DNA from: Betaproteobacteria bacterium
Lineage (GTDB): Bacteria; Pseudomonadota; Gammaproteobacteria; Burkholderiales; Usitatibacteraceae
NCBI GenBank assembly: GCA_016720925.1
Contig: JADKJR010000013.1
Coordinates: 52,243-116,242 of the forward strand
Length of the DNA: 64,000 nt
Direction of reading: 5' to 3'
Below the pieces are notes generated by a model. The model was not told the origin of the DNA. It ran no database searches and saw nothing but the letters and a program-made list of their open reading frames with translations. This document shows, in pieces, positions 1 through 64,000 of this stretch. Every line of letters starts with the position of its first letter. The stretch's first letter is position 1. A program made the position numbers and the translations under genes.

Positions 1-69
1 TGTAGCCGAATTTACTGCCTAAGGTGTAAGCGCGGAGGTTTGATATGCGGACAAAAAGGCATCGCAGGG

Positions 70-1599
70 CTAGCGCCAATCGACTTTGCCGAACCCGTCC
101 TGACCCATGAATGTGTAGAAGATGCCGATGGTTCCCCGCGACTGGGTTCGGCTGCCGAGGTCGGGATAGGTCGCATCGCGGCGGTTTCCCAGGTACTTGA
201 TGGTGATGGCATGGCGGCGACTGATGCGCTGCGTGAATGATGCATCCACGCGAAAGATGTTGTCATGTCCCCCGCGGTCGGCAGCGCCAACGTTGCTCAC
301 GAAGTATTCGCGCGCGGTCAGGTCAAGTGACGCGCTGTCGGCATAAATCAGGCGCATCGCGAACAGTGCCTGCGGCGCCACGCCGTAGTGGTATTCGCGG
401 TCGGTTGCATCGCCGCGCGTGGTGCCGACAGCGGCGTAACCCACGCCAAGGAGTCCCGTGCCCTGCACCGCAAACGAATCAGACAGCCGCCATTGCGCGG
501 TGGTGCCCACCGACAACGCCGAACTTGATACGCGGAATATTTGTGGCGCCATATAGTCGTAGCTGCCGTACAGCCCCCAGATTCCCCGGTATTTCTCACC
601 TGCCTCATAGTCCTTGCCCACCAGCAGTCCGCGCGTAAAGAGGCTCTCGAATCCATTGGCGCTCGAGGCGGTCGCCTGCAGATTGAAATAATCGAATGGA
701 CGCGCATATGTGTAGCCAGGCTTTCCCGGTAACCCGTAGTCGATGGAAAAATCGGTAAGCGCTTCGTTGCGCCGGAGCTTCGTGGTCGACGTGCCCTGGT
801 CGTTTTTTGCCGTACCGCTGAAGCCGACTTGTATGCGGCTGTAGTAGGCGGGATCGTGGCCGGGAAAGATCTCTCGGTTGTGAAAGATGAAACGATTGAT
901 ACCCATTGACGGGGTAATGGCCGTGGAGACAATTTCGCGCCAAAGCGGCGGCGAACTTCCACCATGCTCGAGCATCAGGCTGGACAAGCGAAAAAGTGCC
1001 TCGCCCAGAAAGGTCCCGCCGATACCGGAGGCGATCTGGTCGTTTCGTGACGGCGGTGTCGTCTCCCCTGCGATCTCCCAGAATGCGCTGCCCGCAAACG
1101 TGTAGGCGAGCGACTCCCAGTAACTGAGTCCGGAGGTCCGCGCGAACCGGTGGTAGATCGAGCCTTGATACGGATGTCCCAGCTGATTTACGCCAAACGG
1201 GTCGTTATCGACCGCCCAGCTACGTCGCAAATTGCGCCGGATCGACGACATGTTGCTTTTGTATTCATCGCTGATGTACCGCCGGTTGTACTGGTTCAGC
1301 AGGACGTCAAAACCGACGATCGCGAGTGCCGGAAACACATAGTTCTTGCGAGCCGCCACATCGGCCGAGAAGTCGGGCGGGGGTTTCCGGGTCGCGCTTG
1401 CGGGGGCGTCGGTCGTAGCGGCGGTCGTGGCAGATACGGGTGGCGTCAGCGTGGTCGTCGTCTCGCGTGTTTCAGCGCGTGCGCCACACATTGCCGCGAG
1501 ACCAAGCATGAAAACAGCGCCGAAACGCGCTGCCTGGCACATAAAGGTGCGCTGTGAAGCATTCGCACCAGGTGCGGAAAGGGAGTCAGGAAATCGCAT
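70..1599 (-). CDS. exported/outer-membrane-associated protein, DUF3943-like
   Basis: 509-aa ORF. Signal-like segment (alternative ATG at 1542: MCQAARFGAVFMLGLAAMCGARA), then a Thr/Ala-rich linker. The block NDPFGVNQLGHPYQGS...YWES...FWEIAGE matches what I recall of DUF3943. C-terminal half is aromatic-rich and beta-strand-like. Family call is from memory only. Confidence 0.55.
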   Translation of the reverse strand: MRFPDSLSAPGANASQRTFMCQAARFGAVFMLGLAAMCGARAETRETTTTLTPPVSATTAATTDAPASATRKPPPDFSADVAARKNYVFPALAIVGFDVLLNQYNRRYISDEYKSNMSSIRRNLRRSWAVDNDPFGVNQLGHPYQGSIYHRFARTSGLSYWESLAYTFAGSAFWEIAGETTPPSRNDQIASGIGGTFLGEALFRLSSLMLEHGGSSPPLWREIVSTAITPSMGINRFIFHNREIFPGHDPAYYSRIQVGFSGTAKNDQGTSTTKLRRNEALTDFSIDYGLPGKPGYTYARPFDYFNLQATASSANGFESLFTRGLLVGKDYEAGEKYRGIWGLYGSYDYMAPQIFRVSSSALSVGTTAQWRLSDSFAVQGTGLLGVGYAAVGTTRGDATDREYHYGVAPQALFAMRLIYADSASLDLTAREYFVSNVGAADRGGHDNIFRVDASFTQRISRRHAITIKYLGNRRDATYPDLGSRTQSRGTIGIFYTFMGQDGFGKVDWR

Positions 1600-1826
1600 C
1601 CGCCGATTCTGTTCGAATTGGGGCCGGCTCTCCGTGCGTTAGCGAACACTTAAGCGGCCAGTTTGAAGTCTTTCGGGCTGTTTCCGCCTATCGGCACGCT
1701 GCCGGCAGCGACCAAATTTGAAGAAAGGCGCGCGCGACGAAAATTGAATCGTCGATTGCAACGTTCAGATTGCCGGATTCGTTACAGTATTGGAAATTTC
1801 TTGCCGGCATTGCGCAAAACAATTCT

Positions 1827-2300
1827 TCAGCGCAAGTTGGCATTGCCTTCGACATTGCGGCGCATTTCAATACGCACGTTGGTCAGCTTGATCGCGATGG
1901 GCTGGATGGGCACCACCGTCAGCTCATAGTCGCCTGCCTCCGCGACCTTTGCGGTCAACATGTTCTTCAGGATGTACGGCGCGCCGGGCTGTCCGTCGAC
2001 GTCGCCTGCATAATTGATATTGAATTTGCTCGCCGCCACTTCGCGCCGGTTAAACGTCAACGTGGCGAGGTAGCTGTTCCACTTGCCCGCCTTGGTACCG
2101 TCAATGCCATGTTCCGCGCGGATGTTGACCGCCACCGGCGACATCTGCGGCGTGAGGGATAATTTGACCGGTCCATAGCCTCCGTTTGCCGATTCGGTCA
2201 CCGGCTCGGAATGCATTTTGTCGCCGGTGGCGACACCGTCACAACCGGCAAACGTCGCGATCAGCAGGACGCAGGCAGCTACGGAAATGCGCTTTGTCAT
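1827..2300 (-). CDS. hypothetical lipoprotein
   Basis: ATG at 2300 preceded by GAAGGA. Lipobox in MTKRISVAACVLLIATFAGC. No recognisable catalytic motif. Confidence 0.6.
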   Translation of the reverse strand: MTKRISVAACVLLIATFAGCDGVATGDKMHSEPVTESANGGYGPVKLSLTPQMSPVAVNIRAEHGIDGTKAGKWNSYLATLTFNRREVAASKFNINYAGDVDGQPGAPYILKNMLTAKVAEAGDYELTVVPIQPIAIKLTNVRIEMRRNVEGNANLR

Positions 2301-2348
2301 TTGGCGAATCCTTCTGAACTTGTTGCATTGCAGATACACGAAAATACC

Positions 2349-2422
2349 AAAACACCAGCATTGGCGGGGCTTTCGAGCCGTTTATGCCGCAACTGCCGCA
2401 CCAGTGCTGGCGTTTCACTTTT
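2349..2422 (+). repeat. REP-like imperfect-palindrome extragenic element, copy 1
   Basis: AAAACACCAGCATTGGCGGGGC / loop TTTCGAGCCGTTTATGCCGCAACT / GCCGCACCAGTGCTGGCGTTTCACTTTT. Lies 36 bp downstream of the stop of the minus-strand hydrolase gene. Shares arms and loop motif with copies at 6279, 17534, 24049, 35955 and 51361. Confidence 0.7.
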
Positions 2423-2457
2423 CAGCAAGATAGCAGAAAACACCTTGCTGCCAGCCT

Positions 2458-3747
2458 CTACTTTCCGGCCTTCGGCAAATCCAGCATCGCGCCATACACC
2501 AGCGCGCCAACCTGCTCGCGATAGTACTTGCGGATTTCACCCGGCGCGACGGTGCCGTAAACCACCACCAGCCGCTCTTTCGGGTCCGCCCAGAACGCGG
2601 TGCCATTGGCGCCATTCCAGGTGTAATCACCAGCCGTGCCGGGTGTGGCGGCGAGGCCGTCATGCAATCGCACCGCGACAGCGAGGCCGAAACCATAGCC
2701 GTCCCGGTGCGGCTCGGTGCCCGCGACGTTGTTCTTGATATTCGCCCCGAGGTGATCGCTGGTCATCGCGCGCACCGTCTTCGGGCTCAGCACGCGCTTG
2801 CCGTCGATGACGCCGCCGTTCAACAGCATCTGGCCGAACCGCAGGTAATCGCCGACGGTGCTGAACGCACACGAACCGGCGCAATCAAATTTGACCGGCT
2901 TGTCGAGAATCGAGATGTTCTGGTCGCGGCCGGAGATCGGATCTTTCGGCAATGGGCGGGCGAGACGCTTGCGTTTCTCCGTCGGAACATTGAACGTGGT
3001 GTCTGGCATACCGACCTTGTCCCACACCGCCGTTTGCAGATAATCACCGAGGCGTTTGCCGCTGACCTTCTCGATGACCAGACCGAGCACATCGGTGGAA
3101 AAACCGTAATCCCACACGGTGCCGGGTTGATACATAAGCGGCGTGGCGCCGAGTTTGGCCACGAATTCATCGGCCGAATATTGCGCGGCGGCGGGCGCCG
3201 AACCGGCCGGATAAAGTTTATGTACCGGCGTGGTGCCGCGCCCACCATAGGTAATTCCCGAGGTGTGTCGGTAAAGATCATGGATGTAGATCGGATTGGC
3301 CGGCTCGAGTTTGATCTCGCCATCGGGCCCGGCGACGCCGACATTCATCTTGGCGAACGCCGGCAGATATTCGCTCAATCGCGATTTCAACGGCAATCGT
3401 CCTTCCTCGTTTAACGTAAGGCCACCGACTGCGGCCATCACCTTGGTCATGGAGGCAAGATTGAAGATCGCGTCGAGCGGCATCGCCTCTCCGGTCGATT
3501 TGTTGAGTGCACCGTAGGCTTTGTAATGCACCAGCTTGCCGTCGCGGGCGATGGCAATCACGGCGCCGGGCACGCGATCGGCGGCGATCTCACGAGCAAA
3601 GAACTGATCGATGCGCGCCAGGCCTTCTTTGGAAAATCCGGCTTTCTCCGGCGCGGTGACCGGCAGCGGTGTGGCGGCGCCTGCGGCAATTGATGCGAGC
3701 ATCGTGCTCAGTGCAAGACAGACTTTCAGGACTCTCGATTTGCGCAT
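2458..3747 (-). CDS. serine hydrolase, beta-lactamase (class C/PBP4-like) family, exported
   Basis: SxxK motif ASMTK near the N-terminus. Signal peptide MRKSRVLKVCLALSTMLASIAAGAA. GGGAGAAAG RBS before the ATG at 3747. Confidence 0.8.
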   Translation of the reverse strand: MRKSRVLKVCLALSTMLASIAAGAATPLPVTAPEKAGFSKEGLARIDQFFAREIAADRVPGAVIAIARDGKLVHYKAYGALNKSTGEAMPLDAIFNLASMTKVMAAVGGLTLNEEGRLPLKSRLSEYLPAFAKMNVGVAGPDGEIKLEPANPIYIHDLYRHTSGITYGGRGTTPVHKLYPAGSAPAAAQYSADEFVAKLGATPLMYQPGTVWDYGFSTDVLGLVIEKVSGKRLGDYLQTAVWDKVGMPDTTFNVPTEKRKRLARPLPKDPISGRDQNISILDKPVKFDCAGSCAFSTVGDYLRFGQMLLNGGVIDGKRVLSPKTVRAMTSDHLGANIKNNVAGTEPHRDGYGFGLAVAVRLHDGLAATPGTAGDYTWNGANGTAFWADPKERLVVVYGTVAPGEIRKYYREQVGALVYGAMLDLPKAGK

Positions 3748-3871
3748 GAATTCTTTCTCCCTATTGCTTTTGTTGGACAGCATCAGTTATCCGATGAATG
3801 TGGATAGTGTAGCGCCGGGCGCGAAAAGCGACCAGCGCGTACGCGGGACAGGAACACGTTGCAGAAACGCG

Positions 3872-4933
3872 CTATGACTTCAGCCGATTCAATTCCAGCC
3901 TTTCATCCACCAGCGAGACGATCTCGTCAATGACATCGTTGCGCTTGCCTTTCTGCGCGGCGATGGATTGCACCAGCCGATCCACTCGCTCGATATGGTG
4001 TGCGCCGCCGAACAGCGCGCGCGCGGCCGAGGATGGGTTGGCGAGTCCCAACGCGGCGTTGGCGTATTTTTCGAATGGCACCAGATCGCTTTCGGCCGCT
4101 CCCAGCGAGATGCACAATTCGGCTACCCACTTGTAGACCGCGCGCGACTCCTCGATGTTGCCATGCACCGCTTCCTTGATGGGCCGCATCGCGTCCTTCT
4201 GGATGCAACGGTAGTTGCCGGCCATCAGCATGCTCCACTTGGCGAGCGGCACGAATACGGATTCGTGCACTTTCAGCTTCACCGGTAATTCGATCAACTC
4301 CGCGCCGGTATTGAATCGCACGGCGTCGATGTCGGCCGCCAACTTGTGCAACATGGCGGTGTGAGCGTCCGAGACGAAACGCGCGGCCTTGAAGTTGGTG
4401 GGCAGACGCACTTGCAGCACATTGATCTTTTCGTCGGGTGGGCGAAACGCCTGCGGGTCCGGACTGCATAGCGTCATCAGCGAAATATCAAAGTTGTCCC
4501 AGACGGCGGGATCGGTGTAGCACGCGCGGCAGGCAGCCGCCGATACACCGGGGATACGTGCCAGGTACGGCAGTGGCGGCATATTCATGATCGACATGCA
4601 CGGCACGCGCGATCGCGCGACACGGTCGAGCAATTCGCGAACGCCGGGCGAACCATACTGTGGTTCCTGCATGGCGAGTGCGATCAGATCGAAAGCGGCG
4701 GGATCGACCACATCCGGCCCGGCCGCCGAAAGCTTGCCTGGTGTCGTTCGCGAATCAATTTCAACCAAATCCGCGCGACCCTTCACCGGCAATCGCACGC
4801 GCGCGCCTTCGAGATTGAACAAGTCGACTTCGGCCGGCAGCCCGACCAGCGTCACGTTGTGACCGGCCAGCAGCAGCTTGGCGCCCAGCAACGAACCGTA
4901 GGACGCGCCCATGACAAGAACCTCATAGCCCAT
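3872..4933 (-). CDS. NAD(P)-binding oxidoreductase (ketopantoate-reductase-like fold, tentative)
   Basis: N-terminal Rossmann-like stretch MGYEVLVMGASYGSLLGAKLLLAGHNVTLV. GGAGGAG RBS before the ATG at 4933. Specific function not recognisable. Confidence 0.6.
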   Translation of the reverse strand: MGYEVLVMGASYGSLLGAKLLLAGHNVTLVGLPAEVDLFNLEGARVRLPVKGRADLVEIDSRTTPGKLSAAGPDVVDPAAFDLIALAMQEPQYGSPGVRELLDRVARSRVPCMSIMNMPPLPYLARIPGVSAAACRACYTDPAVWDNFDISLMTLCSPDPQAFRPPDEKINVLQVRLPTNFKAARFVSDAHTAMLHKLAADIDAVRFNTGAELIELPVKLKVHESVFVPLAKWSMLMAGNYRCIQKDAMRPIKEAVHGNIEESRAVYKWVAELCISLGAAESDLVPFEKYANAALGLANPSSAARALFGGAHHIERVDRLVQSIAAQKGKRNDVIDEIVSLVDERLELNRLKS

Positions 4934-5365
4934 GATTTTTCTCCTCCGGGAGGGTAATTGGGCAGCCGGCATTGATGCCTTGTTGGATTGTTGCCGCGTG
5001 ATTTTGTGCGCGGTTCGTGGTGTGCAGCCGGTTGTGTATCGACCATGGTAGTGAGGCGCGCGCGTCAGGACAATCCGAACAAACTAGAAAGTGGCTGATA
5101 CTCTTCAGTAGAAAAGTCGCGCCACCGGTCGAAATGGCCGAGCACTTCCGGCGTCATGCGGCCGCAAGAAACGCGCATCTTGCCGGCAACAGGCGAACGT
5201 GGTTTGCACGCGCCCGGTGTCACCAGCCTCCGGCTGAATCGTTGGCAGGAAGCCTGTTCAGCGCGCGGGCAGTTCCATTAAACAATGGTTCCCGGATTAA
5301 AGATTTCTGCCGGCGCGCCGAAAATTCATTGACTAGCGGTGAATGCAAGGAAAACCGGGGTCGCA

Positions 5366-6217
5366 ATGCAACATGGTGAAATGAAAAATCTGGAAGGCTG
5401 GGTGGCGTTTCTGACGCGGGCGGACATTCCTGTGTTGAAGACAACCGCCCGAGACCTGACGGCATGGCGCGAGGACGACGAGAACATCAGCGCGCGAAGC
5501 ATATCCGAGATCATTGCGCGCGATCCCATGATGACGGTCAAGTTGTTGCGCTATCTGCAGCACCACAAGCGTAGCAAGCAAGAGCACGAGGTGATGGAAG
5601 TTGAGCAGGCGATGTTGATGCTCGGCGTCGATGCGTTTTTCACCAAGCTGCCGCCGGAGCCATTGACTGACGAAATGCTGCGGGCGCATACCGCCGCACT
5701 GGTGAGTCTGTTGCGCGTGGTGCGCCGTGCGCAACACGCGTCGGCGTACGCATTGGATTGGGCATTGCGCCTTCGCGACCTGCACTTTGAAGAAGTGCGC
5801 ATTGCGGCATTGCTGCACGATCTCGCCGAATTGCTCATGTGGTGTTTTGCGCCGGTCGAGATGCTCAAAATACACGCCATGAAACAGCAGGACAAGAGCC
5901 TGCGCAGCCACGATGCACAAACACAGGTGCTGGGATTTTCACTGGTCGAGTTGCAGTCGGCGCTGACGCGCGAATGGGGTCTGCCGAAATTATTGCTTAC
6001 GCTGATGGATGACAAGTGCGCCGATCAGGAACGTGTGCGCAACGTGGTGCTGGCCGTCAACCTTGCGCGCCATCTCGCCAATGGCTGGGACGATGCCGCC
6101 TTGCCCGATGATTACAAAGATATCGGCCAGCTACTTGGCATGCCACCGGACAATGTCATGATCATGATCGGGACCGAAGAAGACACTGTTTGCGACGTGG
6201 TCTCGCCGCATTTCTGA
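5366..6217 (+). CDS. HDOD domain signalling protein
   Basis: N-terminal W..FL....IPVLKTTARDL followed by an HD-like helical region (LLHDLAELLM), as in HDOD proteins. Start is uncertain: GTG 5339, ATG 5366 or ATG 5381. Confidence 0.7.
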   Translation: MQHGEMKNLEGWVAFLTRADIPVLKTTARDLTAWREDDENISARSISEIIARDPMMTVKLLRYLQHHKRSKQEHEVMEVEQAMLMLGVDAFFTKLPPEPLTDEMLRAHTAALVSLLRVVRRAQHASAYALDWALRLRDLHFEEVRIAALLHDLAELLMWCFAPVEMLKIHAMKQQDKSLRSHDAQTQVLGFSLVELQSALTREWGLPKLLLTLMDDKCADQERVRNVVLAVNLARHLANGWDDAALPDDYKDIGQLLGMPPDNVMIMIGTEEDTVCDVVSPHF

Positions 6218-6278
6218 TTTTTCGCGCGTCAATCATGCCGTGGATCGAACGGGTCCAATTGCCAGTGGCAAATACGTC

Positions 6279-6344
6279 GGACTCCTTGTCCGGCGTGCGT
6301 TTTCAGCCAATATCGCCCTGAACGCCGCGCCAGTGCTTGACTTC
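6279..6344 (+). repeat. REP-like extragenic element, copy 2 (left arm degenerate)
   Basis: Loop TTTTCAGCCAATATCGCCCTGAAC and right arm GCCGCGCCAGTGCTTGACTTC closely match copy 4 (24049) and copy 5 (35955). The left arm is poorly conserved. Lies 62 bp after the HDOD stop. Confidence 0.5.
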
Positions 6345-6449
6345 TAATTCTTGGTCGCACATAAAGCTCTCCTGCGCGCGCCGCCGTCGCCCGCCACGCG
6401 TCGCAGATGATGTCAAAATACACAGACATTCATTATGCGGAATCCATGT

Positions 6450-7028
6450 ATGGTTTATCTCATCGCAGGGCTGGTGTTGTTCCTCGGCGTGCATTCGGTC
6501 CGCATCTTCGCCGACGACTGGCGCACGGCGCGTATCGCCGGAATGGGCGCGGGTGCCTGGAAAGCGCTCTACGCGGTGGTCTCGATCATCGGATTCATTC
6601 TGATCGTGCACGGTTATGGATTGTCGCGGCAGACACCGATCAACTTGTGGATGCCACCTGTTTGGACGCGGCACGTTACCGCTCTTTTGACGCTACCCAT
6701 TTTTGTCATGCTCGCGGCGGCATATGTGCCGGGCACGCACATCAAGGCCGCGCTCAAACACCCGATGATGCTGGCTGTGAAGCTTTGGGCGTTCGCGCAC
6801 CTCCTGTCGAATGGCCGGCTTGATGATGTGTTGTTGTTTGGCGGATTTGCACTGTGGGCCGCGCTGGCATTTCGCGCCGCGCGCCAGCGTGACCGGAAGT
6901 CAGGCGTGGCGTATCAGGCCACCGGGTTTTCGCGTGATGTCATCGTCGTTGTCATTGGTCTCGCCGTTTGGATGGCGTTTGCGTTCAGTCTGCACGGCAT
7001 GCTGATTGGCGTACGGCCTTTTGGATAA
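6450..7028 (+). CDS. NnrU family membrane protein
   Basis: MVYLIAGLVLFLGVHSVRIF... with multiple TM helices, the N-terminal signature I recall for NnrU. The ORF could also start at 6435. Confidence 0.7.
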   Translation: MVYLIAGLVLFLGVHSVRIFADDWRTARIAGMGAGAWKALYAVVSIIGFILIVHGYGLSRQTPINLWMPPVWTRHVTALLTLPIFVMLAAAYVPGTHIKAALKHPMMLAVKLWAFAHLLSNGRLDDVLLFGGFALWAALAFRAARQRDRKSGVAYQATGFSRDVIVVVIGLAVWMAFAFSLHGMLIGVRPFG

Positions 7029-7126
7029 TCCTGGTAGCAGAAAATGATCGCAACCCATCATCGTCACGGCCGGGTCCCGCATCATTTGATGGGGCAAGGG
7101 GCGGCATCTTGCTCGGGGCCTTTCAG

Positions 7127-7156
7127 CCCCCCCCCCCCCCCCCCCCCCCCCCCCCC
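7127..7156. repeat. C30 homopolymer tract
   Basis: Direct count gives C from 7127 to 7156. A complementary G6-C-G8 run lies at 7192-7206. Both sit in the convergent intergenic region between the NnrU stop (7028) and the cytochrome stop (7345). Confidence 0.9.
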
Positions 7157-7344
7157 ACGGCGGTCTCGATCGCGGCCCAAAAGCAGGGCGCGGGGGGCGG
7201 GGGGGGCGAGGCACACCGCGCGTTGCAGGCCGTGGGGCAGTGCCAGCCCGGGAGTCGGATAAGTAAAAAAACAAGGGACAGTGCATGCGCCATCCCTTGC
7301 TGTTTTGTCTGCCCGATCTTAATGAGGCGGGCGTAAATCTGTTT

Positions 7345-9265
7345 CTAGAGGTTCTTCGTATCGTGGCACGCTGCGCCACATTTGTTGGTGTAGGGAATCG
7401 GCATGGCCGCGCCCGGTGCGACGCCTTTCACGCCCTTGTTGTCCTTGCGCGGAACATCGTAGACGTGTGAGCTGATGTCATTGACCCAGTAGTTCTTGCC
7501 GTCCTTGCCATCCATGCCCTTGCCGAAGCCGGCGCCGGTCTGCGCGGTCTTGCTGTTGTGACAATCGATGCAGGTAATCTTGCTTGCATCGACCGTGCAC
7601 TTTGCTTTTTCCGCCAGATGTTTCTTCATGTCGTTGCTGCCCTTGTGGCAGGACGTGCAAACCTCGGAAGTCTTCGGATCGTGCTTCAACTGATGGAGGG
7701 ATTTGCCGTTTCCATGCGTATCGTGGCAGTCCGAGCAAGCCACCAGTTGGCTGCCGTTGCGGTACTTCTTGGCCTTGATCAAATCCGAGTAGGGCTGATG
7801 GTGGCTCTTGGAATGCAAACCATCCGCCCAAAAATCTTTTTCGCCACCATCTGGCCGGGTGGTGTATTCCTTGATGAATCTATTGCGCGAGGTGCCCGGC
7901 AACATCATCTTGTTATCCTTGTTGACCGGCTGGTCGTTGTTCAGGAAGCCCTGGGGTCGGCTGTGACACTGCCCGCATAGCACATCGGCGCGTTCCGCGG
8001 ACAGCTTGTTGGGACTGACAATGGTGGCAGGCATGTCGATCTCTTTCGCCTTGTCATGCACGGAGCCGGGCCCGTGGCAGGTTTCGCAACCCAGGTTCAG
8101 CTCATTGGGCTTGCCGTCGCCATCGATGTCCATCTCACCATTACGATCATTGGCTGAGCCGGCGATGTAATCGCCATTCGCTTTCTTCGTCAGCGTATAG
8201 CCGGCGTAATGGCAGGACGCACATTCCTTGTCAAAGGACTTGCCCACCGGAGGATCGGTCAGCTTTGCGGTCTGTTCATTGAAGAACCAGTCGGCGTGGT
8301 AATCGCGCCAGGGCTTGCGGCTGCGGTCGGCAAAACTGTCGTCGCCGTTCTGGTTGAACTGCACGAACGGGAACAGGTTGGCACCAACACGAACCAGGTA
8401 GCGCTGCTTGTACAGGCCGCCTCCGTAGGTCATATCCACCGAGTAGATGCGGGCCGGGTCCTTGGGATCCTTCACGTTTTCGGCGCGGAACCTGAGGTTG
8501 CCGCCATTATCCTTGTAGAAGGTTGCTGTAAAACTCACGCTGGACGCATCGGCGGGGGCCTTGGTGCTGATCTGGTATTTGTCGAACCCACGCGCCTTGT
8601 CGTAGCCATAGAACCAGAACTTGGTGCCGGCCATGAGCTTGTCGAGGCCCTTGTTGAATTCCGGGAAGCGGGAGAAGTCCTGCAGCTTGCTTTGCTTGCC
8701 GATGACCGTCATGCCCAGCCGGTGCAGGGGTTTTGGTGAAGTGTTTTTGATTCTCGTGGCACTCGATACAGGCCGAGCTGCCGATATAGGTGGCATTCGG
8801 TGGAACGTTGCCGGAAATCTTGATCAGCATGGGTGCGGCACCCAGTTCATCGGTGCCGAAAGCCTTTCGCGATTTGTCCCCGCCCGGCAGGTACTTGCTG
8901 GTGGCCGGTTCCACATAAACGAAGTATTTGCCGCCCGGCACGTTGGCAAAGCTGAACTCGCCCTTGGCGTTGGTTTTCGCATTCAGGTAGCGCCCGCGGT
9001 TGGCGGCCAGGTTGTCTTCCAGCGGTTCGTCATTCGTGGCGTCCGCCTTGACCTCGATCGGCGTCTTACCCATCGCCGCCACGTCGATCGACGGAATCAG
9101 CCAGACCGTGGCGTCGGCCACCTTGAGGAAAGTTTCCTTGCTGCCGTCTTCAACCACACCCTTGAACGGCATATTCGGATAGCTCTTTTCGCCGGTTAGC
9201 GTGCAGCCGTACATGATCAGGCCCAAACCCAATGCGAGCAATCCCGCGATAAATCTCTTCTTCAT
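7345..9265 (-). pseudogene. lipoprotein-type octaheme c-type cytochrome, interrupted by one frameshift (ORFs 8507..9346 and 7345..8796)
   Basis: ATG at 9265 after GGGGAGAAGG. Lipobox LIMYGC. The N-domain has a GEFSFANVPGGKYFVYVEP motif (CarboxypepD_reg-like). Haem sites are CIECH, CASCH, CETCH, CGQCH, CSDCH, CTSCH, CIDCH plus an atypical CGAACH. The reading frame changes at GGGGTTTT (8727-8734, plus strand). Removing 1 nt gives ...CIECHENQKHFTKPLHRLGMTV... Confidence 0.75.
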
Positions 9266-9459
9266 GACCTTCTCCCCAAGTGAAAAGCCGACAATACGTG
9301 CAGATACTATCCCCCGCCCCGCGCCGACTTGTTTGATTTGCATCAAACCGGTGGCACAAGTTCGGCCCTTGAGCTAATTTCGGCGCCGAAGTCAATGTGC
9401 TCCCGAGTGCCACGCAGGACAAAGACGCTATTTGTCGCGGAAGTACTTACACTACACGC

Positions 9460-10702
9460 ATGCCCCTGGACTTCAATTCGCATTCACTCTTGGCCGTTTG
9501 CATCGCACTCGGCATTGGCCTGCTCATCGGCGCCGAGCGTGAGCGGCGCAAAGGCGAGGGACCGGCGCGCGCGCCCGCGGGTATCCGTACCTTTGCCGTC
9601 GCCTCGCTCACGGGCGTGGTCGCCATGCTGCTGGGCGATGTGTTGTTGATGGCCGTTGCGGCATTGCTGGTGGGTGCGTTTGCGCTGCTGGCTTATCGCC
9701 GGGCAAGCACGGACGACCCGGGCATGACGACCGAGATCGCGCTGGTCCTGACATGCTTCATCGGCGGGCTCGCCGCGCGTGAACCGCTGCTCGCCGCCGG
9801 GCTTGGCGTTGCGCTGGCGGGTTTGCTGGCGGCGCGTGATCGCCTGCACCACTTTGTAAGCGGGGTGCTGAGCGAACGTGAATTGCACGATGCATTGCTG
9901 TTTTGCGCGGCCGCATTGATCGCACTGCCGCTGGCGCCCGATCGTTTTCTCGGCCCTTTTAACGCCATCAATCCGCACTCGCTGGTCGCCATCGTCGTGC
10001 TGGTGATGTCGGTCAGTGCGCTGGGCTACATCGCGTTGCGATTACTCGGCCCGCGCTACGGATTGCCGCTGGCGGGACTGGTATCGGGTTTCATTTCCAG
10101 CTCCGCGACCATACACGCAATGGGCCGGCGCACGCGCGAGGAACCCGCGCTGATGCCGGGACTGGTGGCGGGCGCGGTACTGTCATCGGTGGCGACCATC
10201 GTGCAACTATCGGCGGTGATTGCTTTTCTCGCGCCAACACTGCTCGCGCAACTCGCGCTACCGCTGGTGTTTGCCGGACTGGCGGCCGTGCTGTATGCCG
10301 CCTGGTTTACCCTGCGCCTTGCGCGCCGTTGACGCGGCACCTCGCGGCAGTGGACGGGCATTCGACCTGGTCGCCGCATTGACGTTTGCGGCATTGATCG
10401 GCGCGGTACTGACCATCGCCGCCGCCCTCAACGCCTGGGTAGGTGAGCGCGGCATGCTGGTAACCGCCGCGGCGTCCGGCCTTGCCGACGCGCATGCCGC
10501 CGCCGTCGCGACGGCATCAATGCTGGTGGCGGGGAAAATATCGTTGCCGCTCGCGGTGACCGCCGTGCTGACAGGATTGAGCACCAATGCGCTGGTCAAG
10601 GCGGTGCTGGCCTTCACGTCGGGGGGCGCGCCATATGCATTGCGGATCGTGCCAGGACTGGTGATGATGATCGCGGCAGCGTGGGTGGGCACCTTGATAT
10701 AG
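9460..10702 (+). pseudogene. MgtC/SapB-family plus DUF4010 membrane protein, apparent frameshift near 10325-10335
   Basis: N-terminus MPLDFNSHSLLAVCIALGIGLLIGAERERRKGEG is typical of MgtC-family proteins. ORFs 9397..10332 and 10220..10702 overlap and together give about 415 aa of continuous TM-rich sequence. Confidence 0.6.
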
Positions 10703-10795
10703 GGTGCGGCGCATTCGCCGGTGTTCCGACGATGCGCAAAGGGCGATTGCGGACGCCTGAGGGCTTATTCTCGAACGAACAAAGGAGCTGCACAA

Positions 10796-11494
10796 ATGCT
10801 AGGCGTTTTGGGGGGAATGGGTCCACTGGCCACCGCCGATTTTTTTTCGAAGCTGCTTGCAGCCACGCCCGCGAGTGACGATGCCGATCATGTGCCGGTG
10901 CTGATCCTCTCCGATCCACGCATTCCGCCGCGCCCTGTGGCCATTCTGGGCGATGGCGAGTCGCCATTGCAGGCGCTGCGTGCCGCGCGCGACAAGCTGG
11001 TCGCCGCCGGTGCCACCTTTTTGGCCATGCCCTGCAACACAGCGCATTTCTGGTTCGCGGACCTGACTGCGGATTGCCCGGTACCGTTCATCAGCATCAT
11101 CGACGCGACCTGCCGCGAAATCGCCTCACGGACGGCGCCTGGTAATGCGGTCGGGGTCATCGGAACGCGCGCGACGCTCGCCACGGGTCTCTACGATTCG
11201 CGTCTGGCTGCGCTGGGTTACGCATCGCACGTGCCGGACGAGGCTTCGATGATCCGCAACATTTTGCCGGCAATCGAGTTGGTCAAAGCGGGCAAGTCTG
11301 GACAAGGTGGTGCGCTACTTGAGCCGGTGGTCAGGCAGTTACTTGCCGACGGTGCCCAGCTGGTGATTCTCGCTTGCACCGAAATGCCGCTTGCACTGGA
11401 CGCCATCGACTCTCCGCTGCGCGAGCGTTGCATTGATTCGACCGCCGCACTGGCCCGCGCCTGTGTGACTTTCTGGCGTCGGCAACAAGCCTGA
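10796..11494 (+). CDS. aspartate/glutamate racemase family protein
   Basis: MLGVLGGMGPLATADFF... then ...MPCNTAHFW... then ...LACTEMPL (two catalytic Cys motifs). AAAGGAG RBS at 10781-10787. Confidence 0.8.
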   Translation: MLGVLGGMGPLATADFFSKLLAATPASDDADHVPVLILSDPRIPPRPVAILGDGESPLQALRAARDKLVAAGATFLAMPCNTAHFWFADLTADCPVPFISIIDATCREIASRTAPGNAVGVIGTRATLATGLYDSRLAALGYASHVPDEASMIRNILPAIELVKAGKSGQGGALLEPVVRQLLADGAQLVILACTEMPLALDAIDSPLRERCIDSTAALARACVTFWRRQQA

Positions 11495-11662
11495 CACAAG
11501 CGCACGAACTTGAAAGCCCGTTCAGCGCCACCAAGGCTTCGCGCCCGTGGGCGGTCTGCGCTGGATCAATTCGTCGCTCATTTTTACGCCCAATATCTCA
11601 TCCATGTCCGCCAACGTGCGCCGACGGGCACAAATATGCACGACCATTGATCCAAAGCAAAC

Positions 11663-11687
11663 TTGACGTTATATCAAAATCTATAAT
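11663..11687 (+). promoter_or_regulatory. candidate promoter/operator upstream of the octaheme cytochrome operon
   Basis: Perfect TATAAT at 11682-11687. Dyad TTGAC-GTTAT-ATCAA at 11663-11677, which is FNR/CRP-like but has a 5-nt rather than 4-nt spacer. Lies 50-70 bp before the GTG at 11736. Confidence 0.3.
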
Positions 11688-11735
11688 GAATTGTCCGTCT
11701 TTTGCGGATCTTTCGCCCTATCAGAAGGAGCATTC

Positions 11736-13346
11736 GTGAATCCCGCGTTTACCCGACTTGCGCTCGTTACGTGCTGCGCTGCCTGGCTGGCGGTTGCTGG
11801 CTCCGTGTTGGCCGAAGAAGCCAAAACGGAACCCAAGCCTCTCAAGCTCAATACCACCGCTGATCACAGCAAATTCAAGGAGTTGCAGGGCCAATTCAAG
11901 TCCGGCCCGGAAGTGACCAAAGCCTGCCTGGTCTGTCACACGGAGGCCGCTGGCCAGATTCACCGTACCAAACACTGGAAATGGGAATACCTGAACCCTG
12001 ATACGAAGCAAATGCTGGGTAAGAAAACCATCCTCAACAACTTCTGTATCTCGATTGCCTCCAACTATGCGTCCTGTACCAGCTGCCACATCGGTTACGG
12101 CTGGAAAGATGCCAACTTCGACTTCAAGTCCGAAGAAAATGTCGATTGCCTGGCCTGCCACGACACTACCGGCAACTACAAAAAACCACCGGGACTGGCC
12201 GGCAACGTCGTTACCAAGGAAATGGAATTCCCGGCCGGTTCAGGCAAGATCCTGAAGGCGATCGACCTCTCGAAAATCGCACAGAAAGTCGGCAAATCCA
12301 GCCGTGACACCTGCGGCGCCTGCCATTTCTTCGGCGGCGGCGGCGATGGCGTCAAGCACGGCGATCTGGATAGTTCCATGTCAGCGCCAGACAAAGAGCT
12401 TGATGTACACATGGATGCGACCGGGCTCGACTTCACTTGTGCCTCTTGCCACAAGACATCGAGCCATGATGTGGCTGGTAGCCGCTACACGCCGACCGCA
12501 AAAGATACCAAGGGTGCGCACATGCCCGGCCGGGCCAGCAACGGCAATCCGGCAAGCTGTGTGGCTTGCCACAACAACGCCCCGCACAAGAAAGAACCGC
12601 GCCTCAACCAGCACACCGCCAAGCTTGCCTGCCAAACTTGCCACATTCCAGCTTTTGCGCGCGGCGGTGTTGCCACCAAGATGACCTGGGACTGGTCCAC
12701 GGCGGGCCAAAAGGACGAGCAGGGCCAGCAAATCACCCGCAAGGACGCCAAGGGCCGCATCACCTATGAATCCCGCAAGGGTGACTTCACGCTGGCCGAA
12801 AACGTTACGCCGGAATATGCGTGGTTCAACGGGCATGTCGAGTACACGCTGCTTTCCGACAAGATCGAGAAAACCGACCAGCGCACGCCAATTAACAAAC
12901 TCGGCGGTAGCCCGACCGACGGCAAATCGCTGATCTGGCCGATGAAGGTTTTCCGTGGCTCGCAACCCTACGACCCAATCAACAAGACACTGATCACGCC
13001 ACACACCGCCGGCAATGACGACACCGGCTTCTGGAAAAACCTGGCGTGGGACAAAGCCATACCGGTCGGCATGAAGGATTCCGGCGCGCCGTATTCGGGC
13101 AAATTTGAATTCATCAATACCGAAATGTCGTGGCCGATCACCCACATGGTTGCGCCGAAAGAAAAAGCGCTGGGTTGTGTGGCATGCCACACCAAGGATG
13201 GACGGCTGGCCGGCATACAGGGTGTGTATTTGCCCGGGCGCGATGCCAACAAATTCGTCGACACCGCCGGCTGGGGCATTGTCCTGCTGACTTTGCTCGG
13301 CGTACTCGGCCACGGCGCGCTGCGTGTCGTGCACCGCAAGCGCTAA
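11736..13346 (+). CDS. otr: octaheme c-type cytochrome, tetrathionate reductase (OTR) family, with C-terminal membrane anchor
   Basis: Eight CxxCH motifs (CLVCH, CTSCH, CLACH, CGACH, CASCH, CVACH, CQTCH, CVACH). Blocks HRTKHWKWEY and CGACHFFGGGGDGVKHGD match what I recall of OTR. Sec signal ...AVAGSVLA/EE. C-terminal helix WGIVLLTLLGVLGHGAL followed by RVVHRKR. GTG start lies 5 nt after AAGGAG. Confidence 0.75.
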   Translation: MNPAFTRLALVTCCAAWLAVAGSVLAEEAKTEPKPLKLNTTADHSKFKELQGQFKSGPEVTKACLVCHTEAAGQIHRTKHWKWEYLNPDTKQMLGKKTILNNFCISIASNYASCTSCHIGYGWKDANFDFKSEENVDCLACHDTTGNYKKPPGLAGNVVTKEMEFPAGSGKILKAIDLSKIAQKVGKSSRDTCGACHFFGGGGDGVKHGDLDSSMSAPDKELDVHMDATGLDFTCASCHKTSSHDVAGSRYTPTAKDTKGAHMPGRASNGNPASCVACHNNAPHKKEPRLNQHTAKLACQTCHIPAFARGGVATKMTWDWSTAGQKDEQGQQITRKDAKGRITYESRKGDFTLAENVTPEYAWFNGHVEYTLLSDKIEKTDQRTPINKLGGSPTDGKSLIWPMKVFRGSQPYDPINKTLITPHTAGNDDTGFWKNLAWDKAIPVGMKDSGAPYSGKFEFINTEMSWPITHMVAPKEKALGCVACHTKDGRLAGIQGVYLPGRDANKFVDTAGWGIVLLTLLGVLGHGALRVVHRKR

Positions 13347-13387
13347 GTTGAACCAATGCGAAACATGACGAATTTCGGAGAACTCAC

Positions 13388-13984
13388 ATGACACAACGCG
13401 TTTACATCTTCAAGGCCTTCGAGCGCTTCTGGCACTGGTCACAGGCCGCCCTGATCATCTTCCTGATGCTCACCGGTTTTGAAATCCACGGCACTTATAC
13501 CAACTTCGGCTTCGAAAAGGCGGTGGCCTACCACGTCATCGCCGCCTGGTCGCTGGTGGGATTGTGGATTTTCGCGATCTTCTGGCATCTCACCACTGGC
13601 GAATGGCGCCACTACATTCCGACGAGGGAGAAAATATTCGTGATGGCGAAGTTCTATTCGTCCGGCATCTTCAAGCACGAACCCCATCCGTTCAAGCCGA
13701 GCCACATCAACAAACACAACCCCCTGCAACGGCTGACCTACCTCGCCATTCTCACGATGCTCAGTCCGCTCATCTGGTTTACCGGCTGGCTCTACCTTTT
13801 CTATGCCGACTGGGCCGCGTGGGGACTCACCAAACTGCAGCTGGAATGGATTGCCGTCGGCCACACCGTCGGCGCCTTCCTGATGCTGGCATTCCTGATT
13901 TCGCATCTTTATCTCGCCACCACGGGTCACAAGGTCACCTCCCAAGTCAAGACCATGATCACCGGCTGGGAAGAAGCCGAATAA
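13388..13984 (+). CDS. membrane dihaem cytochrome b (cytochrome b561 / Ni-Fe hydrogenase b-subunit family)
   Basis: 198 aa with four predicted TM helices carrying conserved His (FWHWSQ, AYHVIAAW, FWHL, ISHLY). N-terminus ...FERFWHW... is typical of PF01292-type proteins. Lies 41 bp after otr. Confidence 0.75.
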   Translation: MTQRVYIFKAFERFWHWSQAALIIFLMLTGFEIHGTYTNFGFEKAVAYHVIAAWSLVGLWIFAIFWHLTTGEWRHYIPTREKIFVMAKFYSSGIFKHEPHPFKPSHINKHNPLQRLTYLAILTMLSPLIWFTGWLYLFYADWAAWGLTKLQLEWIAVGHTVGAFLMLAFLISHLYLATTGHKVTSQVKTMITGWEEAE

Positions 13985-14016
13985 TCCGCAACCCTAAATC
14001 ACCAAGGAGCAAAACC

Positions 14017-14409
14017 ATGAAACTCAACCACACACTCGCCGCAGCAGCCGTATTGGCCTTGCTCGGCACTTCATTGTCCGCCCAGGCCTACGATGCCGAC
14101 TGGAAACGCGGTCGCGTCTATTACCGTGCTGTCTGCACCACTTGCCATCTCGCCGCGCCGATCGGGTCCATCAACCCAAGCACGAAAACCAAAGCCGAGT
14201 GGGCCGCTTATCTGAAGGCCGACAAGCACGCAAAAGGCAAGGATACGGTCAAGGAATATGTCAGCAAGGCCTACCGTGCCAAGATCAAAGCCGGCAACAA
14301 GGCCGCCGAGAAGTTTGCGGATGCGCCGGACCAGGAATTGCTGGATGACGTCGCGGCATTCCTCAACAAAGGCGCCAAGGACGGTGACGCACCGGCCAGT
14401 TGCAGCTGA
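14017..14409 (+). CDS. periplasmic monohaem cytochrome c
   Basis: ATG after AAGGAG (14004-14009). Signal peptide MKLNHTLAAAAVLALLGTSLSAQA. Single CTTCH motif. 130 aa. Confidence 0.7.
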   Translation: MKLNHTLAAAAVLALLGTSLSAQAYDADWKRGRVYYRAVCTTCHLAAPIGSINPSTKTKAEWAAYLKADKHAKGKDTVKEYVSKAYRAKIKAGNKAAEKFADAPDQELLDDVAAFLNKGAKDGDAPASCS

Positions 14410-14496
14410 TCGTTGCCCGCTGGCGGTGCGGCGCCATTCAGCCGCGGGCCCGCCGCGCGCGCGATATGTCGCCAACGATAAGCAAGGAGAAAACAG

Positions 14497-15741
14497 ATGA
14501 GCGCCAAGAGTGAAGCCGGCTGGCTGGCCGGCTTCAAATCGGACTACGAAAAAGTCGTCGTCAAGGAATGGTCACCTTTCGTCGGCGCCCTCCTGCTGAT
14601 ACTCGTGATCATCGGCCTGATGCTCAGTGGATTGGTGTGGGGCGTATTCGGTGGCGTCAAATTCTGGGGCGACTGGTTCAACAACCTTATCGGCCTCGGG
14701 CCACTGATCGGCGTTCCCCATGACCTGGATAATTTCATCATGCACCGCATGTCGCTGATGAATATCATGCTGGTGGTGGGTGCATTCGCGGCGGCATTGC
14801 TGTCGGGTCAGTTCACGCCCAATCTCGCGCCCAAACTGGAGTACATCTGGGCAGCCGTGGGTGGAAGCTTCCTCGGCATTGGCGCGGCACTTGCCGGCGG
14901 CTGCACAACCGGTGGCTTTTTCAATCCGGTGCTGCACTCCTCTCCCGCGGGCTGGGCGATGTGGGCCGGCCTGCTCGCGGGCGCGGCCATTGGCGTCAAG
15001 CTTTTGTTGTGGACGCTGGAAAATATCGACTGGGGAATGAAGGCGCCGCCCTCGATCAAGGTTCCGGATGGCGTCAAACGTAAATATCCCCTGCTGGGAC
15101 TTGTCGTGGTCGTCGGCGTGTTGATCTGGGCCACGAAATGGTACGGCTCAGCCAACGAGCAACTGGCGGCGCGTGCCGTGATTGTCGTGGCAGGATTCGC
15201 CATCGGTTACATCATGCGCAGCTCGCGCCTGTGCTTTGCCCGCGCCTTTCGCGAACCCTTCATTACCGGTGAGGGCGCGATGACCAAGGCCGTGATTCTG
15301 GCGCTGGCCGTGGGCATACCGATCGCCGCATTGTTGTTCCAGAAAAAGGTGATTGATCCCTATCTCGCCATTCCCGCCACGTTCTGGATGGGCTCACTGG
15401 TGGGCGGCTTCATTTTTGGTATCGGCATGGTGTTTGCCGGCGGCTGCGCATCGGGCTCGCTTTGGCGGATGGGCGAAGGCCAAAGCAAGCTTTGGGTGAC
15501 GATTTTCTTTTTCTCCTGGGCCGGATCCACCGCCAGCGCCCTGTTCAAGAAATTCGGCCTCACCTCGATTGACGAAACCAATGTCGAGACCTTTGAAATG
15601 ACCCGGGTCGGCTTTCAGGCCTACCTTCCCGAAATGCTCGGCAACTGGGGATGGACGCTGGCCATTGGTGGCGGCCTGCTGCTGCTCTGGTATGCACTGG
15701 TGCGCTACAACGAAACCACCGAAAAATTCACTCTGATGTAA
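14497..15741 (+). CDS. YeeE/YedE family sulfur-compound (thiosulfate) transporter
   Basis: Polytopic membrane protein with the two conserved Cys loops LAGGCTTGGFF and FAGGCASGSLWR that are characteristic of YeeE/YedE. Confidence 0.8.
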   Translation: MSAKSEAGWLAGFKSDYEKVVVKEWSPFVGALLLILVIIGLMLSGLVWGVFGGVKFWGDWFNNLIGLGPLIGVPHDLDNFIMHRMSLMNIMLVVGAFAAALLSGQFTPNLAPKLEYIWAAVGGSFLGIGAALAGGCTTGGFFNPVLHSSPAGWAMWAGLLAGAAIGVKLLLWTLENIDWGMKAPPSIKVPDGVKRKYPLLGLVVVVGVLIWATKWYGSANEQLAARAVIVVAGFAIGYIMRSSRLCFARAFREPFITGEGAMTKAVILALAVGIPIAALLFQKKVIDPYLAIPATFWMGSLVGGFIFGIGMVFAGGCASGSLWRMGEGQSKLWVTIFFFSWAGSTASALFKKFGLTSIDETNVETFEMTRVGFQAYLPEMLGNWGWTLAIGGGLLLLWYALVRYNETTEKFTLM

Positions 15742-15769
15742 ATTCTGTCGCACGTTCAAGGAGAACCTT

Positions 15770-16933
15770 ATGAATGCCAAACGCATGACCCTGCTGACCG
15801 CGATACTCGCGGCCCTCGCCATCAGTCCCGTCGTATTCTCGACGGCCGCGGTTGCACAGCCCGCCGCCATCCAGGTCAAGGATGGCTACTACAAGACGCT
15901 GGTTGATTTCGATTTCATGCGCCAGAACGTCGATATCCCGCTAAAGAAGGGCGTGATGATCATCGACTCGCGTCCCGCCGCGCGCCAATACGATCCGGGC
16001 CACATCCCCGGTGCGGTAAATATTCCTGACAGCCAATTCGACAAAAATGTCGACAAACTTCCCGCCGACAAGGCCACGCTGCTGCTCTTCTATTGTGGTG
16101 GTCTCGAATGCATGCTCAGCCACAATTCCGCATTCAAGGCCGAAAAACTGGGCTACACCAATATCAAGGTCTATGCGGCCGGCTCACCGGACTGGAAGGC
16201 GAAGGGCGCTCAGATATCGGTGTCCGCCGCGCATGTCAAGAAGCTGATCGATGAAAAAGCCGCTTACGTACTGATCGACGCACGACCGAAACGCGTCGCC
16301 GAGAAAGGCATGATTCCAACCGCCCTCAACATTTCCGACAGCGAGTTTGACAAGAACATCGACAAGCTTCCTGCCGACAAAGCCACGCCACTGATCTACT
16401 ACTGTGGCGGCATGGAATGCGTGTTGTCCGACAAATCGGCGGAGAAGGCCAAGAAGCTTGGTTATACCAATGTCCTCACCTATCCGCCGGGCTATCCGGA
16501 GTGGGAAAAACTGCACGGCGCCCCCGCCACGGCAACAGCCGCAACTTCCGCGTCCTCCGCCACCAGCGGCGGCGTCAAGTCCGCAGCCGCATTGGTACCA
16601 GGAAAAGAAAAGGGCTCGGTCACTGTCGCCTCGTTTGAAAAGGTCTGGAAGGAAAATCCCGGATCGATCATGCTGGTCGATGTGCGTGACGCAAAAGAGT
16701 TCGCTGCCGGAACCGCCAAGGGCGCCGTGAATATCCCCATCAACGAGCTTGAGAAGAAACTTTCTACGTTGCCCACCGACAAACCCGTGGTCTTTATCTG
16801 CGGTACGGGCGCCCGCTCTGGCGAGGCCTATGACACCGTGAAGCTACTGGGTGGAAAAGTACAGGCTTACTTCATCGATGCCGACATCAAGTTTGCCGGC
16901 AATGGCGAGTACACGATCACCGAAAAGAAATAG
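15770..16933 (+). CDS. exported triple-rhodanese-domain sulfurtransferase
   Basis: Sec signal MNAKRMTLLTAILAALAISPVVFSTAAVA. Three rhodanese-like repeats with active-site loops YCGGLECMLS, YCGGMECVLS and ICGTGARSG. Repeats 1 and 2 are near-duplicates (GHIPGAVNIPDSQFDKNVDKLPADKATLL versus GMIPTALNISDSEFDKNIDKLPADKATPL). Confidence 0.85.
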   Translation: MNAKRMTLLTAILAALAISPVVFSTAAVAQPAAIQVKDGYYKTLVDFDFMRQNVDIPLKKGVMIIDSRPAARQYDPGHIPGAVNIPDSQFDKNVDKLPADKATLLLFYCGGLECMLSHNSAFKAEKLGYTNIKVYAAGSPDWKAKGAQISVSAAHVKKLIDEKAAYVLIDARPKRVAEKGMIPTALNISDSEFDKNIDKLPADKATPLIYYCGGMECVLSDKSAEKAKKLGYTNVLTYPPGYPEWEKLHGAPATATAATSASSATSGGVKSAAALVPGKEKGSVTVASFEKVWKENPGSIMLVDVRDAKEFAAGTAKGAVNIPINELEKKLSTLPTDKPVVFICGTGARSGEAYDTVKLLGGKVQAYFIDADIKFAGNGEYTITEKK

Positions 16934-17023
16934 TTCGCCATCTACACAACACTGTTGCCAACGGCCGGGGTGCGCTCTTCCCCGCCTCGGCCAATTCGTT
17001 TTATTTTCCGGAGTTCAAAAACA

Positions 17024-17446
17024 ATGAAAAAGCTGTCTATCGTCCTCGCGCTGGGCCTCTCGTGCGCATTGCCCCTTCACGCGGAAACCGCGACGGAACT
17101 TTTCGTCACACTCAACTCCGGCAACCCGCAAACGCAGGGCATGGCGTTAGTACTGGCGACGCAAGCCGTCGAACAGAAAGCCGGCGTGCGCGTGCTGCTA
17201 TGCAGCGAGGGCGGCCAACTGGCGGTCAAGAACAAGGAATCCACGCTCCTCAAGCCACGCAACGTGACCCCCAAGGACATGCTGCAAGGCCTGTTGAAAG
17301 CCGGCGCCAAGGTCGAAGTCTGCGCCTTGTTCCTGCCTAACAGCGACTGGAAACCCGCCGACCTGATGGAAGGCATCAGCGTTGCAAAACCTGGCGACGT
17401 GGCTGCGCACCTGCTGAAGCCGAATGTGAAAGCGCTGTCGTACTGA
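17024..17446 (+). CDS. exported DsrE/DsrF-like family protein
   Basis: Signal peptide MKKLSIVLALGLSCALPLHA. About 120-aa mature domain with conserved Cys contexts RVLLCSEGG and VEVCALFL, resembling DsrE-fold sulfur carriers. Confidence 0.6.
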   Translation: MKKLSIVLALGLSCALPLHAETATELFVTLNSGNPQTQGMALVLATQAVEQKAGVRVLLCSEGGQLAVKNKESTLLKPRNVTPKDMLQGLLKAGAKVEVCALFLPNSDWKPADLMEGISVAKPGDVAAHLLKPNVKALSY

Positions 17447-17473
17447 ATGCCGGTGGTTGCATTTGAATCGTGA

Positions 17474-17492
17474 GGCAGGTCAGGAACCTGCC
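17474..17492. terminator. hairpin between convergent genes
   Basis: GGCAGGT-cagga-ACCTGCC (7-bp stem) 28 bp after the DsrE-like stop. No clear U-tract. Confidence 0.3.
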
Positions 17493-17533
17493 ATCGATTG
17501 CGATTGACTGATAGCGATTCCGGCAATCAACAT

Positions 17534-17601
17534 AAAACCCTAGATCTGGCGGGGCTTTCCGGGCATTTTAGGCCGGAAAGCCGCGCCAGTCTTTGTGTTT
17601 T
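17534..17601 (+). repeat. REP-like extragenic element, copy 3 (best palindrome)
   Basis: CTGGCGGGGCTTTCCGG (17546-17562) pairs with CCGGAAAGCCGCGCCAG (17573-17589), 16 of 17 positions. Ends AAAACCCTAG...CTTTGTGTTTT are inverted. Abuts the stop (17604) of the minus-strand ORF. Confidence 0.75.
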
Positions 17602-17603
17602 AT

Positions 17604-18105
17604 TCAATCGACATTGCGCAGGCCGCCAGAAAGTCCGAGGCTCGTCGCGGCCCAGAATTCTTTTGCGCGCGCCGCGCCACGCAACTGCCCAATGATGTTG
17701 CGCACGCGCTCGGCATGGCTGACAAATTCCGCGACTGTCTTGACGCTCAATGGCGACGGCGAGACCATCGCCTTCCGGCCCGAGCAAAGAGACTCGATCT
17801 TCTCGGGGACCCTTGGCATCGGCCAGATTGAAGGTCGCCGAAACGCTAGCGGCGATATTGGCAGCGCCCGGTAATGCGCCAGCGGCAGCCGCCTGCCCTC
17901 CCACGGGGGAAATAAAACCATCGCGCCACAATTTCTCTATCGACGCAAATCCATCGCCCGGGATCTTGGACAGCAACACCTCCACTGTCTGCTTGCCGTC
18001 GACCTGAATGAGTGCGATGCGATGTCGAAAATCGATGTGAAAGGCGCGCTTCTCGATTTCTTCGGTGCCCTTCGCTTTCTTTTCAAAGATGTCGCCGGTG
18101 TCCAT
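17604..18105 (-). pseudogene. hypothetical protein, apparent frameshift near 17745-17760
   Basis: The N-terminal part (MDTGDIFEKKAKGTEEIEKRAFHIDFRHRIALIQVDGKQTVE...) is in the frame of ORF 17527..18156. The protein-like C-terminus (...VKTVAEFVSHAERVRNIIGQLRGAARAKEFWAATSLGLSGGLRNVD) is in the frame of ORF 17604..17921. The first frame past the junction is Arg/Cys/Trp-rich and runs through repeat copy 3. Confidence 0.4.
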
Positions 18106-18375
18106 GAAGCCCTCTGATCGCACGATCATGAATGGCCATTGTGTTTCCGCGGCCAAGGCGGGTCAATGTACTTGTGCCCGCGATACATACCCGCGATGAG
18201 CACCCGGCTGTGCGCGCACGACACCTCGAGATTCAGGCTCGCTGGGGACAAACAACATGACATCACGAAGAAGTGAACGGAAACCGGCAAGCGCGCGCTT
18301 GCCTGCACATGCGCTCGCGTGCATATACGTATTCGGCACATTTTCAGGAATAAGCAGGGTTGCGCAAATAAAAAC

Positions 18376-18407
18376 CTGAAATTGCCCATCGCAATGGGCA
18401 ATTTCAG
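18376..18407 (-). terminator. perfect 14-bp inverted repeat, terminator-like on the minus strand
   Basis: CTGAAATTGCCCAT-cgca-ATGGGCAATTTCAG. On the minus strand the stem is followed by GTTTTTATTT. It lies in the divergent region between the hypothetical gene (start 18105) and the HD-GYP gene (start 18582). Confidence 0.45.
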
Positions 18408-18581
18408 CGGAAGTTACGCGAATTCACCGCGCGGGACGATCTGCCGCCATCAAGAAAAGCTGCGCGCTGCCGAAAGCATGGTAGGGCGCCTTCATCGTCC
18501 GCCGGCGCAAAAACGCCGCCGGTGAGCGGATCCATTCCGGCATGGAAGCACACGTCCCCATCAACCATCGCAGGCACGCCA

Positions 18582-19664
18582 ATGCACACTGAACCCATGA
18601 CCGTCCTAATCATCGATGACAACGCGACGAACGTCCTGTTGCTGTCCGCGCTGGCGCAGACGGTCGCTGGCTCGCGTCCGGTCACCTTTGAAGATCCGCT
18701 GGAGGCAATCGGCTGGTGCACCTGCAACATGCCCGACCTGGTGCTGGTTGATTACATGATGCCGAACATGGACGGCCTCGAATTCATCCGCCGATTTACC
18801 GCCATGCCGGGTCGCACCGATATTCCGATCATCATGGTCACAACCGAAAATGAAAAGGCGATACGGCGCGAAGCGCTGACCGTCGGCGCCACGGAATTTC
18901 TCGCCAAGCCGGTGGACACCATTGAGTTTCGCACCCGCGTGCGCAATCTTCTGGCCCTGCGGCGCTCGCAAAAAATGCTCCGGGATCGCGCGACGCTGCT
19001 GCAGACCGAAGTTGAATGCGCGGTGGAGAAAATCATTCAGAGCGAACGCGACCTGATCCTGCGTCTTTCAAAGGCGGTCGAATACCGTGATTCGGAAACG
19101 GGATCGCACGTTTCGCGCATGTCGAAATACTCCGCGCTGATTGCAAAGGAATTGATGCTTCCGGCGGAATTTCAGGAGATGATGCTGCTCGCGTCACCAC
19201 TTCACGATGTCGGCAAAATCGGCATTCCCGATCACATCCTGTTAAAGCCCGGACGCCTTGATGACGGCGAGCTCACCATCATGCGGCGGCACGCGGAAAT
19301 CGGCGAACGCCTGCTGGCTGGCAGCGAATCCCCACTGGTGCAATTGGCGGCGGAAATCGCCGGATCCCACCACGAAAAATTCGACGGGTCCGGTTACCCG
19401 CGCGGAATCGCCGGCGAGAAAATTCCCCTTTCCGGGCGCATAGTTGCCGTCGCCGATGTTTTTGACGCCTTGACCTCGACACGTCCATACAAAAAGGCGT
19501 GGACAGTTGAAGCCGCCCGAAAATTCATCCTGGAGCAAAGCGGCGGTCACTTCTGCTCGCTGTGCGTGATTGCGTTTTTTGGTGCCTGGAGCGAAATCCT
19601 CGACATCCGGCGGCAATACCCTGATGAAACGCATGAGTCCGAGCAATTGGAGAACATGCTATGA
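18582..19664 (+). CDS. response regulator with HD-GYP phosphodiesterase domain (RpfG-like)
   Basis: REC domain (VLIIDDN..., DLVLVDYMMPNMDG). HD-GYP motifs HDVGKIGIPD and GSHHEKFDGSGYPRG. Alternative ATG at 18597. Confidence 0.85.
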   Translation: MHTEPMTVLIIDDNATNVLLLSALAQTVAGSRPVTFEDPLEAIGWCTCNMPDLVLVDYMMPNMDGLEFIRRFTAMPGRTDIPIIMVTTENEKAIRREALTVGATEFLAKPVDTIEFRTRVRNLLALRRSQKMLRDRATLLQTEVECAVEKIIQSERDLILRLSKAVEYRDSETGSHVSRMSKYSALIAKELMLPAEFQEMMLLASPLHDVGKIGIPDHILLKPGRLDDGELTIMRRHAEIGERLLAGSESPLVQLAAEIAGSHHEKFDGSGYPRGIAGEKIPLSGRIVAVADVFDALTSTRPYKKAWTVEAARKFILEQSGGHFCSLCVIAFFGAWSEILDIRRQYPDETHESEQLENML

Positions 19665-20806
19665 AAACCCAACAGGTCTTGCTGAAAGACACGCTCAACC
19701 TTGACGCGGATCTGCAAAGCCTTTCGGTCTTGAGTCCCGGATTGGTGCTGGTATTTGGCGGCGTTGGGTTCTTCTCGAATCCGGCGCTGGTTGGCGCACT
19801 GCGCCGGCGATTTCCACACGCGACGTTCGCTGGTTGCTCGACGGCGGGCGAAATACACGGCAATCGTGTTTACGACAGCACTGCCAGTGTCACGGCGATC
19901 GAGTTTGATCGAACCATGGTTGACGTCAAATCCATTCGCATTGCGTCGATGCCGGAATCGTTTGCGGTTGGCGCGCGGCTGGCGCAAGCGCTGCCGGCTG
20001 AAAATCTCACCGCGGTTCTGCTCTTTGGCACCGGTGTGGCGATCAATGGCAGCGCGTTGGTTGCCGGGCTGCAATCGATACTTCCAGGCGAGGTGAAAAT
20101 CTCCGGCGGGCTCGCGGGTGATGGCGGAAAATTTGTTCGCACCTGGACGCTGGGACCATCGGGTGCCACGGATGATCACGTGGTGGCGGTCGGACTCTAT
20201 GGCCGCGACCTGCATTTCGCTTGCGGGTCATTCGCGGGCTGGGTACCGTTCGGCCCGGCGAGGAAAGTCACGCGCTGCGATGAGAATGTGCTGTTTGAGC
20301 TCGATGGCGAGCGCGCACTGGATGTCTACAAGCGCTACCTCGGTGAGTATGCCGAGAAACTTCCCGCATCCGGCCTGTTGTTTCCATTCGAGATGCTGAG
20401 TGAAACGCAGGAAACGCTCGGCGTCTATCGCACCATCCTCGGCATCGATGAGGCCGCGGGATCGCTGACGCTGGCCGGCGACATCAACCCCGATGGATAT
20501 CTGAAACTGATGCATGCCAGCACCGACAAATTGATTGACGGTGCGGAAACAGCCGCGCAGATGGCGGGGGAAAATGGCCTGCTGAAGGGCGATGGGTCGC
20601 TGGCGATCCTGGTCAGTTGCGTGGGCCGAAAGATCATCATGGGCGACCGCGTCGAAGAAGAAGTTGAAGTCGTGGCGGACCAATTGCCCGTCGGGACAGC
20701 ACTCACCGGCTTCTACTCCAATGGCGAGATCTCCAGCACCGAGATGCATGGCGGATGCCGCTTGCATAACCAGACCATGACAATCAGCTGGATGGCGGAA
20801 ACCTGA
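19661..20806 (+). CDS. FIST N/C domain sensory protein
   Basis: 381 aa. The ATG overlaps the upstream stop (ATGA). Layout and the blocks ...FAGCSTAGEI... and ...FYSNGEIS... resemble FIST_N/FIST_C proteins. Call is from memory. Confidence 0.7.
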   Translation: MKTQQVLLKDTLNLDADLQSLSVLSPGLVLVFGGVGFFSNPALVGALRRRFPHATFAGCSTAGEIHGNRVYDSTASVTAIEFDRTMVDVKSIRIASMPESFAVGARLAQALPAENLTAVLLFGTGVAINGSALVAGLQSILPGEVKISGGLAGDGGKFVRTWTLGPSGATDDHVVAVGLYGRDLHFACGSFAGWVPFGPARKVTRCDENVLFELDGERALDVYKRYLGEYAEKLPASGLLFPFEMLSETQETLGVYRTILGIDEAAGSLTLAGDINPDGYLKLMHASTDKLIDGAETAAQMAGENGLLKGDGSLAILVSCVGRKIIMGDRVEEEVEVVADQLPVGTALTGFYSNGEISSTEMHGGCRLHNQTMTISWMAET

Positions 20807-20807
20807 C

Positions 20808-23800
20808 ATGCACCGCACCCTCGCCCGGCAACTTAAGCGCTGTACCGGTATCGGTACCGAAGACGCGCGAGCGAGCCTGACCAACGCAATCGCCAGCGCC
20901 AACCTGCCAGCCGACTCCGCACTGGTTCCATTCCTGTCCGGGCTGGGCGACTTCATCGATCGAATCGACAGCACCTACGAGCAGTACGACCGCGACCTCG
21001 ATCTGCGCACGCGCAGCCTGGAGATCAGTTCCGGCGAACTCAGCGGCGTCAATCAGCGCATGCGCCAGGATCTGGCGAGCCGCGATCGCATTCTCGAGTC
21101 GCTTGTCGATGCCGCCTCGGCATTGATGGCGCATAGCAAGGAGGTGGTGACGATTCCCGACCAGGGCGATCTGGAAGGCATGTCGGCGCTGCTCAGGGCA
21201 CTGATCAAGCAGCAGGAGAAAAATCATATCGAGCTGATCAATCATCGCTTTGCCATCGATCAGCACGCCATCGTCAGCGTGACCGATACGGCGGGGGTCA
21301 TCCGTTACGTCAACGACAAGTTCTGCGAAATCAGCGGCTACTCGCGCGAGGAGCTGATCGGCCAGAATCACCGGATGGGCAAGTCGGATTTTCATTCCGA
21401 TGCGTTTTTCAGGGAACTCTGGGAGACCATCTCGGCCGGCAATGTCTGGCATGGCGAAATTCGCAACATGAAACGCAATGGCGAGTGCTACTGGGTTGAT
21501 GCGACAATCGTGCCGCTCAAGGACCAGGACGGCAAGCCGGAGGAGTTTGTGGCGATCCGTACCGAGATCACGGAACGCAAGCTGCTGGCGGAAAAAATTG
21601 CGTCGAGCGAAGCGCAATACCGGTCGGTGGTCGACAGTGTGCGCGAAGTCATCTTCCGCATGGATGCCGGTCTTCGCTTCACATTCCTCAACCCGGCGTG
21701 GACGCAGATTACCGGCCTCGCCGTGGAGCACACCATTGGCCAGCGCTTCCCGGAATTTATCCCCGCCGAGGACCGCCACACGTTGCTGATGCTGATCCAT
21801 GAGCATGCATCAGGCGACAAATGCATCAATCACTGCGAAGTTCGCTACATCCATCGGGATGGAACCACGCGCTATCTGGAAGTTGACGCACGGATCGAGA
21901 CCGATGAGTCCGACAACGTGACTGGCCTTGCCGGGACGCTCAATGACATGACCGAGCGGCGGCAGGCCACCGAGTTGCTGCGCGAGCAACTGCAACTGGT
22001 CGACGCCCTGTTCGAGTCCATTCCGGTGCCGGTCGTGATGAAGGGCGTTGATGGCCGCTACCTGCGTTTCAACAAGGCGTATTGTGACTTGCTCGACAGT
22101 ACGCCAGACCGGCTCTTTGGCAAGACCGCCTACGACATGCTCAATGACGTCGCGGCCCGCACGCATCGCGAAATTGACGAAGCACTGATCAACCATCCGG
22201 GCTCTCGCACCTACGAGGTGCGGCAGCGCGTCGGTCACGGGCGCGTCATTGATGCGCTGGTAAGCAAGGCGACGCTTTGCGACAAGGAAGGCAACGTCAC
22301 CGGGCTGGTCGGCACCATCGTCGACATGTCGGATCGCAAAGCGGCCGAACGAGCGATGCTGCACGCGAAAGAAGTGGCGGAATCGGCCAACTCCGCCAAG
22401 AGTGATTTCCTCGCCAACATGAGCCACGAAATTCGCACGCCGATGAACGGCATTATCGGCATGACCGACCTGGTGCTGGAAACGCAACTTGATCCGGTGC
22501 AGCGGGAACAACTGGAAGTGGTCAAGGCGTCGGCGGGCGGGCTTCTCACCATCATCAACGACATTCTCGATTTTTCCAAAATCGAAGCCGGCAAACTCAG
22601 CATTGAATCGATTCCCTTTGATTTTGGACGCGTTGTTTCGGACGCGCTGCGGCCACTGGCGCTGCGCGCGCACCAGAACGGCCTGGCGTTCATCGTTGAA
22701 AACAACGTGGCACTCGCCACCAGACCGATCGGCGATCCCGGACGGATTGCGCAAGTGCTGATCAACCTTGTGGGCAATTCAATCAAGTTCACGAAACAGG
22801 GCAAGGTCCTGGTTCGTGCCGACACCGTGGACAGCGATGAACACGAGGCGCTTATCCGCATAAGTGTCGCAGATACCGGCATCGGCATCGCGCCGGAAAA
22901 ACAGGCTGCTATTTTTGAGGCCTTCTCGCAGGCGGATGCTTCAACCACGCGCAAATATGGCGGCACAGGACTCGGCTTGTCGATCACGCGCCAGCTGGTT
23001 GAAATCATGGGTGGCTGCATCGGCGTGCAAAGTGAGCCGGGCAATGGCGCAACGTTTTCGGTCGAGCTGACACTCCCGCTCGAGGCCCGCCGCGCGCCAC
23101 CGGCGGATGCGAAGCCGCCCGCAATTTCCGTCACTGCTCCCAACAGCGTACCGTCATCGGTTCTTAATGTACTGCTGGTCGAAGACAACGCAATCAACCA
23201 GATGCTGGCAAAGACGATCCTTGTCAAGCGCGGCCATCAGGTGACCGTGGCCAAGGATGGCATGGTCGCGCTCGAATGCCATGCTGGCAGAAAATTCGAC
23301 GTCATCCTGATGGATATGCAGATGCCGGTCATGGATGGCATTACTTCCGCGAACCATATTCGCCGCCGCGAAATGGAGACGAACGCACCGCGCACCCCGA
23401 TCATCGCCATGACCGCGAATGCGCGCGAGGAGGATCGCGAGGAGTGTATCGAGGCCGGCATGGACGACTATATTTCCAAGCCATTCAAGAGCGAGGTGCT
23501 GTTCGACGTGCTATCGCGGCATTGTCCCTCGGCGACGGCCGGCAGCGAAAGCATCTCCTGTTTGTGCGCGAGCCACGACAATGCGGCGGCATTCTCCTCC
23601 AGCGCTGCATTGGACAGCTTTGATTATGAGCGCGCGTTGCGGTCCGCGGACGCCGAAGTCGTCGGCCTGATCGCGACTCACTTTCTCGAACAGGCGCCCA
23701 GGCAATTGCGGGACATGCATGCAGCATGGAACGCGCAAGACCTGGCCAAGCTTCACCGGCTTGCACATTCACTTGGCGGTCTGTTTGCGAACTTCAACGC

Positions 23801-23948
23801 CCAACCACTGATCGCCACCTGCCAGCGCATTGAACACGCCGTTGCCGCGGGGGAAAGCGACGGCATGGATGACGAACTCGCGGAACTTGATCAGCTTTTT
23901 CCCCCATTCGCGCAAGCGCTTGAGGAGTGGTCAGCCGTAGCGGCCTAG
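20808..23948 (+). CDS. cytoplasmic hybrid sensor histidine kinase (3x PAS, HisKA, HATPase_c, REC, HPt)
   Basis: H-box SHEIRTPMNGI. N/G boxes LINLVGNSIKFT and GGTGLGLSI. Receiver VLLVEDNAINQ...ILMDMQMPVMDG. HPt HRLAHSLGGL. PAS blocks such as YVNDKFCEISGYSREELIG. No TM segment. Confidence 0.9.
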   Translation: MHRTLARQLKRCTGIGTEDARASLTNAIASANLPADSALVPFLSGLGDFIDRIDSTYEQYDRDLDLRTRSLEISSGELSGVNQRMRQDLASRDRILESLVDAASALMAHSKEVVTIPDQGDLEGMSALLRALIKQQEKNHIELINHRFAIDQHAIVSVTDTAGVIRYVNDKFCEISGYSREELIGQNHRMGKSDFHSDAFFRELWETISAGNVWHGEIRNMKRNGECYWVDATIVPLKDQDGKPEEFVAIRTEITERKLLAEKIASSEAQYRSVVDSVREVIFRMDAGLRFTFLNPAWTQITGLAVEHTIGQRFPEFIPAEDRHTLLMLIHEHASGDKCINHCEVRYIHRDGTTRYLEVDARIETDESDNVTGLAGTLNDMTERRQATELLREQLQLVDALFESIPVPVVMKGVDGRYLRFNKAYCDLLDSTPDRLFGKTAYDMLNDVAARTHREIDEALINHPGSRTYEVRQRVGHGRVIDALVSKATLCDKEGNVTGLVGTIVDMSDRKAAERAMLHAKEVAESANSAKSDFLANMSHEIRTPMNGIIGMTDLVLETQLDPVQREQLEVVKASAGGLLTIINDILDFSKIEAGKLSIESIPFDFGRVVSDALRPLALRAHQNGLAFIVENNVALATRPIGDPGRIAQVLINLVGNSIKFTKQGKVLVRADTVDSDEHEALIRISVADTGIGIAPEKQAAIFEAFSQADASTTRKYGGTGLGLSITRQLVEIMGGCIGVQSEPGNGATFSVELTLPLEARRAPPADAKPPAISVTAPNSVPSSVLNVLLVEDNAINQMLAKTILVKRGHQVTVAKDGMVALECHAGRKFDVILMDMQMPVMDGITSANHIRRREMETNAPRTPIIAMTANAREEDREECIEAGMDDYISKPFKSEVLFDVLSRHCPSATAGSESISCLCASHDNAAAFSSSAALDSFDYERALRSADAEVVGLIATHFLEQAPRQLRDMHAAWNAQDLAKLHRLAHSLGGLFANFNAQPLIATCQRIEHAVAAGESDGMDDELAELDQLFPPFAQALEEWSAVAA

Positions 23949-24048
23949 TTGACCCCGCTGAGAGGGCGGCTTTGCGTTTTTTGCACAGCTCACGGCAAAC
24001 TCCGCCGAGGACAATTGGACGTTGAGCCCGTGCAATCGTCATGATGCA

Positions 24049-24116
24049 CAAATCACTAGCACTGGCGCGGCTTTTCAGCCATTTTTGCCCCAAACGCCGC
24101 ACCAAATGGCGTTCTG
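24049..24116 (+). repeat. REP-like extragenic element, copy 4
   Basis: AAATCACTAGCACTGGCGCGGC / TTTTCAGCCATTTTTGCCCCAAAC / GCCGCACCAAATGGCGTTCTG. Lies 100 bp after the kinase stop. Confidence 0.65.
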
Positions 24117-24237
24117 CGCATTTGACCTTCTCGCGCAACCCTGCGCCGCGGCAACATGCGCCGTGACAGTTGATGCGCCTTGCGCACATATCTGATAGCG
24201 TGATGTCCATCGACATTTCGCGTCCCAGTGCCTCGCC

Positions 24238-24846
24238 ATGAAAACCATCCTGATCGCCAACCCCAAAGGTGGCGCGGGTAAAACCACGCTGACCACCAAC
24301 CTTGCCGGCTATCTCGCCTCGCGCGGCGAGTCTGTTTTCCTGTGGGACCTTGACCGGCAGAAGTCCGCGCTGCATTGGCTGTCAATGCGTCCCGCGCATT
24401 TGCCCGCGATCCATCGCCTGGACAGCGCGAAACACAAGCCAGGTGACGGCGTGCTGGTACTTGATTCGCCGGCAGGATTACACGGCGAAAAGCTGGCGGA
24501 TTTGGTCAGACAGGTCGAACAGGTGATCGTGCCGATTGTGCCGTCGAGTTTTGATTTCGCGGCAACGCGAACTTTCCTCGACGAACTGCTCGAGGAAAAA
24601 GCCATCCGAAAGGGCAAGGCCTTTGTCGCGATCATTGGCATGCGTGTTGACGCCCGCACCCGCGCGGCGGAAAAACTCGACGAGTTCCTGGCACCCATCG
24701 ATCTGCCGGTCCTGACGCATCTGCGCGATACGCAGAACTACGTCACCGCCGCGTTTGAGGGCAAATCCATTTTTGACATGGCGCCCTCGACCGTTGCACA
24801 GGATGTGGCGCAGTGGCAGCCGATCGCGCATTGGCTTCGGGCCTGA
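24238..24846 (+). CDS. ParA/MinD-like P-loop ATPase (orphan, no adjacent ParB)
   Basis: Deviant Walker A: MKTILIANPKGGAGKTTLTTNLA. 202 aa. Confidence 0.8.
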   Translation: MKTILIANPKGGAGKTTLTTNLAGYLASRGESVFLWDLDRQKSALHWLSMRPAHLPAIHRLDSAKHKPGDGVLVLDSPAGLHGEKLADLVRQVEQVIVPIVPSSFDFAATRTFLDELLEEKAIRKGKAFVAIIGMRVDARTRAAEKLDEFLAPIDLPVLTHLRDTQNYVTAAFEGKSIFDMAPSTVAQDVAQWQPIAHWLRA

Positions 24847-24950
24847 ACGGGACAAAGTGGGGCCAAAGCGCGGCCAATCGACGGAGGCCTGCGCAGGATA
24901 AAGTGTCCGCTGAAGCGCGCCACGCATACCGCCCGCGAGTGCTTCACGCC

Positions 24951-25532
24951 TCATTTCGCATTTCGAGCCTTTGTGGCTTTGGTGGTCTCGGTGGCCTGGG
25001 AGGATTTCGCGGCCTTGGAAGACTTCTTGGCCTTGGCGGCGGCACCCCTTCCCGTTGCGGCCAGCACCTGCTGATATCGCTCGATATACACCTTCGCCGG
25101 CACGCGCTTGAACGCTTCACCGATGACGTCGAGCGCCAATTCCTCCACTTTCTTGAATCGCACACAGGCCTTGCCCATATCGAGTTTCTTGCCCGTCTTG
25201 GCCCAGGCGTCACGAAACCAGCGTGCATGCGGGGTCTCGCTGGCGCCAGGCCCTTCGCCACAACCGCAATACACACCCATCATGTAAAGGGAAAAATAGT
25301 TTTTCTGCGAAGCGAGCGCCGCAAACGGCAACGGCTGTTTCGGGTCGCAATGATATCCAGCGGGAAATAGCTTGTGCGGCACGTAGTAGCCGATCATGCC
25401 GTACTGCATACCCTCTTCGTATCCCGCATCGAGATTGGCGCGGATGACCTTGCGCACGGCTTCGACCGTTTTGCGGCGGTCTTCGGGAAGGGATTCGAGG
25501 TACGCTGAAACGGTAGTAGTTTTGGATTGCAT
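24951..25532 (-). CDS. DUF1801 (YdhG-like) domain protein with Lys/Ala-rich C-terminal tail
   Basis: ATG at 25532 after GGGAGAG. The N-terminus ...VSAYLESLPEDRRKTVEAVRKVI... is typical of DUF1801. Tail is AAKAKKSSKAAKSSQATETTKATKARNAK. Confidence 0.6.
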   Translation of the reverse strand: MQSKTTTVSAYLESLPEDRRKTVEAVRKVIRANLDAGYEEGMQYGMIGYYVPHKLFPAGYHCDPKQPLPFAALASQKNYFSLYMMGVYCGCGEGPGASETPHARWFRDAWAKTGKKLDMGKACVRFKKVEELALDVIGEAFKRVPAKVYIERYQQVLAATGRGAAAKAKKSSKAAKSSQATETTKATKARNAK

Positions 25533-25754
25533 GGCGCTCTCCCACATCCATCAAGACAATTTTTCGCAAGCGCACTGCCTGGCGCCTGTCCGCGCAACAA
25601 GCGGGAAATGCGCGCCACTGCTGGCGGGGTTCCGCGTACAGCCTGCCCAGGGTGAAGAATTGGGCGGCGCAAATGCCTGCGGGTTTGCGGCACGCCGTCA
25701 CCGCGGTATTGGCAGTATCATAATTGTTCATCGATCAGGAAAGGAACGACACGA

Positions 25755-26198
25755 ATGACGTACTGCAACTTCATGAAAACGGTGTGTGCACTTTCTCTTG
25801 TTCCCGTGCTGCTGGTTTGCACGGGCGCATCTGCCCAAGGCACGTCCGATTTCAGGGATGGCTACGCCCAAGGCTACAAGGAAGGCTTCGACGCGGGCTA
25901 TCGTAAAGCGACCGGCGAGCAAGGCAGCGCGCCGGCGGTCCAATCGAAGGGTTTTCCGATCGCCGTGCAAGTCGCCACCTATGGCCCGGATGGCTCGCGC
26001 GACCGTTGCGATGCCACGCACTATGTTCGCCGGAGGGCCAATGGACAACGCAGCGTCTCGGTGGACATCACCAACCAAATGTGCGGCGACCCGGCGCCCG
26101 GCAAGCGCAAGGGTGTGGAGATCACGTATATGTGCGGATCGGTCGCCAAGACGGCGTCGGCGTATGAACATCGGTCCGCGTATTTGTACTGCGACTAA
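25755..26198 (+). CDS. exported hypothetical protein (Cys-containing)
   Basis: AAGGAA RBS. Signal-like MKTVCALSLVPVLLVCTGASAQG. Repeated GY.(E/Q)G(F/Y) motif. No family recognised. Confidence 0.5.
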   Translation: MTYCNFMKTVCALSLVPVLLVCTGASAQGTSDFRDGYAQGYKEGFDAGYRKATGEQGSAPAVQSKGFPIAVQVATYGPDGSRDRCDATHYVRRRANGQRSVSVDITNQMCGDPAPGKRKGVEITYMCGSVAKTASAYEHRSAYLYCD

Positions 26199-26219
26199 TC
26201 ACTGGCTAAAGGTACAACC

Positions 26220-26411
26220 ATGAAATTGCTGCTTTGGCTGCTGCTGTTCATCCTCTGCTGGCCGCTGGCACTGCTGGCGCTGGTGCTCTATCCGCTCATC
26301 TGGCTGATCGCGTTGCCGTTCCGGTTGGTGGGAATCGCGGTGGAGGGCGTGTTTGAGTTGCTGCGCTCAATTGTCCTGCTGCCGGCAAGGATGTTGCGCG
26401 GCAAAACCTGA
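26220..26411 (+). CDS. small two-TM membrane protein
   Basis: 63 aa, very hydrophobic (MKLLLWLLLFILCWPLALLALVLYPLIWLIALPF...). Lies 21 bp after the previous gene. Confidence 0.4.
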   Translation: MKLLLWLLLFILCWPLALLALVLYPLIWLIALPFRLVGIAVEGVFELLRSIVLLPARMLRGKT

Positions 26412-26442
26412 GATCTTCCGCACCTCTGCACACTTGGCTGGC

Positions 26443-27150
26443 TCAACTCGACCCCGCTCCCACGACACGGCCATCGACCAGTTCAATAATTCGATCGCAG
26501 CGCTGCGCCATGCTCAGGTTGTGCGTCACCATCAGGAAAGTGGCGCCGGTATCGGTATTGACCTTGCGCATCAGCTCAAAAACCGCGTCCGCGGATTTGG
26601 TATCGAGATTGCCGGTCGGCTCATCCGCCAGGATCAGCGGCGGCTCCAGCGCCAGTGCGCGCGCAATGGCCACCCGCTGCTGCTGGCCACCTGAGAGATT
26701 GTTGACGGGATTGTCCTTCCACTGCTCCAGGCCTACCTGCGCGAGCAGGCTAAGTGCCTGTTCGCGCATCGCCCGGTCCGGCCGGCCGCGCCGCATCAGG
26801 AACGGCATCATGACGTTTTCCAACGCCGTGAACGCCGACAGCAAAAAGTGTGACTGGAATACGAAACCGATCGCGTGGCCACGCAATTCGGTGAGCTTCT
26901 TTTCATCGAGCGTGCTGGTTTCCTGTCCCGCAATAAATAGCTGTCCACTCGACGGACGATCCAGCAGGCCCATGATGTTGAGCAGCGTACTTTTCCCGGA
27001 TCCCGATGGCCCGATCAGGGCCACAAATTCACCCGGGCGAAGTTCCAGGTTGACACCGTGCAGCACTTCGGTTTCTGCCGGCGTGCCGACGTTGTAGGAT
27101 TTCCGGATGTCCAGAAGTTGCAGGACTGCCGAAGAGACCAGATCAGCCAC
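26443..27150 (-). CDS. ABC transporter ATP-binding protein (MacB/LolD-type)
   Basis: Walker [10 protein letters not shown], signature LSGGQQQRV, Walker B LILADEPT. The GTG at 27150 overlaps the permease stop. The upstream part of ORF 26443..27333 overlaps the permease gene and is not coding. Confidence 0.85.
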
Positions 27151-28372
27151 GCATTGCCACCACAGGGTCGAGCCGCGACGCGCGAACCGCCGGGGTTGCT
27201 GCGGCGAGCAATCCCGTAAACGTCGCAATGACTGCCGCCCAGACGAACAACATCGGATCAATGTCGACTGTAAACATCGTTGTCCCGTCCGGATTTTTTG
27301 CCACGCTCTGCCACGCCGCCAGCAGCCCCGCACCCAGAGCGGAGCCGAGCAGCGAACCCAGGCAGCCCACGACCGCGCCCTGTATCAGGAAAACGCGCAT
27401 GATCTGACCGCGCGACCCGCCCATCGCGCGCAGGATGCCGATATCCTTCTGTCGCTGGACCACGGACACCACCAGCACGCTGGCGATGCCAGCGGCGACC
27501 GACAGACCGACAAACAGCCGGATCATCATGCTGGAGAAAGTCTGCGCTTTCATCCCGAGAAAAAACTGATTATTGGCGACGATCCATGAGATCGCCTGCA
27601 ACCCGGTCTGGGCGGCGATGGACTGCGCGATGGTCTCTGCCGCATACGGATCAGCCACCGTCATGTCGATACTGGAAACCCCACCGACCAGGTTGAGCAG
27701 GTTCTGGGCGGTGGCAAGCAACACGTACGCGTTGCGCAGGTTGGCGCCGCGGCTGCCAAGATCGAAGATGCCGACGATGTTGAGCGTGAGGTTTGCTCCA
27801 TTGGCGGTGGCCACCCGCAGTTTGTCGCCCAGTTGCACGCCCATGTCCTCTGCAAACTGGACGCCGACAATAATGTCGCTGTTGGTCATGCGAAAAGTGC
27901 CGGCGACGATCTTCTCCGGCAGCGGCACTATGCGCGTGTACTGCTCGGGGTCAATGCCGATGACCGAAATTGATTGGGTGGCGTCGCCGCGCACCACAAA
28001 CGCCGGGCCGGCGGCAGTTGGCGAGACCGCCACGATGTCTGACCGTTGCTGCATCTGGTCGCGCAATTTTTGCCACTGGTCCAGCGAACTCATGCGCTGT
28101 GAAGGTTTTTGAACGGTGGCAATCAGTGTTTCCCCAGGCCCGGCCGTGCGCTGCGGAGTGGCAATCTGTTTCGGCCGCTCCAGGGTGATGTGCGGCTGTG
28201 AGCTCAATACCCGTTTGAACATATTGGCCTGCATGCCTGCCAGCAGCGCCGACATGAAGACAATCACGCCGACACCAATAGCCACACCGGAAATAATGAA
28301 CAGCGATTGCATGCGGCCCTCTCGCAGAAAGCGAAGCGCCGCAATCCACTCGAAGGGCAACAAAGCATTCAT
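27143..28372 (-). CDS. ABC transporter permease (FtsX/MacB-type, LolC/E-like)
   Basis: 409 aa. N-terminal TM helix, a large periplasmic loop and a C-terminal FtsX-like 3-TM bundle. Overlaps both neighbouring genes. Confidence 0.85.
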
Positions 28373-29640
28373 TTGGCCGCGGCTGGTGGAGATGAAGAAG
28401 GCATGTGAGATGGCACGGTAATCGGTCGCACGCGTGCGCCTTCGGTAATCGTGTTGCCAGTCGCCCGCAACACCAGATCGCCATCGACAAGCCCCTCAAG
28501 GATTTCAACTCGTTTGTCTCCTCGCACACCAAGCGTTATCCGCCGTTTCAGCGCGCGTCCGTCTGCAACCAGCATCACCCATGGCGCCACGCCGGCGGCA
28601 TCACGAATCGCCTCCGGCGCCAGAGACAGTGCATTGGCAATTCGCGCGACTTCGATATCGACCGACACCGTCATATCCTGCCGCAGGTAGTCCGGCGGCG
28701 CAGGCACGTTGAGTTTTACCGCCACCGAACCGCGCGTCGCATCGACACCGGGATTGATGTAGACGAGTTCGACCGGAAAACGTTTGCCCGGATAGGCATC
28801 GGCCGAGCCAATTGCACGCTGCCCGAGCGACAGGTAACGCAGGTTCTTTTCGTCGATTTGTACGATCAGCTGTGTCGGTCCGGCCGGGGACAGTACCATT
28901 AGAACTTTGCCGGGCTGGACAACATCGCCTCGCTCAACATTGCGCGAAATAAGCGTTCCGCCGATAGGAGCCTTGATGAGCGTGTGACCGAGCTTCGCCT
29001 GCGCAGCGGCAAGCGTCGCGCGTGCCTGCTGCAGGTTTGTCTGGGCAATCGCGTAATCGGTGCCGGCAGGTCGATTCGACTTCACCTGAAGTTGCGCGGT
29101 TTCCACCTGGCTTTGTGCGACCTGCAAATTACGTTCTGCATCGTCGAGTTGCGATTTTCCGATGAAGCCTTTCCCCGCCAGGTCTTTGGTCCGCTCATAT
29201 TGTTTCTGCGTATTGGCGAGCGTCGCCTTTGCCTGTGCGAGCGTCTGTTCGGCAATCGGCGTGGTCAGTTCGCGTATCTGCCGCAGGCGGGCGGCGGCCT
29301 GATTGACGGCGGCCTTCGCCTGATCAACCGCTGCGGCTTCGTCACTGTTTTCAAGCAGGATCAGCGATTGGCCGGCCCTCACCACTTGGCCTTCGGCCAC
29401 CGGTACGCCAGTCACCTCACCGGTGATCTGGCTACCGATGTCGATCCGTGATGGGCTCTCCACGTGACCACTTGCAACCACCGTTTGAGTGAGTTCGCTG
29501 CGCAGTACCGGAAATGCCGGCAGGCTGGGACCCAGTATTTTCGGTATCAGCCAATAGCCTGCTGCTGCCAGCAACACTATCGCGCCAAGCGCCGGCCAGC
29601 GCCATTGGACAAGCTTCAACCGGAATTCATTGGAGTTCAT
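28369..29640 (-). CDS. HlyD/MacA-type periplasmic adaptor (membrane fusion protein)
   Basis: N-terminal anchor, a long coiled-coil (..AKAAVNQAAARLRQI...QVETAQLQV...) and lipoyl/beta-barrel segments. 4-bp overlap with the permease gene. Confidence 0.85.
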   Translation of the reverse strand: MNSNEFRLKLVQWRWPALGAIVLLAAAGYWLIPKILGPSLPAFPVLRSELTQTVVASGHVESPSRIDIGSQITGEVTGVPVAEGQVVRAGQSLILLENSDEAAAVDQAKAAVNQAAARLRQIRELTTPIAEQTLAQAKATLANTQKQYERTKDLAGKGFIGKSQLDDAERNLQVAQSQVETAQLQVKSNRPAGTDYAIAQTNLQQARATLAAAQAKLGHTLIKAPIGGTLISRNVERGDVVQPGKVLMVLSPAGPTQLIVQIDEKNLRYLSLGQRAIGSADAYPGKRFPVELVYINPGVDATRGSVAVKLNVPAPPDYLRQDMTVSVDIEVARIANALSLAPEAIRDAAGVAPWVMLVADGRALKRRITLGVRGDKRVEILEGLVDGDLVLRATGNTITEGARVRPITVPSHMPSSSPPAAAK

Positions 29641-29797
29641 CGTGTACTACTCCTTCTTTGTCCGATGACCCATTCACGTTCCACTGGGACAATTCCGGAA
29701 AACTCGCGGAATGCGCAATCCGCCGATGTGCGGAAAGCGCATCAGCCAAAATTATTGGCCCCTGAATGAAATAGTACGGCCACGCGAAGTGGGCGAG

Positions 29798-29813
29798 TTT
29801 GATGCGCATCAAA
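29798..29813. promoter_or_regulatory. 16-bp perfect palindrome, candidate operator upstream of the ABC efflux operon
   Basis: TTTGATGCGCATCAAA lies 158 bp upstream of the adaptor-gene start. Further GCGCATCA half-sites occur near 29728 and 29845. Confidence 0.3.
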
Positions 29814-29959
29814 ATGACCGGCAATCGACCAAAACTTATCTTGTGCGCATCAGAACAGCAAACGCCAAATCAAACTTGCAATGATCGCGATTGCCGCGCG
29901 CCTACCAGCGGGCATGACGGATGCACAGACCGGACAGTTGCCGGGACTTGACGGACGGG

Positions 29960-31294
29960 CTAGAACGCCTGACGAACAATTGCCCGGCTTGAAGTCACGC
30001 CATTGAGCGTGTAATTCATGGTGCCGGCGCTCGCGCCGCTGAAGGCGAAGGTGATTGAACCCACCGAGCTCGCCGCATTGGTGCCATTCCAAATGGCAGT
30101 AAGGGGTTCTCCTCCGGTCACCTGGTACAAGGCACCCGAGCAACCGGCGCCCGAGACCGGGCAATTCGGTACGACGTACCAGACCGGCTTGCCGGTCGCG
30201 TCGTAGACATACCAGGCGGCGAAGATGATGCCGTACTGCTGGGTCAGCGATATGCCCCAGCCGTCTTCGCCCGGATTCCACCACAGGTCGGTGTAGTCGA
30301 TGGCCGGCGCGGTTGTGCCGGTTGCCAGCGGCTGCAAGGTGATGGACTTCGATCCGGCGACATTGTTGATGGTGAAATTGAAGTTACCCGCGGTGGCGCT
30401 GGCAAACGTCAATGTACCCGTTCCCACCTGCGCCACCGCCTTGCCTGCGGCGCTCCATGCCACTGCGGGCGAGGTGCCTCCGGTCACCTGGTAGATGGCG
30501 CCGCTGCAAGTGCCGTTGGTGACCGGACAATTGGGAATCACGTACCAGGTAGGCTGGCCGGCGGCATCGTAGGTGTATAGGGCCGCGAAAATGATATTGC
30601 CATGCTGTGTGACACTCATCCCCCAGCCGGATTCGTTGGCGTTCCACCACAGGCCTTGGTAGCTATTGGGCACTGCCGTTGCGGTGCTGACAAAGACGAG
30701 ATTCTTCTTTTCGATCGTGTTGTTTGTGACTGTGCCGACAATCGGCATGGAGTCGAACGGGCTGCCGGCATTGGCAAGCGGCAGCAGTGCGATCGCATCG
30801 GCGACAGCCATGCTGCCAGGTGTCACCTGACCAAAAACGGTGAACCCGCCGTTCTGTGCATCGAGATTCGCGGCGTTATCGCCCAGATTGATGAACCATT
30901 GCGAAGTTGCGCTGTTTGGATCGCTGCCCAGCTTGGCCATCGCGATCGTTCCCCGCACATTGGATCGGCCGGCGCTGAACTCATTGGCGACTGGTGCGTT
31001 CTCCCGCACGCCGACAACCGTCGCGCTTGCGTCATCCCAGACAAATCCCCCGCCCTGGATGACGAAACCGGGCACGCTGCGATGGATGATGGAGTTCCGG
31101 TATGCACCGCTGTTCACATACGTCAGGAAGTTCGCTACCGTGCGCGGGGCGGCGGTGTCATACAAAAGGATATCAATGGCGCCCAGCGACGTCTGCATTC
31201 TCACCGTCGTGGCTTCGCCGACGGCCGGCAAGGCAAGGATGAAGATCATTGCCAGAATGCGAAAGGTTTTTCGTTTGAGCTGATTCAAAGACAT
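29960..31294 (-). CDS. exported cyclophilin-type peptidyl-prolyl isomerase fused to two tandem ~112-aa repeats of unknown function
   Basis: Signal MSLNQLKRKTFRILAMIFILALPAVGEA. Cyclophilin core ...FLTYVNSGAYRNSIIHRSVPGFVIQGGGF...SATSQWFINL... C-terminal repeats are YQGLWWNANESGWGMSVTQHGNIIFAALYTYDAAGQPTWYVIPNCPVTNGTCSGAIYQVTGG... and YTDLWWNPGEDGWGISLTQQYGIIFAAWYVYDATGKPVWYVVPNCPVSGAGCSGALYQVTGG... Confidence 0.8.
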   Translation of the reverse strand: MSLNQLKRKTFRILAMIFILALPAVGEATTVRMQTSLGAIDILLYDTAAPRTVANFLTYVNSGAYRNSIIHRSVPGFVIQGGGFVWDDASATVVGVRENAPVANEFSAGRSNVRGTIAMAKLGSDPNSATSQWFINLGDNAANLDAQNGGFTVFGQVTPGSMAVADAIALLPLANAGSPFDSMPIVGTVTNNTIEKKNLVFVSTATAVPNSYQGLWWNANESGWGMSVTQHGNIIFAALYTYDAAGQPTWYVIPNCPVTNGTCSGAIYQVTGGTSPAVAWSAAGKAVAQVGTGTLTFASATAGNFNFTINNVAGSKSITLQPLATGTTAPAIDYTDLWWNPGEDGWGISLTQQYGIIFAAWYVYDATGKPVWYVVPNCPVSGAGCSGALYQVTGGEPLTAIWNGTNAASSVGSITFAFSGASAGTMNYTLNGVTSSRAIVRQAF

Positions 31295-31481
31295 TTTTCC
31301 CTCGATAGATCTGCTTGCGTAAGGTCCGGCGATGCGGTATGCCGGGTGGCGCACATTGTATTACGGCAGCCGCACTGCGCGGCGGATTGATGGTCTGTTG
31401 GTCTACGAATGGCCGGTTCGCTCGATGGTAGTGACGAGGGTGGCAACGCCATTCGACCGCGAGTTGAAGACCCGCAGGTCT

Positions 31482-32783
31482 TCAGCGTGATGAAGCAGGC
31501 AGCGGAAAAGGTGCCGGAAATGGCGCCAGGGCAGGCGCGAGCGGGGCAGGCTTCGGCGAAAGCGCACCGGCTACATGTCCGAAATCAAATCCTGCCACAG
31601 CTTGCGCCGCCGCCGACCCCAACTTGCCATATAGCTCAAGAATGTTGGCCTTGTCGTTCGGGTAAACGCGGTTCGACAGAAATACGAAAAAAGTCTTTGA
31701 GAAAGGATCAATCCACAGGATGCAACCGGTGAATCCGGTATGCCCATAGCTGCCGATTGGAAACACGCTGCCGCGCGGTCGGGAGTAAGGCGAATCGATG
31801 TCCCAACCCGCGCTGCGGCGCCACTCGCTGCCCGATGGTGATTGCACACTGCTCATCAGGCGAACACTCTCACGACTCAGTACCCGCACGCCATCAAGTT
31901 CGCCTTCGTTCAGCATCATTCTGGCAAAGCGCGCGAGATCGGACGCCGTGGTGAATACGCCGGCGGATCCGCCCACGCCACCCAAGAATCGCACAGTGGG
32001 ATCGTGCACCACGCCTTGCAGGACCTGGCCATCATGCAAATCGCGATGCAACGACTGTGCGAGCGGGTCGGCCATTCGTTGCGTGGGTGCGATGCGCGCC
32101 GTGGCCATTCTTTCCAATGGCAAATAACCCGTGTCGCGCATGCGCAACGGACCATAAAGGCGTTTTGCGGCGAATTCGTTTAGCGGCAGGCCACTCACGC
32201 GCTGCACCAACATGCCCAGCAGGGTGAAATTAATGTCCGAATAGCGGAACAGGCTGCCGGGAGGATGCGTGACAGCCTGCGAACACGCCAGATTGAATGC
32301 GGCCATTTCGCCCCGCCATGACGGTATGGCCGGCAGACCCGCTGCGAGGCCCGAAGTATGAGTCAGGAGGTGACGCACGCTGATGGCGTCCTTGCCGCCA
32401 CGGGAACATTCTGGGAAATACTGGATAAGCGGCGTATCGAGCGCGACTTTTCCCTCCTCGATCAGCAGCATGATGGACGGAGCGGTTGCGATCACCTTGG
32501 TCAGCGACGCCGCGTCGAAAACGGTATTCAGGTTTGTCACGTTGGCATCGGCTTCAAATGTTTGGCGGCCGAAGGCTTTCTGGTATGAGACGCCATTGCG
32601 TTCCAGCCAGAACACCGCACCGGGCATCTGGCGGCGGGCGATAAAGGATTCGACCGCAATGTCGATCTCCGCATATCGGCTGGCATCCAGCGGGGAAGGC
32701 GAGGGCGTAGGCAAGTGAGTACATCCTGTCAGCAGGTTAATCGCAAACAGAACAGCGGTTGTGGCGCGCGTGCTGGCGCGCAT
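31482..32783 (-). CDS. serine hydrolase, beta-lactamase family (lipoprotein)
   Basis: SxxK motif ASLTK. Lipobox FAINLLTGC. Start uncertain (32783, 32792 or 32831). Confidence 0.75.
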   Translation of the reverse strand: MRASTRATTAVLFAINLLTGCTHLPTPSPSPLDASRYAEIDIAVESFIARRQMPGAVFWLERNGVSYQKAFGRQTFEADANVTNLNTVFDAASLTKVIATAPSIMLLIEEGKVALDTPLIQYFPECSRGGKDAISVRHLLTHTSGLAAGLPAIPSWRGEMAAFNLACSQAVTHPPGSLFRYSDINFTLLGMLVQRVSGLPLNEFAAKRLYGPLRMRDTGYLPLERMATARIAPTQRMADPLAQSLHRDLHDGQVLQGVVHDPTVRFLGGVGGSAGVFTTASDLARFARMMLNEGELDGVRVLSRESVRLMSSVQSPSGSEWRRSAGWDIDSPYSRPRGSVFPIGSYGHTGFTGCILWIDPFSKTFFVFLSNRVYPNDKANILELYGKLGSAAAQAVAGFDFGHVAGALSPKPAPLAPALAPFPAPFPLPASSR

Positions 32784-32852
32784 TCCGGACATTAAAGAAA
32801 AATGGGGAAACATCACCGGATAATAAGGCAAGCCACGCCCGAATACCGCCGA

Positions 32853-33443
32853 TCAGAATCCGGATCCAGGTTGCTTCAGGAATTCGCTTTCCTCCGCAGT
32901 GCTCCTGCGTGACAACGCTTCATTGCGGTGGGGGAAACGTCCGAATCGGCGAATGATGACAAGGTGTTTTTCAGCCCACACATGCAAGTCCCGGGTCTCG
33001 CGAAATCCGGACAGCTCTTTCATCAGCCGCAGGCAAAGTTCCTGGTCGGGCAAGTGTTCGCTGTGCTCAAACGGTAGATAGATAAACAATCGCTCGACCG
33101 GTCGCAGTGTGCGGTCATATTCCTTTGCCAGTGCGTAGCGGGCGGCCTTGCGGGCCATCGCGTCAGCTTCAAAGGCGCGGCGTGTGCCGCGGAACATGTT
33201 GCGCGGGAATTGATCGAGCGTGACGATCAGGGCGAGACACGCGAGCGGTTGGTCTTTCCAGTGGGGAAACTCACCCGCCACCGCCTGCTCGTAGACGGCC
33301 AGAAAACGCGTACGAATTTCCTCGTCGAACGCGGCGTCTTTCTTGAACCATTGTTCGCGACTCTGACCGCGAATTCTGCCGTCACCAAACCAGAAAGTGA
33401 GAATATCCTGTGCAACGGCGTCCAGCGTGGGTGCGGTGATCAT
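32853..33443 (-). CDS. DUF924 family protein
   Basis: 196 aa. Blocks ...ILTFWFGD... and ...LDQFPRNMFRG...R.. match what I recall of DUF924. Confidence 0.65.
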   Translation of the reverse strand: MITAPTLDAVAQDILTFWFGDGRIRGQSREQWFKKDAAFDEEIRTRFLAVYEQAVAGEFPHWKDQPLACLALIVTLDQFPRNMFRGTRRAFEADAMARKAARYALAKEYDRTLRPVERLFIYLPFEHSEHLPDQELCLRLMKELSGFRETRDLHVWAEKHLVIIRRFGRFPHRNEALSRRSTAEESEFLKQPGSGF

Positions 33444-33528
33444 ACCGCCATCATAAGCGACCCGGCCCGCGCAGACGCGGAATTCCTGCTTTATGATGCG
33501 GGTTCACGCCAAAACACAAGGAGCAAAC

Positions 33529-33897
33529 ATGATCGGCTACGTGACACTGGGAACAAACGACCTGGCGCGGGGTGCCAAGTTCTACGATGAGCTGCTGGCG
33601 GTCATTGGCGCCAAGCGTTTTATGGAATCAGACCGCTTCATTGCGTGGTCGGTCAGCCCGACCACGCCTAGCCTGGGCTTGATCAAGCCGTATGACGGAA
33701 AACCTGCCACGGTCGGTAATGGCGTGATGGTCGCGCTGGTGGTCGACAGCAAGGAAAAAGTCGACGCGCTTTACAAAAAGGCCATGGCCCTCGGCGCCAA
33801 GGATGAAGGCGCACCCGGTCCGCGTTTCGATGGATTCTATGCCGCGTATTTTCGCGATCTGGATGGCAACAAGCTGAATTTCTTTTTTATGGGGTGA
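33529..33897 (+). CDS. VOC/glyoxalase family protein
   Basis: MIGYVTLGTNDLARGAKFYDELL...AYFRDLDGNKL. AAGGAG RBS at 33518-33523. Confidence 0.8.
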   Translation: MIGYVTLGTNDLARGAKFYDELLAVIGAKRFMESDRFIAWSVSPTTPSLGLIKPYDGKPATVGNGVMVALVVDSKEKVDALYKKAMALGAKDEGAPGPRFDGFYAAYFRDLDGNKLNFFFMG

Positions 33898-33940
33898 ACG
33901 CGGGGTTTCGAGGAGCAAACAGTTTTGCTCCTCGCCGCGT
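33898..33940 (+). terminator. strong hairpin immediately after the VOC gene
   Basis: ACGCGG-ggttt-CGAGGAGCAAA-cagt-TTTGCTCCTCG-CCGCGT (11-bp inner stem plus 6-bp outer stem). No long U-tract. Confidence 0.45.
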
Positions 33941-34055
33941 GAACCGGCAGCCCTCCGGGGTGCCGTGGGGCCTAGCAACACCGTGGTAACAAAAGACTTC
34001 TGAACGCCTGCACTTTCCTGTTCCCATCCTCAGCAAATTCTCAACACGCCTCGCC

Positions 34056-34994
34056 ATGCAAGATTCCTTCGATCCCTTCAAACCCAGTGCGAGCGGCTTC
34101 TACAATCCGGCTGTCGCAAAACTTTTCTTTGAATCCTCGGGGAAGAGTGAGGAATTTGCAGCCGGCACGACGCTATTTGTCGAAAACGAAAAATCCAGCC
34201 GCCAAGGGTTGTTCACCAAGCCAATCGGCCAGGCACTCGCGACCCCGATCGACGGCGCGCTGTTCGCGAAGCCAAACATTCATCGCATGTACTTCCTGAC
34301 GGACGGCGAGGTCGCTCTTACCACCAATGGCAAACCGTTGGTGACGATCTGGCCGGGCGACATATTTGGCGAAATGGCCGTGATTAGTGAGATCCCCAGC
34401 CTGTCGGTTTCGAGCGCGCGCAGCGCAACGGCAACGGCAAGCACGGACTGCCGTGCGTGGTCGCTGGATGGCAAGGAAGCCGAAGCCGGCCTCGCGAAGA
34501 CACCAGAATTCGCTCTGATGCTGATGAGCGTGATGTTCGAACGCCTGCGTTTCCTCGCCACGCGCCTGGCCGCGCGCAGCGATACCAGTGGACACCGCAG
34601 CAATCGCAGCGAGCCGGTATTCGATGGCGCGATGCTTTCACAACTCGAACAGAAGCTGGAACGGGCCACCGTGGTGCGGTTCAACCAGGGCGCCAAAATC
34701 ATGATTGAAGGTCGGCCGGGCACCAGCATGTACGTCGTGCTTGAGGGCGATGTCGCCGTCGCTATTGGTATACGCATCGTCGAGAAGCTGTCGGCCGGCG
34801 GTGTATTTGGTGAGATGGCACTTGTCGATCAGTCACCTCGTGTCGCCACCGCTGTCGCGCGCACCGATTGTGCGCTGCTGTCGATCAACCGCGCCGCGTT
34901 GATCGCACTGGTGCGATCGGACCCAGCCATCGGCATGGCGATGATGCGCGCTGTGGCGGCGCGAATTCGATACATGAATTCACTTTTCGTCTGA
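34056..34994 (+). CDS. tandem cyclic-nucleotide-binding (CNB) domain protein, no output domain (paralog 1)
   Basis: Two CNB phosphate-binding cassettes: GDIFGEMAVISEIP...RSATATA and GGVFGEMALVDQSPRVATAVA. No HTH or enzymatic domain. Confidence 0.8.
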   Translation: MQDSFDPFKPSASGFYNPAVAKLFFESSGKSEEFAAGTTLFVENEKSSRQGLFTKPIGQALATPIDGALFAKPNIHRMYFLTDGEVALTTNGKPLVTIWPGDIFGEMAVISEIPSLSVSSARSATATASTDCRAWSLDGKEAEAGLAKTPEFALMLMSVMFERLRFLATRLAARSDTSGHRSNRSEPVFDGAMLSQLEQKLERATVVRFNQGAKIMIEGRPGTSMYVVLEGDVAVAIGIRIVEKLSAGGVFGEMALVDQSPRVATAVARTDCALLSINRAALIALVRSDPAIGMAMMRAVAARIRYMNSLFV

Positions 34995-35084
34995 GTCCGC
35001 CAAGCTGCAAGTGCTTTCCGCAATCAATGCGGAACCGATCGACTGTAATATTCCGTGGCAATCACAATCAATCAGGGAGCTCAA

Positions 35085-35939
35085 ATGAAACGCGTACTTA
35101 TTGCAGTATTTGCCCTCATCATATCCGGCGTCCATGCCCAAGACCTCACGGGCACGCTGAAGAAAATCAAGGAAAGCAACACCATCGCACTCGGCACCCG
35201 CGATACCTCCCTGCCATTTTCGTATCTCGACGACAAGCAGCAACCGATCGGCTACTCGATTGACCTCTGCAACAAGATTGTTGACGCGATCAAGTCCGAA
35301 CTGAATCTCCCCAATCTTCAGGTCAAGCTGATCCCGGTCATCTCGCAGACCCGTGTTCCGCTGGTGTCCAACGGCACCGTCGACCTTGAGTGCGGATCGA
35401 CCACCAATACCTTGACGCGTCAGAAGCAGGTCGAGTTTTCGCACATCACGTTTGTCGGTGGCACGCGATTGCTGGTGAAAGCCAACTCCGGCATCAAGGA
35501 AGTGGAAGACCTGAAGGGAAAAACCATCTCGGTTTCGCAGGGCACCACCAACGAGCGCATCATCAAATCCATCAGCGAGCAGAAGCAGCTTGGCATCAAG
35601 ATCCTGAATGTGAAGGATCACGGCGAAGGATTCATCGCTCTCGAGACTGGACGCGTGCAGGCAAACGTGAGTGACGACATACAGCTACTGGCGCTGGCGG
35701 CGAATGCGAAGCGTCCGCAGGATTTCGCCGTGGTCGGCCGCCAGCTATCGTATGAGCCTTTCGGCCTCATGTTCCGCCGCGGCGATGCGGATTTCAAATT
35801 GATGGTGAACAAAACGCTATCCGGCTTGTTCCGTTCCGGCGAAATCGAAAAAATCTACAACAAGTGGTTTACGCCTTTGGGTGCGCCAATCAGCGAGACG
35901 CTGCGTACTGCGTTTGCGATACAGGCGCTGCCGGAATAA
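35085..35939 (+). CDS. amino-acid ABC transporter substrate-binding protein (family 3, Glu/Asp-type), orphan
   Basis: Signal MKRVLIAVFALIISGVHA. Blocks ...IALGTRDTSLPFSYLD..., ...DLECGSTTNT... and ...SVSQGTTNE... No permease or ATPase gene adjacent. Confidence 0.8.
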   Translation: MKRVLIAVFALIISGVHAQDLTGTLKKIKESNTIALGTRDTSLPFSYLDDKQQPIGYSIDLCNKIVDAIKSELNLPNLQVKLIPVISQTRVPLVSNGTVDLECGSTTNTLTRQKQVEFSHITFVGGTRLLVKANSGIKEVEDLKGKTISVSQGTTNERIIKSISEQKQLGIKILNVKDHGEGFIALETGRVQANVSDDIQLLALAANAKRPQDFAVVGRQLSYEPFGLMFRRGDADFKLMVNKTLSGLFRSGEIEKIYNKWFTPLGAPISETLRTAFAIQALPE

Positions 35940-35954
35940 CCGCATAGAAAGGCG

Positions 35955-36022
35955 AAACCCAAGCGCTGGCGCGCCTTCTGGCGGCAAAATGCCGTGAACA
36001 CCGCGCCAGTGCTTGAGTTTGC
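35955..36022 (-). repeat. REP-like extragenic element, copy 5 (inverted orientation)
   Basis: AAACCCAAGCGCTGGCGCGCC / TTCTGGCGGCAAAATGCCGTGAACA / CCGCGCCAGTGCTTGAGTTTGC, with arms pairing at 14 of 16 positions. Sits between the convergent stops at 35939 and 36031. The reverse-complement loop matches the CAGCCATTTTTGCC motif. Confidence 0.7.
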
Positions 36023-36030
36023 ATCTGCGA

Positions 36031-39000
36031 CTAATCGGCCATGGCCGGCTTTGCCATCCGCGCGCGTTCCGCACCATTACCTTCCGCCTCATTGACTTCC
36101 GCTTTATCGCCTTCCATCACCATCGGCCCGCTCCCCGACCAGCGATCGAGATAGAGGTAGATAACCGGCGTGATGAAGAGCGTGATGACTTGCGAAAACA
36201 GTAGTCCGCCGACCACGGCAAGACCCAATGGCTGCCGCAACTCCGCCCCGGCGCCCAGCCCGAAAGCGATCGGCATGGCGCCCATAAGTGCTGCGAGAGT
36301 CGTCATCATGATCGGCCGGAATCGCAGCAGGCACGCGGTGCGTATCGCCATTTGCGGTGACATGCCTTTGGTACGTTGTGCATCGATGGCGAAGTCGATC
36401 ATCATGATGGCGTTCTTCTTGACGATGCCGATCAACATGACGATTCCGACGGTAGCGATGATCGACAGATCCATATTGAAGAACCACAGCGTGATCAGCG
36501 CACCGACCGCCGCGGAAGGCAAGCCCGCCAGAATGGTCAGCGGATGAATGTAGCTCTCGTAGAGCACCCCGAGCAGCACATAGATCACCAGCAGCGCGGA
36601 GATGATCAGCACCACCTGCCCACCTTGGGACGACTGGAAAGCGGCAGCATCGCCACCCCATGATGTGAGAATGCTCGCGGGCATTTTCAGCTGGTCGCGA
36701 TACTGCAATATCTTCTTTGACGCATCGCCCAACGCCACACCCGGCGCCAGGTTGAATGACACCGTCAGCGCCTCCAGTTGCCCGGCGTGATTGATGGCGG
36801 TCGCGCCGGTTTCGCGTCGCACCGTTCCCAGCGCTGAAAGCGGAATCAGTTTGCCGCTCTTGGCGCGCACGAAAATCTTGCTGAAGGCGCTTTCGTCGGC
36901 GCGATCTTCGGCGCCCACTTGCATGATCACCTGAAAACTGTCGACCGACGTGAAGATGGTCGCGATCTGCCGCTCGCCGAATGCCGAATACATGGCGCTG
37001 CGAATATCCTGAATGTTCACGCCCATGGCGTTGGCGCGGTCGCGGTCGATGTCGAACCGTGCCTGCAAGCCTTTCAACTGCGCGTCGCTGGTGACATCGC
37101 GGAACAGCGGATCCGTGCGCATGAGGTTGATCATGCCGTCGGCGGCACTGCGCAGCGCGGCATTGTCGACGCTCTTCAAAGAGTACTGGTATCGCGCCTT
37201 GCTGGGGCGGCCGCCCAATCGCAGATTCTGCAATGGATTGGGAAATACATTGACGCCCGCAATCGCACGTGTCTCGCGCCGCAGCGATTCAACGACCTTT
37301 GACATGGACGGTCGCTGGCCGCGCGGTTTGAGTGTCACAAAGATGCGTCCGGAATTTCCGTCGAACGCATTGACGATCACGGTATCGGTGGCAGGATTGG
37401 CGCGAATGACCTCGCCGGTTCGTTGTAACAATTCACTCATTGCCGGGAAAGAAATATCTTCCACCGCCTCGACCGTGATGAGCATTTGACCGATATCCTC
37501 TTCCGGAAAAAAACCCTTCGGCAATAGATAGAACAGAAAGCCGGTCGCCACAAAGGTGGCGAGGGCAACACCCAGCACGACGCGCCTGCGCGCCAGCGCC
37601 GCGTCCAGCGTGCGCTCGTAGCGCCCGAGAACCCATTTGAAGACTCGCTCGAACCAGGCGGTCCAGCGTTCCGCGACATTCGCACCCGCACTGGCGTCAT
37701 GCAGTTTCAGGAAGCGGCTCGCCAACATCGGGATCAGCGTCAGCGAGACCATGGCGGACACCATCACGGCAACACCGACGACCACGGCGAACTCGTGAAA
37801 TAAAAGTCCGATCACGCCCGGCATGAAGAAGATCGGGATGAACACTGCCACCAGCGAGATCGAAATCGAGACGATGGTAAAGGTCATTTCGCGCGAGCCC
37901 TGCAGGGCGGCCTGCATCGGCTCCATGCCTTCTTCCATATGGCGGACGATATTTTCCAGCACCACGATGGCATCGTCCACCACCAGGCCGACGGCGAGCG
38001 TGATGGCCAGCAGTGAAATGTTATCGAGGCTGTAGCCAAGCCAGTAGACGACGGCCAGCGTGCCGAACAGGGAAATCGGCAATGACAGCGCCGGAATGAT
38101 GGTGGCCATGACGTGCCGCAGGAAGAGGAAGATCACCAGTACCACCAGTGCCACGGTCAGGCCCAGGGTCAGTTTCACATCGTGGATCGCGTCGCGGATC
38201 GACTGCGAGCGGTCATTGCGCAATTTCACTTCCACCGAAGATGGCAATTGCTCGACCAGTCGCGGCAGCATCGCCTTGATGGTATCAACCGTCGCCACCG
38301 TGTTGGCATCCGGCTGGCGGCGTATAGACATGGTGATCGCGCGCTCGCCGTTGGCCCAACTCGCCGTCTTGACGGATTCCACACTGTCTTCCACTTGTGC
38401 AATATCGCCGAGCCGCACCGGACCGGCCGCGGTGGTGGCGATGATCAGATTGGAAAATTCGGCTGCACGCGTGAGTTGGCGATTGGCGGTGATGACGAGC
38501 GTCTGGCGCGCGCCTTCGAGCGTGCCCACCGGTGTATTGGCGTTCGCCGCGCGCACGGCGGCGGATACATCGTCCAGCGTCAGGCCGCGCGCGGCGGTTG
38601 CTTCCGGATCGACGCGCATGCGGATCGCGAATTTCTTCTGGCCATTGATGTCCACTTGCGCGACACCTGGCAGCGTAGATAACGACGGCAGGATCAGGTT
38701 TTCGGCATAGCTGTTCAATTCCGACAGCGGCATCGATGGCGAAATCAGGGTGAGAAACAGAACGGGCGAATCCGCGGGGTTGACCTTGCGATACGATGGC
38801 AGCGTGGTCATTTCAATCGGCAGCGCCCGCTGTGCGCGCAGCAGCGCGGCCTGCACGTCCACTGACGCGGCATCGATATTGCGGCCCTGATCGAACTCCA
38901 GCGTAATTTGGGTATTGCCAAGGCTACTGGTCGAACTCATGGTGTTCACGCCAGCGATGGTCGAGAACTGGCGTTCGAGTGGTGTGGCCACCGAAGAGGC

Positions 39001-39177
39001 CATTGTCTCCGGACTGGCGCCGGGTAAAACCGCCGACACCTGAATGGTCGGCGTGTCGTATTGAGGCAATGCGGCGATGGGAATGTTGTTGTAAGCGAGT
39101 ACGCCCGCGACAATCACTGCCGCATTGAGCAGCACCGTCATGATCGGACGGCGAATGCAGAGTTCGGAGATATTCAT
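36031..39177 (-). CDS. RND efflux transporter permease (AcrB/MdtB-type)
   Basis: N-terminus MNISELCIRRPIMTVLLNAAVIVAG... About 1048 aa with 12-TM architecture and two large periplasmic loops. The ATG at 39177 is 14 nt downstream of the adaptor-gene stop codon. The upstream part of ORF 36031..39360 is an extension with no support. Confidence 0.9.
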   Translation of the reverse strand: MNISELCIRRPIMTVLLNAAVIVAGVLAYNNIPIAALPQYDTPTIQVSAVLPGASPETMASSVATPLERQFSTIAGVNTMSSTSSLGNTQITLEFDQGRNIDAASVDVQAALLRAQRALPIEMTTLPSYRKVNPADSPVLFLTLISPSMPLSELNSYAENLILPSLSTLPGVAQVDINGQKKFAIRMRVDPEATAARGLTLDDVSAAVRAANANTPVGTLEGARQTLVITANRQLTRAAEFSNLIIATTAAGPVRLGDIAQVEDSVESVKTASWANGERAITMSIRRQPDANTVATVDTIKAMLPRLVEQLPSSVEVKLRNDRSQSIRDAIHDVKLTLGLTVALVVLVIFLFLRHVMATIIPALSLPISLFGTLAVVYWLGYSLDNISLLAITLAVGLVVDDAIVVLENIVRHMEEGMEPMQAALQGSREMTFTIVSISISLVAVFIPIFFMPGVIGLLFHEFAVVVGVAVMVSAMVSLTLIPMLASRFLKLHDASAGANVAERWTAWFERVFKWVLGRYERTLDAALARRRVVLGVALATFVATGFLFYLLPKGFFPEEDIGQMLITVEAVEDISFPAMSELLQRTGEVIRANPATDTVIVNAFDGNSGRIFVTLKPRGQRPSMSKVVESLRRETRAIAGVNVFPNPLQNLRLGGRPSKARYQYSLKSVDNAALRSAADGMINLMRTDPLFRDVTSDAQLKGLQARFDIDRDRANAMGVNIQDIRSAMYSAFGERQIATIFTSVDSFQVIMQVGAEDRADESAFSKIFVRAKSGKLIPLSALGTVRRETGATAINHAGQLEALTVSFNLAPGVALGDASKKILQYRDQLKMPASILTSWGGDAAAFQSSQGGQVVLIISALLVIYVLLGVLYESYIHPLTILAGLPSAAVGALITLWFFNMDLSIIATVGIVMLIGIVKKNAIMMIDFAIDAQRTKGMSPQMAIRTACLLRFRPIMMTTLAALMGAMPIAFGLGAGAELRQPLGLAVVGGLLFSQVITLFITPVIYLYLDRWSGSGPMVMEGDKAEVNEAEGNGAERARMAKPAMAD

Positions 39178-39190
39178 GGGGGCCTCCTCG

Positions 39191-40453
39191 TCATTTCTTG
39201 ACAGGCTTGGCGAGGTCTGTCCCGGTGGGCACGCCGTCTGTGTTACCACCCGCAGTATCTTTTGCGGTGGGTCTGCCGGTTCCAGCCGATGCGGCTTCGA
39301 CAATGGTGCTGTCCTTGCGCACGTTCTGCGCACCTTCCACCACCACGCGGACGCCGGCACTGATACCGTTGGCGCCCTTGATGGCCGCGAGCCCGGACTG
39401 GATCAATTCGACCTCGACCGGCGTCATGATTGCCTTGTTGCCCTCGCCGACGATATAGACGAACTTGCGTTCCGGGCCCGATTGCACCGCCTGAACCGGC
39501 ACGACCAACGCGCCGGGCAGCGTGCGCGCGGTGAGCGAGACATTCACAAAACTCCCCGGCCACAGCAATCGCTCGCCGTTGGCAAACGCCGCTTTCATGG
39601 CGATGGTACCGCTGGCGCTGTCCACCGTGCTCTCAATGAACGTGAGCTTGCCGGAAAGTGTCTGTTTTTGCGGCGTGGTCAGTTCGATGGTGACCGCCAA
39701 CGGACCCTTGGCCATTGCGCGCTGTACATACGAAAGCTCGCGTTCCGGCAACGCGAACGACACGCCGATCGGATCGATCTGGCTGACGGTCACCAGCGCC
39801 TGTGTATTGGGCTGAACCAGACTGCCGACGCGAACTGAAATGGCGCCGGTGCGGCCCGCGAATGGTGCGCGGATTTGCGTTAGCGTACGCGCGACGCGGC
39901 TTGCTTCCGCGGCGGCTTCGTCGACCGCCAGTTGCCCTTTCAACACATCGGCCTGGTTGATGGCGGTATCGAGCGCGGATTGGGAAATGAACTTTTGCAG
40001 AAACAGTTCTCGCTGACGCACCAGATTGCGCTCGGTATTGGCCAGGTCGCTCCTGGTCTTGATGACCTGTGCCTCAGCCTTGCGAAGATTGGCTTCTTCG
40101 GTACGCGCATCAAGGACAAATAGCAGGTCACCTTTGTTGACGGCTTGGCCCTCCGTGAAGTGAATTGACTGGATGGTGCTGGATACCTGGGCGCGGATGT
40201 CGACTGCCTGCAAGGCCACCACCGAGCCATTGGCGATGACCGTGACGGGTAGATCCTGCTGTTTCACCCGCGCCGTGGTCACCGAGACCGGCGGGCTCGC
40301 CGTGCGTCCGGCCGTCGTCGCCGCATCGGCGCGGCTGCTTAACCACCACCATGTGGCCGCAACGAGCAAAATGACGACCGTACCAAGGACAAACGCCCAA
40401 CGGAAAGAAAGAAAACCAGGGTTACGTGAGGTACGTGAGGGAACGGCAGTCAT
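39191..40453 (-). CDS. RND efflux periplasmic adaptor subunit
   Basis: N-terminal anchor, then the typical ...VTVIANGSVVALQAVDIRAQVSSTI..., coiled-coil and beta-barrel segments. Immediately upstream of the RND pump. No outer-membrane factor gene adjacent. Confidence 0.85.
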   Translation of the reverse strand: MTAVPSRTSRNPGFLSFRWAFVLGTVVILLVAATWWWLSSRADAATTAGRTASPPVSVTTARVKQQDLPVTVIANGSVVALQAVDIRAQVSSTIQSIHFTEGQAVNKGDLLFVLDARTEEANLRKAEAQVIKTRSDLANTERNLVRQRELFLQKFISQSALDTAINQADVLKGQLAVDEAAAEASRVARTLTQIRAPFAGRTGAISVRVGSLVQPNTQALVTVSQIDPIGVSFALPERELSYVQRAMAKGPLAVTIELTTPQKQTLSGKLTFIESTVDSASGTIAMKAAFANGERLLWPGSFVNVSLTARTLPGALVVPVQAVQSGPERKFVYIVGEGNKAIMTPVEVELIQSGLAAIKGANGISAGVRVVVEGAQNVRKDSTIVEAASAGTGRPTAKDTAGGNTDGVPTGTDLAKPVKK

Positions 40454-40656
40454 GGCAAATCCAAAAGGTGGTGGCGCCGGGCATACATTGCCCGGTGAAG
40501 TATCGTTATTCTGCGGGAAAGTGCGCTTGCTTGCGATGACTAGCTACAAGCAAACGCGAGAATGACTGCGAATGACGCCGCCGGAATGGCAAGTGCTTTG
40601 GCATAATGGCTTATCTTTGGTTCACCAGCCGTCAACGATTCCCGCCTCCTTCAAGC

Positions 40657-41586
40657 ATGCAAGACGATTTCGATTTCACCAAGCCCCCGTCCGCGGGGCC
40701 TGCCGCGCCGGCGGTTGCCCCAGCACGCTTCAATCCTGCGGTCAGCAAATTCTACGATGCAATCGTCGCCGCCAGACTTTTCCGGACATCGGGAAAATAC
40801 GAACAATTTCCGGCTGGAACCACACTGTTCACGGAAAAAGAACGAGCGGGGCGGAAAGGGTTATTTGGCAAGCGTGTGGTACCCCGTATGTACCTGGTCG
40901 TCAGTGGCGACGTGACGTTGAGCGCCAACGGAAAATTGCTGGACATAATCAAGACGGGCGGAATTTTCGGCGAGATGGCGGTGATCGACGATTCACCAGC
41001 CGGCAGCACCCGCAGCGCGACCGCCACCACCAAGTCCGAATGCCACGCGTTTTCGCTGGATGCCGCGGAACTGCAGGCGGCGCTGCAATCCACCCCTGAA
41101 TTCGCTTTGATGCTGATGAGCGTGATGTTTGACCGCCTGCGTTTCCTCGCGGCGCGGTTGACGGTGCGCAAAATTGCCCCGGGGGCACATACCGGGCGCG
41201 AAGGCGCCACATTTACAACGGAACTTTTGTCCCGGTTGAACGGTGCACTGCCGCACGCCACGACGGTTCGATTCGACGCCGGCAAGGCCATCATGCGTGA
41301 AGGTGAGCCCGGTGTATGCATGTACGTGGTCATGCAAGGCAAAGTGGGAATATTCATACGCGACAATGAAGTTGAGACGGTCATTGCCGGCGGAACCTTT
41401 GGTGAGATGGCACTGGTGGATCAATCCCCGCGCACCGCCAGCGCCATCTCCCAAACTGAGTGCGTGCTACTGTCGGTGAACCGCAATACATTGTTGGAGC
41501 TCGTCAAATTGCAGCCGGAGATCGGGATGATCATGCTGCGCTCGGTAGCCGATCGGCTGCGGCATATGAATTCGCTGCTGGCCTGA
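40657..41586 (+). CDS. tandem cyclic-nucleotide-binding domain protein (paralog 2)
   Basis: MQDDFDF... GGIFGEMAVIDDSPAGSTRSATATT and GGTFGEMALVDQSPRTASAIS. Same architecture and termini as the protein at 34056. Confidence 0.8.
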   Translation: MQDDFDFTKPPSAGPAAPAVAPARFNPAVSKFYDAIVAARLFRTSGKYEQFPAGTTLFTEKERAGRKGLFGKRVVPRMYLVVSGDVTLSANGKLLDIIKTGGIFGEMAVIDDSPAGSTRSATATTKSECHAFSLDAAELQAALQSTPEFALMLMSVMFDRLRFLAARLTVRKIAPGAHTGREGATFTTELLSRLNGALPHATTVRFDAGKAIMREGEPGVCMYVVMQGKVGIFIRDNEVETVIAGGTFGEMALVDQSPRTASAISQTECVLLSVNRNTLLELVKLQPEIGMIMLRSVADRLRHMNSLLA

Positions 41587-41604
41587 GTGCGCGGCTGACG
41601 AGGC

Positions 41605-42474
41605 ATGGTGGCGCCCGCGTGTAGCGTAATCAGGCTGGACAGTCGTCAACTCAGAGTGATTCCGGCGGGCGTGTTTCAGCAGCGCGACGTCACGTCGCTC
41701 AGCCTGTTTCAAAATGCATTGACCGAACTTCCCGATGCACTGTGGCGGCTCGTGCAACTTGAAACACTGAACCTTGGCGACAATCTCATCGAGACACTAC
41801 CGGACGGTATTGGCCAATTGCGCCAACTGCGCATGCTCGATTTGGGGCACAACAAACTGACTGTGCTGCCGGATGTATTGGGTGACTTGAAAGCACTATC
41901 CGGTTTTCTCTATCTCAGCCACAACCGGCTCGTTGTGTTGCCAGATTCGCTCGGCAGGCTGTCCCGCCTTATGTATCTGAACGCCGGCGATAACTTGTTG
42001 ACGGCACTGCACTCGCGTCTCGGCGACATGAAGGCACTATGTGAATTGCGTGTCCACCGAAATCGGCTGTCCGCCTTGCCCGACGGCATCGGCGAACTTG
42101 TGCAACTGAAGGAAATGCATGCGCAACAGAATCGGTTGTCCGCGCTACCGGAGAGCGTGGGCAATCTGCGGGAACTTCGGGAACTGGATCTCGCCGACAA
42201 TGCGTTAACCGTATTACCGCATTCAATCGGCGGGCTTGGTCAGCTACGGCGGCTCAACCTGCGCAATAACGCCCTCACGGTGCTGCCGTCATCGCTCGGC
42301 GAACTTGCGCAATTGACGCACCTGGATCTCCGCGCGAACCCGCTTCATACACTGCCCAAAGAGATAGCCACGCTACCAAGACTGGAGAAACTGGATCTGC
42401 GTTGGTGCCAGCTCGATCCAGCGCCGACCTGGCTTGCGGACCTTCAAGCGCGCGGCTGCACGGTATATCAGTAG
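41605..42474 (+). CDS. leucine-rich repeat (LRR) protein, about 11 repeats of 23 aa
   Basis: Repeats follow LxxLxLxxNxLxxLPxxIGxLxx (for example LETLNLGDNLIETLPDGIGQLRQ and LRELDLADNALTVLPHSIGGLGQ). No signal peptide and no other domain. Starts 18 bp after CNB paralog 2. Confidence 0.8.
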   Translation: MVAPACSVIRLDSRQLRVIPAGVFQQRDVTSLSLFQNALTELPDALWRLVQLETLNLGDNLIETLPDGIGQLRQLRMLDLGHNKLTVLPDVLGDLKALSGFLYLSHNRLVVLPDSLGRLSRLMYLNAGDNLLTALHSRLGDMKALCELRVHRNRLSALPDGIGELVQLKEMHAQQNRLSALPESVGNLRELRELDLADNALTVLPHSIGGLGQLRRLNLRNNALTVLPSSLGELAQLTHLDLRANPLHTLPKEIATLPRLEKLDLRWCQLDPAPTWLADLQARGCTVYQ

Positions 42475-42539
42475 AGGCAGGTCGCTGTCGATGGCTGTCA
42501 CCGTCGCGCCATACTCGTGTTTGTTGACCTCATTCTTTG

Positions 42540-43307
42540 CTATTCCATTTCGCCGTAAAACACTCGCGTGTCGTACTCAAACGCTATTGAGCCGTTTTTC
42601 TGGTGCGCGGCAAATATTTCCTGCGCGCGTCTTGCCATCGCCGCATGGCGCGGATCGTCGCGTCCTGGCACGTACGATGAGGAATTGAGCCGGCCCATCA
42701 GGCCATCGAGATCAAAGCGCTGCACGTTGTCAAACGCCGCTTCGAGCGGTGGCGCACCAAAAAACGCGGCGAACACCGCCTTGTCCTGTACGTTCTTGTG
42801 ATTGATCTCGTTATAGTCGGTGCCGAATTCCTGGAGCAATGCTTCGTAGTCGCGCAGGAACGGCGTGGAATCGGTGCGGCGATCATTCCAAATCAACGAC
42901 ACCCAGCCGGGTTCCTTCAATATGCGCTGGAACTCGAGGCGCGCTTTCGGCTGATCGAACCAGTGGAACGCCTGACCGGCCACCACAAAATCCATTGAGT
43001 TTGCCGGCAGGCGCGTGGCCTCGGAGGCCCCTTCCACACTGGTGAAGCGCGCGTATTCCGCCAGGTGGTGCTCCCCGGCTTCGCGCATGTCGCGATTGGG
43101 CTCCACGCCGGCAACCGGATTGCCATTTTCCAAAAACAATTTGGTGAGAATGCCGGTGCCGGAACCGATGTCGGCGATGACGCTTTCCGGCGTCAGTCCG
43201 CATTTCTCCGCCAGCAGATCAATGATCTCGATGGGATAGTTCGGGCGATATTTGATGTAGTCGTCGACACGGGATGAGAAGCGCGTGGTGGCGTTCTTGG
43301 CAACCAT
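42540..43307 (-). CDS. class I SAM-dependent methyltransferase
   Basis: Motif I VIADIGSGTGILT. 255 aa. Confidence 0.8.
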   Translation of the reverse strand: MVAKNATTRFSSRVDDYIKYRPNYPIEIIDLLAEKCGLTPESVIADIGSGTGILTKLFLENGNPVAGVEPNRDMREAGEHHLAEYARFTSVEGASEATRLPANSMDFVVAGQAFHWFDQPKARLEFQRILKEPGWVSLIWNDRRTDSTPFLRDYEALLQEFGTDYNEINHKNVQDKAVFAAFFGAPPLEAAFDNVQRFDLDGLMGRLNSSSYVPGRDDPRHAAMARRAQEIFAAHQKNGSIAFEYDTRVFYGEME

Positions 43308-43318
43308 GGGTAGTTCTC

Positions 43319-45130
43319 CTAGAACCAGTTATCTTTCATATCCAGCGTCGTGGTATCGAGCGACTCCAGCAGATTCAGCATCGGCCGAACCTTGGGCAGT
43401 TCCCAGCGAATGAAGTATTGGCAGGCCTGCATTTTGCCGCGATAAAAATCATCGTGGCGATTCGGCGCGGCGGCCGCCGCAAGCGCCAGTTCAACCCAGA
43501 TCCACGCCATGACGATATGCCCGAACGCTTCCAGATAGACGGTTGCGTTGGCGAGTGTTTTATTGATATCTCCGGCCGCGTGCAAATCCCGGGTCGCTTC
43601 AACCAGATGATCGAGCAGGCTGAAAACCTCGCCAACGAGTTCCGTGAGATCGCCATCTTCATCGGCCCGATGCAGCGTCGCCTCCATCCGCGACACCAGC
43701 AACTTCAATGCGGCGCCATCCTGCAACACCACCTTGCGGGAAAGCAGGTCCAGCCCCTGAATACCGTGCGTGCCTTCGTGAATCGGATTGAGGCGATTGT
43801 CGCGGTAAAACTGCTCGACCGGAAAATCGCGCGTGTAGCCGTAGCCGCCGTGTACCTGAATCGCCAGGCTATTGGCTTCCACGCACCATTGCGAGGGCCA
43901 GCTCTTGGCGATCGGCGTAAGAATATCAAGCAGCAGGGTTGCGTCGCGACGCGCGATTTCACTCTCCGCGGTTTTTTCGTCATCGACCAGTTTTGCGCAA
44001 TACAAATTCAGCGCCAGTGCGCCTTCCACATAGGATTTTTGTGCTAGCAACATGCGCCGCACATCGGCGTGCTCAATGATGGGGACTTGTGGCGAAGAGG
44101 GGTCTTTCGCCTGCGGATGCCGGCCCTGCGGGCGATTGCGCGCGTAGTCGAGCGCATGCAGATAGCCGGTATAGCCGAGCATGGTTGCGCCGAGTCCCAC
44201 GCCGATGCGCGCCTCGTTCATCATGTGAAACATGCAAGCGAGGCCTTTCCCGGCTTCGCCCACCAGATAGCCGACCGCACCGGCTTTCCCGGCAGGTTTC
44301 CATTTGCCCTCGCCGAAATTGAGCAGCGTGTTGACGGTACCGCGATAGCCCATTTTGTGATTGAGGCCAGCCAGCGCGACATCGTTTCGTTCACCCAGTG
44401 TGAAATCGGCATTCACCAGAAATTTTGGTACGACAAAAAGCGAAATGCCTTTGGTGCCGGGAATCAGCTTCCCGTCCGGCCCGGGCAATTTGGCCAGCAC
44501 CAGGTGAATGATGTTTTCGGCGAGATCGTGTTCGCCCGCGGAGATCCACATTTTGTTGCCGCTGAGGCGGTACGCATCCGCGCCATCGGGTTCAGCGCGA
44601 GTCTTGATATCCGCCAACGACGAACCGGCCTGTGGCTCCGACAGGCACATGGTGCCGAAGTAGCGGCCCGCCAGCATCGGTTTTACGTACCTCTCAACCT
44701 GTTGTGGCGAGCCGTGCGCCAGCAACAGGTTAGCGGCGCCTATAGTGAGAAACGGATAGCCCGCGGTCGCAACGTTGGCACCCATGAACCAAGCCATGCA
44801 CGCCTTTTCGACTACGGTGGGCAATTGCATGCCGCCCAGCGGATAGTCCTGTCCCGCCGCCATCAAACCGGCAGCGGCAAACGCGTCCAAGGCGGGCTTG
44901 ATCTCCGGGATCAGGTGAACATGCTTACCATCGAAATGCGGTTCATTGAGGTCGGCCTTGCGGTTATGCGGCGCAAACAAATCCGTGGCGATCTGCTCAC
45001 TGGTTTTCAGGGACGCATCGAACGTGTCACGCGAATGGTCGGCGTAACGGGGACGAGCCGTCAACGATTCGACATCGAGCCATTCGTAGAGCAGGAACTC
45101 GATGTCGCGGGCGGAGAGGATCTTGCTCAT
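43319..45130 (-). CDS. acyl-CoA dehydrogenase (long ~600-aa class)
   Basis: ...GTMCLSEPQAGSSL... then ...QVHGGYGYTRDFPVEQFYRDNRLNPIHEGTHGIQ... plus a C-terminal extension. Confidence 0.85.
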   Translation of the reverse strand: MSKILSARDIEFLLYEWLDVESLTARPRYADHSRDTFDASLKTSEQIATDLFAPHNRKADLNEPHFDGKHVHLIPEIKPALDAFAAAGLMAAGQDYPLGGMQLPTVVEKACMAWFMGANVATAGYPFLTIGAANLLLAHGSPQQVERYVKPMLAGRYFGTMCLSEPQAGSSLADIKTRAEPDGADAYRLSGNKMWISAGEHDLAENIIHLVLAKLPGPDGKLIPGTKGISLFVVPKFLVNADFTLGERNDVALAGLNHKMGYRGTVNTLLNFGEGKWKPAGKAGAVGYLVGEAGKGLACMFHMMNEARIGVGLGATMLGYTGYLHALDYARNRPQGRHPQAKDPSSPQVPIIEHADVRRMLLAQKSYVEGALALNLYCAKLVDDEKTAESEIARRDATLLLDILTPIAKSWPSQWCVEANSLAIQVHGGYGYTRDFPVEQFYRDNRLNPIHEGTHGIQGLDLLSRKVVLQDGAALKLLVSRMEATLHRADEDGDLTELVGEVFSLLDHLVEATRDLHAAGDINKTLANATVYLEAFGHIVMAWIWVELALAAAAAPNRHDDFYRGKMQACQYFIRWELPKVRPMLNLLESLDTTTLDMKDNWF

Positions 45131-47232
45131 GCTGTGTTGAACGTTTTTCCTTCCGCCGCCAGTCTCCTCAGCAGAGGCGCGGGTTCCCAGAACAGCGAAT
45201 CGGCATGGGGATTGCGTGCAAAGCCATTCATCACCTCGACAACTTTTTCAAGTCCGATCCGATCGGCATAATGCATCGGACCGCCGCGCCACAGTGGAAA
45301 TCCATAGCCCGTGAGATAGATGACATCGATATCCGATGCTCGCGAGGCAATACCCTCTTCGAGGATATGCGCCGCCTCGTTAACCAGCGAATAAACGAGG
45401 CGATCGACGATCTCTTGCTTGCTGATGGGACGCGCGGAAACGCCGATGACTTTTCGATGTTGCAGAAGCATCTCCGCGACAATCGGCGAGGCGTAGGCAG
45501 TACGGTCGCCAGCTTTGTAGTCGTACCAGCCGGCACCTGCCTTTTGCCCGAAGCGCCCGAGCTCGCACAGCCGATCGGCGGCTTGCGAATATTTGAGCGT
45601 GGGATGTTCGACATAGCGCCGCTTGCGGATATACCAGCCAACATCATTGCCAGCGAGGTCGCTCATGCGAAACGGGCCCATGGCGAACCCGAATTCCTCG
45701 ATCGCGCGATCGATCTCTTCCACCGACGCGCCTTCATCCAGCAGGAACATTGCCTGGCGCAAGTACTGCTCGATCATGCGATTGCCGATGAACCCGTCAC
45801 AAACGCCGGAGACTACCGCGGTCTTCCTGATTTTCTTCGCGAGCTTCATGACGGTAACCAACACGTCACCGGCCGTTTCCCTGCCGCGCACCACTTCCAG
45901 CAACTTCATCACATTGGCGGGGCTGAAAAAATGCATGCCGATGACATCGCGTGGTCGCTTGGTGAATTGGGCGATACGATTCAAGTCGAGCATTGAGGTA
46001 TTACTGGCGAGAATGGCGCCCGGCTTCATGACGCGGTCGAGCTTCTCGAACACTTGTTGCTTCACGCCAATATCTTCAAATACCGCTTCGATGACGAGGT
46101 CCGCATCAACGAGATCTTCGTAATCAAGTGTCGCCTTCAAATGACTCATGCGTTGTTCGCATTGTTCCGCGGTGAGCTTACCTTTCTTTACGGTGTTCTC
46201 GTAGTTCTTCCAAACAGTCGCCACACCGCGATCCAGCGCGTCCTGTTTCATTTCCAGCAGCACAACCGGGATGCCGGCATTCAGGAAACTCATCGTGATA
46301 CCACCGCCCATGGTGCCCGCGCCGATGATCGCGACCATCTTGATCGGACGCGTCGCGGTTGTGTCCGGCACATTGGGAATTTTGGAGGCCGCACGCTCGG
46401 CAAAGAACGCGTGCCGCAAGGCGGCCGATTCCGGCGTCGCGACCAATTCCGAAAACAGTTTGAATTCGTAAGCGAGGCCTTCGTCGATCTTATTCGTAAC
46501 AGCAGCTTCGACCGCGTCGACACACTTGAGTGGCGCGGGAAAATGTTTGCTGGCCGCGGCAACCTTGGTGCGCGCCGCGGTGAAGATCTCCCCTGCATTC
46601 GCCAGCTCTATTGTCATGTCGCGCACGCGCGGCAGCTTGCTTCCCGCAGCGATTACTTCGTGCGCGAATGCCAGCGCTCCGGCGAGAAAATCACCGTCGA
46701 TCAACTTGTCGAGCATTCCGGTTTGGGCAAGTAACTCCGACTTCACCGGATCGCCTGAAACAATCATGTTCAAGGCGAGTTCCATCCCGGCTCGACCATG
46801 CAATACGCGCGGCAGACGCTGCGTGCCACCGGCGCCCGGCAAGATACCTATCTTCACTTCGGGCAGTCCGATCATGACGCCGGGTGCCGCGACACGGTAA
46901 TGACAGCCGAGGGAAATCTCCGTGCCGCCGCCCATGCAAACGCCATTGATCGCGGCAATTACCGGCTTCGGACTGGCCTCGAACATGGCGATGAGGTCGT
47001 GCAGATTCGGCGATTGCATCGCCTCGGGCTTGTCGAATTCCTTGATATCGGCGCCACCGGAGAAAACTTTGCCCGCACCAGTAATGATGATTGCGTTGAC
47101 GCGGGTGTCGGCGAGCGCCTTTTTCAGGCCGCCTTCGATGCCTTGGCGGGTGGCAAGGCCCATGCCGTTAATGGGTGGATGGTCGAGCGTGACTACCGCA
47201 ACGGATTCATGGGTTTTGTATTGGGCTGTCAT
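45127..47232 (-). CDS. bifunctional enoyl-CoA hydratase / 3-hydroxyacyl-CoA dehydrogenase (FadB/FadJ-like)
   Basis: Crotonase N-domain (VVTLDHPPINGM...GGADIKEF). NAD site VAIIGAGTMGGGI. 4-bp overlap with the acyl-CoA dehydrogenase gene. Confidence 0.85.
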   Translation of the reverse strand: MTAQYKTHESVAVVTLDHPPINGMGLATRQGIEGGLKKALADTRVNAIIITGAGKVFSGGADIKEFDKPEAMQSPNLHDLIAMFEASPKPVIAAINGVCMGGGTEISLGCHYRVAAPGVMIGLPEVKIGILPGAGGTQRLPRVLHGRAGMELALNMIVSGDPVKSELLAQTGMLDKLIDGDFLAGALAFAHEVIAAGSKLPRVRDMTIELANAGEIFTAARTKVAAASKHFPAPLKCVDAVEAAVTNKIDEGLAYEFKLFSELVATPESAALRHAFFAERAASKIPNVPDTTATRPIKMVAIIGAGTMGGGITMSFLNAGIPVVLLEMKQDALDRGVATVWKNYENTVKKGKLTAEQCEQRMSHLKATLDYEDLVDADLVIEAVFEDIGVKQQVFEKLDRVMKPGAILASNTSMLDLNRIAQFTKRPRDVIGMHFFSPANVMKLLEVVRGRETAGDVLVTVMKLAKKIRKTAVVSGVCDGFIGNRMIEQYLRQAMFLLDEGASVEEIDRAIEEFGFAMGPFRMSDLAGNDVGWYIRKRRYVEHPTLKYSQAADRLCELGRFGQKAGAGWYDYKAGDRTAYASPIVAEMLLQHRKVIGVSARPISKQEIVDRLVYSLVNEAAHILEEGIASRASDIDVIYLTGYGFPLWRGGPMHYADRIGLEKVVEVMNGFARNPHADSLFWEPAPLLRRLAAEGKTFNTA

Positions 47233-47310
47233 GGGATTTGATGTTTCTGTTTTTCGAGAAGTGTGTCGGGGATTCTGCGCGAATGCCGATGAGATTTGCC
47301 CTCGCAAATT

Positions 47311-48069
47311 TCATCTTGCTTTTTTCGGCATGCGCGAGAAGACGCGGTCATACAGCCAGTTGGGCGCGATTCGCAAAATTCGCCCGGCAATGCCCATCGT
47401 CCACGGAATCACCGTGAAGCTGGTCCGGGCATCGATTGCGCGCGCAAATCGCACTACCGCTTCGTCAACATCGATCAGGAACGGCATCTTGTATTTATTG
47501 ACAGCCGTCATCGGCGTGCGGATATATCCCGGACAGATAGTGACAACCGAGACCCCACTGGCGCGTAGTTCAACGCGCAGTGATTCGCAATATTTGATCG
47601 CTGCCGCCTTCGACGCAGAATAGGCGCCGCCACCGGGGATGCCGCGAAATCCCGCCACACTGGCAATTCCGACCAGCGTCCCTGCGCCCTTGTCACGCAT
47701 GGGCGCGACGAACGGATGAAATGTGTTCACCATTCCCATTACATTTACATCGAGGATTTCCTGGAACGCCTTGAGGTCGTCCCTGATTTCGGTCAACGTA
47801 CCTCGCGAGATACCGGCGTTGGCAATGACGATGTCCGGGGCGCCATAGCGGGTCATGAAATCGTTCGCCGCCTGCGTCAGGCCGACGGCATCGCGAACGT
47901 CGAGCAAATAGATGGCGGGCGCGGGATTGAGATCGGCGGCGAGTTTCTCAAGGTGTTCTTTGCGTCTCGCCACCAGCCCCAATTGACATCCGCGAGAGGC
48001 ATAGAGTCTCGCGAGGGATTCACCGATGCCCGAGGAGGCGCCGGTGATGAAAACGGTCGGTGCTGTCAT
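47311..48069 (-). CDS. SDR family oxidoreductase
   Basis: TGASSGIG cofactor motif and YSASKAA catalytic motif. Confidence 0.85.
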   Translation of the reverse strand: MTAPTVFITGASSGIGESLARLYASRGCQLGLVARRKEHLEKLAADLNPAPAIYLLDVRDAVGLTQAANDFMTRYGAPDIVIANAGISRGTLTEIRDDLKAFQEILDVNVMGMVNTFHPFVAPMRDKGAGTLVGIASVAGFRGIPGGGAYSASKAAAIKYCESLRVELRASGVSVVTICPGYIRTPMTAVNKYKMPFLIDVDEAVVRFARAIDARTSFTVIPWTMGIAGRILRIAPNWLYDRVFSRMPKKAR

Positions 48070-48135
48070 CAGGCTATTTTACGCGGGTCCGCGCGACGCA
48101 CGATGTCGCGCAATGCTTTCGCAGGATCGGAAATG

Positions 48136-48169
48136 AAAAACGCGGGCCGGAATGCTCCGGTACCCGCGC
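48136..48169 (-). terminator. rho-independent terminator of dsbA
   Basis: The minus strand reads GCGGGTACCGG-agcatt-CCGGCCCGC followed by TTTTT. Lies 23 bp after the dsbA stop. Confidence 0.55.
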
Positions 48170-48191
48170 TTCTTGTTTTGCCGTGATCCTG

Positions 48192-48875
48192 TTATTTCTT
48201 TTTTGCAGGTGCGGTTGGTGCCGTGGGAGCGGTCACTGCGGCGACTGGCTTGCTGGCAGCACGCGCATTCGCAAGCAGCTGATCAACATTCGCAAACAAT
48301 TGCTCGGATCCTCCCTCCAACAGGAAGCGGCCATTGACCGCGACGGCAGGCGTGGATTGGACCTTGTAATCACTGCTCATCCTGCGCGCACGATTGATTT
48401 TGTTTTGCACTGAGAAGGAGCGTTGCATTTCTTCATATTTCTTGGTGTCGACACCCTGTTTTTCCAGCCACTTGTTGAGTGTTGCAGGATTGCCAAGCAT
48501 CACATTTTCGAGGTTTGCTGCATCAAAAAGCTTTTGATGCAGTTTTTCCTGCAGGCCCATGGCTTCCAGTGTGTAGAAGATCGGCGCGCTGTCGATACCG
48601 CGAACCGCAAATGCCGCAGGAACACGTTTTACCTTCACGTCGGCGGGCTGTTTGGCCATCCATTCGGCCAGCCGCGGCTCGAGGTTTGCACAGTGTATGC
48701 AGCCATAGGCGAAGAATTCCAGCACCTCAAGCTTGCCGTCGTTTTCGACCGGCTGCGGCGGGTTCAGAGGAATCACATCACGCGGACCGCCCTGAGCGAG
48801 CGCATTGCCAATGGCAAATGCAGCGACAAGCGCAATGCTGGCGCGCTGAATCCAGATTTTAAAAGTCATATTCAT
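48192..48875 (-). CDS. dsbA: thiol:disulfide interchange protein DsbA
   Basis: Signal peptide and active site FFAYGCIHCANLEP. Has an unusual Ala/Pro/Thr/Lys C-terminal tail (VAAVTAPTAPTAPAKKK). Confidence 0.85.
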   Translation of the reverse strand: MNMTFKIWIQRASIALVAAFAIGNALAQGGPRDVIPLNPPQPVENDGKLEVLEFFAYGCIHCANLEPRLAEWMAKQPADVKVKRVPAAFAVRGIDSAPIFYTLEAMGLQEKLHQKLFDAANLENVMLGNPATLNKWLEKQGVDTKKYEEMQRSFSVQNKINRARRMSSDYKVQSTPAVAVNGRFLLEGGSEQLFANVDQLLANARAASKPVAAVTAPTAPTAPAKKK

Positions 48876-48899
48876 CCTGTTGAGCTTAATGGCAGGGGG

Positions 48900-49586
48900 T
48901 TAGTCGGAACTTTTTACAACGGCGGCGGCAATACTGCCTTGAGACAGCGTTGCCTTGATTCTGTTCACTTCGTCCATGCTTTTGAAGGGGCCGAGTCGCA
49001 CTCGATATAACGTTCCCTTGTCGGGCAAGTTGACAGGCCGGACAATCGCCTCAAATCCGGCGAATGCAACCTTGGCTTTCATGTTATCGGCGTCGGTCTG
49101 GCTCTGAAAGGCGCCCGCTTGCAGGTAGAAAATTTCGCCGCTGGCGGGTTTCACATCCGGCTTGGCGTCGGGTTTCGAGACCGGTTTCTGCTCCGGCGCG
49201 GTGCGCGCCGCCGGTTCAACGAATTTGGGCGCGCTTGCCGCCTCAACTTTGGGACCCGTCTTGCCACCCTTGTCGCTTTTGTCACCAGGTAATATTTGAT
49301 AAAACTCGAAGCGCGGCTTTTCCGCTTCGCCCTTGAAAACGGGGGGCGGGGAAGTGTCTGGCGCGGCCAATGTTCTGGATGGAATTGTCGGCAGCGCTTC
49401 GATCGGCCGCGATTTCTCAATAAATGGATTGTTGGCGCGATTCAACCAGATCGCGAGTCCCAGCGCCAAGCCGATACCGAGCAGCAAACCGATGATGATG
49501 CCGATAAACATCGGATTCATCCCACGCTTCTTGCCGCCGTCACCACCGTCGGTCCGCGATCCCGCAGGTTTGTAATCCCTGGCCAT
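48900..49586 (-). CDS. SPOR domain-containing cell-division protein
   Basis: Single TM (MFIGIIIGLLLGIGLALGLAIWL), a Pro/Lys-rich linker and a C-terminal SPOR-like FYLQAGAFQSQTDADNMKAKVAFAGFEA...YRVRLGPF. Confidence 0.75.
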   Translation of the reverse strand: MARDYKPAGSRTDGGDGGKKRGMNPMFIGIIIGLLLGIGLALGLAIWLNRANNPFIEKSRPIEALPTIPSRTLAAPDTSPPPVFKGEAEKPRFEFYQILPGDKSDKGGKTGPKVEAASAPKFVEPAARTAPEQKPVSKPDAKPDVKPASGEIFYLQAGAFQSQTDADNMKAKVAFAGFEAIVRPVNLPDKGTLYRVRLGPFKSMDEVNRIKATLSQGSIAAAVVKSSD

Positions 49587-49589
49587 GAT

Positions 49590-51260
49590 TTACATTTTCT
49601 CCGGCGCGGATACACCCAGCACCGCAAGCCCGTTCCTCAGAACATGCCGCGTCGAGACGATCAATGCCAGTCTTGCCAGTTTCAATTTTTCATCCTCAAC
49701 CAGAAACTTTTCAGCATTGTAGTAGCTGTGCAACTTGGCGGCGAGTTCGGCCAGATAGACGCAGACCAGGTGCGGCGAAAGTTCACGCGCGGCGGTGGCA
49801 AGCAACTCCGGAAAATCAGCCAGCGCGCGCAACAGGTCGGACTCGTATTTGCTGGTCAGCGGCGATAGATCCGCTCCCGTCAATGTCTCGGTATTTCCGC
49901 CCCACTGGCCCAGTACGCTGCAAATGCGCGCATGGGCATATTGCACGTAGTAGACCGGGTTTTCTTCCGAGCGGCTCTTGGCGAGGTCGATATCAAACGT
50001 GAGCTGCGAATCGGACTTGCGCATCACGAAAAAGTAACGCGTGGCGTCCCGGCCAACTTCGTCGATCAGATCGCTCAGTGTCACATAGCTGCCGGCGCGC
50101 TTCGAGATTTTTACCTCTTCGGCGCCGCGCATCACCGTGATCATCTGGTGCAACACGTAGTCCGGATAGCCTTTCGGCACGCCCATTTCCATCGCCTGCA
50201 GGCCCGCGCGCACGCGCGCAAGGGAGCCGTGGTGGTCGGCGCCCAGCTCGGTAATGGCGCGCGTGAAACCGCGTTCCCACTTGGTCACGTGGTACGCAAC
50301 GTCCGGCACAAAGTAGGTGTAGGTGCCGTCGGATTTCCGCATGACGCGATCTTTATCGTCACCATAGTCGGTGCTTTTGAGCCAGAGCGCGCCATCCTTT
50401 TCGTACGTGTGGCCCATCTTCACCAGATGATCGACCGTTTTTTCGACGAGACCATCGGTATAGAGCGATGACTCGAGAAAGTACATATCGAACTGCACGT
50501 CGAAGGCCTTGAGATCGAGGTCTTGCTCGTGACGTAATGCGGCCACGGCAAACTTGCGGACGGCATCAATGTCTTCGCCTTTGGTGTCGCGGGGATTCTC
50601 CTGCGCGTAGCGCTCGGCGATTTCCACGATGTATTGACCGCGATATCCATCCTCCGGAAACGCCGCATCAAGGCCTGTTTTCTCACGCAGGCGCGCCTGC
50701 ACGGACAAACCCAGATTGTTGATTTGTGCGCCCGCGTCGTTGTAGTAAAACTCGCGGCTGACGCTCCAGCCCTGCGCTTCCAGCAGACGCGCCAGCGTAT
50801 CACCGGTCGCCGCGCCGCGGCCATGGCCAACATGCAGCGGACCCGTGGGATTGGCTGAAACAAATTCAACCATTACCTTGCGCCCGCCGCCCGTCGTACT
50901 TTTACCGAAGTCATTAGGGTTGGCCAAAATCGCGGCGACCACTCGTGTTTCTGCAGCCGAGGCAAGCCGGATATTGATGAATCCGGGACCGGCAATTTCG
51001 GGCTGGCCTGCCAGCAATTCGGACGCGGGAAGTGCTGCAACGATTGCGACGGCGATATCGCGTGGCTTGACGCCAAGTTTCTTGGCGAGCTGCAATGCGC
51101 TGTTTACCGCGAAATGCCCGTGGTCGGGATTTTTCGGTTTTTCCACTTCAATGACGAACGGAACGGCATCATCGCGTAGTTCGGGATAGGCGACAAACAG
51201 GGCTTGCTGAAATAGCGCGGCAATGGCGCTCTTGTTGTCGATGAACGTGGCGGATGGCAT
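49590..51260 (-). CDS. argS: arginine--tRNA ligase
   Basis: 556 aa. HIGH motif [12 protein letters not shown]. ArgRS-type N-terminal and anticodon-binding regions, including the C-terminal ...[12 protein letters not shown]... Confidence 0.95.
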
Positions 51261-51360
51261 GCAGAATACTCAAAAGTAAGTCGGAAATTATAGCTGGAAG
51301 GGACGGTGAAAGCGACTAAATCCCGCGAAATCCACCCGGCGATAGCCCGCATAAATCACG

Positions 51361-51434
51361 AAAACACTAGCATTGGCGGGGCGTTATAGCCATTTATGCT
51401 CGAAGAAGCCCGTCAATACTGGAGTTTTGTTGTT
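51361..51434 (+). repeat. REP-like extragenic element, copy 6
   Basis: AAAACACTAGCATTGGCGGGGC / GTTATAGCCATTTATGCTCGAAGAA / GCCCGTCAATACTGGAGTTTTGTTGTTG. Lies between the priA stop (51499) and the argS start (51260). Confidence 0.7.
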
Positions 51435-51498
51435 GCCAATAGCTTCGTATCAATATGTTGCCAAGGTTCGCGAGCGGCTCATCCGGTTACGCCAACGT

Positions 51499-53718
51499 CT
51501 AGACGTCCAACGGATCCACATCGATCACCCACTTCACGGCACGCGAATCGTGCTCGCGCACCTTTGGCAGCCATTTCGACAGAAACTGTTGCAGCTCCAT
51601 CCGTGAACCCGCCTGCACCATTAACTGCTGCCGCTCAAAACCCGCCTTGCGCGAAAGTGGGGCCGCGACCGGATCCCAGACGTGCAGCGATGCGGCAGGC
51701 TGTGCGGATAGATATTGGCGCGCCTCATCAACCGCATGGCTCATGAATTCACGCAAGACGTCCTCGGCTTTCGCCTCCGCTCGCAGCAGTGCGAGAAACG
51801 AATACGGCGGCAGATTCGCGAGTTTTCTCTCGGCCATCGCCATTTCCGCAAACCGCGGATGATCCTGTGCGGCAACGGCCTGATACAGCGGATGGGTGGC
51901 GAAGCGCGTCTGGATCAGCACGCGTCCAGGCAAATCGGCGCGTCCCGCGCGTCCGGCCACCTGCATAAGCTGGGCAACCATGCGCTCGGCAGCGCGGAAA
52001 TCCGCCGAGAACATCGCGCCATCGGCATTTACTACACCGACCAGCGTGATTCGCGGAAAGTCGTGGCCCTTGGAAAGCATTTGCGTACCGACCAGCACAT
52101 CGAGTTCACCGGCAGCGGCCGCATCGAATATTTTCTCTGCCGACCCGCGCCGTCGCGTGGAATCGCGATCGACGCGTGCAATGCGCGCGTCTGGCAAATG
52201 CGCGCGGAGCGCAATCTCGACGCGTTCAGTACCCTGTCCGGCAGGGATCAATTCATGGCTGCCACAATCTCTACACGTGCCCGGGACGCGGGTTTGATAT
52301 CCGCAGTGGTGACACTTCAGACGCCTGTCCCGCTGATGAAAAACCAGCCGCGCGCTGCAACGCGTGCAATCCGGCATCCAGCCACAGTGCGCACAAACCA
52401 GCGCCGGCGAATAACCGCGACGATTGATGAATACCAACGCTTGTTCGCCGCCTTTGACGGTGTCTTCCAGCGCCCTGATCAGCGTGGCCGACAACCCGTC
52501 TTCAGCGCGCTCGCCATTCAGGTCGATGAAATCAATTCGCGGCAATGCCGCATTAGGCGCGGCGCGCTGGTTGAGTCTCAACCCGGTGAATCGTCCCCGT
52601 GCGACGTTTTGCAAACTCTCCAGCGACGGCGTGGCCGAGCCCAGGACGACAGGACATTCCGCCTGCTGTGCACGGAACACGGCCACGTCGCGCGCCGAAT
52701 AGCGGAATCCTTCCTGTTGCTTGAAAGAGGCGTCATGCTCTTCATCCACAATGATGATGCCCAGGCGCGGCAGGGACGTAAACACGGCCAGACGCGTACC
52801 GATGATGATATCGGCGCGCCCTGAATGAGCGTCGAGGTAGCCGGACAATCGCGGCACGTCCGCGAGGCCGCTATGTTGCTGCACGATGCACGCGTCGGGA
52901 AAGCGCGATTCCAATTGGCGGAGAAACTGCGGTGTGAGATTGATTTCCGGCATCAGCACCATTGCCTGCTTGCCACGATTCACTGCCGCCGCAATGACAT
53001 GCAGATAAACCTCGGTCTTGCCGCTGCCCGTGATGCCTGAGAGCAGAAACGGCGCGAACACGCCCAACTTGTCAGTGACTGCGCCAACGGCCTCCGACTG
53101 TTCACGATTCGGCGTGGGACCGGGAACGAAAGCTCGCGGTAGTGAAGCCGCAATTGGCGGCGGTTTATCAGCATCCAGTTCATGCACAGCGACCCAGCCT
53201 TTCGCCTGGAGCGTACGCAGGATGCCGGCAGCGCGCACATGGCGCGATTGCAGCGCCTTCACCGTTTGCGGCGCCGGCTCAACGGCGGCCAATATTGCAC
53301 GTTGCGCAACGGCGCGCGCGGACACTGAGGGCAGCGCTTCACGACCGGCGCCGGTAATGGTCACGACATGATTTTTTCTTCGCGCCACCAGCCGCATCGC
53401 GCGCATGGCGGGCGGCAGTCCATTCAATGCGATTGGACCAAACGGGTGATGGTAGTAATTCTGGCAAAAGCGGATCAACGCGAAATCGTCCGCGGAAAAT
53501 TTCGGCAATCCACGCTGGATAAACCTGACCGGCTTCAGCTTGTCCCGAGCGACCTCGGAAACGTCGCTGATGCCGACGATGACACCGCTAAACAACTTGT
53601 TGCCGAATGGCACGACGACCAGCCTGCCAATATCGCTTTCGGTCACATTCGCGGCAAAGAAATCGAAATTTTTCGCAATCGGAAGATCCAATGCCACTTG
53701 GACAATATCCAAGACCAT
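51499..53718 (-). CDS. priA: primosomal replication restart helicase PriA
   Basis: Walker A GITGSGKTEVY, DEEH box VDEEHD and Cys-rich zinc region CAHCGW...CTRCS...CHHCG...CRDCGS. Confidence 0.9.
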   Translation of the reverse strand: MVLDIVQVALDLPIAKNFDFFAANVTESDIGRLVVVPFGNKLFSGVIVGISDVSEVARDKLKPVRFIQRGLPKFSADDFALIRFCQNYYHHPFGPIALNGLPPAMRAMRLVARRKNHVVTITGAGREALPSVSARAVAQRAILAAVEPAPQTVKALQSRHVRAAGILRTLQAKGWVAVHELDADKPPPIAASLPRAFVPGPTPNREQSEAVGAVTDKLGVFAPFLLSGITGSGKTEVYLHVIAAAVNRGKQAMVLMPEINLTPQFLRQLESRFPDACIVQQHSGLADVPRLSGYLDAHSGRADIIIGTRLAVFTSLPRLGIIIVDEEHDASFKQQEGFRYSARDVAVFRAQQAECPVVLGSATPSLESLQNVARGRFTGLRLNQRAAPNAALPRIDFIDLNGERAEDGLSATLIRALEDTVKGGEQALVFINRRGYSPALVCAHCGWMPDCTRCSARLVFHQRDRRLKCHHCGYQTRVPGTCRDCGSHELIPAGQGTERVEIALRAHLPDARIARVDRDSTRRRGSAEKIFDAAAAGELDVLVGTQMLSKGHDFPRITLVGVVNADGAMFSADFRAAERMVAQLMQVAGRAGRADLPGRVLIQTRFATHPLYQAVAAQDHPRFAEMAMAERKLANLPPYSFLALLRAEAKAEDVLREFMSHAVDEARQYLSAQPAASLHVWDPVAAPLSRKAGFERQQLMVQAGSRMELQQFLSKWLPKVREHDSRAVKWVIDVDPLDV

Positions 53719-53778
53719 ATCAGCGCAAACTCTCTAGCGGGGCTGCCGGAAACCCGCATGGATATTGGGTCTCCAGCC

Positions 53779-53787
53779 TGTGGATAA
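53779..53787. promoter_or_regulatory. perfect DnaA-box 9-mer upstream of priA
   Basis: TGTGGATAA is the reverse complement of TTATCCACA. It lies 61 bp upstream of the priA start, next to a roughly 120-bp AT-rich stretch. Weaker matches TGTGCATAG (53791) and TGTGCATAA (53956). Confidence 0.3.
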
Positions 53788-54017
53788 CTTTGTGCATAGG
53801 TCTGGTTGCAACAATGATTTCTTGCGGCATACTCGTAAAGGGCCAGGATCTTGAATGCAGGAATACATTTAATTTTCATTAAATACAAGTATTTATAACG
53901 TCTTTCTGTCAAGCGTCACGAAATACCGCCGCTATTTTTGGAGAACAAGCTTTCTGTGCATAAGCAAGCCTGCAACGCATCCAAATTCAAAATATTTTTC
54001 TTGACAAGGCCCTCTGC

Positions 54018-55082
54018 TTAAACACTAGTGCTGGCGCGGTGAACAGCGTTAACGAGCGCTTCCACATGCTCCGGGTCAGTAAATTGCGAGATGCCGTGAC
54101 CAAGATTAAAAACATGCCCCGATGCAATATTGTCGAAGGCAAATTCGGCCAGAACGCGCCTCGCTTCGCGTTCAATGGTGGCCTTATCGCCGAACAATGT
54201 ATTCGGGTCGAGGTTGCCCTGCAACGCAACTTTGTGCCCGACACGTTTCTTTGCCTGCGCCAGATCGACCGTCCAATCGAGCCCCAACGCATCGGCACCG
54301 ATGTCGGCCATCGGTTCCAGCCACAACCCGCCGCCTTTGGTAAAAAAAATGCGCGGCACGATTCGCCCATCGTTGGTTCGCTTCAATCCCGACATGACGC
54401 GTTCTGCATATGCCAGCGAGAATTCGCGATAGGCATTGTGCGCAAGCGTTCCGCCCCAGGTATCGAAGAGCATGACGGCCTGCGCGCCTGCGTCAATCTG
54501 CGCGTTCAAGTATGCAATCACGCTCCTAGTATTTTTTTCGAGGATGGTGTGCAGCAGATCGGGGCGCTGATAGAGCATTGTTTTCACGCGGCGAAAATCA
54601 TCCGATCCACCACCTTCGATCATGTAGCAGGCCAACGTAAACGGGCTGCCCGAGAAGCCGATCAGTGGCACCCGGCCATTCAATGCCCGGCGAATTTGCG
54701 ATACCGCGTCGGTGACATAGGAAAGCTGCGACATATCCGCGACCGGCAGTTTTTTCACATCCTCTTCCGTGCGAACAGTGCGTTCAAACTTGGGGCCTTC
54801 TCCCTCCACAAAGTACAGCCCCAAGCCCATCGCATCCGGAATGGTGAGGATGTCGGAAAATAGTATCGCCGCGTCGAGCGCAAAACGGTCGAGCGGCTGC
54901 AGCGTTACTTCGGTGCAATAGTCCGGGCTTTTTGCAAGCCCCAGAAAACTGCCCGCGCGTTTGCGGGTGGCGTTGTATTCCGGCAAATAACGGCCCGCCT
55001 GACGCATGATCCAGATGGGGGTATAGGGCGTTGGCTCGCGCATCAGTGCGCGCAGGAAAGTGTCGTTTTGGATTGGAGACAT
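54018..55082 (-). CDS. hemE: uroporphyrinogen decarboxylase
   Basis: [36 protein letters not shown] signature. 354 aa. Confidence 0.9.
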
Positions 55083-55100
55083 GAGAATTTGATGTGGTAG

Positions 55101-55130
55101 AAACGAAAAGGCGCGACCGTTAGTCGCGCC
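55101..55130 (-). terminator. rho-independent terminator after gltD
   Basis: The minus strand reads GGCGCGAC-taacg-GTCGCGCC followed by TTTTCGTTTC, a perfect 8-bp GC stem. Lies 46 bp after the gltD stop. Confidence 0.6.
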
Positions 55131-55175
55131 CCGCATTATCTCACTGCAACCGCAGCCGCGCGGTCTAAAATTCCT

Positions 55176-56615
55176 CTATCGCGGCAATTCGCTCGACCCC
55201 ATCAAATACTCGTCGACCGAACGTGCGCACTGCCGCCCCTCGCGAATCGCCCATACCACCAGTGATTGACCCCGGCGCATGTCGCCAGCGGCAAATACCT
55301 TCGGATTCGTGGTCTGGTAAGCGCCGTTGCCTTCGGTTGTCGCCCTGACGTTGTCGCGCGGGTCTTTCTCGACGCCCAAGGCGCCAAACTGTTCCAGCAA
55401 TCCCTTTTGCACTGGCCCCATGAATCCCATCGCCAGCAACACCAGGTCGGCCTTCATCTCAAATTCCGAGCCGGGAACTTCCTGCATCTTTCCTTCTTTC
55501 CATTCGACTCGAACCGCCTTAAGTTTTTCAACTTTGCCATTCTTGCCAATGAACGCCTTGGTCGCGACTGACCAGTCGCGCTCGCAGCCCTCTTCGTGAG
55601 ACGAGGAAGTGCGCAGCTTGATCGGCCAGTAAGGCCACACCATCGGCTTGTTTTCCTGCTCCGGAGGTTGAGGCAACAATTCAAACTGAGTAATTGATTT
55701 GGCGCCATGACGATTGGATGTGCCGACACAATCACTACCCGTGTCGCCGCCGCCGATCACCACCACATGCTTGCCGGTCGCCATCAATTGACCCGGCACC
55801 TTATCCCCTGCCACCACCCTGTTTTGCAGTGGCAGAAAATCCATCGCGAAATGAATGCCCTCCAGTTCCCGCCCAGGCACCGGGAGATCGCGCGGCCATT
55901 CGGCGCCACCGGAAAGCACGACGGCATCAAAATCCTGCATCAGTACGTGAGCAGGCGTATCAACACCGACATGCTGATTGACGCGAAACTGGACACCTTC
56001 CGCCTCCATCTGCTCAATTCGGCGATCGATATGCGATTTCTCCATCTTGAAATCCGGGATACCGTATCGCAGAAGTCCGCCGATGCGGTCCGCTTTTTCA
56101 AATACGATCACATCATGACCAACACGTCCAAGCTGTTGCGCTGCCGCGAGACCCGCTGGCCCAGAACCAACCACGGCAACTCTCTTGCCGGTTTTGCGCT
56201 TGGGCGGCAAAGGCGTGACCCAGCCCATTTCCCAGCCTTTGTCGATAATGGCGTGCTCGATGGATTTGATTCCTACCGCATCGCTATTGATATTCAACGT
56301 ACATGCCGCTTCACACGGCGCGGGGCACACGCGACCGGTGAATTCCGGAAAGTTGTTGGTCGAATGCAAATTATCCAGAGCACCTTGCCAATTTTGTCGA
56401 TAAACCAGATCGTTGAAATCCGGAATGATGTTATTGACCGGACAACCATTCTGGCAAAACGGGATGCCGCAATCCATGCAGCGGGCACCCTGCGTCTTCG
56501 CGTCGTCGTCATTCAGGTGTAGTGTGAATTCGCGATAATTCTTCAGTCGCTCGGCCGGCGCAATCGATGCCTCGCTCAGTCGTTGATATTCCAGAAATCC
56601 TGTTGGCTTGCCCAT
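55176..56615 (-). CDS. gltD: glutamate synthase small (beta) subunit
   Basis: Fe-S Cys cluster [14 protein letters not shown] and dinucleotide site [14 protein letters not shown]. 479 aa, directly downstream of gltB. Confidence 0.9.
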
Positions 56616-56685
56616 GCAATTCTTTCGCGCTGTCGTTGCGCATCAATCGCGCAGCGGTTGTTATGGAGGAGGCTGACGTGAATCG

Positions 56686-59600
56686 TCAGGCGGCCTTTTT
56701 CTTGAGCGCCGCAATGTTTTTCTCGGCTAGTTGCTTCAAGGCCCGGCGGTATTCGGTCGGCATCACTTTCACGAAGGTTCGCGACCACTTTGGCCAATTT
56801 CCGAGCATGTCGACGGCGCGCTGGCTGCCCGTGTATGTGGCATGGTTTTCAATCAGGGATTTCAGTAGCGCGCTATCCGATTTCCCCAAGTGCGATCCAG
56901 AAGTGACTGCATCGGTGATTTGCTCAAGTTCCACCATGGCGAGATTGCAGCGGTTCCTGAAACTGCCATCCTCATCCTGCACATAAGCAACGCCACCCGA
57001 CATGCCAGCGGCGAAGTTGCGGCCCGTTGGCCCCAACACCACGACTGTTCCACCGGTCATGTATTCACATGCGTGATCACCCGTACCCTCCACCACGGCC
57101 GAGGCGCCGGAATTGCGCACGCAAAATCGCTCACCCGCGACGCCGCGAAAATATGATTCCCCCGCCGTCGCACCATACATGACCGTATTACCAACGATGA
57201 TGTTCTCCATGGGGTCCCCACGGAATTCGGCCAGCGGCTTGACAATGATGTGTCCGCCACTCATGCCTTTGCCAACGTAGTCGTTGGCCTGACCCGTCAA
57301 TTCGAGCGTGATGCCCCGAGCGAGAAATGCGCCAAAACTCTGCCCGGCCGTCCCAGTGAGCTTGATCGTGATCGTGCCCTGCGGCAAGCCTTCGTTGCCG
57401 AAACGCCTGGCAACTTCGCCCGACAGCATTGCGCCCACTGTTCGGTTGAGATTGCGAATGGTTGCTTCAATGGCAACTTTCTCGCGTTTTTCCAGTGCCG
57501 GTTTCGCGCGCTCAATAAGCATATTGTCGAGCGCGCCAGTCAAGCCGTGATCCTGGGTTTCGCAATGGCGGCGAGCAACGTCGTTTGGCATGTCGGGCAG
57601 ATGAAAAATTCGCGAAAAATCCAGCCCCTTTGCCTTCCAGTGCGAAATGCCCTTCCGCGTCTCAAGCAAGTCGGCGCGACCGATCAGGTCATCGAACTTG
57701 CGAATGCCCATGCTAGCCATCAACTCGCGCACCTCCTCAGCGACAAAAAAGAAGAAGTTCACCACATGCTCCGGCTGCCCGGAAAATTTCTTGCGAAGCA
57801 CCGGGTCCTGTGTGGCGACGCCGACCGGGCAAGTATTCAAGTGGCATTTGCGCATCATGATGCAGCCTTCGACCACCAATGGTGCGGTGGCAAAACCGAA
57901 TTCATCCGCACCCAGCAATGCACCGATAATCACGTCACGACCGGTTTTCATTTGCCCATCAACCTGCACCGCGATGCGGCCACGCAGGCGATTCAGAACC
58001 AGTGTTTGCTGGGTTTCCGCCAGACCCAACTCCCCCGGTGTGCCCGCGTGCTTGATGGATGACACGGGCGACGCCCCGGTTCCGCCGTCGTGACCGGCAA
58101 TCGTGACGTGATCTGCTTTCGCTTTCGCGACTCCAGCCGCCACTGTCCCCACGCCAACTTCCGACACCAGCTTCACGGAGATCGAGGCCTGTGAATTACA
58201 GTTTTTAAGGTCGTGAATCAACTGCGCCAGATCTTCGATGGAATAAATATCGTGATGCGGCGGCGGAGAAATCAGTTCGACGCCGGGTGTCGCGAAACGT
58301 AACTTGCCGATGTACTCGGAGACCTTGTGTCCCGGGAGTTGACCACCTTCACCCGGTTTGGCGCCTTGTGCCATCTTTATCTGGATTTGATCGGCGGAAT
58401 TGAGGTATTCGGCGGTCACGCCAAAGCGTGCGGACGCAACCTGTTTGATCCGCGAACGCATTGAATCGCCTGGCAACAGGCGAATGTCCGTTTCCACGGC
58501 GTCGCCCAGTTTGCTCTTCATCGTTTCACCAGCCTTCAGCACGGGGATGAAACGCCGGGGATCTTCTCCACCTTCGCCCGTGTTCGACTTGCCGCCGATT
58601 CGATTCATTGCGACCGCCAGCGTCGCGTGTGCTTCAGTCGAAATGGAGCCAAGTGACATCGCACCCGTTGCAAATCGCTTGACGATTTCTTTGGCTGGTT
58701 CAATTTCCTCGATTGGAACCGGCGCACCAACAGACTTGATCTCAAACAAGCCGCGCAATGTCATGTGACGCCGCGTCTGATCATTGATGAGCTTCGCGTA
58801 CTCCTTGTAGGTCGAATATGAATTCGCTCTGGTGGAATGCTGCAATTTGGCGATCACGTCCGGCGTCCACATATGCTCTTCGCCACGCACACGATAGGCA
58901 TGTTCACCACCAGCGTCGAGTTGGGTACGTAACACAGGATCGTCACCAAACGCTTTTTGGTGCAGCCGCATCGCCTCTTCGGCAATCTCAAAGATACCAA
59001 TTCCTTCGACGTTGGTCGCAGTGCCGGTGAAATACTTGTTCACGAACTCCTTGGACAAGCCCACCGCCTCGAAAATCTGCGCGCCGCAGTAACTTTGATA
59101 GGTCGAGATGCCCATCTTCGACATTACTTTCAGCAAGCCTTTGGATATTGCCTTGATATATTTTTGCTCGGCTTCCTTCGGATCCACTCCGGGGAGGTAC
59201 TCGCGCATATTGTGAAGCGTCTCCAGCGCCAGATATGGATGCACGGCTGCAGCACCATAGCCGCCAAGCATGGCGAAATGGTGCACTTCACGGGCACTGC
59301 CTGTTTCCACCACCAACCCGGTTGATGTACGCAAGCCCTTCCGCACCAGATGCTGATGAACCGCGCCCACCGCAAGCAGCGCGGGAATCGCAACATTGTT
59401 CGTGTCGACCTTGCGATCGGTCACGATCAATATGTTGTAACCCAGACGCAAGGCATCTTCTGCATGTGCGCAAAGCGACGCAACCGCCGCCTCGATGCCT
59501 TCCGGTCCCCACGTGGCGGGGTAGGTAATGTCCAGTTCGTGGCTGCGAAAATGGTTGCCGGTAAACATATCGATATGGCGAATTTTCTCCATGTCCTCAG

Positions 59601-61344
59601 CAGTCAGCACCGGTTGCGCGACTTCCAACCACTGGCCAGGGTCCGTGTGATGAATATCCAGCAAATTGGGTCGTGGGCCAATTGTGATTGCCGTCGACAT
59701 CACCAATTCCTCGCGGATCGGATCGATCGGTGGATTGGTCACCTGCGCAAAAAGCTGTTTGAAGTAGTGATAAAGATTGCGCGGCTTGTCCGACATGACT
59801 GCCAGCGGTGAATCGTTTCCCATCGAGCCGGTGGCTTCGATGCCGGCGGTAGCCATGTTGGTGAGGACGATTTTCAGGTCCTCTTGCGTGTAACCGAACG
59901 CCTGTTGCAAATCGAGCAGCGCCACGGGAGACTTCTCGGCCGGCGCGGGTTCAGGCAAGTCGTCCAGGCGAATTCGCGCTTGTGCAACCCATTCCCGATA
60001 GGGTTTTGCGGTTGCCAATTCCCGTTTCAGTTGTTCGTCAGCAACAATGCAACCCTTTTCAAGGTCGACCAGGAACATCTTGCCAGGTTGCAAACGCCAT
60101 TTTTTGACGATTTTTGATTCTGGAAAATCGAGTACACCGGCTTCTGACGCCAGCACGACAATATCGTCATCGGTGAGGATGTATCGTGCGGGGCGCAAGC
60201 CATTGCGATCCAGCGTTGCACCGATCTGGCGGCCATCGGTGAAGGCCATCGCCGCCGGGCCGTCCCAAGCCTCCATGAGCGTCGCATGATATTCATAAAA
60301 TGCGCGACGATCCTCGTCCATTAACTTGTGACCGCTCCATGCTTCCGGAATCATCATCATCATCGCGTGGGCCAGGGAATAGCCGCCCATCACCAGCATT
60401 TCCAGGCAATTGTCGAAGCTGGCCGAATCTGATTGGCCGTCGTAAATCAACGGCCAGATCTTCTTGAGATCCTCCTTCAATACCGGCGATGCAATGGATT
60501 TTTGCCGGGCGCGAATCCAGTTCACGTTGCCACGCAGCGTGTTGATCTCGCCGTTATGCGCAACCATTCGAAACGGGTGCGCGAGGTCCCACGTTGGAAA
60601 AGTATTGGTCGAAAAACGCTGATGCACCAGCGCCAATGCCGTCATCATTGTCGGATCCTGCAGGTCAACAAAGTACCGACCGACCTGGTCCGCCAGCAGC
60701 ATGCCTTTGTAGACAATCGTGCGCGACGAAAACGACGGCACATAGAATTCTTTGCCATGGCGCAGACTCAGCGCCTGAATGGCGTGACCCGAACGTTTCC
60801 GGATGATATAGAGCTTGCGCTCCAGATCGTCCTGGCTCATTTCGCTGGATCCGCGCGCGACGAATACCTGGCGAATCAAGGGCTCAACCGCGATCGTTGC
60901 GGGAGACAGACCATGATTGTCTGTGGGTACGTCGCGCCACCCCAACAGGATTTGGCGTTCCGCATGAATGGCCCGCACAATTTCCTGTTCGCAAGCCATC
61001 CGTGAAGCGGGTTCCCTTGGCAGGAATACCATGCCAACGCCGTATTGACCGATCGCGGGCAATGTCATTCCCTGCTTGCCACATACGCGACGAAGATGCT
61101 GATCAGGAAGCTGGATCAGAATACCCGCGCCGTCTCCAAGCAACGGGTCATAGCCGGTCGCACCGCGATGCGACAGGTTTTCCAGGATCTTGAGCCCTTG
61201 CGTAACCAGCGAATGGGAGCGCTTTCCTTTAATATTGGCCACAAACCCGACGCCACAAGCATCATGTTCCTGACTGGGGTCATATAATCCCTGCGCAACG
61301 GGCGCAGGCGAGGCTAGCAAGGCACTGGCGACGACTTCTGACAT
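56686..61344 (-). CDS. gltB: glutamate synthase large (alpha) subunit
   Basis: N-terminal amidotransferase Cys in ...[20 protein letters not shown]... FMN and 3Fe-4S regions. About 1552 aa from the ATG at 61344 (alternative 61383). The remaining 5' part of ORF 56686..61857 looks non-coding. Confidence 0.93.
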
Positions 61345-61738
61345 GCGAAGATACTCCGGGGAAAACGTGGTAACAAAATGCATTGCTATATCTTCGCGCG
61401 GAATGGTCGCGCGGAAAAGCAATATGGCAGGGTGATGATTGTTACCGGGAATGTCGGGTTTTTGGCCCCGCAGTTTTTCGACGGACGGGACGCTCGGTAA
61501 AGCCACCCAACACGCTGATACAGAAAGACTATTCCTGGAAGACTTCATGATAGCGCCGCTTATTGCGCGCCGCAACAAATTTGTCTCGAATGGAATAAAC
61601 CTGCAACAGCGGTAGCGCGCATTGCGCCATGCGAGGATAATGGAGCGTCCGCGTTGCTTTGATAGAATTCCAATGATGGCAAGCACTTTTGTCACATTGT
61701 TGCCGTGAAGCCTTAACACCAGAAAGGATGTTTTCGTG

Positions 61739-63076
61739 ATGATGAAAAGGTCGATTGGGCGGGTCGCAATGCTTCTGCTTTCCGCATTGCTGGTGGCACT
61801 GCTAAGCTCCTGCGGCAGTGGTGCAGTGACAGGGACCGATCCCTCCGCCGGATCCACGCTTGCCGTGTTTCCGGGCGCAGCCGATGCATTTGCAGATATC
61901 CCATTAACATTGACGATCAGCGGCGGGCAATCGCCCTATTCCGTTTTCTCCAGCAATACCGTGGCGCTGCCTGTGACCACCGTGGCATCGGGGATTTCTG
62001 GCACCAACCCCTCGTTCAGCCTCGTTCCCACTAGCGTCAATGGAGACACCCCGGTCGACGTCACAATCAAGGATGGTCTCGCGAAATCGGTGATCGCAAA
62101 AGTCAACGTGCATCCATCCACGCTGAACAATCAGGTAACTTTTACGCCTCTTGGCCCGACCGGCACGGGATGTGGTACGGGACTCTGCAGTGGCGGCGAT
62201 GCGCAGGTGGTCGTGAAGGCGGTACTGAATGGTTTGGTATTGCGCTCACGCGCCATTCGTTTCGACGTATACCAGGGCGGCTTTCAATTGGTCACGCCGG
62301 GAACCGGTGTGTTGGTCAGTTCATTGGTCATTAACACAGACGAGCAGGGCGAGGCCGTCGTGCGTCTTCTCGCCAATACCTCCGTTCCGACGCAGGTGGC
62401 TACACTACAATCAACCGATGTCAGTACCGGCCTTGCCCGGCGCTACAACTTCAACATCATTCAGACGACTTCAGGCGCCGGAATTCTGTCAACCTTGCCT
62501 AGCGGCACCATTACGATCAAGGGGGCAAAAGGTGGTACGGGCCAGGACGGTTTCTGTCCAAATGCGCATGTCGATTTCTACGTATACGGCGGGTCACCGC
62601 CTTATGCTGTCGCTTCTCCTTTGCCCGGCGTGGCGTCCCCGACTACCGCGACCGTCGCAACGACAGGCGGCGTCTTCGGCGTGCTGGTGACCAGTTGCGG
62701 AAAAGTTTCGATGATCGTCACAGATTCAAGGGGTTTGACGATCGAGACGGCTGCAATTGACTCCCAGCAGGGTGATAAAGGTGACGCGGCGACAGCCACA
62801 ACACTTACGATCGCACCCACTACCGCAAGCGTGGGCTGCGGGCAATCCGCCTCGATCAATCTGGTGGGTTCCGGCAGTTTCACGACGCAGATCGTGACTG
62901 CGGGGGTGGATACCACCAAATTCATCGTCTCACCAACCGCGGGCGCGATTCCTTCGACCATCACTTTTTCGCGCTCCTCCACGGCAAATACACAGCCCAC
63001 CTCAATTGTTGTTAATGTCGTTGCGGGCGCGACCGTGACGCCGGTGACCATCGCGACCCCGGCTACTTGCCCGTGA
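61739..63076 (+). CDS. lipoprotein with repeated Ig-like (GGxxPY) domains
   Basis: Lipobox LLSSCGSG. Repeated beta-rich, Thr/Val/Gly-rich modules with [10 protein letters not shown] and YGGSPPYAV motifs (He_PIG/Big-like). AAAGGA RBS. Confidence 0.65.
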
Positions 63077-63331
63077 AGTACTTAGCAATCATATAGTTAG
63101 TGGGGATTTCATTTCATACGGCCGCGTTGTGTGCAAGCCATCGCAGCAACGGCATGGCCATTAGTTGTCATGGCAAGAAAAAGACTTGCATCAAACTGCA
63201 AGTTGCGCTTTAATAAAGCGAGGTAAGGCCATAATTTTTAAGTAAACTGGCTAAATTGGGACTGAAAAGTCCTGACCAAGAACTGAAGACATGAGGACAT
63301 CATCGTGACGACAACTAATTACTTCGGCAAT

Positions 63332-64000
63332 ATGAGCACTCTGGCGAAGCGGGGTGCAGTTGCCGCGCTGTTCGGTTCGATGACCGCCATACTGGTGTCA
63401 TGCGGCGGAAGTGGCACAACCGGCGGAAATCCGTTGACCAACGGTACGCTCGCCATCCTGCCCAAGTACTGGTTCCTTTACGCTAATACCCCGACAACGA
63501 TTAATATTGCGGGCGGCATGGACCCTACTTCGTGACATCAAACGAGCAAACCGTGCTGCCATTGAACTTCACACTCAATGGCAACTCCTTTACCGCCGTG
63601 CCGAATCAAATAGGGGTATACGGTACGCTCACGACGGAAAACCAGTCTGAGGTCGGCGCGACCGCATTTAGGATCGTCACCGTCACGGCACGCGATTCAA
63701 CCGGCAAGGAAACTACCGCCACTTATAACGTTTTGCAGAGCTTTCTGACCGGCTACGGTCTATCAATACAAACGGCGGCCAGCTGTTCTGCTTCTGGTGA
63801 GGACTCGTTAATTTCGTTGGTCCCATAATTCCAACGGCCTGCGATACCCAGAATAAACAAATGCGCCTTACCGCGAACTTTGGGCCTTTCGCATTCATTC
63901 TAGATAGCACAGGCATTACCGGCCCCACGCTAACAGGCGTTTCTGACTCAGCCGGTGGCGTAACTGCGCGCATCCGTGTGACACCCAACGCGGCGACCCA
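63332..64000 (+). pseudogene. paralogous Ig-like lipoprotein, two apparent frameshifts, truncated by window end
   Basis: Lipobox AILVSCGGSG. IAGGMDP|YFVTSNEQTVLPL aligns to [20 protein letters not shown] of the upstream gene only after a 1-nt shift at the CCC run (63523-63525). A second shift between 63801 and 63826 is needed to continue into the open frame ...LTANFGPFAFILDSTGITGPTLTGVSDSAGGVTARIRVTPNAAT, which runs off the window. Confidence 0.5.

Follow-up and report, generated by a model that had tools for sequence, protein, structure and literature searches.

A conserved operon joining an OTR-family octahaem cytochrome to exported sulfur-carrier-type proteins, and its possible role in periplasmic sulfur redox chemistry

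In this work, we analyzed a window of 64,000 nucleotides (the whole stretch of DNA studied) in which six genes on the forward strand (11736-17446) form a real, conserved operon, combining an octahaem cytochrome c of the OTR family with a cytochrome b, a small cytochrome c, a YedE/YeeE-type channel, a triple rhodanese and a DsrE-fold protein. Probably, if far from certainly, their products make up a single sulfur redox module that faces the periplasm and in which OTR acts on carrier-bound sulfur. All six open reading frames are intact, and the intergenic gaps of 41, 32, 87, 28 and 90 bp given in an earlier note on this DNA were reproduced exactly with the starts at 11736, 13388, 14017, 14497, 15770 and 17024, which were chosen with ribosome-binding-site support. 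The GTG at 11736 was taken as the start of the first gene because GAAGGAG lies 6 nt upstream and the homologue alignments begin at residue 1. The TATAAT box placed ahead of the operon by the same note does exist as a hexamer (11682-11687, forward strand, 48 nt upstream of this start), but as a candidate -10 box only: it was passed over by the promoter scan, and the sole -35-like hexamer, TTGACG, leaves a spacer of 13 nt. The families proposed for the six products were upheld by HMM searches together with a fold match for the last one, and nothing was found at the sequence level that refutes the earlier note. N-termini of the n-h-c/AXA type, judged by eye and unscored, mark OTR, the cytochrome c, the rhodanese and the DsrE-fold protein as exported, and in the mature products of the third to sixth genes all Cys residues fall within conserved functional motifs.

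The first product (536 aa, 11736-13346; TIGR04315, PF11783) belongs to the OTR family as had been claimed, with 638 bits against TIGR04315 (cut-off 375) and no better score to any other family, the runner-up reaching 29 bits. The eight CxxCH haem-binding motifs and the C-terminal hydrophobic anchor previously read from its sequence were both found, the anchor being a membrane helix (residues 507-532) that contains His526; a Sec signal peptide precedes them. It is homologous over its full length to the OTR of Shewanella oneidensis (structure 1SP3, TIGR04315; 392 bits), which likewise carries eight CxxCH, and the two have in common the block GKKxxxNNFC, including the unusual haem-ligand Lys, with which Lys96 aligns, and the neighbouring Cys. 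This Cys104, eight residues past Lys96, is the one invariant non-haem Cys of OTR, and Lys96, Cys104 and His526 are invariant across 81 homologues. However, the Shewanella enzyme is described as a soluble protein whose electrons are thought to come from CymA (PMC12949373), whereas the window protein and 77 of its 81 surveyed relatives possess the hydrophobic C-terminal helix with its invariant His and are followed by a cytochrome b gene. Exported sulfur-relay neighbours are undescribed for the Shewanella enzyme.

After purification, the OTR of Shewanella acts on free tetrathionate, nitrite and hydroxylamine with no carrier present, as cited in PMC12949373. OTR and cytochrome b might then be an ordinary oxidoreductase of free anions, either reducing tetrathionate with ubiquinol or oxidizing thiosulfate to tetrathionate, to which the exported thiol proteins deliver no substrate; these would instead scavenge or repair periplasmic Cys residues hit by tetrathionate or polythionates, or serve, with YeeE, a salvage for assimilation. 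We consider this unlikely, if less so than the other alternatives below. The redox potentials of tetrathionate and thiosulfate suit ubiquinol, and we know of no other sulfur couple that ubiquinol reduces. DsrE3A-type proteins reportedly react with tetrathionate to form Cys-thiosulfonates, and TlpA-like and glutaredoxin-like reductases of further OTR clades suit a repair role. TsuA/YeeE imports thiosulfate for assimilation (PMC11582611). In contrast, tetrathionate respiration of Shewanella ANA-3 proceeds without OTR (PMC12949373, 2026), and otr deletion leaves tetrathionate metabolism unaffected in two Shewanella strains (PMC12949373). Since OTR is dispensable for tetrathionate respiration, its physiological role is still open, as the earlier note had stated.

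The product of the second gene (13388-13984) is a 198-aa FdnI/PhsC/HyaC-type dihaem cytochrome b (PF01292, 91.5 bits), with the PhsC-like model NF011582 as its top NCBIfam match (115 bits, under the cut-off of 204). In line with the conserved His residues noted earlier, His16, 34, 49, 159 and 173 are invariant in 42 homologues, and the protein is the predicted link to the quinone pool. The third product (130 aa, 14017-14409; PF13442, 27.4 bits with a cut-off of 27.0) is an exported monohaem cytochrome c, in line with its previous description, with one CTTCH and a signal peptide of the AQA type; beyond the plain electron carrier implied by that description, it has an invariant penultimate residue, Cys129 (...PASCS-COOH). 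The C-terminal Cys persists in every homologue, even at 39-47% identity, on a tail that is unstructured in the model (mean pLDDT 69). The mature protein has no Met, His71 is invariant, and Cys129, instead of having a carrier role, may just be the sixth ligand of the haem.

The fourth product (414 aa, 14497-15741; PF04143, 145 bits) is a YedE/YeeE-family membrane channel and thus a member of the Sulf_transp family, like TsuA of the TsuA-TsuB (YeeE-YeeD) pair for thiosulfate uptake and the sulfur importer SoxT1 (6LEO; PMC11582611). Its only three Cys residues, Cys246, Cys317 and Cys136, align with C22, C91 and C293 of the TsuA structure 6LEO, all three required for transport, which agrees with the conserved Cys previously noted for this transporter. 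Unlike in TsuA/YeeE, the homologous halves stand in swapped order, colinear with the YedE/FdhT model NF033796 (104 bits, below its cut-off of 350), and the neighbouring products are exported instead of cytoplasmic. Scanning the window from end to end for motifs, which is a weak test, detected no TusA/YeeD-like partner or cytoplasmic acceptor, and the earlier note had likewise seen none.

The fifth gene (15770-16933) encodes a 387-aa exported rhodanese with three domains, as previously proposed: behind a signal peptide, Pfam recovers three stretches of rhodanese that together score 151 bits. Domains 1 and 2 carry the loops C109-GGLE-C114 and C212-GGME-C217, and domain 3 the canonical loop C344-GTGARS; these loops are conserved in 17 loci, all with signal or lipoprotein signal peptides. 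In Wolinella, the periplasmic rhodanese Sud feeds sulfane sulfur to the quinone-linked membrane polysulfide reductase PsrABC, so that there, too, a rhodanese-type carrier stands beside a membrane-bound, quinone-linked enzyme. Psr, however, has a molybdoenzyme as its catalytic subunit, unlike OTR, and an anchor of the NrfD type, and Sud consists of just one domain with one Cys, whereas two of the three domains of the window protein have a C-x4-C loop. The top NCBIfam match of the rhodanese is TsoB (NF045694; 122 bits, far under the cut-off of 805), a selenoprotein in which a rhodanese is fused to DsbD, and domains 1 and 2 match it with C-x4-C in place of its U-x4-U loop (PMC13188914). This correspondence suggests, by analogy, that C-x4-C is a redox-active pair, although the window protein has neither the DsbD domain nor selenocysteine.

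The sixth product (140 aa, 17024-17446) matches nothing in Pfam even at E<=5, PF02635 included, and its membership of the Pfam DsrE family by sequence, as implied by the earlier note, is thus not borne out; its export and its fold are. The AlphaFold model (pLDDT 87) matches only folds of the DsrE/YchN/DsrEFH/TusBCD type (probability 1.0, E 7e-8; the top 14 PDB matches, with 3PNX, 1JX7 and 2HY5 at a Foldseek probability of 1.0), and on this modelled basis the DsrE-fold label is right at the fold level. Its homologues go under the names "DsrE family protein" and "predicted peroxiredoxin". Cys60 and Cys100 are invariant, an invariant Cys also being common to DsrEFH, TusBCD and DsrE3, and Cys100 is the candidate equivalent of their active-site Cys. 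Whereas those proteins are cytoplasmic, and DsrEFH is an E/F/H trio, the window holds a single gene whose product has a signal peptide and is therefore periplasmic.

The top NCBIfam matches of the channel and the rhodanese, YedE/FdhT and TsoB with its U-x4-U, have a selenium flavour, and YedE-like proteins of Methanococcus transport selenium, as cited in PMC11582611. On this basis OTR might reduce selenite, with the rhodanese and the DsrE-fold protein carrying selenium and the channel moving it, in a module for selenium or tellurium oxyanions. We find this very unlikely: both scores lie far under their cut-offs, the cluster contains no selenocysteine, selD or further selenium genes, related loci hold genuine SoxYZ, and classical sulfur oxidisers are among the hosts.

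A neighbourhood survey, which the earlier note had proposed, found the cluster conserved in further genomes, in the same or a rearranged order, and we found no paper describing the six genes as a unit. The counts refer to 83 OTR loci. As the survey covered the best 80 of at least 574 OTR loci, each sharing 49% identity or more with the query, its fractions do not describe the whole OTR family. The six-gene order is identical in Sulfuritalea hydrogenivorans (AP012547.1) and in several metagenome-assembled genomes with unrelated flanks, and rearranged versions with different flanks occur in other Proteobacteria. The pairing of OTR with cytochrome b is strict, the latter following OTR in 77 of the 83 loci; 32 have an exported rhodanese within 7 kb, the g3-type cytochrome c occurs in 21, YeeE in 19 and the DsrE-fold protein in 9. 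Accessory genes lie upstream, downstream or inverted depending on the lineage, in clade-specific sets that track OTR phylogeny; OTR and cytochrome b form the conserved core, and the sulfur-relay genes are clade-specific add-ons. Within 7 kb of OTR, 32 of the 83 loci, several on incomplete contigs, have no thiol accessory, which means that the carrier is optional or that its gene lies elsewhere.

The 87-bp and 90-bp gaps (before the channel and DsrE-fold genes) could house promoters, and many loci have the cytochrome c and rhodanese without YeeE, as expected if two independent units abutted here: a respiratory otr-cytb-cytc and, from the 87-bp gap, a yeeE-rhd-dsrE unit for sulfur import or assimilation. 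We find this quite improbable. The rhodanese and g3-type cytochrome c keep company with OTR-cytochrome b without YeeE and also when reshuffled, as in the order cytc-Rhd3-OTR-cytb of Azonexus, Aromatoleum and Azoarcus; in Marinobacter, homologues of the DsrE-fold protein (46-48% identity) follow OTR-cytochrome b, with a different, exported, single-domain rhodanese and no YeeE; and the terminator scan detected no terminator-like site in the forward-strand gaps of the cluster. It seems about as improbable that the octahaem enzyme is a nitrite or hydroxylamine reductase (for detoxification or DNRA) with the sulfur-relay genes as unrelated neighbours. In vitro, OTR homologues work best on nitrite and hydroxylamine (PMC12949373; PMC6449678), the record titles point to denitrifiers for many of the hosts, and 4.7 kb upstream there is an NnrU gene (6435-7028), but across the 83 loci no gene of the nitrogen cycle keeps a conserved place beside OTR. 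The recurring neighbours are instead thiol or sulfur-carrier proteins, in several independent arrangements, and in Beggiatoa they are phs/psr genes (PMC6449678).

In 42 of the 83 loci, an exported protein with a conserved Cys at or next to its C-terminus accompanies OTR. These proteins form four unrelated families, namely the cytochrome c of the window (...PASCS), a 107-aa protein (...KKTAGC), DUF302 proteins with a Gly-rich tail (...GGGGGC) and SoxY (PF13501, 88-101 bits; ...GAGGCG) with SoxZ (PF08770), the feature of the cytochrome c thus recurring in three unrelated neighbour families. Three loci (L043, L044 and L055) have, in this order, OTR, cytochrome b, SoxY, SoxZ, Rhd3, a g3-like cytochrome c and YeeE; other OTR clades have exported TlpA/redoxin-like or glutaredoxin-like proteins. 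A repair function for these thiol proteins beside a free-anion enzyme leaves unexplained both the SoxY-like terminal Cys in four families and the insertion of SoxYZ between cytochrome b and the rhodanese. The Sox system offers a parallel, as SoxXA is, like OTR, a periplasmic c-type cytochrome with gene neighbours that bear a Cys on a flexible C-terminus, and otr adjoins soxY-S3/soxZ in lucinid symbionts (PMC11237559). Nonetheless, SoxXA is unrelated to OTR, the OTR module has a quinone-pool link through cytochrome b, neither SoxB nor SoxCD is in the window cluster, and the carrier candidates there are the cytochrome c, the rhodanese and the DsrE-fold protein in place of SoxY.

In the carrier-based module that we favour, exported OTR, held in the membrane by its C-terminal helix, would sit in a complex beside the dihaem cytochrome b, and the pair would shuttle electrons between the quinone pool and the active-site haem. 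Its substrate would be sulfur on the cysteines of exported carriers (those of the triple rhodanese and of the DsrE-fold protein, and the one on the flexible C-terminus of the cytochrome c) and not the free anion alone. OTR would make or break an S-S bond on the carrier, much as SoxXA works on SoxY, the reaction being its in-vitro tetrathionate/thiosulfate chemistry performed on a protein-bound "half-tetrathionate", either carrier-Cys-S-S-SO3(-) or carrier-Cys-S-Sn(-). The sulfur species so formed may then cross the inner membrane through the channel. To our knowledge, SoxYZ is known from oxidative pathways only, and most of the hosts are denitrifiers of the ubiquinone type or lithotrophs that use sulfur or iron. 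For these reasons we judge oxidation no less likely than reduction and lean slightly towards it, with electrons flowing to quinone or cytochrome c. The cluster thus points to a testable answer on the cellular function of the OTR enzyme family.

The six genes of the cluster are all on the plus strand, with intact open reading frames whose starts carry a Shine-Dalgarno sequence: the octahaem cytochrome gene g1 (11736-13346), the cytochrome b gene g2 (13388-13984), the cytochrome c gene g3 (14017-14409), the channel gene g4 (14497-15741), the triple rhodanese gene g5 (15770-16933) and g6, encoding a DsrE-fold protein (17024-17446). On these ribosome-binding-site-supported starts the gaps are 41, 32, 87, 28 and 90 bp, which match exactly those from which the earlier note had read the six same-strand genes as an operon. 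The GTG at 11736 (GAAGGAG upstream) was favoured over the TTG at 11691 as the start of g1 because close homologues align from residue 1. The TATAAT box announced in front of the genes is present as a hexamer (11682-11687), but its sole -35-like hexamer is 13 nt away and the promoter/terminator scan, which did not call the site, does not support a full sigma-70 promoter. The same scan revealed no terminator-like site on the plus strand in the gaps between g1 and g6 or immediately 3' of g6. Among named organisms, Sulfuritalea are the closest relatives. As no further sulfur genes were found among the about 27 other window genes annotated with Pfam, the cluster forms an island amid unrelated genes.

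Some features of the surroundings deserve description. The region of about 1.07 kb located 3' of g6 (17447-18521) holds no convincing gene, its sole long open reading frame (17527-18156, minus strand, 209 aa) having no Pfam match. Downstream, 18522-23948 encodes three signalling proteins, namely a response regulator that has a domain of the HD-GYP type, a protein with a FIST domain and a hybrid PAS histidine kinase of 1046 aa that includes an Hpt domain. They may or may not control g1-g6, and they are not conserved beside the octahaem cytochrome in other loci. On the minus strand, 7345-9346 holds two overlapping open reading frames. One (7345-8796) has six CxxCH motifs; the other (8507-9346) has a single one, an N-terminus like that of a lipoprotein and a weak CarboxypepD_reg/transthyretin-like match. 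Both may belong to one gene for a multihaem lipoprotein, split by a frameshift or by a wrongly set start. This gene has no homology to the divergent multihaem cytochrome found upstream of the octahaem cytochrome gene in locus L004 of our survey, and tblastn located no counterpart of the latter in the window. Finally, the 289-aa protein encoded at 41605-42474 consists almost wholly of leucine-rich repeats (LRR_8, 129 bits). It bears no relation to the cluster; its neighbours are two proteins with cNMP-binding domains and an RND efflux system.

The assignment of g1 to the octahaem tetrathionate reductase-type cytochromes (OTR) is confirmed by a TIGR04315 score of 638 bits, where the cut-off is 375 and the runner-up NrfH reaches only 28.7 bits, and by 238.7 bits against PF11783. 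The eight CxxCH motifs counted previously start at residues 64, 114, 138, 193, 235, 275, 299 and 481, and all are invariant in the OTR alignment. The protein aligns over its full length with the Shewanella oneidensis structure 1SP3 (392 bits), and its GKKTILNNFC is placed on GKKNSINNFC of 1SP3, a GKKxxxNNFC block in which the structure has the lysine ligand of its active-site haem (Lys56). From this alignment, Lys96 of g1 would be the corresponding ligand, supplied from outside any CxxCK motif. Both Lys96 and Cys104, the sole non-haem cysteine of the mature protein, are invariant in 81 homologues. Whereas the Shewanella OTR is soluble, g1 ends in a hydrophobic membrane helix (residues 507-532; 13254-13331), the C-terminal anchor noticed earlier, which is present in 77 of 81 relatives. 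His526 within this helix (GVLGHGA; codon 13311-13313) is invariant in the 81 homologues and may form part of a site for haem b or quinone that OTR shares with cytochrome b.

The product of g2 is indeed a b-type cytochrome with conserved histidines, scoring 91.5 bits against PF01292 (threshold 30.1). His16, His49, His159 and His173 are invariant in 42 sequences with an FdnI-like spacing, the last two being 14 residues apart, and His34 is a fifth invariant histidine of the same set. In FdnI, four histidines from transmembrane helices 1, 2 and 4 ligate two haems b, and g2 has, at the sequence level, the four histidines that two haems b would require. Its best NCBIfam match is PhsC-like, at 115 bits and below the cut-off of 204, so that g2 is not a PhsC equivalog. 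An anchored OTR and an FdnI/PhsC-type cytochrome b would form a membrane complex joining the quinone pool to a periplasmic active site.

With 145 bits against PF04143, g4 is the YeeE/YedE transporter it had been taken for, and no equivalog-level TsuA/YedE match was obtained for it in NCBIfam (104 vs 350, 98 vs 400 and 66 vs 645 bits). Its sole three cysteines, Cys246, Cys317 and Cys136, align with C22, C91 and C293 of the TsuA structure 6LEO, which are those required for TsuA transport. The two proteins have these cysteines in common but carry their homologous halves in opposite order, residues 231-351 and 39-154 of g4 corresponding to 7-126 and 205-311 of TsuA, respectively; g4 is colinear with the YedE/FdhT model. 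A GxCPxP motif scan of the cluster and the window gave one spurious match only, in agreement with the reported lack of a TusA-like partner (YeeD/YedF).

A signal peptide, judged by eye as in g1, g3 and g6, and three PF00581 stretches (151 bits in total) identify g5 as a three-domain exported rhodanese, as proposed. Its loops, CGGLEC in domain 1, CGGMEC in domain 2 and CGTGARS in domain 3, are conserved across 17 loci. The canonical C-x-x-G-x-R-S/T loop is confined to domain 3; in place of this usual rhodanese loop, domains 1 and 2 have C-x4-C (YCGGxxCxLS), at 16094-16111 and 16403-16420. The best NCBIfam match of g5 is the selenoprotein TsoB, whose loop is U-x4-U (PMC13188914). The position of this U-x4-U at the place of C-x4-C suggests a redox-active cysteine pair, and hints that domains 1 and 2 may act through such a pair rather than as plain sulfurtransferases. 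A role of g1-g6 in selenium handling would have nothing to draw on but the sub-threshold NCBIfam matches of g4 and g5, and these selenium-flavoured matches lie far below their cut-offs.

The description of g6 as an exported DsrE-like protein stood for the signal peptide and the DsrE/YchN fold, but not for sequence membership of PF02635: no Pfam match to g6 was found even at E<=5, and only one of the 120 homologues listed has a precomputed PF02635 match. The top 14 PDB matches of its AlphaFold model (pLDDT 87) are all DsrE, YchN, DsrEFH, TusBCD or a design on that fold, their E values lying between 7e-8 and 4e-3. Among homologues Cys60 and Cys100 do not vary, and the model places Cys100 directly after strand 3. 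The reference active-site cysteine of DsrE/TusD is Cys78; hhalign of the g6 alignment against an approximate E. coli TusD sequence gave a probability of 0.1 and no usable alignment. A relationship to designer pentatricopeptide repeat proteins, raised by PDB sequence searches with g6 alone and with its profile, was rejected as a repeat-summation artefact with zero significant stretches.

The conservation of this arrangement was surveyed from a diverse OTR alignment built by searching 1.8 billion cluster representatives. The loci fetched were the best 80 of at least 574 in species-representative genomes, all at least 49% identical to the query, so that the survey covers the nearest part of the OTR family. 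Neighbours up to 7 kb from OTR were counted in 83 loci by searching six-frame translations with HMMs. Genes in these loci were called by ourselves as six-frame open reading frames, the clustering of which was dropped since many antisense frames were chosen in this GC-rich DNA; besides, a good many of the loci come from MAG contigs whose taxon labels are doubtful, such as 'Bordetella parapertussis' or 'Actinomycetota'. Cytochrome b lies directly 3' of OTR in 77 of the 83 loci, the other six being truncated contigs. An exported rhodanese was found near OTR in 32/83, a g3-type cytochrome c in 21/83, YeeE in 19/83, DUF302 in 13/83, a TlpA/redoxin-like protein in 10/83, g6 in 9/83 and DUF3373 in 8/83. 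The neighbourhood that the earlier note proposed to survey is therefore recurrent as regards cytochrome b, YeeE, rhodanese and the DsrE-fold protein, and its six-gene order is kept in Sulfuritalea: S. hydrogenivorans sk43H (AP012547.1, region 277.8-298.3 kb) has the identical order plus a seventh, 141-aa gene. Elsewhere, (i) a variant amid unrelated flanks reads OTR, cytochrome b, DUF3373, a 107-aa protein, YeeE, triple rhodanese and g6, (ii) Azonexus, Aromatoleum and Azoarcus have cytochrome c, triple rhodanese, OTR and cytochrome b, (iii) the YeeE-triple rhodanese pair is inverted in Methyloversatilis-like loci, and (iv) in Marinobacter a g6 homologue (46-48% identity) lies downstream and an exported rhodanese of another, single-domain kind upstream. 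On the OTR tree, the accessory sets are stable and specific to clades. This stability together with the varying order indicates that OTR and cytochrome b are the core and the sulfur-relay genes recurrent add-ons, so these are kept by selection and not by chance adjacency. That two independent operons simply lie side by side is contradicted by a linkage that persists despite the reshuffled order. The hosts comprise sulfur/iron lithotrophs (Sulfuritalea, Sulfuricellaceae, Sulfurimicrobium, Gallionellaceae, Sideroxydans and Sedimenticola) and also heterotrophic denitrifiers.

Other genes were observed in these loci. The seventh gene 3' of g6 in Sulfuritalea-type loci (L002 10471-10896; also L007, L008, L009 and L057) encodes a Cys-containing product of 141-148 aa that lacks a signal peptide, matches nothing in Pfam or NCBIfam and could be a cytoplasmic partner of the channel; tblastn with the Sulfuritalea 141-aa protein found no counterpart in the window. 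Small ArsR/SmtB-like regulators with paired cysteines, assigned by eye and clustering only, occur near OTR (L020 8358-8702, L027 7391-7783, L080 9405-9716 and L051 12915-13316) and are reminiscent of the sulfane-sulfur-sensing SoxR/sHdrR repressors. A gammaproteobacterial OTR clade (L046, L049, L058, L059, L064, L067 and L072) has no thiol accessories; upstream of its OTR lie two extra multihaem cytochromes, one of the PF13447 'seven times multi-haem' type and one c554-like, accompanied by small membrane proteins ending in ...NC[EQ]H.

Four non-homologous exported families adjoining OTR-cytochrome b all end in a conserved cysteine after small residues. The first is the cytochrome c family of g3, whose tail is ...P[AS]xC[SNEQ]. 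Of the earlier description of g3 as a small exported monohaem cytochrome c, the signal peptide and the single haem were found, and the family match (PF13442) is marginal. Mature g3 lacks Met, the family shows no variation at His71 or at Cys129, the last residue but one (...PASCS-COOH), one of five structure models was reasonable, and the top PDB folds are class I cytochromes c at E>4. The second is a 107-aa family ending in ...KKTAGC, encoded 3' of DUF3373 (L004 7045-7368; also L017, L020, L028, L029, L040 and L061). DUF302 proteins with a Gly-rich tail (...GGGGGC) are encoded directly upstream of OTR in 13 loci (for example L032 9398-9952), and SoxY (...GAGGCG), together with SoxZ, directly 3' of cytochrome b in L043, L044 (12075-12599), L055, L076 and L079. 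The SoxY of these loci is genuine (PF13501 at 88-101 bits, TAT signal), SoxZ being PF08770, and in L043, L044 and L055 SoxYZ are followed by triple rhodanese, g3-like cytochrome c and YeeE, that is, by the accessory set of the window. A terminal-Cys protein was present in 42 of the 83 OTR loci, and an exported thiol protein of any kind in 51. In a crude control restricted to signal-peptide-like open reading frames of 80-260 aa, 19% of those up to 5 kb from OTR had a cysteine among their last three residues, as against 7% of the more distant ones. SoxY of the Sox pathway has its C-terminal cysteine as the arm that brings sulfur intermediates into enzyme active sites (PMC5336275), and the pattern shared by the four families resembles this swinging arm. 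No window protein has a PF13501 domain with a GGCGG-type C-terminus; g3 shares only the terminal cysteine with a SoxY carrier, a likeness that suggests a similar way of working but not membership. We found a single earlier mention of a link between otr and terminal-Cys carriers, in lucinid symbionts, where otr adjoins soxY-S3/soxZ (PMC11237559).

Since the recurring partners of OTR are all cysteine-based periplasmic proteins, carrier-bound sulfur is the most economical reading of its substrate. We consider it on balance probable that OTR-cytochrome b acts on sulfur bound to the cysteines of periplasmic carriers while the channel moves sulfur. The one documented sulfur reaction of OTR, S-S cleavage of tetrathionate, would map onto a carrier-Cys-S-S-SO3(-) or onto a carrier persulfide or polysulfide, and g4 would pass sulfur species across the membrane. 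It is possible instead that OTR is a free-anion enzyme and the thiol proteins serve in scavenging or repair, although this would leave unexplained both the terminal-Cys convergence and the absent tetrathionate phenotype of Shewanella otr mutants (PMC12949373). A function as nitrite or hydroxylamine reductase fits the in-vitro rates (PMC12949373, PMC6449678). The conserved neighbours of OTR, however, lend it no support.

As to the direction in which OTR and cytochrome b would act on carrier-bound sulfur, the potentials would allow sulfane sulfur to be oxidised with quinone, or thiosulfate with cytochrome c, as acceptor; among reductions, only the tetrathionate type would be thermodynamically easy with ubiquinone. 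Given this feasibility, the lithotrophic hosts and the fact that SoxYZ are known from oxidation only, we lean slightly towards an oxidative or import role. It is tempting to speculate, although we hold it to be rather doubtful, that OTR belongs to a carrier-dependent, quinone-linked pathway parallel to Sox, with interchangeable carriers and a channel set importing sulfane sulfur. In such a pathway, OTR and cytochrome b would oxidise or reduce sulfur on a swinging-arm cysteine in the periplasm, the carrier being swapped by lineage among SoxY, the Gly-tailed DUF302 protein, the 107-aa ...KKTAGC protein and the terminal-Cys cytochrome c. In rDsr/sHdr oxidisers, the rhodanese, the DsrE-fold protein and the YedE-like channel would then provide the long-sought route of sulfane sulfur from periplasm to cytoplasm.

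OTR itself is already on record, as are the 'thiosulfate reductase cytochrome b' paired with it (PMC6449678) and the adjacency of otr and soxY (PMC11237559). As the earlier note had supposed of the gene combination, we found in the open-access full-text literature no description of the unit of OTR, cytochrome b, cytochrome c, YedE/YeeE, triple rhodanese and DsrE-fold protein, nor of an exported DsrE-fold protein, nor of the terminal-Cys pattern beside OTR.

OTR was crystallised in 2004. Its physiological role was still open in 2026, and Shewanella can respire tetrathionate without it (PMC12949373). The pattern of its genomic surroundings, namely an obligatory cytochrome b partner, an anchor with an invariant histidine and clade-specific exported cysteine proteins, of which four unrelated families have a terminal cysteine, offers a cheap and concrete hypothesis on this role, that the true substrate of OTR may be carrier-bound sulfur, and makes a 20-year-old question directly testable. 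Furthermore, the route of sulfane sulfur from the periplasm to the cytoplasmic oxidation machinery has been described as unknown (PMC11582611), and a candidate for such an import route is the pair of exported proteins, rhodanese and DsrE-fold, encoded next to a YedE/YeeE channel. Finally, metagenomic "Otr" matches are routinely taken as evidence of tetrathionate or nitrite reduction, an interpretation that may be mistaken for many Betaproteobacteria of freshwater and groundwater.
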